Source: an uncultured Planctomycetota bacterium (GTDB lineage Bacteria > Planctomycetota > Brocadiia > CAIUPP01). From it: a DNA stretch of 22,635 bases. The stretch spans positions 1 to 22,635 of the forward strand of contig CAIUPP010000147.1 of NCBI GenBank assembly GCA_903901045.1. The letters are read 5' to 3'. This document shows positions 1 to 22,635 of this stretch, piece after piece. Made by a program: the position numbers and the translations under genes. The notes under the pieces were generated by a model. That model did not search any database and was not told the DNA's origin. It saw only the letters and a program-made list of their open reading frames with translations. The stretch's first letter is position 1. The number at the start of each line of letters is the position of its first letter.

Positions 1-101
1 GCGCCGCCGAGATGGCCCTCCACGAAGGGGCCACAGAACTCGCCGACCGCATACGACAGGGAATCGGCGAGGCGCTGGGGATGGGGGGCGTCAAGGAGTG
101 A
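1..101 (+). CDS. 3' end of an unidentified protein-coding gene (partial, frame 3; C-terminal peptide ...AAEMALHEGATELADRIRQGIGEALGMGGVKE, stop TGA 99-101)
   Basis: Open frame running in from the window edge to TGA at 99-101 with protein-like composition. No family recognised. Confidence 0.3.
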   Translation, partial: AAEMALHEGATELADRIRQGIGEALGMGGVKE

Positions 102-192
102 AGAAACGGCACGATTGAATGGGGACGGGAATCGACGGCGAGTACCGAATACTGAGTGCTGAATATGCCCTGTAGAAAACAGGCGAACGCTC

Positions 193-485
193 CTTTGCGG
201 CAGCCGCAATAGCAGGGGCTCGGCATTGAATCCGTAGTCATCGCGAGCCATTCGACGTTGCTCATGGCCCTGAGTGTATCGAAGGGCGAGCGCCGCGAAG
301 AACTATGTTGGCTCGCTGCGGATCGTCGGCGCGAACGCGGCGATCTTCCTGTTTCCCAACCCACCCGATGCCCGGGGTTTCTGTCCGCACCGAGGGGGCT
401 GGAAACCGGAAGATTGCCGCAGTCGGCGCGATTGCCGGACTGACCGCGCAACCCCCTGCGGCGCGCCTCCTTCGCAATGACGACC
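193..485 (+). mobile_element. gamma-family TIR-bounded repeat, copy R1 (MITE-like, about 290 bp)
   Basis: About 75% identical by eye to 7621-7868, 21873-22035 and the reverse complement of 2872-2958. Termini GTCATCGCGAG (left) and CTTCGCAATGAC (right) form imperfect terminal inverted repeats. An internal stem GCGGCGATCTTCC / GGAAGATTGCCGC is conserved. Imperfect direct repeats ACCGAATACTGAGTG at 143-165 and 537-560 lie outside the element. Confidence 0.6.
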
Positions 486-788
486 TATTTGTTGCTGCCG
501 CGCAGGTTATCGCCCCTGGCATGAGTTCTACAAAGCACACCGAATACTGAGTGACGAATGAACGCTAAGGCGCGCCATAATGAGCGACGCCATTTTGGGC
601 CGCCCCTTCAGGGCTCGGGGAAAGGGGGGGCCGTTTTCCCAGGGCGCTGCCCTGGGCTGGTATGGGTCGCGCTTTCAGCGCTTGATTGCTCGAGTAGCTG
701 CGGTTTGTTGCTCCATCGCGCGCTGCATCTCTGCAAGATCTCCATAAACCTTGACTTCACCCATGAGCGGCCCTACCTTTAAGGTGAC

Positions 789-2957
789 TTGCTCAGCTGC
801 CCGCATGGCACGACGTCATCGAGTCCTGGAGGGAGGATTCCCCTGAACGAACTTCGGGAGCTATGGCGTAAGGGACGACTGCGCCAATGGGCTCTAGTCC
901 TTGGTTTGGCCGCCCTGCCTGCACTATGCATGGGTCTCGCCGCAAGCCTCCGGGAGTTCTCTGCGGGCATGGTTGTTAGCGCTCTGCTGCTGTGGGCCCT
1001 TGCGGTCGCGTCGGGGGTCCATCACTTCGCGTGTGAATACAGCGGCAAAGTTGTTGGACCTGGCGGCGTTGATGCGTACAGTTGGTGGCAGGACTTTGGC
1101 GTCAAGGCCGCGGCGATTCTCGGACCGGTCAGCCTCAGTACGGCAGCGATGGCTTGCGCGGTTCACCTGACTTCCATCCAGTCACCCTTGTTTGCAGAAC
1201 ACCGGTGGATAAGGGGAATCAGCGCAGTTGCATGGGGCGACATCGGACTGTTCCTGTTCGGAGTCGCGTTGGTCCCGGCGGTCGCCTCATCCATGGTTCA
1301 AGCGTTCGCGTTTCGCAAACCGGCGAGTATCCTTTTGCCAATTGGCTCGTCGGCTCTTGCTGTACTTGTGGCTTGGTGGGTCGAAGATGTTAGCTGGCCG
1401 CCAGATGCGGTATGGGCGGTTCTGGCCGTTGGGGCAGTCATGGTCCTGGCTTATACATTCCTCGTTGGCTGCGTCTGGCGCAATCGGCAGGCTGCGGCAT
1501 CACGGTGGCGGCGATTTCGACGCTGGTCGGCAAGCATAGCGGCGGTTCTCCTCCTCGTCGCCCTGCCGCTTGGCAAGTACGTGTTTGTCACGTTCTTTGC
1601 ATCGCCCTCTTTTTTCATAACGAAGGGGATGGCAGTGCCGTGTGTGCCCCTCTTCGGGGACGCAGGCACTAGCGGGGGCAGTAGGATATCAGGCATTGCT
1701 TTTGATCAGGCGTGGCGCGGATGGCCACGCGGATTCTTCTATGATGTGAAGTCCGGGCGGGGAATATGGGTCAGCAGAATCCTCGCGAGCGCTCCGGATC
1801 GCAGTGGCTGGTCGCCATCGGGAAAGCGCTGCGTCATAGACAGAATAAGGATGTTGCTGTGTCCGTTATCACCGGCGGCTTCTTTGTCAGGAATAGAAGA
1901 TGGTGGGTGGGCGGATCCCAAGGTATTTCTTGACGTGTCTGAGCCGGACACGGGGCTCAGCATTGACTTGACCGGTCTTTGTCCGGACTTCTATCACAGT
2001 ATCTTCTATTCCACCGGCAGCACTGATTCAATAATCTGGGTTGATGACCATACCATCCTGCTCTGCGATGACAGCGCGGTTTCCTTTGTCAATATTGAAA
2101 CTGGGGAATTACACCGCTGCGTTGCCGGAAGTGATTGGCAGCCTTCATCGGACGTTCGGTGGACCGGCCAAAGTGCCATCGCAGGCGTCGCGTTTGCTGA
2201 AGGCCAAGTGCCGGGTGGGATGATCTGGCTGAGTTACAGGTGGGACAAAGCCAAAGCCGAAGCCTGGCACGTTACTGACGGCCCCCCAGGCCAATCGAAT
2301 GTTCGCGGCGTTTCGCCCGATGGACGATGGGCTGTCATGGGCGGGGGAAACATCAACGGCTCCGGAGCTTGGGACGATGACGTCTTCCTTGTGTCCTTGG
2401 TTGATGGCAGACCGCCGATTTTGCTTCGGACCGTGAAGCCAAACATGAAGTTGGCCTTTGGCAGGGAATGCTGGTTTGTCTGTTTTCTGCCCGACAACCA
2501 GCATGTTGTATTGAGTAGTCAGAATGATATCTTGATAGCGAACATCGATGATTTATCGTGCAGAACAATAAACGTCATTCCAGAACCGGACAAAAGAAAA
2601 GCCCGATTCAGCTACTTGACCTCCTCCCCCAATAAGCGATTCCTTTTCCTGGTAGCATGCCCCTCTGTCGGTTGGAAGAGCCTGTGGCGCGGGGTGCTTG
2701 ACTTGGAAACCGGCCAGCGATGGACATTCCCTTCCCAGGAGGTCTGGGATTCGGGAGTAGAATGGGTCGATGACGAAATGTTGGTTGGCGCTCAGGTTGG
2801 GACGCCGTGGATGATAATCAATCGTGACGGTACGGGCCAAAGGCCGCTCGGGCAACCGGACAGCGGGGAAAGGGTGAGGAACAAGGAAGATCGCCCCGCT
2901 CGCGCCGGGAACCGTTTGCCCGCAAATGCCACCTTCGCCGGCGGTCGCTCGCGATGA
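789..2957 (+). CDS. polytopic membrane protein with a C-terminal PD40/TolB-like beta-propeller repeat region (hypothetical, 722 aa)
   Basis: Long ORF. The N-terminal roughly 300 aa contain multiple hydrophobic helices. The C-terminal half has repeated SPDGRW / SPSGKR / SPNKRF beta-propeller-type motifs. GC is lower than in the neighbouring housekeeping genes. The start (TTG at 789) is uncertain, with in-frame ATGs at 930 and 969. The last ~28 codons and the stop lie inside gamma repeat copy R4. Confidence 0.55.
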   Translation: MLSCPHGTTSSSPGGRIPLNELRELWRKGRLRQWALVLGLAALPALCMGLAASLREFSAGMVVSALLLWALAVASGVHHFACEYSGKVVGPGGVDAYSWWQDFGVKAAAILGPVSLSTAAMACAVHLTSIQSPLFAEHRWIRGISAVAWGDIGLFLFGVALVPAVASSMVQAFAFRKPASILLPIGSSALAVLVAWWVEDVSWPPDAVWAVLAVGAVMVLAYTFLVGCVWRNRQAAASRWRRFRRWSASIAAVLLLVALPLGKYVFVTFFASPSFFITKGMAVPCVPLFGDAGTSGGSRISGIAFDQAWRGWPRGFFYDVKSGRGIWVSRILASAPDRSGWSPSGKRCVIDRIRMLLCPLSPAASLSGIEDGGWADPKVFLDVSEPDTGLSIDLTGLCPDFYHSIFYSTGSTDSIIWVDDHTILLCDDSAVSFVNIETGELHRCVAGSDWQPSSDVRWTGQSAIAGVAFAEGQVPGGMIWLSYRWDKAKAEAWHVTDGPPGQSNVRGVSPDGRWAVMGGGNINGSGAWDDDVFLVSLVDGRPPILLRTVKPNMKLAFGRECWFVCFLPDNQHVVLSSQNDILIANIDDLSCRTINVIPEPDKRKARFSYLTSSPNKRFLFLVACPSVGWKSLWRGVLDLETGQRWTFPSQEVWDSGVEWVDDEMLVGAQVGTPWMIINRDGTGQRPLGQPDSGERVRNKEDRPARAGNRLPANATFAGGRSR

Positions 2958-2958
2958 C
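2872..2958 (-). repeat. gamma-family repeat, partial copy R4 (left terminus plus central stem, with an internal deletion)
   Basis: The reverse complement reads GTCATCGCGAG ... GGCGCGAGCGGGGCGATCTTCCTTGTTCCTCACCC, matching the R1 terminus and central stem. The TGA in the CGCGATGAC terminus is the stop codon of the 722-aa ORF. Confidence 0.5.
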
Positions 2959-2960
2959 TG

Positions 2961-3058
2961 GAAGCTGTTTCAAAACTCGGCAGGTGGCGCGGACTAACGA
3001 GTCCGCGCTATGTTTCTCGCGGGTTTGATAACCCACGCCACAGTTTTGAAACAGCTTC
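2961..3058. repeat. nested palindrome: outer arms GAAGCTGTTTCAAAACTC / CAGTTTTGAAACAGCTTC around an inner perfect hairpin GCGCGGACT-AACG-AGTCCGCGC
   Basis: Inverted repeats read directly. The outer arms match 17 of 18 positions and are about 60 bp apart. The inner 9-bp stem at 2987-3008 is perfect. Confidence 0.6.
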
Positions 3059-3148
3059 TAATTGTTCGCGTTTGCGCCTGCACCCCGCCGTCGCCGTCTC
3101 CGTTCACTCGCCGCTCACTACTCAGTATTCTGCGCTCGCTACTCGCCG

Positions 3149-4282
3149 TTACTTCCTCTGCTCTCCCCCCTTGTACATCCTCGGAATGCGCCCGGTGAGC
3201 GAGGTGACGACGACGTGGGGGATGGTGTCCAGCAGGGTAGCGACTTCCTCGACAGTGATGCGTTCCTTCCCCTGCGCGCCGAGAAGCACCGCCTCGTCGT
3301 TCGCGCAGACGCCGGGAATATCGGTCACGTCCAGCATCGTCATATCCATGCAGACGCGCCCGACGATGGGCGCGCGCCGGCCGCGCACGAGCGCGTGCCC
3401 CTTGTTGGAATTGCCGCGATTCCAGCCGTCGGCGTAGCCGATGGGAAGCACGGCGATCTGCGACGCGCGCCGCGCCGTCCAGGTGCGCCCGTAGCTGACC
3501 GTCGCCCCCTCCGGCACCTCGCGCACCTGCGCCAGGCGGGTCTTGAGCGTCATCGCCTCGCGCAGTTCCACCGGGCGCGCCGTCTCGGGGGAGGGGTAGC
3601 TGCCGTACATGGCGATCCCCGGGCGCACCGCGTCGAACCGCGCCTCGGGGTATTGCAGCAGCCCGCCGGAGTTGCAGGCGTGCCAGAGCGGGATGCGGAA
3701 GTTGATGGCGTGGGTTGTCTGATGCAGGCTGGTGAAGAGGCGGATCTGCTCGCGCGTGAACTCCGCCCCGGCGCGTTCGTCTGCGCTGGCGAAGTGCGTC
3801 ATCACCCCGGCGACGCTCAGCCCCGGCAATTCGGCGATCCGGCGCACCACCTTCATCGCCTGCTCGACGGGGAAGCCGACGCGCCCCATGCCGGTGTCGA
3901 ATTTCAGGTGAATGTCCACCGTCCGGCGGCGCTTGCGCGCGACCTCGTCCAGCCTCGCCGCGAAGTCCAGGTCTCCCACGACGACCTCGAAGCCGAAGTC
4001 GCAGATCGCCTCGACTTCGACGAGCCCTTGCGCGCCGAGGATGAGGATGCTGCCGGGGAGCTGGGCGTCGTAGAGCATCGCCCCTTCCTCGACCGTCGCC
4101 ACGGCGAAGCGCTTCACCCCGCCGGCGGAGAGCGTCCAGCTCACCGGTATCGCGCCGTGGCCGTAGCCGTCCGCCTTGACGATGCCGATCATCTCCACCT
4201 TCTCACCCGCCAGCTTGCGCAGCTCGCGCAAGTTGTGGGCGATGGCGGAAAGGTCGATCTCGGCGATCGTGGGACGAGGCAT
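3149..4282 (-). CDS. alr: alanine racemase
   Basis: The translation (MPRPTIAEIDL...GIVKADGYGHGA...) has the PLP-lysine motif VKADGYGHG and matches Alr in length (377 aa) and architecture. The start is taken at the internal ATG (reverse-complement CAT 4280-4282) rather than the ORF-track start, because the upstream 37 codons translate the hairpin repeat. Confidence 0.88.
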   Translation of the reverse strand: MPRPTIAEIDLSAIAHNLRELRKLAGEKVEMIGIVKADGYGHGAIPVSWTLSAGGVKRFAVATVEEGAMLYDAQLPGSILILGAQGLVEVEAICDFGFEVVVGDLDFAARLDEVARKRRRTVDIHLKFDTGMGRVGFPVEQAMKVVRRIAELPGLSVAGVMTHFASADERAGAEFTREQIRLFTSLHQTTHAINFRIPLWHACNSGGLLQYPEARFDAVRPGIAMYGSYPSPETARPVELREAMTLKTRLAQVREVPEGATVSYGRTWTARRASQIAVLPIGYADGWNRGNSNKGHALVRGRRAPIVGRVCMDMTMLDVTDIPGVCANDEAVLLGAQGKERITVEEVATLLDTIPHVVVTSLTGRIPRMYKGGEQRK

Positions 4283-4307
4283 TGTGCCGTTCCGATAAGA
4301 AAACATA

Positions 4308-4452
4308 CGACGATTTCTGATTTCTGAGTTCTGATTACTGATTTCAGATTGGACGGCAACTACGAAGCACATCCGGCACGATACGCCGCGCACTACCTTA
4401 TTATGGGAGGCTGTTGAATCAGAAATCAGAACTCAGAAATCAGAAATCGTTC
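4308..4452. repeat. long palindromic element H1 with arms built from about 8-bp tandem repeats (TTTCTGAT/TTTCTGAG)
   Basis: Left arm CGATTTCTGATTTCTGAGTTCTGATT (4311-4336) is the perfect reverse complement of 4424-4449. The arms extend imperfectly to about 37 bp around a ~65 bp core. It lies between the hisB stop and the alr start and is followed on the minus strand by a U-rich tract (GUUUUCUU). Confidence 0.7.
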
Positions 4453-4468
4453 GTCCCCCCGCCCGTCG

Positions 4469-5074
4469 TTACAGAACGCCCTTTGTCGACGGAACTCCCT
4501 TGACGCGCGGGTCCAGTTGCGTCGCGGCGTCGAGCGCTTTGGCCAGCGCTTTGAAAATCGCCTCGGCAATGTGGTGGCTGTTGCGGCCGTAGGGGACGTT
4601 GACGTGCAGGTTCATCCCGGCGTTCGCCGCCAGCGCGCGGAGGAACTCCTCCACCAGTTGGACGTCGAAATCGCCGGTCTTCTCGCTTGGGAATTTGACG
4701 CGGTACACCAGCATCCCTCGGCCGCTGAGGTCGAGGACGACCTCGGCGAGAGAGTCCTCCATCGGCACGGACATCTGGCCGAAGCGGCGGATCCCCGCGC
4801 GCTCCCCCAGCGCCTCCTTGAACGCCTGCCCGAGGCAGATGGCGACATCCTCCACGGTGTGGTGCGCGTCCACCTGGGTGTCGCCGGTCGCCTTGATGCG
4901 CAGGTCGAACAGCCCGTGGCGGGCCAGCAGGTCGAGCATGTGGTCGAGGAAGCCGACGCCGGTGGATATCTCGCTGCGCCCCTCGCCGTCCACGGTCAGG
5001 GAGAGGGTGATCTCCGTCTCGCGCGTCTTGCGGCGGACCTCCGCCTTTCTTGCTGCCATCTCATGCTCCTCCAA
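4469..5074 (-). CDS. hisB: imidazoleglycerol-phosphate dehydratase
   Basis: About 200 aa with the IGPD metal-binding histidine/glutamate motifs (DHHTVED, HHIAEA) and the characteristic duplicated half-domains. The ATG five codons further in (5059) is an alternative start. Confidence 0.9.
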   Translation of the reverse strand: MEEHEMAARKAEVRRKTRETEITLSLTVDGEGRSEISTGVGFLDHMLDLLARHGLFDLRIKATGDTQVDAHHTVEDVAICLGQAFKEALGERAGIRRFGQMSVPMEDSLAEVVLDLSGRGMLVYRVKFPSEKTGDFDVQLVEEFLRALAANAGMNLHVNVPYGRNSHHIAEAIFKALAKALDAATQLDPRVKGVPSTKGVL

Positions 5075-5134
5075 GGGGCGTATGCATAAACGTTACAGCA
5101 TTATACGCACACGAGGGCGGAAGTAAAATGGGTG

Positions 5135-5308
5135 GAACGGATTCAACGTTCAACATTCGACGTCCGACGTTCAACGTCCAATGAACAGTGACAACGAGGG
5201 TGCGGCGGTGATGACTGTATCCATATCAATTATCATGCCGCGCCCTCTGCGGTGCCGTTGTTTGAACGTTGGACGTCGGACGTCGAATGTTGAACGTTGA
5301 GTCCGTTT
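5135..5308. repeat. long palindromic element H2 with arms built from CAACGTTC/GACGTCC-type short repeats
   Basis: The ~45-bp arms at 5135-5180 and 5260-5308 are near-perfect reverse complements. They flank a ~75-bp core that holds its own GAGGGTGCGGC/GCCGCGCCCTC stem. The right arm overlaps the TAA stop (5307-5309) of the lipoprotein gene. Confidence 0.7.
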
Positions 5309-6071
5309 ACTGCTTCCAGGGATCATACGGCTTCACATCATCCCCCACGAGGTCCCAGCCGAAGATGCCGGTGATGAAATCGAAGATTTGGAGTGGGTAG
5401 ACTTTCGCGCGCGCGCCGACGAAGAGGTGAACCTCGGCCCCCACGCCGAAGCTGTTGCCCGTGACATGAAAGCGGTGCGCCTCCGTGTCGCGCTCCAGGA
5501 AGGTCATGCGGACGCGCGTGAGCGTCTGCGGGATGCCGCGCGTCACCGGGTCCGGCCAGATCGCCTTCTCCGATTCGTAGCTGATCCCGCCCATCGTCAG
5601 AATCGTTCCGCTCTTGTCTCCATTCTCCTGCCCGAGCATCGTGGGGAAGAAGATCAGGCTGGCCGGGAAGGGGAGCGAGCAGATGGTGGTCGTGTTTTCG
5701 TCCAGAATAGCGCTGCGCTGCCCGAGGCGCCAGCGCTGCGCCTCCGTCGCGCCGAACCCGTAGAAGCCGATCAGGTAGTCCACCTCCACCTTGGCCCACT
5801 TGCCGCCGGAGAGGCTCACGTCGAACATGTCCCAGAAATCCAGCGACCGGTTCCTGAAATAGCCGCCGATTTTGCGGCGCAGCGAGAGCGGCCCTTCCTT
5901 GTCCCACTCGGCCCAGGAATCCTCCTTGGGCGCGTTCATGGCCGTCTCGGAGTTCGCGGCGGCGGACACGGTTGCGTCGGAGGAATCGCGATGGCCGCTG
6001 GGCGAGGCGCATCCGGCCAGCCCCAACGCGCCAAACAGCAGGACTGCGGCGGCAAGCGTTGTCTTCATCAT
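5307..6071 (-). CDS. hypothetical lipoprotein (signal peptide MMKTTLAAAVLLFGALGLAGC with lipobox)
   Basis: Signal peptide with an LAGC lipobox. A possible SD (AAGAGG) precedes the internal tandem ATGs, so the start is taken at 6071 rather than 6089. No family recognised. Confidence 0.6.
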   Translation of the reverse strand: MMKTTLAAAVLLFGALGLAGCASPSGHRDSSDATVSAAANSETAMNAPKEDSWAEWDKEGPLSLRRKIGGYFRNRSLDFWDMFDVSLSGGKWAKVEVDYLIGFYGFGATEAQRWRLGQRSAILDENTTTICSLPFPASLIFFPTMLGQENGDKSGTILTMGGISYESEKAIWPDPVTRGIPQTLTRVRMTFLERDTEAHRFHVTGNSFGVGAEVHLFVGARAKVYPLQIFDFITGIFGWDLVGDDVKPYDPWKQ

Positions 6072-6081
6072 TGGCCTCTTG

Positions 6082-6152
6082 TGTGGCACAGCCGCCCTCG
6101 GCTGCGCTGATGCAAGGGAGAGACTCTCACAGCCGAGGGCGGCTGTGCCACA
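6082..6152. promoter_or_regulatory. perfect 23-bp inverted repeat (TGTGGCACAGCCGCCCTCGGCTG / CAGCCGAGGGCGGCTGTGCCACA) with a 25-nt spacer in a divergent intergenic region
   Basis: Read directly. It lies between the lipoprotein gene start (minus strand, 6071) and the RAM-domain gene start (plus strand, 6244). On the minus-strand transcript the stem ends 1 nt before the putative SD. Confidence 0.6.
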
Positions 6153-6243
6153 TTCATCCCCCGCCGTCCAAACCCGGGCGGAAGTATGGTATCATGTCCT
6201 TGCGAGATCGGCCAGAGAAAACCCGCTACTAGGAGACCCTGAC

Positions 6244-6522
6244 ATGGTGACCGCATTCGTCCTGATCAACTGCCGGCGCGACGCGATCCAGGAGACCGCC
6301 GAAGCCCTCAACCGCCTGCCGGGCGTTGCCGAGGTTTACTCCGTCGCGGGCCAGTTCGACCTGGTCGCCGTGGTCCGCGCCAAGTCCAACGATGAGTTGG
6401 CCGAACTGGTCACCGGCCATCTCGTGCGGCTCAAGGGGATCGAGCACACGCAGACGCTCATCAGCTTCAAGGCCTATTCGCGGTTCGACCTGGAGCGGAT
6501 GTTCGGCATCGGGATGGAGTGA
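6244..6522 (+). CDS. stand-alone Lrp/AsnC-type ligand-binding (RAM) domain protein, no HTH (92 aa)
   Basis: MVTAFVLINCRRDAIQETAEALNRLPGVAEVYSVAGQFDLVAVVRAKSNDELAELV...GIEHTQTL matches the AsnC-family C-terminal domain pattern. The SD AGGAGA lies 7 nt upstream of ATG 6244. The longer ORF-track frame beginning at 5872 was rejected. Confidence 0.7.
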   Translation: MVTAFVLINCRRDAIQETAEALNRLPGVAEVYSVAGQFDLVAVVRAKSNDELAELVTGHLVRLKGIEHTQTLISFKAYSRFDLERMFGIGME

Positions 6523-6544
6523 ACGGCTCAGGCCACGGCGGATG

Positions 6545-6627
6545 TTGACTACGAAACACATCGTGCGCGGTATCAGGTGCGCACTGCGCACCGAACCGCG
6601 CACTCTTGCGAAAGGCGCGAAAGCGAA
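6545..6627 (+). mobile_element. alpha-family left terminus (TTGACTACGAAACACA...CGAAAGGCGCGAAAG) interrupted by a nested beta hairpin (ATCGTGCGCGG...CCGCGCAC)
   Basis: The two flanks together reconstitute the alpha TIR seen at 12051, 13076 and 13547. The inserted ~45 bp is a GC-rich double hairpin homologous to 9877-9928. The element ends 4 nt before the GH114 ATG. Confidence 0.6.
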
Positions 6628-6631
6628 GAAT

Positions 6632-7585
6632 ATGAAGCTGCGTCTTGCGCTGCTACCGCTGATCGTTTGCGCCGCACTCGCCTCGCCCGCACCGGCCGAC
6701 GTGGACTACCGCGCCGAGATGAAGTCCTTTGTGGCCGCCATCGCCGCGCATGCGCGCACGGGCAATCCCGACTTCGGCGTGTTCCCCCAGAACGCGTCCG
6801 ATCTGGGGGAGGATGCCGCCTATGTGGATGTCTGCACCGGCATCGGGCAGGAGGATATCCACTACGGCTACACGGGCGACGCCAAGCCCACCCCGCCGGA
6901 GGATGTGGCGCAACTGGAAACGAACCTCGACCGTTTCACCGCGCGCGGAAAGCTGGTGCTCACCCTCGACTACCCCTTCAAGCAAAAGAACAAGCCGCCG
7001 AAGTTCGACCGCAAGACCCTCCAGCGCGTCGATGCCGCCTATGCCGCTTCGCACGCCAGGGGGTACGTTGCGACCGTCGCGGTGCGGGAGTTGAACGTCC
7101 TCACCTTCGCCCCCGGCCACCTGCCTTCGCCCAACGAAAGCCCGATGGAGTGGTCGGACGTTGCGGAGTGGGCGGTGCAACTCCAGCCTGCGCGCAAGCA
7201 ATCGCGCGCGGATTACCTCGGCGCGCTCGGCGCGTCGGGATACGACCTGGTGCTGCTGGACTACTCCTTCGACGGCGGCGCGGATGCGGAGTACACCCCG
7301 GAGGAGATCGCCGCGCTCAAGACGCAGTTGAACGGCAAAGTGGTCGCCTACCTCTCCATCGGCGAGGCGGAGGATTACCGCTGGTACTGGCAACCCACCT
7401 GGAAACCCGGCGCCCCCGCCTGGCTCGGCCGCGAGAACCCGGATTGGAAGGGGAACTACAAGGTCCATTACTGGGACCCGGCCTGGCAGGCGATCGTCAT
7501 GCAGTATCTGGACAAGATCATCGCGCAGGGGTTCGACGGGGTCTACCTGGACCTTGTGGATGCGTATGAGTACTACGAAGAGTAG
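6632..7585 (+). CDS. secreted glycoside hydrolase family 114 (TM1410/PelA-hydrolase-like, endo-alpha-1,4-polygalactosaminidase family) protein
   Basis: Signal peptide MKLRLALLPLIVCAALASPAPA. Conserved GH114-type motifs are present (YLSIGEAEDYRWYW, HYWDPAWQ, GFDGVYLDLVDAY). The start is taken at ATG 6632, downstream of the ORF-track start. Confidence 0.75.
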   Translation: MKLRLALLPLIVCAALASPAPADVDYRAEMKSFVAAIAAHARTGNPDFGVFPQNASDLGEDAAYVDVCTGIGQEDIHYGYTGDAKPTPPEDVAQLETNLDRFTARGKLVLTLDYPFKQKNKPPKFDRKTLQRVDAAYAASHARGYVATVAVRELNVLTFAPGHLPSPNESPMEWSDVAEWAVQLQPARKQSRADYLGALGASGYDLVLLDYSFDGGADAEYTPEEIAALKTQLNGKVVAYLSIGEAEDYRWYWQPTWKPGAPAWLGRENPDWKGNYKVHYWDPAWQAIVMQYLDKIIAQGFDGVYLDLVDAYEYYEE

Positions 7586-7620
7586 GCAGTGAGAACAGTT
7601 CGTGGAGAAGAAGCGGGCGC

Positions 7621-7868
7621 TTCTTTGCGGCAGCCCGATGACTGGGGCGCGGCATTGAATCGGCCGTCATCGCGAGAGAGCGCCGCGGAGAACCGTGTTG
7701 GCGCACAGCGGGCCGGTGGCGCGAACGTGGCGATCTTCATGTTGATCAACTCGCGCGCAGACAGGGCTGTCTGTCCGCGCCGAGGGGGGGGCGGAAGATT
7801 GCCGCAGTCGGCGCGACTGCCGGAGAGACCGCTCGACCTTCCGTGGCGCGCCTCCTTCGCAATGACCA
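7621..7868 (+). mobile_element. gamma-family TIR-bounded repeat, copy R2
   Basis: It shares the 5' block TTTGCGGCAGCC..GGCATTGAATC..GTCATCGCGAG, the central stem GGCGATCTTC / GGAAGATTGCCGC and the 3' terminus GCGCGCCTCCTTCGCAATGAC with R1. There is a ~40-bp internal deletion relative to R1. Confidence 0.6.
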
Positions 7869-7952
7869 TCCACCGCCCTCGCCTGTGGGTTTTGAAAAAG
7901 CCTCGCTCCGTTCAAACCATCGTGACAGCGTGTCGTTCTTTCCGCGGTCGAG

Positions 7953-7997
7953 GTGGGGACACAAAACTTTCCTTTGGAAAGTATTGTGTCCCCACCG
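7953..7997. terminator. strong hairpin (21-bp stem GGTGGGGACACAAAACTTTCC / GGAAAGTATTGTGTCCCCACC, 3-nt loop) downstream of the GH114 gene and R2
   Basis: The inverted repeat has one mismatch. No T-run follows, so it may be a repeat element or an RNA-stability hairpin rather than an intrinsic terminator. Confidence 0.4.
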
Positions 7998-8176
7998 GCC
8001 CCTAGAACGCCCACCCCCTCCGCGCTCGCCGAAAACCCTTGACGTTGCGGCAGTGTCGTGTCTATACTCTCGGGCAATGCGGCAAACAAAGGGCAAGGGT
8101 GTGCTTCTTGGCCACCGGAATTGAATGGAGGCTGAGGCGCAACGGCCTGGGAGATTTCAGGAGGGAGGGGCGGCGT

Positions 8177-8974
8177 ATGAAGATACATATCGTCTTACTT
8201 TGGGTCCTTGGCGTATGCTGCGCCGCCAGCGCGCAGCCGGCGGCTTCCGTCAATCCCGCCGGATATAGCTATGAAGTCTCAAAGGTTCGTACGGCATCCG
8301 ATGTGTGCCTTCACCTCGGGTCGAACCAGAATAAGAGCACGTACTCCGTCGAGTTCAGCGGGGACTTCAAGGTCGTCAAGGATGCGGACGTGGTCGCAGT
8401 CGAGCAGAGCTTCGTGCCGCTGGAGGCGCCGGGCGCCAAGGGAAACAACCTCTACAACATGAACTCCCGCAAGTCGGGGGCCCCGCGGTACACGGCGGTC
8501 CATACGCGAGTCGCGCAGATGGGCCTCCCGCGCACCGAGCTTCTGGCCAATGCCTTCCTGATCGACAAGATGCGCGTTCAGGCCGAGGTGGTCATAGCGA
8601 AGAAACGCGAGGAGAAGGTCTTCGCGGTGCGCGGGATGGAGGACTTTGAAAGGGTGGCCGACGGGCTCTCCATCCGCATTCGGAACATCAATATGAGCGA
8701 CAAGCGGGAGCTCACGGTGGTAGTGAAATACACCCGCACCGAGGCCGGCACGCGAATGCCGTTTCTCGAGGCGGTCTATGCGCTGGATACGCAGGGGAAG
8801 GAGATCGGCGGCGACCGCTGGGCAAGCGGGGATCCGTTTGCCACCACGGGTGAGTTGACGTACAAGTTCTATCTCAGCGGAGATCAAACGCACAAGAGCT
8901 TGCGGCTCGTTGCCGTGACCGATAATGCGGCCGAAACGGTGGCGTTCGATATCAGCGGCGCTTTCCAGAAATGA
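8177..8974 (+). CDS. hypothetical secreted protein (265 aa)
   Basis: Signal peptide MKIHIVLLWVLGVCCAASAQP. The SD GGGAGGGG lies 6 nt upstream of ATG 8177. No family recognised. The upstream extension of the ORF track was rejected. Confidence 0.6.
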   Translation: MKIHIVLLWVLGVCCAASAQPAASVNPAGYSYEVSKVRTASDVCLHLGSNQNKSTYSVEFSGDFKVVKDADVVAVEQSFVPLEAPGAKGNNLYNMNSRKSGAPRYTAVHTRVAQMGLPRTELLANAFLIDKMRVQAEVVIAKKREEKVFAVRGMEDFERVADGLSIRIRNINMSDKRELTVVVKYTRTEAGTRMPFLEAVYALDTQGKEIGGDRWASGDPFATTGELTYKFYLSGDQTHKSLRLVAVTDNAAETVAFDISGAFQK

Positions 8975-9019
8975 GCGCGCACTGGGAGCGCCGGAGGAAG
9001 CAAAGGGAGGGGAACGGAC

Positions 9020-9202
9020 ATGGAAGAGCACGAACCTGCGAAATGTGCATGCGGCCGGTTGCCCAGGGTGATTGAGAAGCGCGGATGCCACTACGTCAAG
9101 TGCAAGTGCGGCAAGTGCACGACGTTCTGGATTTCGCCGGCCCTCGCTTTGCGCGCGTGGGAGAACGGCCAGCACGGGCCGACCAACTACGATATGCGCT
9201 GA
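9020..9202 (+). CDS. Lar-family-like zinc-ribbon protein (restriction-alleviation-type small Cys-rich protein, 60 aa)
   Basis: The pattern C-x-C-G ... G-x-Y-x-x-C-x-C-G-x-C-T ... ALALRAWENGQ resembles Lar-family proteins (CxxCG, GxY, CxxCG, and AL..W-N at the C-terminus). A strong SD AAGGGAGGGG lies 7 nt upstream. Confidence 0.5.
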   Translation: MEEHEPAKCACGRLPRVIEKRGCHYVKCKCGKCTTFWISPALALRAWENGQHGPTNYDMR

Positions 9203-9372
9203 GCGCCGGCTGTGAAGGTGAAGTTCAGCCCGATGCGTTGCGCGGCTGTCCGGCCGCTGAGGGCAAAGCAATGCCTTGCCCTTCTGCTTCCTGGTTCTCG
9301 GGAGCAAGGCGACTCCTTAGTCTCGAACCTGCGCCTTATCGCGCGGATCGCAACCAATGGAAGGAAGGTGCC

Positions 9373-9867
9373 GTGCGCCGCTGGCGTCATTTGATTCTGG
9401 TGCTGCTCGCCGCGCTTATCGCCTGCGCCGTCACCTTCTTCAAGAAGTTGCCGACGGTGGACGGGACGGTGGTGGTGGTCCATGACGGCGACACCCTCAC
9501 CGTGGCGCACAATGGGGGGAAGGAGAAGGTCCGCCTGCAGGGGGTGGACTGTCCCGAGCTGGCGCAGCAGTACGGCAGGCAGGCGAAACAGTTCACGACC
9601 CGCCTCTGCCTCGGCAAGGCGGTCACCGTCAAAGTCGTCACCAAGGACCAGTATGGCCGTTCGGTGGGATACGTCACGCTGCCGGACGGCAAGAGCCTGA
9701 ACCAGGAACTGGTGCGCAACGGAATGGCCTGGTGGTACGAGCAATACGCCCGGGGCGACAGGACTCTGGAGGGGCTCCAGGAGGAGGCGCGCAAGGAGCG
9801 GCGTGGCCTGTGGGCGGAGAAGGACCCCGTCGCGCCGTGGACGTATCGGCGCAATAACGGGTACTAA
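9373..9867 (+). CDS. membrane-anchored thermonuclease (staphylococcal-nuclease-like SNase domain)
   Basis: SNase motifs DGDTLTV, VRLQGVDCPE, ...GRSVGYV, LNQELVRNGMAWWY...GLW follow an N-terminal hydrophobic helix. The start is taken at GTG 9373, preceded by GGAAGGAAGG. ATG 9271 is an alternative. Confidence 0.7.
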   Translation: MRRWRHLILVLLAALIACAVTFFKKLPTVDGTVVVVHDGDTLTVAHNGGKEKVRLQGVDCPELAQQYGRQAKQFTTRLCLGKAVTVKVVTKDQYGRSVGYVTLPDGKSLNQELVRNGMAWWYEQYARGDRTLEGLQEEARKERRGLWAEKDPVAPWTYRRNNGY

Positions 9868-9953
9868 CCCCAAAACAGATCGTGCGCGGCGTCGGGCGCA
9901 TATCACGCACCGGGCCGCGCACGATGTGCTTCATTCTGGCGAAGGTCCGCAAC
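9864..9953 (+). mobile_element. second copy of the alpha-variant terminus with a nested beta hairpin (12-bp perfect stem ATCGTGCGCGGC / GCCGCGCACGAT)
   Basis: It aligns with 6545-6627 (CTAACCCCAAAACAGATCGTGCGCGG ... CTGGCGAAGGTCCGCAACG against CTAACTACGAAACACATCGTGCGCGG ... CTTGCGAAAGGCGCGAAAG). Its first bases supply the TAA stop of the thermonuclease gene. It lies between convergent genes. Confidence 0.55.
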
Positions 9954-9969
9954 GTCCGCTTCGCCGCTG

Positions 9970-11946
9970 TCAGACCTTGGGGACGTCCCCGGGGAGCACT
10001 TCCGTCTTCTTCCCCAGGTTCTTCGTCAGCGTGGCCGCCAGCGCCTGAAACGCGCCGAGGTCGCCGCCGGCGACGAGGATATCCGGGACGATCTTGATCT
10101 TCTCTTTGGCCAGTTCCTTGGCGATGTTGACCAGGGCGGTGGGCATCTGGCCCAGCGCGTTCACCTGCGCGGTGTACGCCTCGGCGTTGGCCATACCGAT
10201 GGCGCGGGTCTTCGAGGCCTCGGCGTCGCCGGTCTGCTTGATGAAGGAAGCTTCGCCGTCGGCCTGCGCCTTGCGCGCGTTCGCGTTGTTCTGCTCGATG
10301 TTGATCGTCACCTCGGACTTGGCCAGCGAGGACTGCATGTCCGCCATTCCCTTGGCCTTCTCCGTCTGGATGCGCTGCTCCTGCGCTTCGCGCTGCTTCT
10401 GGTACGTCTGAATCTCCTGGTTCGCGATTTCGCGGTCGGTCAGCACGTGGACGATCTGCTCGGGCAGAATCACATCCTGGATGTACACTCCCTTGGTCTC
10501 GACGGCGTACTCGTCCAGTTTCCCCTTGATGTGGGCGAACGCCTCCTCCTGCACCATCTGGCGCGTCTCGATGAACTTCACCGCCGGCAGCGCCTGGAGG
10601 CGGTCGCGGAAATGGTTTCCGACGGCGGCCTGGAGCACCTCGGTCACCAGGTTCATCATCGTGCCGACCATGGAGATCACGCGCGGGGCCTTCACGTCGG
10701 GCACGTGGATCTGCACCTGCAGGTCGATCTTGAAGACGAACCCCTCGCGGCTTTTCGCCGTGATCTGCTCGAGGCGCGAGTCCAGATGATGCGCCTGCGA
10801 TTCCGCCTCCGCCCAGTTGAGCGTGAGGATGCAGGTGGGGACGATCTCCCACTGGTAGCAGTGCGGGTTAATGGGGTACTTGCCGGTGCGCAGCGGTTCC
10901 TGCCAGATGCCGCGATGCCCCGGCTTCACCAGCGCGCCGAAGCGGAACTCCTCCTCGGAAATGTCCTCCGTCGGCAATCCCACGTATGCCTTCACCACGG
11001 CCACCTCGCCCTGCTCCACGACCAGCATGAACACCTTCTCGACCTTGATCAGGAAGGGGTTCAAGTTGTAGGCGCCGTAGAGAAGCGGGTCGTGCTGCAA
11101 GCCGATCTTGCCCCCCTTGTCCAGGAACAACTGGAAGTCCTGGTAGTTGTTGTGAAGATGGTTCTTGGTGCCGAGGCAGGCTTCGATCAGGTGGTTCTCG
11201 GAATTCCCCTCCTTTTCGAGCGCCTCGACGTCGGCGAAGCCGCCGAGCCGGCTGGCGATGTCGCCCGCCGTGAGCGGCTGCCCTTCGAAGACCGTCACGA
11301 TGCCGATGGTATCGCGCATCTTGCCGCTGTTGTCCGGCAGCGCCTCGATCCGCACCACCTCCAACTGCTCCGGGTTCAACCCGAAGGATTTGCAGGTCAG
11401 CCGTCCGCTCTCGGCCATGCGCTGGATGTCCGGCGAGATCGGGACGCCGTAAACGTTCGCCTTGGTGATCACCAGGAAGCCGACGGGGTGGATCGGCGCC
11501 AGCGTGCCCGGCGCGAGCACGGGGCGCTGCACGCCCTTCTGCCCGCCGTTTTCGATGAACGCCTTGATGTCCGTGAAGCTGCCGAAGGAGGGCTTGTAGA
11601 AGGCGGATTTCGAGCCGATCGGCGGGGGCGCGCCGATCTGCGAGATCACCACGCCGATCTCACCCGCCGGCACCTGCACCCAGGGATACTTCACGACCTT
11701 ATAGACCACCCAGAACTTCCAGCGCCAGCCGGGCATCAGCAGGTCGGCCTGATAGCCGGCCTCGCCGTGGAAGCCGATCGGGCAGTCCCCCGTCAGCTTC
11801 GACCAGGAGAAGCGCTTCATCACCAGCCCGACTTCCGTCGGCCCGATGACGCGGATCGAAGGGAGTATCACGAAGAACAAAAGGAAGAAAGCGGCGGCGA
11901 ACGACCACCCGACAAACGTCACATGAAGTGTGAATTGCGCCGGCAT
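9970..11946 (-). CDS. SPFH/band-7 flotillin-family membrane protein (659 aa) with a long C-terminal coiled-coil/Ala-rich repeat region
   Basis: An N-terminal TM helix is followed by SPFH-like IRVIGPTEVGLVMKRF...PGWRWKFWVVYKV and a flotillin-type C-terminal EA-rich helical region. The SD GGAGGGG lies 5 nt upstream of the internal ATG (reverse-complement CAT 11944-11946), chosen over ORF-track start 12036. Confidence 0.75.
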   Translation of the reverse strand: MPAQFTLHVTFVGWSFAAAFFLLFFVILPSIRVIGPTEVGLVMKRFSWSKLTGDCPIGFHGEAGYQADLLMPGWRWKFWVVYKVVKYPWVQVPAGEIGVVISQIGAPPPIGSKSAFYKPSFGSFTDIKAFIENGGQKGVQRPVLAPGTLAPIHPVGFLVITKANVYGVPISPDIQRMAESGRLTCKSFGLNPEQLEVVRIEALPDNSGKMRDTIGIVTVFEGQPLTAGDIASRLGGFADVEALEKEGNSENHLIEACLGTKNHLHNNYQDFQLFLDKGGKIGLQHDPLLYGAYNLNPFLIKVEKVFMLVVEQGEVAVVKAYVGLPTEDISEEEFRFGALVKPGHRGIWQEPLRTGKYPINPHCYQWEIVPTCILTLNWAEAESQAHHLDSRLEQITAKSREGFVFKIDLQVQIHVPDVKAPRVISMVGTMMNLVTEVLQAAVGNHFRDRLQALPAVKFIETRQMVQEEAFAHIKGKLDEYAVETKGVYIQDVILPEQIVHVLTDREIANQEIQTYQKQREAQEQRIQTEKAKGMADMQSSLAKSEVTINIEQNNANARKAQADGEASFIKQTGDAEASKTRAIGMANAEAYTAQVNALGQMPTALVNIAKELAKEKIKIVPDILVAGGDLGAFQALAATLTKNLGKKTEVLPGDVPKV

Positions 11947-12048
11947 AATGCCCCTCCATTTCTGGCCAAGGTTTTGCGGATAGAACCCCACACACCCACG
12001 CTGAGGGCATTGTACATTTCCGGCGCAAAACTGCAAGGCGGCGAAGGG

Positions 12049-12147
12049 TGTTAACTACGAAATACGCGAAAGGCGCGAAAACGGGGAGAAGGTAAGAGAG
12101 GCGGGGAGGTTTCTGAGCCAATCCTTTTCGCCTCTTTCGTAGTTGAC
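12049..12147 (+). mobile_element. alpha-family ORF-less miniature element (about 100 bp) bounded by inverted termini GTTAACTACGAAA / TTTCGTAGTTGAC
   Basis: The 5' end GTTAACTACGAAATACGCGAAAGGCGCGAAAACGG is near-identical to the termini at 13076 and 13547. The 3' end is the inverted terminus. The ATG/GTG position of the full element reads ACG here. Confidence 0.7.
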
Positions 12148-12172
12148 TCTGCTCTAGAGCAGTGCCTATACT
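12143..12172 (+). promoter_or_regulatory. near-consensus sigma70-type promoter TTGACT-N18-TATACT whose -35 hexamer lies in the right terminus of the alpha mini-element; perfect 14-bp palindrome CTGCTCTAGAGCAG in the spacer
   Basis: TTGACT at 12143-12148 and TATACT at 12167-12172, read directly. This is about 48 nt upstream of GTG 12221, which has a good SD (GAGGGAGG). Confidence 0.45.
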
Positions 12173-12220
12173 TCGCGACGGTGTGGCAATGCAAGGGACA
12201 GGAGCCGAGGGAGGCTGGAA

Positions 12221-13078
12221 GTGACCGACGAAGGCATCAATTCAAATGCGCAAGATAGCGACCACCCGGCAAGCTGCCTGCTGACTCGCAGATTCCAGAA
12301 GCTTGCGGTATGGGTTGGCGTCTTGGTGGGAATCGTCGCCTTTTTTCTCTGCGTGCTACAGAGGGGGTCTCCCTCGGGCATCAGCACAATCTGGGCCGGA
12401 AGCTCCTGGGAATTGGATATCGTCACAGGGTTGCTCAGCCTCTTGCTTGCCGGCCTTGTGGGATGGCTCTTCTGGGGGATGGCGCTCGCCATTGGTGGGA
12501 TGGCATGTGATTATCGGAATGGGACGCGCCTTCAAAAGGCATTCATACTGGCTGCCATATTCGCCGGGCTCGCCTGTTTTGTGGCGTCCATGTGCCCGGT
12601 ACAACGTGGATGGCCTGTCAATGCCGGAATCGGTCTCCTCATGGGTGCGCTGGTTTGCGTGTTTGTTCTAGCCCTGGGACAGGCGGTCGATTGGGTTCTT
12701 GAAGGCTTCCGACTAGGCATGGGCTTTCGGCGACTAACAATTCCGGCGGCTATTTTCGGGGCTCTTCTGATTCTTGGCTGCATCTTTGGCGTGGAGCATA
12801 CGGGTGGCCTTGCGTTCGCAATTGCGGTTGTTTGGTGGTTGTGTGGCATCCGGCGTGACATGGCAGGGCGACTGCTGGCAAGCCGCGTCGGCTGGTTTGC
12901 GGGAATCACGGCGTGGCTGATAGTCCTGCAGGTGGTTCTGCACGGTGAAGCCCGCGCTTCCCGCGAAGCTGGATATCCCTGGATTATACTTGTCCCCATT
13001 GGCACGGGGATTATTGCGTGGATCATCACGCTGATTATCGGACAAGTCCGTGGGCGCAAGAACAGCAGCAAGCTCTAA
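12221..13078 (+). CDS. hypothetical polytopic membrane protein (285 aa), lower GC than the flanking genes
   Basis: Multiple hydrophobic helices. GTG start with SD GAGGGAGG 6 nt upstream. The stop TAA (13076-13078) is formed by the first bases of the alpha element terminus. No family recognised. Confidence 0.55.
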   Translation: MTDEGINSNAQDSDHPASCLLTRRFQKLAVWVGVLVGIVAFFLCVLQRGSPSGISTIWAGSSWELDIVTGLLSLLLAGLVGWLFWGMALAIGGMACDYRNGTRLQKAFILAAIFAGLACFVASMCPVQRGWPVNAGIGLLMGALVCVFVLALGQAVDWVLEGFRLGMGFRRLTIPAAIFGALLILGCIFGVEHTGGLAFAIAVVWWLCGIRRDMAGRLLASRVGWFAGITAWLIVLQVVLHGEARASREAGYPWIILVPIGTGIIAWIITLIIGQVRGRKNSSKL

Positions 13079-13515
13079 CTACGAAACACGCGAAAGGCGC
13101 GAAAGTGGAAGAGAGGATTATTTTTAAGGACGAGAGCTACAAAATCATCGGGGCATGCTTCGAGGTGTACAAGGAGAAGGGGAACGGCTTTTTGGAGGCG
13201 GTGTACCAGGAATGCCTGGGCATCGAGTTCGCGGCACAAGGCATCCCCTTTGCCGAAAAGCCGCGACTGCGATTGGCTTACAAGGGACAGGAACTCAGGC
13301 AGGAATATGAACCCGATTTCCTATGCTTTGACAAGATCGTCGTTGAGATCAAGGCGGTGAAGTTGCTGGCCGATGAACACCGCGCGCAGGTCATCAACTA
13401 CTTGAAGGCGACTGGGAAGCAACTGGGGCTGCTGGTTAACTTCGGCCACTATCCAAAGATCGAAATGGAGCGCTTTGTAAACCAGCCTCTTCCGCGCGCA
13501 TCGCATGCTCTATAG
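13076..13515 (+). mobile_element. alpha-family element carrying a GxxExxY gene (left terminus TAACTACGAAACACGCGAAAGGCGCGAAA immediately followed by the ORF); the right terminus is replaced by the adjacent derivative copy
   Basis: The left terminus matches the other copies. The gene's start codon lies directly after GCGCGAAA (GTG here, ATG in the derivative at 13547, ACG in the mini copy at 12049). Confidence 0.6.
13105..13515 (+). CDS. GxxExxY-family protein (PD-(D/E)xK nuclease-like fold, 136 aa)
   Basis: ESYKIIGACFEVYKEKGNGFLEAVYQECL contains the GxxExxY signature (GFLEAVY). The length and the remaining conserved pattern (LRLAYKG...EPDF...VVEIKAVK...QVINYLKATG...LLVNFG) fit the family. The GTG start is as described for the carrying element. 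Confidence 0.7.
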   Translation: MEERIIFKDESYKIIGACFEVYKEKGNGFLEAVYQECLGIEFAAQGIPFAEKPRLRLAYKGQELRQEYEPDFLCFDKIVVEIKAVKLLADEHRAQVINYLKATGKQLGLLVNFGHYPKIEMERFVNQPLPRASHAL

Positions 13516-13546
13516 GTGGGTGCGCCCACTAAGGCAACGCCGGATT

Positions 13547-13700
13547 TTAACTACGAAACACGCGAAAGGCGCGAAAATGGAGGAGTGGGGAAGTTTCAAG
13601 AAGGATATTGGGGACGTGTCAGGGCGGCATGCGAAGATTGAGTGGGAACGTTTTGAACACCAATCTCTTTCGCGTATTTCGCGTGTTTCGTAGTTAACAC
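13547..13700 (+). mobile_element. alpha-family internally deleted derivative (about 155 bp) with both terminal inverted repeats and remnants of the GxxExxY N- and C-termini
   Basis: The 5' end TTAACTACGAAACACGCGAAAGGCGCGAAAATGGAGGAG and the 3' end CTTTCGCGTATTTCGCGTGTTTCGTAGTTAA (its reverse complement) are about 25-bp TIRs. The internal translation MEEWGSFKKD...KIEWERFEHQ parallels VEERIIFKDE...KIEMERFVNQ of the intact gene. The element ends 8 nt from the stop of the acetyltransferase gene. Confidence 0.7.
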
Positions 13701-13707
13701 CCGTTGT

Positions 13708-14388
13708 TCACTTGTTCCGTCTGCGCAGGAACCTTGCCGGGACGCCGGCGGCGACGCAGCCGGGGGGCACGTCCTGGGTGACGACGGAGCCGGAGATGAT
13801 GATCGCGCCCAGGCCGATGCGCCGTCCGGAGAGCACCACCACGCCATCGCCGATGTACGCCCCCTCCTCGATGCGGCAATCCGCGCCGATGTTCGCCCCC
13901 GCGCCGACCGTCACGTGCGCGGCGACCTGGCTGTCGCGGTCGATCAGCGTCCCCATCCCGATCAGGCAATTTTCCTGCAGCGTCGCCCCCACTCCCAGCA
14001 GCGCGCGCGCGCCGATGACGCAGCCGCGGCCCAGCGTCGCCTCCTGCAGCACCGTCGCCGTCGGGTGCACCAGCACCACCGGCTTCAGTCCCGCTTCCTG
14101 GCAGGCGTGGAACAGCCGTTTGCGCGCCGCCGTGGCGCCGGAGACCAGCACGAACTCGCGGATCCCCATGCGCTTGAGCCGGGGCAGTTCCTGCTGTCCT
14201 TCCAGTTTCACCACCGGCAGTCCGGCCCAGGAGTCCCCGCGGAATTTTCCCTGCGGGTCGACGAAACAGACGACATCGCGGCCGTTGGCCCGGAAGTTTT
14301 CCAGGATCATTCGGCCGGAGGAGGTTGGGCCCAGTATGCAGACGCTGCCGCTCCCGTGGCGGCCGGAGATCAAGCGATGCAGTTTCAC
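13708..14388 (-). CDS. NeuD/PglD-family sugar N-/O-acyltransferase (N-terminal Rossmann-like domain plus left-handed beta-helix hexapeptide repeats)
   Basis: CILGPTSSGRMILENFRANGRDVVCFVD (nucleotide-binding-like N-domain) is followed by hexapeptide repeats (IGARALLGVGATLQENCLIGMGTLI...VGAGANIGADCRIEEGAYIGDGVVV). The start is taken at GTG (reverse-complement CAC 14386-14388) with SD AAGGAG 8 nt upstream. The longer ORF-track N-terminus looks non-coding. Confidence 0.65.
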   Translation of the reverse strand: MKLHRLISGRHGSGSVCILGPTSSGRMILENFRANGRDVVCFVDPQGKFRGDSWAGLPVVKLEGQQELPRLKRMGIREFVLVSGATAARKRLFHACQEAGLKPVVLVHPTATVLQEATLGRGCVIGARALLGVGATLQENCLIGMGTLIDRDSQVAAHVTVGAGANIGADCRIEEGAYIGDGVVVLSGRRIGLGAIIISGSVVTQDVPPGCVAAGVPARFLRRRNK

Positions 14389-14643
14389 TTCAGCGACTCC
14401 TTGCGGGCGCGCCGAGTTGCGCGCACTGAGATTATGATAGCAGCGGCGACGGAGTGTTTCAAGTAGAGGGGCGTTGGCGGTCGAGGCAGACGAAGTGGCG
14501 CGGGTTATCCAACCCGCGATCATGGTGCATTCCTTCCGCTTTCCTCCTCTCGCGGGCCGATGGCCCGCGACGCGGACTGGATAGTCCGCGCCACTTACGA
14601 CGGCCGCGCCACAGCCCCTGTGATTGGCCGACTGCCGCACAAG

Positions 14644-14672
14644 TTGACTGTCTTCTCAGCCCCTCCTATAAT
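14644..14672 (+). promoter_or_regulatory. consensus sigma70-type promoter TTGACT-N17-TATAAT placed to give a leaderless argB mRNA
   Basis: TTGACT at 14644-14649, a 17-bp spacer, and TATAAT at 14667-14672. The ATG at 14680 is only 7 nt after the -10 and has no SD, so the predicted TSS is at or within 1 nt of the A of the start codon. Confidence 0.55.
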
Positions 14673-14679
14673 CGGCGCC

Positions 14680-15576
14680 ATGAACACAATGGAAGAAGCG
14701 ATTCGCAAGGCGGCGGCGCTGATCGAGGCGCTGCCGTACATACAATCTTTTCGCGGAAAGAACTTCGTCGTGAAGTTCGGCGGCGCCGCTATGGAAGACC
14801 CGGCCACCCTGGACTGCGTCCTGGATGATGTGGTCTTCCTCCAGGCCGTCGGCATCCACCCCATCCTCGTTCACGGCGGCGGGCCGGAGATCAGCCGCGA
14901 GATGAAGGCGCGCAATATCCAGCCGAAGTTCATCCGCGGCCACCGCGTCACCGATCAGGCCACGCTGGAGATCGTCCGCGACGTGCTGGCCAACCGCATC
15001 AACGCCGGCATCTGCAAGCATCTCGAACAGCTCGGCGGGCGGCCGATTCCCTTCGCCGACCCGTCGCGCGGCCTGCTCAAAGGGCGCAAGCGCCTGGCCC
15101 GCCTCGAAGGCCCCGACGGCAAGGTGGAGGAGGTGGACCTGGGCTTCGTCGGCGACATCACCGGCATGGATGTCGACGCCTTCACGCGCGCGATTCAGGC
15201 CGGGCAGGTGCCGATCGTCGCCAGCCTCGCCCTCGGCGAGCAGGGGGAGGTGCTTAACGTCAACGCCGACATCGCCGCTGGCCACGTCGCCGTCGCGCTC
15301 AAGGCGGAGAAGGTGGTCTTCCTCACCGACACCCCCGGCATCATGACCGAGCCGAAGGACAAGAACTCGTTCGCCGGCACGCTCACGGAAAGCCACATCG
15401 ACGACCTGATCCGGCGCGGCGTGATCGACGGCGGCATGCTCCCCAAGGTGGAGGCCTGCCTGACGGCGCTGCGCGCGGGCATCCGCAAGACGCACATCAT
15501 CGACGGGCGCATCAAGCACTCCCTGCTGCTGGAGATCTTCACCGATCAAGGCATCGGCACGCAGATCATTCCTTAG
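14680..15576 (+). CDS. argB: acetylglutamate kinase
   Basis: The N-terminus MNTMEEAIRKAAALIEALPYIQSFRGKNFVVKFGGAAME is typical of the long (Pseudomonas/Thermotoga-type) ArgB. The amino-acid-kinase fold motifs continue throughout (HGGGPEI, LNVNADIAAG, DGGMLPKVEAC). 298 aa. Confidence 0.9.
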   Translation: MNTMEEAIRKAAALIEALPYIQSFRGKNFVVKFGGAAMEDPATLDCVLDDVVFLQAVGIHPILVHGGGPEISREMKARNIQPKFIRGHRVTDQATLEIVRDVLANRINAGICKHLEQLGGRPIPFADPSRGLLKGRKRLARLEGPDGKVEEVDLGFVGDITGMDVDAFTRAIQAGQVPIVASLALGEQGEVLNVNADIAAGHVAVALKAEKVVFLTDTPGIMTEPKDKNSFAGTLTESHIDDLIRRGVIDGGMLPKVEACLTALRAGIRKTHIIDGRIKHSLLLEIFTDQGIGTQIIP

Positions 15577-15691
15577 ATCAATGGTCAATAGGCAATGGTC
15601 AATGGTCAACGGTCAATGGTCAATGGGCGGCAGCGTCGTTCCGTTGCCGTCGTTGACAATGGCCCATTGAGAATTGCCCATTGCCCATTGC
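15577..15691. repeat. tandem-repeat palindrome H3: about 5-6 direct copies of a 10-bp unit (CAATGGTCAA) followed, after a short GC hairpin, by inverted copies (TTGCCCATTG x3)
   Basis: Read directly from 15577-15630 (ATCAATGGTCAATAGGCAATGGTCAATGGTCAACGGTCAATGGTCAATGGGCGG) and 15651-15691. It lies between the argB stop and the lipoprotein gene and overlaps that gene's possible 5' end. Confidence 0.65.
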
Positions 15692-17172
15692 TCCGTTTCC
15701 TCCCCGCGTTCCTCCTGACGGCGTTGCTGCTTCTGCTGACCGGCTGCGTCCATGGCGGGCCGTACAATCCCGATGTGGACCTCTGGCCGGTCATGCGCAC
15801 CTGGACCGATCCGGCGCAGAACGCCGCCGGGCTGGAGGCGCTCGGCCCCCTCATCGAGTGGGAACGCGGCCCGAAGGGAAGCCATTTCGATTTTCGTCCT
15901 CTTTACTCCCAGGGCTATGACCCGCTGACGAAAATCACCGAAAGCGACAAGCCCTGGCCGTTCGGCTTCGGCACGAGCCGCCCCGACCTGGAACGCACTT
16001 TCGTCTTCCCCTTCTATCTGAAGGACCACGAGACGCTCGCCGACGGCGCCACGCAGAACACCGTCGTCATCCTGCCGCTTTGGTATTCCAAGTCCGCGCA
16101 CGGCGAGGATCCGGCCAGTTGGCTGTTCTTCCCGTTCGCCGGCTCGCTCCATCACGTCTTCCAGCGCGACCGCGTCATCATCATTCTGTGGCCTCTCTAC
16201 ATCTATCAGGCCAGCTATAAGCCCGGCGATGAAGCGAAGCACTGGAGCTTCATTTATCCCATCTTCGCCTACGTCCGCTGGGCGGATGGCGGGCGCGGCT
16301 ACAAGTTCTGGCCGCTGTACGGCATGAATCGCCGCCCCGAGCCGAAGAAGATGATCAACAACTTCGTCCTCTGGCCGATCTGGCAGTACCAGTACAAACG
16401 GATCGAGCAGGGAGAGATCAAGCGCTGGTGGGTCTTCCCGCTCGTCGGCCACCTCGATGAGCCCCGGGGGTATGAATGGGCCTTCCTCTGGCCTTTCTTC
16501 GGGAAACGGGTGGACCGCAACCTGGATCAAACGACCTGGTGGTATCCCTGGCCGTTCCTGGGAAATCGCACCGGCGGCAGCGTCTTCGGGTGGACTGTTT
16601 GGCCGCTCTGTACGTATGAACGGCGCGGTCAGACGCGCAGCGGCCAGTACCTCTGGCCGCTGGGGTGGTACCGCGCCGAGGACCATCCGCTGGAAAGCAA
16701 TCGCAGCATCCGCCTGATTCCGCTTGCCTTCCGCGAGAAGGAGACCTGGCCCCAGGGGCCCGACACGGGGGCCTGGCAGTTCTGGCCGCTGATGAAGTGG
16801 CGCAACGAGAAAGAGTTCAACCAGTTCGAGACGCTCAGCCTCTTCCCCATGCGCAACTACGTCCCCTGGGAGCGGCATTTCGCTCCGTTCTTCCGGATTT
16901 TCGAGTACCGCCGCGACAAGGAGGAGCAGATTCGCTCCTGGCGGTTCCTCTGGCGCGTCGTGCGGGTGGACTCTGGGCCGAACCTTCGCTATGCTGAGGT
17001 CACGCCGCTGTTCGATTTCCATCGCGCGACCGGGGAAAAGCCGGAGGCGCAATGGAGCATCCTCAAAGGGCTGGTCGGCTACGATCGCACTCCGGAGCGC
17101 CGCCGCCTTCATCTGTTATACTTCGTGCGGATCGGCCTCGGTCGCGGAATGCAGGAGACTTCGTCGCAATGA
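15667..17172 (+). CDS. tryptophan-rich repeat lipoprotein (about 500 aa; roughly 20 repeats of an aromatic-W-P-aromatic motif), first gene of the mla-type operon
   Basis: Lipoprotein signal peptide ...FLPAFLLTALLLLLTGC. The mature protein has recurring motifs FWPLYG, LWPIWQYQY, FLWPFFG, WWYPWPFLG, VWPLCTYE, YLWPLGWYR and FWPLMKWR at roughly 20-25-aa spacing. Its stop overlaps the mlaE ATG (ATGA). The start is uncertain: TTG at 15667 gives MRIAHCPLLRF...; the ORF-track ATG 15595 would translate the tandem repeat. Confidence 0.55.
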   Translation: MRIAHCPLLRFLPAFLLTALLLLLTGCVHGGPYNPDVDLWPVMRTWTDPAQNAAGLEALGPLIEWERGPKGSHFDFRPLYSQGYDPLTKITESDKPWPFGFGTSRPDLERTFVFPFYLKDHETLADGATQNTVVILPLWYSKSAHGEDPASWLFFPFAGSLHHVFQRDRVIIILWPLYIYQASYKPGDEAKHWSFIYPIFAYVRWADGGRGYKFWPLYGMNRRPEPKKMINNFVLWPIWQYQYKRIEQGEIKRWWVFPLVGHLDEPRGYEWAFLWPFFGKRVDRNLDQTTWWYPWPFLGNRTGGSVFGWTVWPLCTYERRGQTRSGQYLWPLGWYRAEDHPLESNRSIRLIPLAFREKETWPQGPDTGAWQFWPLMKWRNEKEFNQFETLSLFPMRNYVPWERHFAPFFRIFEYRRDKEEQIRSWRFLWRVVRVDSGPNLRYAEVTPLFDFHRATGEKPEAQWSILKGLVGYDRTPERRRLHLLYFVRIGLGRGMQETSSQ

Positions 17173-17957
17173 ACATGGATGACTTGCCCAACTCCTTCCT
17201 GGTGTTCGTGGGAACGAAGGTGCTCGACGGCTGCAATGAGGCCGGCGCCATGCTCATTCTGCTGGTCCAGTGCGTGCGCGAGGCCCCGCAAGCCATGCGC
17301 CGCAAGCATCGGCTGATCATCCAGATGAAACGCGTGGGGCCGGACTCCCTGTTCATCGCCGGCGCCCTCGCCCTGTTCATCGGCATGGTGCTGGCGCTCC
17401 ACAGCGGCTACAGCCTGCGCCAATTCGACTTCGAGGAGGCGCTCGCTCCGATCGTGGCGCTCAGCATGGTCAAGGAAATGGCCCCGGTCATCACCGCGCT
17501 GCTGCTTTCGGGGCGCATCGGCGCGGCCATTGCCGCCGAGATCGGCACCATGCAGGTCAATGAGGAGATCGACGCGCTCCACACCCTGGGCATCAGCCCG
17601 GTCCGCTACCTGGCTATTCCCCGGCTGATCGGCTGCGTCGCCATGCTTCCGCTGCTCACCATCTACGCAGGCATCGTGGGAATGTACGGCGGCGCCCTCG
17701 TGGCCGCCACCTACTTCGATATCAGCTACACGGTCTATTTCCAGCGGGCTTTTGACTCGATGGAGATGAAGGACGTGATGGAAGGACTGCTCAAGGCCTT
17801 GCTCTTCGGCGCGATCATCGCGATCGTCGCCTGCCATCGCGGCTTCAGCACGCGCGGCGGCGCGGAGGGGGTCGGGCGCGCCATCACCACGTGCGTCGTC
17901 ACCAGTTTCATTGCCATCATCATCTGCGACTACTTTGTGACCAGGTTCATGATGTGA
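17169..17957 (+). CDS. mlaE: MlaE-family ABC transporter permease (lipid-asymmetry/MCE-associated permease)
   Basis: Length and helical pattern with the conserved MlaE-type region (...EIDALHTLGISPVRYLAIPRLIGCVAMLPLLTIY...). The start overlaps the upstream stop by 4 nt. Confidence 0.85.
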   Translation: MNMDDLPNSFLVFVGTKVLDGCNEAGAMLILLVQCVREAPQAMRRKHRLIIQMKRVGPDSLFIAGALALFIGMVLALHSGYSLRQFDFEEALAPIVALSMVKEMAPVITALLLSGRIGAAIAAEIGTMQVNEEIDALHTLGISPVRYLAIPRLIGCVAMLPLLTIYAGIVGMYGGALVAATYFDISYTVYFQRAFDSMEMKDVMEGLLKALLFGAIIAIVACHRGFSTRGGAEGVGRAITTCVVTSFIAIIICDYFVTRFMM

Positions 17958-18718
17958 GCGAGAACGCAGGAAAAACCTACGATGTGATCGCCGAAAAGCT
18001 CAACAAGAGCTTCGGGGCCAACCACGTCCTCAGGGACTTCACCCTGAGCGTGGAGAAGGGGCAAACCTTCGTTATTGTCGGCCCCTCCGGCTCCGGCAAG
18101 AGCGTTTTTCTCAAGCACCTCGTCGGCCTGATCACTCCGGACTCCGGCGAGGTCGTCGTCCTGAGCAAGAAGATCAACGAGCTTCCCCCCGAGGAACTGC
18201 TGGCGCTGCGCCGGCGCATCGGCATGGTCTTCCAGTCCAGCGCCCTGCTCAACAGCCTCACCGTCGAGGAGAACGTCGGCCTGGGATTGACCGAGCATGG
18301 CCTGATCGGCCAAGAGGAAGTGCTCAAGATCGTCAATGAGAAACTGGCCCTGGTCGAAATGTCCGGCAAGAACCAGCTGCTCCCCGAGGAGCTCAGCGGC
18401 GGCATGCGCAAGCGCGTGGCCGTGGCGCGGACGCTGGCGCTCGGACCCGACATGATCCTCTTCGACGAGCCCACCGTCGGCCTCGATCCGCTGCTCTCCA
18501 GCAACGTGGATGAGCTGATCCTGGGGCTGAAGAAGAACGTGAAATGCACCAACATCGTCGTCACGCACGACCTGATCACCGCGTTCCGCGTCGCCGACCG
18601 CATCGGCATGTTCCACGACGGCAAGATCGTCGCCATTGGCGCCCCCGAGGAGTTCCGGCGCAGCCAGGACAAATCGGTGCAGGAGTTCATCGCCCGCAAT
18701 AGAGACTGGAGAATCTGA
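17954..18718 (+). CDS. mlaF: MlaF-family ABC transporter ATP-binding protein
   Basis: Walker A GPSGSGKS, ABC signature LSGGMRKRVAVAR, Walker B ILFDEPTVGLD and H-loop VTHD are present. The GTG start overlaps the mlaE stop (GTGA). 254 aa. Confidence 0.9.
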   Translation: MSENAGKTYDVIAEKLNKSFGANHVLRDFTLSVEKGQTFVIVGPSGSGKSVFLKHLVGLITPDSGEVVVLSKKINELPPEELLALRRRIGMVFQSSALLNSLTVEENVGLGLTEHGLIGQEEVLKIVNEKLALVEMSGKNQLLPEELSGGMRKRVAVARTLALGPDMILFDEPTVGLDPLLSSNVDELILGLKKNVKCTNIVVTHDLITAFRVADRIGMFHDGKIVAIGAPEEFRRSQDKSVQEFIARNRDWRI

Positions 18719-18719
18719 A

Positions 18720-19844
18720 ATGAAACTCAACACCGAAGGCAAAGTCGGGCTTTTCTTCCTGGTCGGCCTGGCGATCCTGGGGGTCATCACCTTCAAGGTG
18801 GAGAACCTGGGCGCCCTGATGCACCGGACCACCATGTACACCGTGGAATTCCCCCACGCCGCCAATATCAAAGCCGGCGACACGGTCTCCATGGCGGGAG
18901 TCAAAATCGGCGAGGTCAAGCAGGTCAAGCTCACCGACAGCGCGGTGCGGTTCATCCTGGCCGTCGAGAGCAACGTCCGCATCCACAAGGACAGCGTGGC
19001 CAGCATCGCCTGGGGCGGCCTGCTGGGCAACCGCTACATCGACCTGACCATCGGCACCTCCGCCTCCGGCGTCCTCTCCCCCGGCGAGGCCATCGTCAAC
19101 ACCACCCCCACCGTGGAAATCACCGAGGTGCTCAAGAAACTGGACCTGGCCGCCACGTCGCTCCAGGAGATGTTCAAGGGCGCCAATTTCGGGCCGAAGT
19201 TCTCCAACCTCTTGGACAACCTCAACAAGATCAGCGAGGACATCAGCCAGCAGAAGGGGACGCTGGGCAAGCTGGTCGGGTCCGACGAGATGTACAACAA
19301 GGTGGTCTCCATCGCCGACGACCTGAAGAGCACCTCGGAGCGCATCAGCAAACTGGTCAAGGACAACGACCAGCGCATCAACTCCATCATCGAGAACCTC
19401 GACGCCGCAATCCCGGAGGCCAAGGACGCCTTCGCCGCCATCAAGAAGCTCGGCCAGCAGGCCGATACCGGCAAGGGGCTGCTGCCGGCGCTGCTCAACG
19501 ACGAGCAGATGTACAAGGACTTCAAAGACTCCCTGGCCTCGCTGCGCGGCTCGCTGGACAAGATCGAATCGGTCGCCACCGCCATGAAGGATGGCAAGGG
19601 GCTGATCGGCAAGCTCTCCAATGACGAGCAACTCGCTAAGGATTTCAGCGACACGATCACGCACGTCAAGAACATCACGCAGCGCATCGACAACGGGGAG
19701 GGGACGCTGGGCAAGCTGACCACCGACGATACCCTGTACAAGCAGGCGCAGAAGGTTCTGGATGACGTGCGCGAGGCGGTGCGCAGCATGCGCGAGCAGG
19801 TGCCGGTGGGGACGTTCGCAAGCCTGCTGCTCGGCGCGTTCTAA
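18720..19844 (+). CDS. mlaD: MlaD/MCE-family protein with an extended C-terminal helical repeat region (374 aa)
   Basis: An N-terminal TM helix and an MCE domain (VEFPHAANIKAGDTVSMAGVKIGEVKQVKL...) are followed by four ~35-aa repeats with the core G-x-G-(T/L)-L-G-K-L-x-x-D-(E/D)-x-(M/L)-Y-K. The ATG lies 1 nt after the mlaF stop. Confidence 0.85.
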   Translation: MKLNTEGKVGLFFLVGLAILGVITFKVENLGALMHRTTMYTVEFPHAANIKAGDTVSMAGVKIGEVKQVKLTDSAVRFILAVESNVRIHKDSVASIAWGGLLGNRYIDLTIGTSASGVLSPGEAIVNTTPTVEITEVLKKLDLAATSLQEMFKGANFGPKFSNLLDNLNKISEDISQQKGTLGKLVGSDEMYNKVVSIADDLKSTSERISKLVKDNDQRINSIIENLDAAIPEAKDAFAAIKKLGQQADTGKGLLPALLNDEQMYKDFKDSLASLRGSLDKIESVATAMKDGKGLIGKLSNDEQLAKDFSDTITHVKNITQRIDNGEGTLGKLTTDDTLYKQAQKVLDDVREAVRSMREQVPVGTFASLLLGAF

Positions 19845-20063
19845 CGAAAACGGAACGGCAACAGCGGGAACCGCCGATCCTTCGACAAGCTCAGGACCGC
19901 GAGCTATGTCGAGCGGTGCACGCAGATAAACGCGGATACGAGCAATAAGGCCAGGAAACAGCGCGCTTCGGAATTTTCTGCCTTATTTCCGATCTGCGTT
20001 CATCCGCGTTCATCGGCGGTTTCAATCTCTTTGTCGTTCTCTGTGGTGAAAAAAGGAAAGCGA

Positions 20064-21242
<1,179 letters not shown>

Positions 21243-21269
21243 GGGGGGGACTTCGAAGGGAGATGAATT

Positions 21270-21740
21270 ATGGCGTCCACGAGTCGGAACTTCCCATTCT
21301 TGACGGGCAGTCCCATGCAGAGGAGCCTCAGATGGGTCTGCGGATGCTTCCTGGCCATCATCATATTGATTCTCACGAGCGTGGGCTTTGCTCGCTTCGT
21401 CCATTACCATGCGCAGAACACTCTCCTGGGACCCGGTGACTACACAGTCGAAGTGCTTACGGCGGCAGACTATCAAAGACTTGCCGATCCCAAAGTGCGA
21501 GTGGTGACACTGACCAGCGGGATGACCATCGCAAAGGGTGATGCGTTCGATGTGAAACGCTACCAGCCTGTTGGCGATGGCAACCACTATGTCTTCGTTA
21601 TGTTGACCGGAACGGCCCCCATGATGCCGTTGCTCTATCGAACGCTATTCCCGCTGCTCGTGCTGGCTGTCGTCGGGATTTTCGCTGCCTCTGTAGCGCT
21701 CAAACATTGCCCGAAAGGGGAAACTGAGACGGAGACATGA
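21270..21740 (+). CDS. hypothetical small membrane protein (156 aa), lower GC than argD
   Basis: The SD AAGGGAG lies 8 nt upstream of ATG 21270. There are two hydrophobic segments and a strong hairpin terminator downstream. No family recognised. Confidence 0.5.
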   Translation: MASTSRNFPFLTGSPMQRSLRWVCGCFLAIIILILTSVGFARFVHYHAQNTLLGPGDYTVEVLTAADYQRLADPKVRVVTLTSGMTIAKGDAFDVKRYQPVGDGNHYVFVMLTGTAPMMPLLYRTLFPLLVLAVVGIFAASVALKHCPKGETETET

Positions 21741-21771
21741 GGACGAAATGAAAAGGGGTCAGGCTGGAGAT

Positions 21772-21825
21772 GAAAAGGGGGTCAGGCTGCTTTTCGCCGT
21801 TGCGAAAAGATGCCTGACCCCCTTT
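21772..21825 (+). terminator. intrinsic-terminator-like hairpin (15-bp stem AAAAGGGGGTCAGGC / GCCTGACCCCCTTTT) with a nested mini-hairpin in the loop (CTTTTCGC-CGTT-GCGAAAAG)
   Basis: Read directly. It is preceded by a direct copy of the left arm (AAAAGGGGTCAGGCTG at 21750). The A-tract/T-tract flanks make it potentially bidirectional. Confidence 0.55.
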
Positions 21826-21872
21826 TCCCCGCTAACGGCAAGAGAAGCGCACCACCGGCCCCTCTTGTCCGC

Positions 21873-22035
21873 CAGCGTTCGATGATTGGTCATTGCGAAC
21901 CGTTCGACGTTGCTCACGGCCCTGAGCTTGCCGAAGGGGGAGGCGCGTCACGGAAGGTTGGGCGCTCTGCGGGGTAACCGCGCCGACTGCGGCAATCTTC
22001 CGGTTTCAACACCCGTGACGCGGAAGAATAGCTTC
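21873..22035 (+). repeat. gamma-family repeat, 3'-truncated copy R3
   Basis: It aligns in the same orientation with R1 232-375 (GGTCATTGCGAACCGTTCGACGTTGCTCACGGCCCTGAG... against AGTCATCGCGAGCCATTCGACGTTGCTCATGGCCCTGAG...) at roughly 75% identity by eye. It includes the GCGGCAATCTTCC stem half. Confidence 0.55.
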
Positions 22036-22130
22036 CCCTCTGCGCGGGGGTGTGGAACTCCGGGGAGGCACGAGTTATCCTAAGGCGGCCTGACAACGCG
22101 CTCGGGGCCAGAACACGGGAGGGCATTCCG

Positions 22131-22433
22131 ATGAATGAGGAACAGGGAAGCGGCAAGCCGCAAGAAACACTTGTCACCGACCGGCAAATGTACAACCTTG
22201 TCACCGATACCGTTGCCGGTCCGAACATCCGCCTGAAGGATAACCTCATTCAAGGGATTTCCATCTTCGCGAGCCTGCTCCTCGGCGCCGGCATCGGCGC
22301 GCTTGTGATACATGATCGGCTCGCGGGGGCGCTGGTGGGCGGATTTGTGGGTCTTGTGCTCGGCCTTCTCGGCAGCGGCATCGTCCTGATGATTTACCGC
22401 ATCATCAGGCATGCCCAAGGGCGGCACGACTGA
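22131..22433 (+). CDS. hypothetical small membrane protein (100 aa; Gly/Ala-rich TM helices)
   Basis: The SD GGGAGGG lies 7 nt upstream of ATG 22131. Two glycine-zipper-like hydrophobic helices (GISIFASLLLGAGIGALVI; LVGGFVGLVLGLLGSGIVLMI). No family recognised. Confidence 0.5.
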   Translation: MNEEQGSGKPQETLVTDRQMYNLVTDTVAGPNIRLKDNLIQGISIFASLLLGAGIGALVIHDRLAGALVGGFVGLVLGLLGSGIVLMIYRIIRHAQGRHD

Positions 22434-22537
22434 CGGGAATCCCCTGAAATCGGGAAATCGGAGGTCACACGCCCCATTTCTCACCCGACGGTCGCTGGGC
22501 GGCCTGAGGAACCGTGCTTCAGGGTTACGGCCACGGG

Positions 22538-22634
22538 GCTCACGCAAAGACGCGAAGGCGCAAAGAACGGCGAATGCGAAGCACAGACATCCTTTCCTTT
22601 GTCGTTCTTTGCGCCTTCGCGTCTTTGCGTGAGC
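22538..22634. repeat. perfect 32-bp inverted repeat (GCTCACGCAAAGACGCGAAGGCGCAAAGAACG / reverse complement) with a 33-nt spacer, at the window edge
   Basis: Read directly. The arm motif ACGCGAAGGCGCAAAG resembles the alpha terminus motif ACGCGAAAGGCGCGAAA. Confidence 0.6.
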
Positions 22635-22635
22635 C

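Follow-up and report, generated by a model that had tools for sequence, protein, structure and literature searches.

A stretch of 22,635 nucleotides from an uncultured Planctomycetota bacterium, referred to below as the window (62% G+C), contains two full copies and two single units of a repeat family, gamma, which is probably a REP/BIME/REPIN-type palindromic repeat, non-coding, intergenic and high in copy number, unusually large rather than a new kind of element. Each gamma arm is an autonomous stem-loop unit that folds singly as a single strand. The unit consists, in order, of a GTC tag, a 5-bp foot (ATYGC), GAR, a variable apical hairpin (P2 or P4), GCRAT and a CTY tail. Two inverted units with the tags outside make up the core and are joined via an inner stem (GGCGATCTTCC / GGAAGATTGCC) and a spacer of 55-60 nt; the two arms can also pair mutually.

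An earlier note on this DNA had proposed four copies of a repeat with common termini and a common internal stem. The repeat is real, but its composition is different, namely two full copies (R1 and R2, 79-88% identical over ~260 nt) and two reversed halves (R3 and R4; Table 1). The shared termini and stem were borne out by exact matches, shuffles and a profile HMM. The termini GTCATCGCGAG / (C)TTCGCAATGAC match exactly at 237, 471(-), 2948(-), 7666, 7856(-) and 21889; with at most one mismatch, there are 8 matches in the window versus 2.6 expected, a count that was reached in none of 100 shuffles. For the stem half GGCGATCTTCC with its partner, the window has 6 occurrences versus 1.0 expected. 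The feet are intact in both single units, and R4 retains both the foot ATCGC/GCGAT and an intact P2 (CGCCGG/CCGGCG). The possibility that R3 and R4 are the halves of one split element was rejected, as it is their termini, not their loop sides, that point to the intervening 19 kb. ENA and JGI contigs from several metagenomes match positions 1-12957 of the window at 99.99% identity.

Table 1. Gamma copies, their helices and associated features in the window
Feature	Position	Strand	Remarks
21-nt heptad-type repeat, left of R1	144..164	+	
R1 long form	165..538	+	outer stem ~167-236 / 482-537 around core 237-481; MAFFT of 20 copies
R1 core, head-to-head dimer	237..481	+	nhmmer 172 bits, model positions 1-207
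R1 left unit	tag GTC 237-239; foot 240-244/340-344; P2 290-295/327-332		alignment-derived helices
39-nt hairpin module CCATTCGACGTTGCTCATGGCCCTGAGTGTATCGAAGGG in R1	248..286	+	inserted directly 3' of GTCATCGCGAG
R1 inter-arm stem P3	333-349/408-424		alignment-derived helices
R1 right unit	foot 413-417/474-478; P4 425-430/462-467; tag GAC 479-481		alignment-derived helices
21-nt heptad-type repeat, right of R1	539..559	+	19/21 (90%) identical to 144-164
722-aa ORF	789..2957	+	called as 662 aa from 969; rare membrane + beta-propeller-like protein
R4, lone left-hand unit	2869..2958	-	model positions 1-90; nhmmer E 6.6e-12
R2	7602..7866	+	left outer flank 7602-7665 + core dimer 7666-7866; 172 bits
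R2 helices	feet 7669-7673/7730-7734, 7798-7802/7859-7863; P2 7680-7685/7717-7722; P3 7723-7739/7793-7809; P4 7810-7815/7847-7852		
Solo 39-nt module, intergenic	19879..19917	-	85% complementary to 21899-21937
R3, lone right-hand unit	21889..22048	-	model positions 85-207; nhmmer E 7.4e-18
39-nt module in R3	21900-21938		

The consensus fold obtained with RNAalifold, from 18 and then from 22 copies, is a four-way junction in which P1 is formed by the two termini, P2 is a local hairpin of the left arm, P3 is the central stem and P4 is a local hairpin of the right arm. Three candidate folds were compared by counting pairs in the 22-copy alignment and in 500 shuffles. In the four-way junction, with P2 and P4 local, 97.8% of the cells are paired and 10 pairs have changed on both sides (24 cells), scores that none of the 500 shuffles reached. 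The fold with two independent arms (feet plus P2/P4) reaches 99.4% paired cells and 12 pairs changed on both sides, likewise with no shuffle out of 500 attaining its scores. A plain long hairpin, in which the left arm pairs with the right arm throughout, has 80.2% paired cells and no compensatory pairs, at or below chance; these pair counts led us to reject it as the selected structure, its outer helix being paired in just 50%. The covariation resides in P2 and P4, where compensatory changes affect five of the six pairs of each stem among the 22 copies (GCGCCG/CGGCGC is replaced by GCCGACCG/CGGTCGGC, GGGCGGAA/TTCCGCCC or GGCCGG/CCGGCC), and in the feet. No covariation is seen in P1 and P3, whose conservation is one of sequence.

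Each inter-arm stem has one position that is conserved although it is not Watson-Crick (C.A for P1, G.U for P3), and both of these positions turn into perfect pairs once each arm folds on itself. In the left arm, ATCGC (in GTCATCGCGAG) pairs with GCGAT (in GTGGCGATC), and in the right arm, ATTGC pairs with GCAAT. Pairing in the two foot helices is 100% and 98.2% across the 22 copies. Four copies carry the alternative state of the diagnostic pair, which changes between C-G and U-A, and these four may derive from just one or two events. When each arm is counted on both strands, the foot types are ATCGC..GCGAT (24), ATTGC..GCAAT (15) and ACTGC..GCAGT (1), versus 3 mismatched. A flip in orientation was ruled out as the cause of the foot switch: the right arm of L071 has the C-G state and is otherwise a usual right arm.

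These results bear on the earlier suggestion that a secondary structure in the repeat is under selection. The suggestion itself is supported, for a single-strand structure, by the covariation in P2, P4 and the feet, but the base cited as evidence for it does not stand. That base, in R3, had been read as compensatory in the central stem; yet GCGGCAATCTTCC is what the right stem half GGAAGATTGCCGC, common to R1 and R2, gives when reverse-complemented. Because R3 has no left partner, the base is not compensatory but an artefact of orientation. The multiple alignment that had been proposed as a check on covariation in the central stem located it in P2, P4 and the feet and found none in P3.

The boundaries of gamma differ among copies. 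Conserved, mutually complementary outer flanks of 55-70 nt per side surround the core in R1, L080, L073, L040, L058a and L057, and the long form thus delimited in R1 (~165-538) is a composite hairpin of ~370 nt with a fold z of -2.8. R2 has a sharp right end at ...AATGAC, with a left outer flank only and no right outer arm; some other copies retain the right outer flank only. Internally, the copies differ by a 39-nt hairpin module that occupies a symmetric site in the left and/or the right arm of R1, L080 (both arms), L068, L071, L081 and L058b and is missing in 12 other gamma copies. The copy-specific internal deletions inferred previously are mostly the presence or absence of this module in R1 and R3. 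Besides the solo module within the window, another lies upstream of it (L001 6757-6796).

The imperfect direct repeats that the earlier note had placed at some distance on either side of R1 are real, but they abut the extended R1. The same heptad-type repeat (ACCGAATACTGAGT..GCTGAAT) also adjoins gamma in L053 (inverted) and in L040, and it recurs in the window at 3119-3156(-). Since these 21-nt repeats stand beside gamma elsewhere, in either orientation, they are a separate heptad-type family and not a target-site duplication.

We considered whether gamma could be a classical MITE, that is, a deletion derivative of an insertion sequence with 11-12 bp terminal inverted repeats (TIRs), mobilized in trans by a DDE transposase and generating target-site duplications. 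The near-invariance of the inverted termini GTCATYGCGAR in the 22 copies would fit such an origin, as would the size of 200-290 bp, the high copy number and the existence of truncated copies. However, no target-site duplication was found in the flanks of 18 gamma copies, which tend instead to inverted complementarity; in many copies, homology reaches a further 55-65 nt past the termini; covariation shows the arms to fold individually; hairpins of 60-100 nt in genomes of 36-68% GC have these termini as well; no insertion sequence with gamma ends occurs in the loci examined; and the 21-nt repeat that flanks R1 belongs to another family. We regard a MITE as very unlikely, and the earlier description of gamma as a TIR-bounded repeat has to be replaced: similarity runs beyond the termini, no duplication is present, and the apparent TIRs are the tag and foot of inverted units that fold independently.

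R4 lies on the strand opposite to the 722-aa ORF, the stop codon of which is the TGA at 2955-2957 within CGCGATGAC. A word-indexed protein search with the ORF product returned only the protein itself, and HMMER, run exhaustively against 1.84 billion representatives, identified six remote homologues (25-29% identity). In five of these, the last residue is the third past an invariant Leu (L627 in the 662-aa form), the end reading ...DGTxRRPLLRE-stop, and the sixth has an unrelated tail of 18 residues. The window protein runs 35 residues past this Leu. The ~31 residues beyond the end of the homologues are encoded from ~nt 2859, and the repeat homology starts at 2856-2869, so that the start of the extension coincides with that of the repeat and R4 supplies ~30 final codons together with the TGA. 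The ORF has a GC3 of 0.62 versus 0.8-0.9 in the neighbouring genes. The earlier claim that the C-terminus and stop derive from R4 was thus confirmed, and the comparison with homologues that had been suggested as a check gave the native end. The further claim, that an insertion replaced the native C-terminus, applies to the stop, which was replaced by the repeat-derived extension, but no large native C-terminus was lost. As judged from these comparisons, the reading that a single gamma unit sits on the native stop, to which it would add ~31 residues, holds.

Beyond the window, 56 loci from metagenome contigs yielded ~25 further gamma copies that are 65-82% identical to R1/R2; since a right-arm 23-mer common to R1-R3 served to retrieve all the loci, conservation in that segment is by construction. 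The collection includes a diverged subfamily (L039, L044, L054 and L059), several loci that hold single units, and half copies and tandem partial copies. A scan with the 23-mer of one genome per species, covering 185,579 species, gave 32 chance matches in unrelated GC-rich genomes, without extended similarity. No match was obtained in a scan of viral contigs with the same 23-mer core, or among plasmids by blastn with R2 and one diverged copy. The 12-20 kb around hisB of relatives whose HisB is 78-80% identical contain no gamma copies, and gamma is lineage-restricted because these relatives lack it. In the search for orthologous empty sites, these hisB-anchored relatives proved to depart from the window in synteny beyond alr.

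All 17 copies that could be placed are intergenic, typically 40-130 nt past a stop codon, and at most one of them lies between divergent genes. Between genes of the same direction, 9-10 copies are co-oriented with the genes and 2-3 are opposed, a bias that is not significant. No reading frame is conserved, with stops and indels in every frame and indel lengths that are not multiples of three, and the translated R2 frame had no match among 5.8 billion proteins. Rfam returned nothing at the gathering score and only generic miRNA-hairpin noise at E<=10. No link was found in other loci between gamma and the nearby Acido-Lenti-1 motif, and literature searches by repeat sequence or by encoded peptide strings returned nothing relevant.

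The placement after genes, together with the compensatory changes in P2, P4 and the feet and the excess of co-oriented copies, is what would be expected of multi-copy structured RNAs, either sRNA genes or cis-acting 3'-UTR elements that stabilize, process or terminate the upstream transcript. The folding energy points slightly in the same direction, with the drawn strand folding a little better in 14 of the 22 copies under RNA parameters and in 17 of the 22 under DNA parameters, and REPs elsewhere are thought to work as RNA hairpins (PMC3733652). Against such a function stand the lack of an Rfam match, the lack of a sigma-70-like promoter or an intrinsic terminator in or adjoining R1, and the non-significance of the orientation bias. 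Furthermore, P1 and P3 are conserved by sequence and not by covariation, and neither strand is consistently preferred, P1 favouring the bottom strand (C.A on top, T.G below) and P3 the top strand (G.U). Because the strand preference is weak and these two stems favour opposite strands, the covariation fits RNA and single-strand DNA equally well. The half copies, the tandem partial copies and the copy within an ORF are hard to square with a gene. A role as structured RNA thus appears unlikely, and it would in any case be compatible with a REP-like origin.

Short elements with the termini and inner stem of gamma occur in a broad range of genomes. The diverged copy L059 reads GTCATTGCGAGCGA...AGCGAAGCAATCTCC, a motif known from other phyla, and L093 is a mini version with the gamma termini and inner stem (GTCATCGCGAAG..GTGGCGATCT..GAGATTGCCAC..CTTCGCAATGAC). 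Scanning viral contigs for GTCATTGCGAG..GCAATCTC..GAGATTGC identified 39 IMG/VR contigs (36-68% G+C), which carry hairpin dimers of 60-100 nt and, at times, half units in tandem arrays. Several are true phages with portal, capsid and adaptor genes, and the genes that recur next to the short relatives in viral contigs are ordinary phage structural genes only. Among cultured phages, blastn with two short relatives gave no match. Plasmids of three genera also carry these short dimers, namely Novosphingobium (at least 40 in a single record), Methylosinus and Halomonas, and cyanobacterial plasmids show partial matches. In the Novosphingobium aromaticivorans plasmid pNL2, a dimer (L133 1503-1587) that reads CGTC-ATTGC...GCAAT-CCA in each arm, with a GTCATTGCGAG end, is placed between two dioxygenase-pathway genes.

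All GTCATYGCGAR...GCRATCTY elements, from hairpins of 60 nt to gamma itself at 200-370 nt, might conceivably form one pan-bacterial and phage superfamily that acts as a single strand, is served by a novel enzyme and uses its two mutually exclusive folds, with the arms either independent or paired with one another through P1 and P3, as a functional switch, in ssDNA transposition or RNA processing. We consider this distinctly improbable; if it were true, gamma would be the best-resolved example, its enlarged arms making the covariation visible.

The closest published parallel is found in the CGTC-tagged REPs of Di Nocera, De Gregorio and Rocco (2013; PMC3733652), which have an unpaired CGTC tag (with the variants TGTC and CCTC), a stem of 8-9 bp that starts with A-T, a loop of 4-5 nt and 3-nt CCA tails. 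HH dimers prevail, frequently as heterodimers, and the 20-100 bp spacers may be structured; the dimers can nest in larger palindromes; the sites lie 3' of unidirectional or convergent ORFs and occasionally at ORF ends; and no transposase is associated with them (PMC3733652). The same paper lists N. aromaticivorans as a CGTC host and equates Neisseria dRS3 (of dRS3/NIME) and Rickettsia RPE-4 and RPE-6 with CGTC families, dRS3 being CGTC-1; the group also includes the Novosphingobium CGTC-2 (PMC3733652).

Gamma resembles these elements in having a stem that starts A-U, U-A in both arms of all 22 copies. The tags are outside in all 22 full copies, and in 20 of them the two arms do not have the same diagnostic foot pair. 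As in the CGTC-tagged REPs, the spacer is structured, a larger palindrome can enclose the dimer, and the copies lie between unidirectional or convergent genes, with one at the 3' end of an ORF; for neither is a dedicated transposase known. The comparison is mixed for the tag and the tail. GTC stands at 21 of 22 left ends (TTC in L039) and GAC at all 22 right ends, outside the foot helix, but the preceding base varies (left A6, C5, T5, G2; right, as the complement, G10, C3, T3, A2); short relatives do read CGTC. The tail has 3 nt but reads CTT/CTC in gamma and CCA in the Novosphingobium relative, and in the gamma dimer the two tails pair mutually within P3. Unlike in the CGTC-tagged REPs, the 5-bp foot is followed by an asymmetric internal loop and a 6-bp P2/P4 that closes a variable region of 25-35 nt. 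Gamma is also about five times larger, with a unit of 75-100 nt and a dimer of 200-290 nt, or ~370 nt with the outer stem, and its host lineage is not among the five phyla given in PMC3733652. On the layout and dimensions compared here, we file gamma as an enlarged modular variant related to the CGTC superfamily, provisionally outside the four families of PMC3733652.

Work by Bertels and Rainey in 2011 and by Ton-Hoang in 2012 reportedly described REPIN and BIME doublets and their mobilization by RAYTs. REPINs and BIMEs are doublets of GTAG-type REPs that are mobilized by RAYT Y1 transposases (PMC6006769). Like these doublets, gamma consists of two inverted imperfect palindromes within a larger hairpin, each REP folding alone and singletons being remnants of dimers; hundreds of intergenic copies and recognition that is presumed to take place on single-strand DNA are further likenesses. 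Gamma differs in lacking the GT[AG]G tag at the unit ends and in being 2-4 times longer; no RAYT gene or REPtron was found in ~1 Mb of loci, and on account of the tag and the lack of a RAYT there, we do not count gamma as a REPIN in the strict sense. With the Rickettsia palindromic elements (RPE) and other intragenic REPs, gamma shares the presence of a palindromic repeat in a coding region, translated as additional residues without destroying the protein, but RPE-1 is internal and in frame, whereas the gamma half-unit at the extreme 3' end replaces the stop. Correia elements and MITEs are similar in size range, inverted ends, hairpin-forming transcripts and numerous intergenic copies; Correia elements differ in having 26-bp TIRs and a TA duplication, whereas gamma lacks a duplication and ends in stem-loop units that are autonomous.

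In the scenario that we favour, gamma would have spread as selfish DNA within one uncultured high-GC lineage, most likely through a single-strand DNA intermediate, with an enzyme that would act in trans on structure and sequence, by analogy with the Y1/HUH RAYT transposases that act on REPs (PMC6006769; PMC3733652). By the same analogy, this enzyme would read the tag and the foot, and copies that settled downstream of genes would be co-transcribed as 3' hairpins. One singleton would have landed on the stop codon of the membrane/beta-propeller gene and would now provide its last ~31 residues and stop. A tblastn search of ~1 Mb of loci with RAYT and IS200 queries gave no match to a transposase. 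No empty sites or insertion polymorphisms were seen, the contigs of the window organism being 99.99% identical and the loci from other contigs sharing no genes with the window. The mobilization steps are put forward as hypotheses because no enzyme was found and no insertion polymorphism was seen.

A different role is suggested by Neisseria, where the dRS3 elements (CGTC-1 REPs) flank the mosaic NIME elements and serve filamentous prophages as integration sites. By analogy, gamma units might be recombination or integration sites for an IS110/Piv-type or tyrosine recombinase. The mosaic, modular layout, with short conserved inverted units around variable segments, is in keeping with this idea, and so is the preservation of tag, foot and tail by sequence, not by covariation, across very different genomes, phages included; the equation of dRS3 with CGTC-1 (PMC3733652) adds to the parallel. 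Nevertheless, the gene tables of the window and the loci contain no recombinase or prophage adjoining any gamma copy, and the 19-kb interval from R4 to R3 consists of ordinary housekeeping genes. We consider such a role highly improbable, and a REP-like repeat remains our preferred reading of gamma.

REP-type repeats have been described mostly from Proteobacteria, and for those of the CGTC type we know of no mobilizing enzyme. Gamma would represent a giant modular variant of such repeats in an uncultured high-GC lineage, the closest named relatives of which by HisB are Planctomycetota MAGs, and it opens no new category of genetic element. In the metagenome assemblies of this lineage, it accounts for many spurious small ORFs and contig breaks. 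R4 is a clean example of a repeat unit that appears to have been recruited as a protein C-terminus. The covariation in gamma indicates that the folded entity is each unit and not the dimer alone, and the tag with its 5-bp foot offers a handle on what an enzyme or an RNA-binding factor would recognize.

Copies of gamma, the REP-like palindromic intergenic repeat, lie among further repeats and hairpins (table below), some of which recur at its borders. The GAAGCTGTTTCAAAACT...AGTTTTGAAACAGCTTC hairpin directly adjoins R4, the half copy of gamma that closes the 722-aa ORF, and the same sequence stands beside a gamma copy in the unrelated contig L081; the small GGGGACACAAAACTTTCC..GGAAAGTATTGTGTCCCC hairpin, downstream of the full copy R2, likewise neighbors gamma in L081. 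The ACCGAAT-ACTGAGT-GCTGAAT family, in which CTGA is abundant, repeatedly adjoins gamma copies in various contigs and orientations. In Planctomycetes and Acidobacteria, class 3 Y1 transposases are flanked by CnGA-foot structures, of which Solibacter carries about 600 copies (PMC6006769), and this heptad family may represent elements of that kind. The TAACTACGAAACACGCGAAAGGCGCGAAA family comprises both direct and inverted copies, and the window ends in a hairpin with 38-nt arms of similar composition. Short relatives of gamma occur in two low-GC (38-39%) viral contigs, where 41-nt half units in tandem adjoin a complete hairpin dimer.

Repeats and associated features in the window and in other contigs (L040, L053 and L081, metagenome contigs with gamma copies; L101 and L123, viral contigs)
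Feature	Window	Strand	Elsewhere	Remarks
TAACTACGAAACACGCGAAAGGCGCGAAA family	6527-6603, 12033-12109, 13076-13133, 13529-13605, 13667-13713(-), 22537-22635			
GAAGCTGTTTCAAAACT...AGTTTTGAAACAGCTTC hairpin repeat	2960-3060		L081 right flank	
GGGGACACAAAACTTTCC..GGAAAGTATTGTGTCCCC small hairpin repeat	7955-8000		L081 left flank	
ACCGAAT-ACTGAGT-GCTGAAT heptad-type family	144-164, 539-559, 3119-3156(-)		L053 right flank; L040 left flank	3119-3156 is a heptad hairpin
TTTCTGA-type heptads	4310-4343 / 4417-4450			near-perfect hairpin, hisB-alr spacer
CAATGGT heptad hairpin	15600-15690			
Inverted repeat, 71-nt arms	5136-5206 / 5237-5307			82% complementary
Acido-Lenti-1 RNA motif (Rfam)	638-682	+		40.4 bits; gathering score 37
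Acido-Lenti-1, second copy	585-615	+		weaker, sub-threshold; just upstream of first
Tandem arrays of short GTCATTGCGAG elements			L123 692-895; L101 8521-8760	
hisB	4469-5059			

Downstream of R1, the other full gamma copy, the stronger Acido-Lenti-1 motif is separated from the long form by about 100 nt. A search of 14 other gamma-bearing loci found no copy of the motif, so gamma and the motif are not linked. The 722-aa ORF (789-2957) has a GC3 of 0.62, compared with 0.8-0.9 in neighboring genes. Its family is very rare, counting 7 members in a set of 1.84 billion representative proteins; one of the homologues gives a weak match to an ABC-2 membrane domain. This gene was probably acquired horizontally.

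The nearest named relatives of HisB, from Planctomycetota and Candidatus Brocadiia metagenome-assembled genomes, share 66-68% identity with it, and closer ones (76-94%) were found only in metagenomes. One of these, with a HisB 94% identical to that of the window, is the source of the hisB locus L137. At the spot orthologous to the hairpin of the hisB-alr spacer, L137 carries a hairpin of different heptads, GAATGAC (3470-3560); the type of structure is retained and the sequence replaced. The inverted repeat with 71-nt arms occupies the whole spacer that separates hisB from its neighboring gene. The orthologous L137 spacer (2488-2841) cannot be aligned with it and contains other hairpins; the genes of the two loci are 86-90% identical. 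Turnover is therefore much more rapid in the intergenic repeats than in the genes.

What the first reader, a model, noticed from the sequence alone, without database searches (positions are those of the whole stretch)
15667..19844. A Trp-rich repeat lipoprotein translationally coupled to mlaE-mlaF-mlaD: candidate unrecognised outer-membrane partner of an Mla/MCE lipid-transport system
The mlaE, mlaF and mlaD genes are linked by 4-nt and 1-nt overlaps, and the roughly 500-aa lipoprotein gene upstream overlaps mlaE by ATGA, so the four genes form one translationally coupled operon. The lipoprotein has a lipobox (LTGC). Its mature part consists of about 20 reiterations of an aromatic-W-P-aromatic strand motif (FWPLYG, LWPIWQYQY, FLWPFFG, WWYPWPFLG, VWPLCTYE, YLWPLGWYR, FWPLMKWR...) at roughly 22-aa spacing, suggestive of a large beta-rich repeat fold. 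It does not resemble MlaA/VacJ or MlaC as I know them. No mlaA, mlaB or mlaC homolog is visible in the window. The MCE protein also has an unusual C-terminal extension of four ~35-aa repeats.
Basis: partly seen in the sequence, partly recalled or inferred. Interest (0 to 1): 0.7.

Follow-up and report, generated by a model that had tools for sequence, protein, structure and literature searches.

The report
Uncharacterised β-hairpin protein partnering MCE lipid transporter
A secreted, tryptophan-rich protein built from about 20 β-hairpins, belonging to a large family absent from Pfam, NCBIfam and the solved structures, sits in one operon with an Mla/MCE lipid transporter across several bacterial phyla, and is probably the unknown periplasmic or outer-membrane partner of "needle"-type MCE systems.

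Summary
Window 15616/15667-19844 carries four tightly packed + strand genes: a ~500-aa signal-peptide/lipobox protein ("X"), mlaE, an mlaF-like ATPase, and an MCE protein.

X has 19 Pro-anchored ΦΦ(W/F)PΦΦ units spaced 19.6±1.7 aa. It shows 15 strict motifs against 2.0±1.3 in shuffles.

X matches nothing in Pfam, NCBIfam or PDB sequences. Its AlphaFold2 model is confident (pLDDT 88.6, pTM 0.73) and shows ~46 short β-strands with no global PDB match.

A profile search finds 2,626 cluster representatives. X lies directly beside mlaE or the MCE gene in 34/52 species genomes and 58/64 informative metagenome loci, in two gene orders and at least six phyla. Sampling from the MCE side finds X again.

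- mlaF and the MCE gene are separated by 1 nt, not overlapping.
- The MCE extension is the known helical needle, not unusual.
- The lipobox occurs in only ~27% of family members.

Best reading: X is the fourth, periplasm-exposed subunit. Its hairpin tips form a greasy Trp rim that inserts into one membrane leaflet, most likely in the outer membrane, where it docks the needle tip. This is analogous, not homologous, to PqiC/PA3214. Location and contact are inferred, not shown.

The parts
15616..17172 (+). Gene X: secreted Trp/Pro-rich β-hairpin-repeat protein. It is 518 aa from ATG 15616; alternative in-frame starts are ATG 15595 and TTG 15667 (501 aa).
   Evidence: ORF list. Public gene calls give an identical 518-aa product, P0001. 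No Pfam, NCBIfam or PDB-sequence match. AF2 pLDDT 88.6, pTM 0.73.
15667..15747 (+). Signal peptide with lipobox: MRIAHCPLLRFLPAFLLTALLLLLTG|C. LTGC is at 15736-15747.
   Evidence: Sequence and translation. The AF2 model shows a helix at residues 7-24 followed by a disordered linker. The Cys is not conserved in alignment A1. About 27% of the family has a lipobox, and none of those has Asp at +2.
15775..17142 (+). β-hairpin array, residues 37-492: about 46 strands of 5-8 aa and 19 Pro-anchored ΦΦ(W/F)PΦΦ hairpin tips.
   Evidence: DSSP of the AF2 model. Register of the units. Position-specific profile of the unit: hydrophobic and aromatic at -4..+2, at least 40% charged at the far end. Motif count against shuffles.
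16870..16902 (+). Most conserved motif of the family, E-R-H-F-A-P-F-F-R-I-F (family pattern E[RT][NH][FWY][AG]P[FL][FW]R[VLI][FY]). It lies in the model's only two helical segments outside the signal peptide (residues 399-404 and 406-409).
   Evidence: Alignment A1. The tool chose this motif as the most conserved stretch for back-translation. Helices H399-404 and H406-409 in the model.
17169..17957 (+). mlaE-family ABC permease. Its ATG overlaps the X stop (ATGA).
   Evidence: PF02405 E 4e-76. TIGR00056 scores 233 bits, above its cut-off of 212. Junction sequence.
17954..18718 (+). mlaF-like ABC ATPase. Its GTG start overlaps the mlaE stop (GTGA).
   Evidence: PF00005 E 4e-32. The MlaF equivalog NF008809 scores 174 bits, below its cut-off of 441. 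Junction sequence.
18720..19844 (+). MCE protein of the 'long MlaD' type, starting 1 nt after the ATPase stop. Layout: TM helix (18732-18818), MCE domain (18828-19094), helical needle with four GxGxLGKL repeats (19119-19799), hydrophobic C-terminal tail VPVGTFASLLLGAF (19800-19841).
   Evidence: PF02470 E 2e-18. PF28544 Helical_needle is recorded for the identical protein P0181. Repeats. AF2 secondary structure. The tail is conserved in X-linked MCE proteins and across alignment A2. Nearest solved relatives are Mce1B (8FED_B, E 1e-27) and PA3213 (13HR, E 2e-25).

Best explanation
X is a dedicated fourth, periplasm-exposed subunit of an MlaE-MlaF-MCE ABC lipid transporter whose MCE protein carries a periplasm-spanning helical needle.

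What is shown:
- X is exported. It has a Sec signal peptide, here with a lipobox.
- X is co-encoded with the transporter, usually with start/stop overlap, in many phyla and in two gene orders.
- X is predicted with high confidence to be a ~46-strand antiparallel β-meander with no solved equivalent.
- Each hairpin tip is an uncharged L-W-P-L-type loop flanked by aliphatic and aromatic residues. Arg comes next, and the far end of each hairpin is acidic or polar.

What is inferred:
- The ~19 tips form one continuous greasy Trp rim that dips about one leaflet deep into a membrane, while the charged edge faces the periplasm.
- That membrane is the inner leaflet of the outer membrane.
- There X receives the tip of the MCE needle, possibly through the needle's conserved hydrophobic C-terminal tail. 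This would complete a trans-envelope route for phospholipids or other hydrophobic cargo, driven by the ATPase.
- In this role X would replace, without being homologous to, the PqiC/PA3214-type lipoprotein ring or MlaA.

Confidence that X is a functional subunit of the transporter is about 0.85. Confidence in the specific outer-membrane docking role is about 0.5.
For: Operon and coupling in the window.

Linkage, starting from X:
- Geotalea: X-E-D with a 4-nt overlap.
- A Planctomycete relative: X-E-F-D.
- A contig with the order E-F-D-X.
- 34 of 52 species-representative genome loci have X directly beside MlaE or MCE.
- 58 of 64 informative metagenome loci do so: 47 as X-E and 11 as D-X.

Linkage, starting from the MCE protein:
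- All 3 sampled MCE homologues that sit next to an mlaE also have a full-length X neighbour (E 1e-90 to 1e-103 against the X profile).
- The 2 sampled without X also lack an adjacent mlaE.

Export: alignment A1 shows a signal peptide or lipobox in the complete sequences (statistics). No lipobox-bearing member has Asp at +2.

Fold: AF2 pLDDT 88.6, pTM 0.73, all-β.

Rim polarity: 0% charged residues at offsets -2, 0 and +1. Trp is 52% at -1. Arg peaks at +4..+6. Charged residues reach at least 40% at the far ends.

Needle and tail.

Precedent: the C-terminal peptide of PA3213/PqiB binds a hydrophobic groove of the OM lipoprotein ring (PMC13631591).

Open niche: long MlaD proteins of the PVC group lack both MlaA/MlaC and a C-terminal β-barrel, and unidentified partners have been postulated (PMC10665443).
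Against: - No experiment and no complex prediction links X physically to the needle or to any membrane.
- The tools do not expose the model's coordinates. Whether the sheet closes into a ring, forms a spiral or stays open is unknown, and the 'rim' is deduced from sequence register plus DSSP only.
- The lipid anchor is absent from most of the family, so outer-membrane residence cannot rely on it.
- In Geobacterales the most persistent pairing is X-MlaE, even where no MCE or ATPase gene is adjacent. This would also fit an inner-membrane-proximal role.
- Some X relatives are not Mla-linked at all.
- The MCE tail is conserved across the whole alignment A2, including members sampled without an X neighbour, so it is not specific evidence for X.
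Confidence: 0.5

Rival explanations
1. X acts at the inner membrane. [quoted passage not shown] This would be comparable in role to the accessory proteins of mycobacterial Mce systems.
For: X-MlaE is the commonest and most persistent adjacency, usually with a 4-nt overlap. It survives in Geobacterales loci that have no MCE or ATPase gene nearby. Most family members lack a lipid anchor. The rim argument does not say which membrane is involved.
Against: In a second, independent gene order X follows the MCE gene directly, with an overlap or a gap of about 23 nt, and is then 1.8-2.6 kb from mlaE. Lipobox-bearing members never have Asp at +2, which is the inner-membrane retention signal in E. coli (this rule is not validated in these phyla). 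A needle with a hydrophobic tip still needs a distal partner, and the operon encodes no other candidate.
Confidence: 0.17
2. X is an integral outer-membrane protein inserted by BAM. It would be a very large, thin β-barrel that forms the outer-membrane conduit of the system, functionally like TGD4 or LptD.
Against: Strands are 5-8 residues, about 9.8 aa per strand plus turn, which is too short to span a bilayer. Hydrophobicity is concentrated at one end of each hairpin on both faces, rather than alternating along the strands, and the other end is at least 40% charged. The aromatic strand is followed by a variable tail of roughly 10-25 residues, so it is not a terminal β-signal. The barrel matches have rmsd 10-25 Å.
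Confidence: 0.1
3. X is a soluble periplasmic lipid-binding protein, either an MlaC-like shuttle or a cargo-selecting receptor. It would hold lipid on its aromatic surface and hand it to the MCE protein.
For: X is exported and mostly not lipidated. Its surface is rich in aromatic and Arg residues. Foldseek gives local matches to the amphipathic β-belt of ApoB100.
Against: Needle-type MCE systems are thought to bridge the envelope and do not need a shuttle (PMC10665443, PMC13631591). A row of 19 uncharged L-W-P-L tips would be hard to keep soluble. A substantial minority of members, including this one, are lipid-anchored.
Confidence: 0.1
4. X is functionally unrelated to the transporter, and the neighbourhood is a historical accident.
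For: Some relatives stand alone or next to unrelated genes.
Against: Adjacency is kept at 24-28% identity across at least six phyla. It occurs in two different gene orders, usually with overlapping stop and start codons, and is recovered when starting from the MCE side.
Confidence: 0.03

Closest known systems
Pseudomonas aeruginosa PA3211-PA3214 (MlaE-like, MlaF-like, needle-bearing MCE protein PA3213, PqiC-like OM lipoprotein PA3214); related systems are E. coli PqiABC and Brucella Mpc
   Same: A four-gene operon of an MlaE/MlaF-type ABC transporter, one single-MCE-domain protein with a C-terminal helical needle, and one exported accessory protein. The window's MCE protein is homologous to PA3213 (13HR, E 2e-25 over residues 7-244). 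Like PA3213 and PqiB, it ends in a hydrophobic C-terminal peptide (PMC13631591).
   Different: The accessory protein is not PqiC-like. It has no PF03886 or any other Pfam hit. It is ~500 aa and all-β rather than ~200 aa, and it shows no PDB match by sequence or by global fold. Most of its family lacks a lipobox. It is usually encoded first in the operon, overlapping mlaE. Its oligomeric state and contact site are unknown.
Veillonella parvula 'minimal' MlaEFD with a trans-envelope long MlaD (PMC10665443)
   Same: An MlaEFD core without MlaA, MlaB or MlaC, and a long α-helical MlaD proposed to bridge the two membranes. The same paper notes that most MlaD proteins are long.
   Different: V. parvula MlaD carries its own C-terminal outer-membrane β-barrel. 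The window's MCE protein has only a 14-residue hydrophobic tail. The paper reports no barrel in any PVC-group MlaD. Here a separate protein, X, is co-encoded instead.
Mycobacterial Mce1 complex (PDB 8FED/8FEE/8FEF)
   Same: It is the best-scoring solved sequence relative of the MCE protein (Mce1B, E 1e-27). It combines an MlaE-like permease (YrbE), an ATPase, an MCE ring and a helical needle. According to PMC10665443, each subunit contributes one terminal β-strand.
   Different: It is a hetero-hexamer of six Mce paralogues in a mycomembrane envelope. Its accessory proteins are unrelated to X.
E. coli MlaA-OmpC/F with MlaC and MlaFEDB
   Same: The same transporter family (MlaE, MlaF, MCE domain) and the same need for an outer-membrane-side lipid-handling component embedded in the inner leaflet.
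   Different: E. coli MlaD is short and has no needle, so it needs the soluble shuttle MlaC. MlaA is an α-helical lipoprotein (PF04333). X matches neither MlaA nor MlaC, and the window and its contig hold no MlaA, MlaB or MlaC.
Single-layer β-hairpin repeat folds (MORN repeats, CPAP G-box/TCP domain, OspA central sheet) and amphipathic β-belts (ApoB100), YD-repeat shells (teneurin)

Membership tests
MlaE permease family (Pfam PF02405 / TIGR00056) | Profile match above the curated cut-off | tested here: met
   PF02405 E 4e-76 (255.7 bits against a cut-off of 22.5). TIGR00056 233 bits against a cut-off of 212.2.
Canonical proteobacterial MlaE (NCBIfam NF033619) | Score at or above the curated cut-off of 315 bits | tested here: not met
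   201.8 bits. The protein is a family member but not the E. coli-type orthologue.
MlaF (NCBIfam equivalog NF008809) | Score at or above the curated cut-off of 441 bits | tested here: not met
   174 bits. The generic ABC_tran model PF00005 matches at E 4e-32. 'MlaF-like' rests on the protein's position between mlaE and the MCE gene.
MCE / MlaD domain proteins (Pfam PF02470) | MCE domain following an N-terminal TM helix | tested here: met
   PF02470 E 1.6e-18 at residues 38-110. AF2 shows a TM helix at 5-33 and a β-domain at 37-125 with pLDDT around 90.
Canonical short MlaD (TIGR04430) and mycobacterial Mce paralogues (TIGR00996) | Score at or above the curated cut-offs (135 and 140.5 bits) | tested here: not met
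   87.3 and 106.5 bits.
Needle-bearing ('long MlaD') MCE proteins (Pfam PF28544 Helical_needle) | All-helical C-terminal extension matching the needle profile | tested here: met
   PF28544 is recorded for the identical protein P0181 and for every listed full-length homologue; it is marked 'faint'. Residues 134-373 are all helical. Four GxGxLGKL repeats. Homology to PA3213 and Mce1B extends into the helical part.
PqiC-like OM lipoproteins (Pfam PF03886, ABC-type transport auxiliary lipoprotein), tested for X | Profile match; ~200-aa fold that forms rings | tested here: not met
   No Pfam family at E<=1 for X. Across 28 relatives the only hits are four unrelated families, one member each, at E>=0.1. 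X is ~500 aa and all-β. No PDB sequence hit at E<=10, although PqiC and PA3214 structures are in the PDB.
MlaA/VacJ (PF04333) and MlaC (PF05494), tested for X | Profile match | tested here: not met
   No hit at E<=1 in Pfam or NCBIfam.
Bacterial lipoproteins, tested for X | Signal peptide ending in a lipobox [LVI][ASTVI][GAS]C | tested here: met
   LLTG|C at 15736-15747. The feature is not conserved in the family: it is absent from about half of alignment A1 and present in ~27% of 173 members by a crude rule.
Integral outer-membrane β-barrel proteins, tested for X | Strands long enough to span the bilayer with alternating lipid-facing residues; a terminal aromatic β-signal | tested here: not met
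   Strands are 5-8 aa. Hydrophobicity clusters at one hairpin end on both faces. The conserved aromatic strand is followed by a variable tail. Closure of the sheet could not be inspected.
Known β-hairpin repeat families (MORN, YD/RHS, cell-wall/choline-binding repeats), tested for X | Profile match to the repeat; global fold match | tested here: not met

The most novel reading that the evidence does not exclude
X defines a widespread, previously unrecognised class of envelope protein. [quoted passage not shown]

This would supply the missing outer-membrane end of the ancestral MlaEFD trans-envelope lipid bridge in Planctomycetota, Thermodesulfobacteriota and several other phyla that lack MlaA, MlaC, PqiC and a MlaD β-barrel.
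Probability: 0.4. Interest if true: 0.85.

Novelty: new variant of a known kind. Interest (0 to 1): 0.72.

Why it matters
How phospholipids travel between the two membranes of diderm bacteria is still debated. MlaEFD with a long, needle-like MlaD is the commonest and probably ancestral form of the system. Outside Proteobacteria and the diderm Firmicutes, its outer-membrane end is unknown; PMC10665443 explicitly invokes unidentified proteins.

This work identifies a concrete candidate:
- a family with more than 2,600 clusters at 50% identity;
- no Pfam or NCBIfam model and no solved structure;
- a confidently predicted fold with no solved equivalent;
- operon linkage to the transporter in at least six phyla.

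That makes the question directly testable by fractionation, pull-down, multimer prediction and cryo-EM. Candidate hosts would be cultivable Geobacter or Planctomycetes, if they carry the family, which I did not check.

It would also add a new structural solution for docking a protein on one membrane leaflet, and it merits a protein-family definition.

Tried and rejected
- **Family libraries.** Pfam and NCBIfam scans of X found nothing above noise. This covered 28 relatives and 9 unusually long relatives, to look for informative domain fusions.
- **Profile against PDB sequences.** A search with the X profile at E<=10 gave 0 hits.
- **Model coordinates.** They are not exposed, so I could not check sheet closure, rim exposure or pore size.
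- **AF2 of the MCE monomer.** It gave the expected low-confidence helical region. I therefore did not run a fold search on it and used a sequence search of the PDB instead.
- **Literature.** Three full-text searches found no description of this family. A fourth query returned no papers at all.
- **Cluster names.** A look-up of cluster members gave no names.
- **Promoter and terminator scan.** It found nothing beyond chance inside the operon.
- **Rejected readings.** X as MlaA, MlaC or PqiC (no profile match). X as a canonical OMP (strands too short, wrong hydrophobicity pattern). Chance adjacency (conserved in two gene orders across phyla).
- **Considered but not attempted.** Covariation between X and the MCE tail. 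There are too few independent lineages in hand, and phylogeny would dominate the signal.

Full report
**1. What is in the sequence**

Four + strand genes fill 15595-19844 with almost no intergenic space.

- The first ORF ("X") ends at 17172. Its stop overlaps the ATG of the next gene as ATGA.
- That gene (17169-17957) is an MlaE permease: PF02405 at E 4e-76, and TIGR00056 above its curated cut-off.
- Its stop overlaps the GTG start of an ABC ATPase (17954-18718) as GTGA.
- One base after the ATPase stop, an MCE protein starts (18720-19844; PF02470 at E 2e-18).
- The ATPase and the MCE protein fall below the curated cut-offs of the E. coli-type MlaF and MlaD equivalogs. This is an Mla-family transporter, not an orthologue of the enterobacterial system.

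All three give the same hydrophobic signal sequence, ending in the lipobox L-T-G-C at 15736-15747.

**2. The repeats are real**

- The mature protein is 6.5% Trp and 18.8% aromatic residues.
- It holds 15 [WFY]P[LIFVM] motifs, against 2.0±1.3 in 20,000 shuffles. No shuffle reached 15.
- Using the invariant prolines of the family alignment as anchors gives 19 units spaced 19.6±1.7 aa.

**3. The MCE protein is a normal "long MlaD"**

- It has a TM helix (residues 5-33), a confidently modelled MCE domain (37-125) and an all-helical remainder (134-373).
- The helical part contains four G(K/E)GxLGKLxxD(D/E)xxY repeats.
- It ends in a hydrophobic tail, VPVGTFASLLLGAF.
- The public collection records Pfam PF28544 (Helical_needle) for this exact protein and for every listed full-length homologue.
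- Its nearest solved relatives by sequence are M. smegmatis Mce1B (8FED, E 1e-27) and P. aeruginosa PA3213 (entry 13HR, E 2e-25).
- Long helical MlaD proteins are the majority type across bacteria (PMC10665443).

**4. X belongs to no described family**

- No Pfam or NCBIfam model matches X at E<=1.
- Scans of 28 relatives and of nine atypically long relatives gave nothing above noise.
- A profile of the family finds no PDB sequence at E<=10.
- The word-indexed protein search found only 32 relatives. The exhaustive profile search found 2,626 cluster representatives at E<=1e-3, and 973 at E<=1e-30. Nearly all are 450-530 aa.

**5. Predicted structure**

With a 29-sequence alignment, AlphaFold2 gives mean pLDDT 88.6 and pTM 0.73. 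After the signal peptide the chain forms about 46 strands of 5-8 residues. The only interruption is two short helical segments (399-404 and 406-409), which carry the family's most conserved motif, E-R-(N/H)-F-A-P-F-F-R.

- Foldseek finds no global match (TM at most 0.17). It gives only local similarity to teneurin YD shells, OspA and the ApoB100 β-belt.

The fold is therefore a long β-hairpin meander with no solved full-length equivalent. I could not see the coordinates, so its overall shape (ring, spiral or open sheet) remains unknown.

**6. Anatomy of the repeat unit**

I aligned the 19 units on their proline and averaged over the 29 sequences.

- The four-residue hairpin loop is L-W-P-L-like. 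Offset -2 is 50% Leu, -1 is 52% Trp, 0 is 99% Pro and +1 is 49% Leu. No charged residues occur at -2, 0 or +1.
- The two rungs next to the loop are aliphatic or aromatic on both faces of the sheet.
- Arg, Tyr and His dominate at +4 to +6.
- The far ends (-9 to -6 and +5 to +9) are at least 38% charged (38-49%, except 31% at -7), with Asp, Glu, Gly and Pro common.

Along each hairpin the order is therefore aliphatic, then aromatic, then Arg, then acidic. This matches the depth profile expected for a protein edge inserted about one leaflet deep into a membrane. That reading is an inference from sequence register and DSSP, not from a 3D analysis.

**7. Genomic linkage**

Starting from X:

- In Geotalea sp. 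SG265 (24% identity), X overlaps mlaE by 4 nt and an MCE-needle gene follows.
- A Planctomycete relative has X-E-F-D.
- Another contig has the permuted order E-F-D-X.
- Among 52 loci from species-representative genomes, 34 have X directly beside mlaE or the MCE gene, and 4 more have an MCE gene within 5 kb. By record titles these span Planctomycetota/Brocadiia, Thermodesulfobacteriota including Geobacterales and Desulfuromonadales, Omnitrophota, Dadabacteria, Pontiellaceae and Lentisphaeria.
- Among 76 metagenome loci, 47 are X-mlaE and 11 are MCE-X. Only 6 have no partner despite adequate flanks, and 12 are cut by contig ends. Some of these contigs are redundant.

Starting from the MCE protein, I sampled five homologues at 26-29% identity.

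- All three that sit beside an mlaE also have a full-length X neighbour. Two are in the order X-E-F-D and one, from a Candidatus Tectomicrobia bacterium (by the NCBI protein name), is E-D-X. The X profile matches them at E 1e-90 to 1e-103.
- The two without X also lack an adjacent mlaE.

None of the inspected operons encodes an MlaA-, MlaC- or PqiC-like protein.

**8. Caveats from the family**

- The lipobox is not conserved. About half of alignment A1, and roughly 73% of 173 members by a crude rule, lack one; most of these have signal-peptidase-I type signal peptides.
- Where a lipobox is present, residue +2 is never Asp.
- Geobacterales carry extra paralogues: X-mlaE pairs without an ATPase or MCE gene, X-E-D sets without an ATPase, and solitary X genes.
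- A 1,767-aa multi-module relative sits among glycoside hydrolase genes.
- The hydrophobic MCE tail is conserved throughout the needle-bearing alignment, whatever the context.

**9. Interpretation**

It is well supported that X is a subunit or dedicated accessory factor of the transporter. The support is conserved linkage in two gene orders across phyla, translational coupling, and export to the same compartment as the MCE protein.

The nearest characterised systems are PA3211-PA3214, PqiABC and Brucella Mpc. In these, a needle-bearing MCE protein ends inside a ring of PqiC-like OM lipoproteins and binds them through its C-terminal peptide (PMC13631591; PMC12436622; PMC10897342). I therefore favour X as a non-homologous replacement for that outer-membrane element, anchored by its Trp rim and, in some lineages including this one, by a lipid.

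This would fill the gap noted for PVC-group bacteria, whose long MlaD proteins lack both MlaA/MlaC and a terminal β-barrel (PMC10665443).

The main rival places X at the inner membrane next to MlaE or the MCE ring. The persistence of the X-mlaE pairing keeps that reading alive. A thin OMP barrel and a soluble carrier are less likely, for the reasons given under the rival explanations.

Substrate and direction of transport cannot be inferred from the data.

**10. Novelty**

The transporter core is known. What is new is the accessory family, its predicted fold and its systematic association with needle-type MlaEFD operons. I found no description of it in the searched literature. I rate it a new variant of a known kind of system, built around a protein family that appears to be undescribed.

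Noticed in passing
window 15578-15697: Seven tandem TCAATGG heptamers (15578-15626) are followed 35 nt later by about four GCCCATT heptamers (15662-15691). Together they form a long inverted repeat. As RNA it folds at -58.9 kcal/mol (z -5.3; 0 of 200 shuffles fold as well). It lies between the argB-like stop (15576) and X, and it contains every in-frame start candidate of X. Each heptamer carries an ATG, so the candidate starts cycle through the three reading frames. Relatives at 81-82% protein identity (L065 4898-5030, L066 292-408) have the same architecture with fewer copies; the 3-sequence consensus fold has 38 pairs, 4 of them with changes on both sides. Its role is unknown; it could control translation or behave as a REP-like element.
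   Followed up: partly
window 14560-15576 and 20064-21242; L001 20301-21230: The X-mlaEFD operon sits inside an arginine-biosynthesis neighbourhood. An AA_kinase (argB-like) gene lies immediately upstream, a class-III aminotransferase (argD-like) gene downstream, and an ornithine carbamoyltransferase gene further along the contig. The argB-X adjacency recurs in a 42%-identical relative (L005).
   Followed up: no
L033, L039, L042, L048, L052, L054, L055 (X-mlaE only); L004, L026, L034, L036 (X-E-D without ATPase); L029, L031, L035, L038, L043, L049, L050 (solitary X): Geobacterales and Desulfuromonadales carry several X paralogues with partly dismantled operons. Some are X-mlaE pairs with no ATPase or MCE gene beside them, and some are X genes with no Mla neighbour at all. 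The ATPase and MCE partners of those permeases are unknown.
   Followed up: partly
P0081 (1767 aa), P0109, P0127, P0178 (about 1000 aa): These giant proteins match the X profile in 5-12 separate stretches and have no Pfam domain. P0081 lies among glycoside hydrolase and α2-macroglobulin genes, not Mla genes. The hairpin module is therefore also used outside MCE systems.
   Followed up: partly
window 13018-13515 and 9970-11946: A PDDEXK_3 (GxxExxY-type) protein and a 658-aa Band_7 protein lie upstream. Several medium-sized ORFs in the window have no Pfam match: 789-2957, 8177-8974, 12221-13078 and 21270-21740.
   Followed up: no
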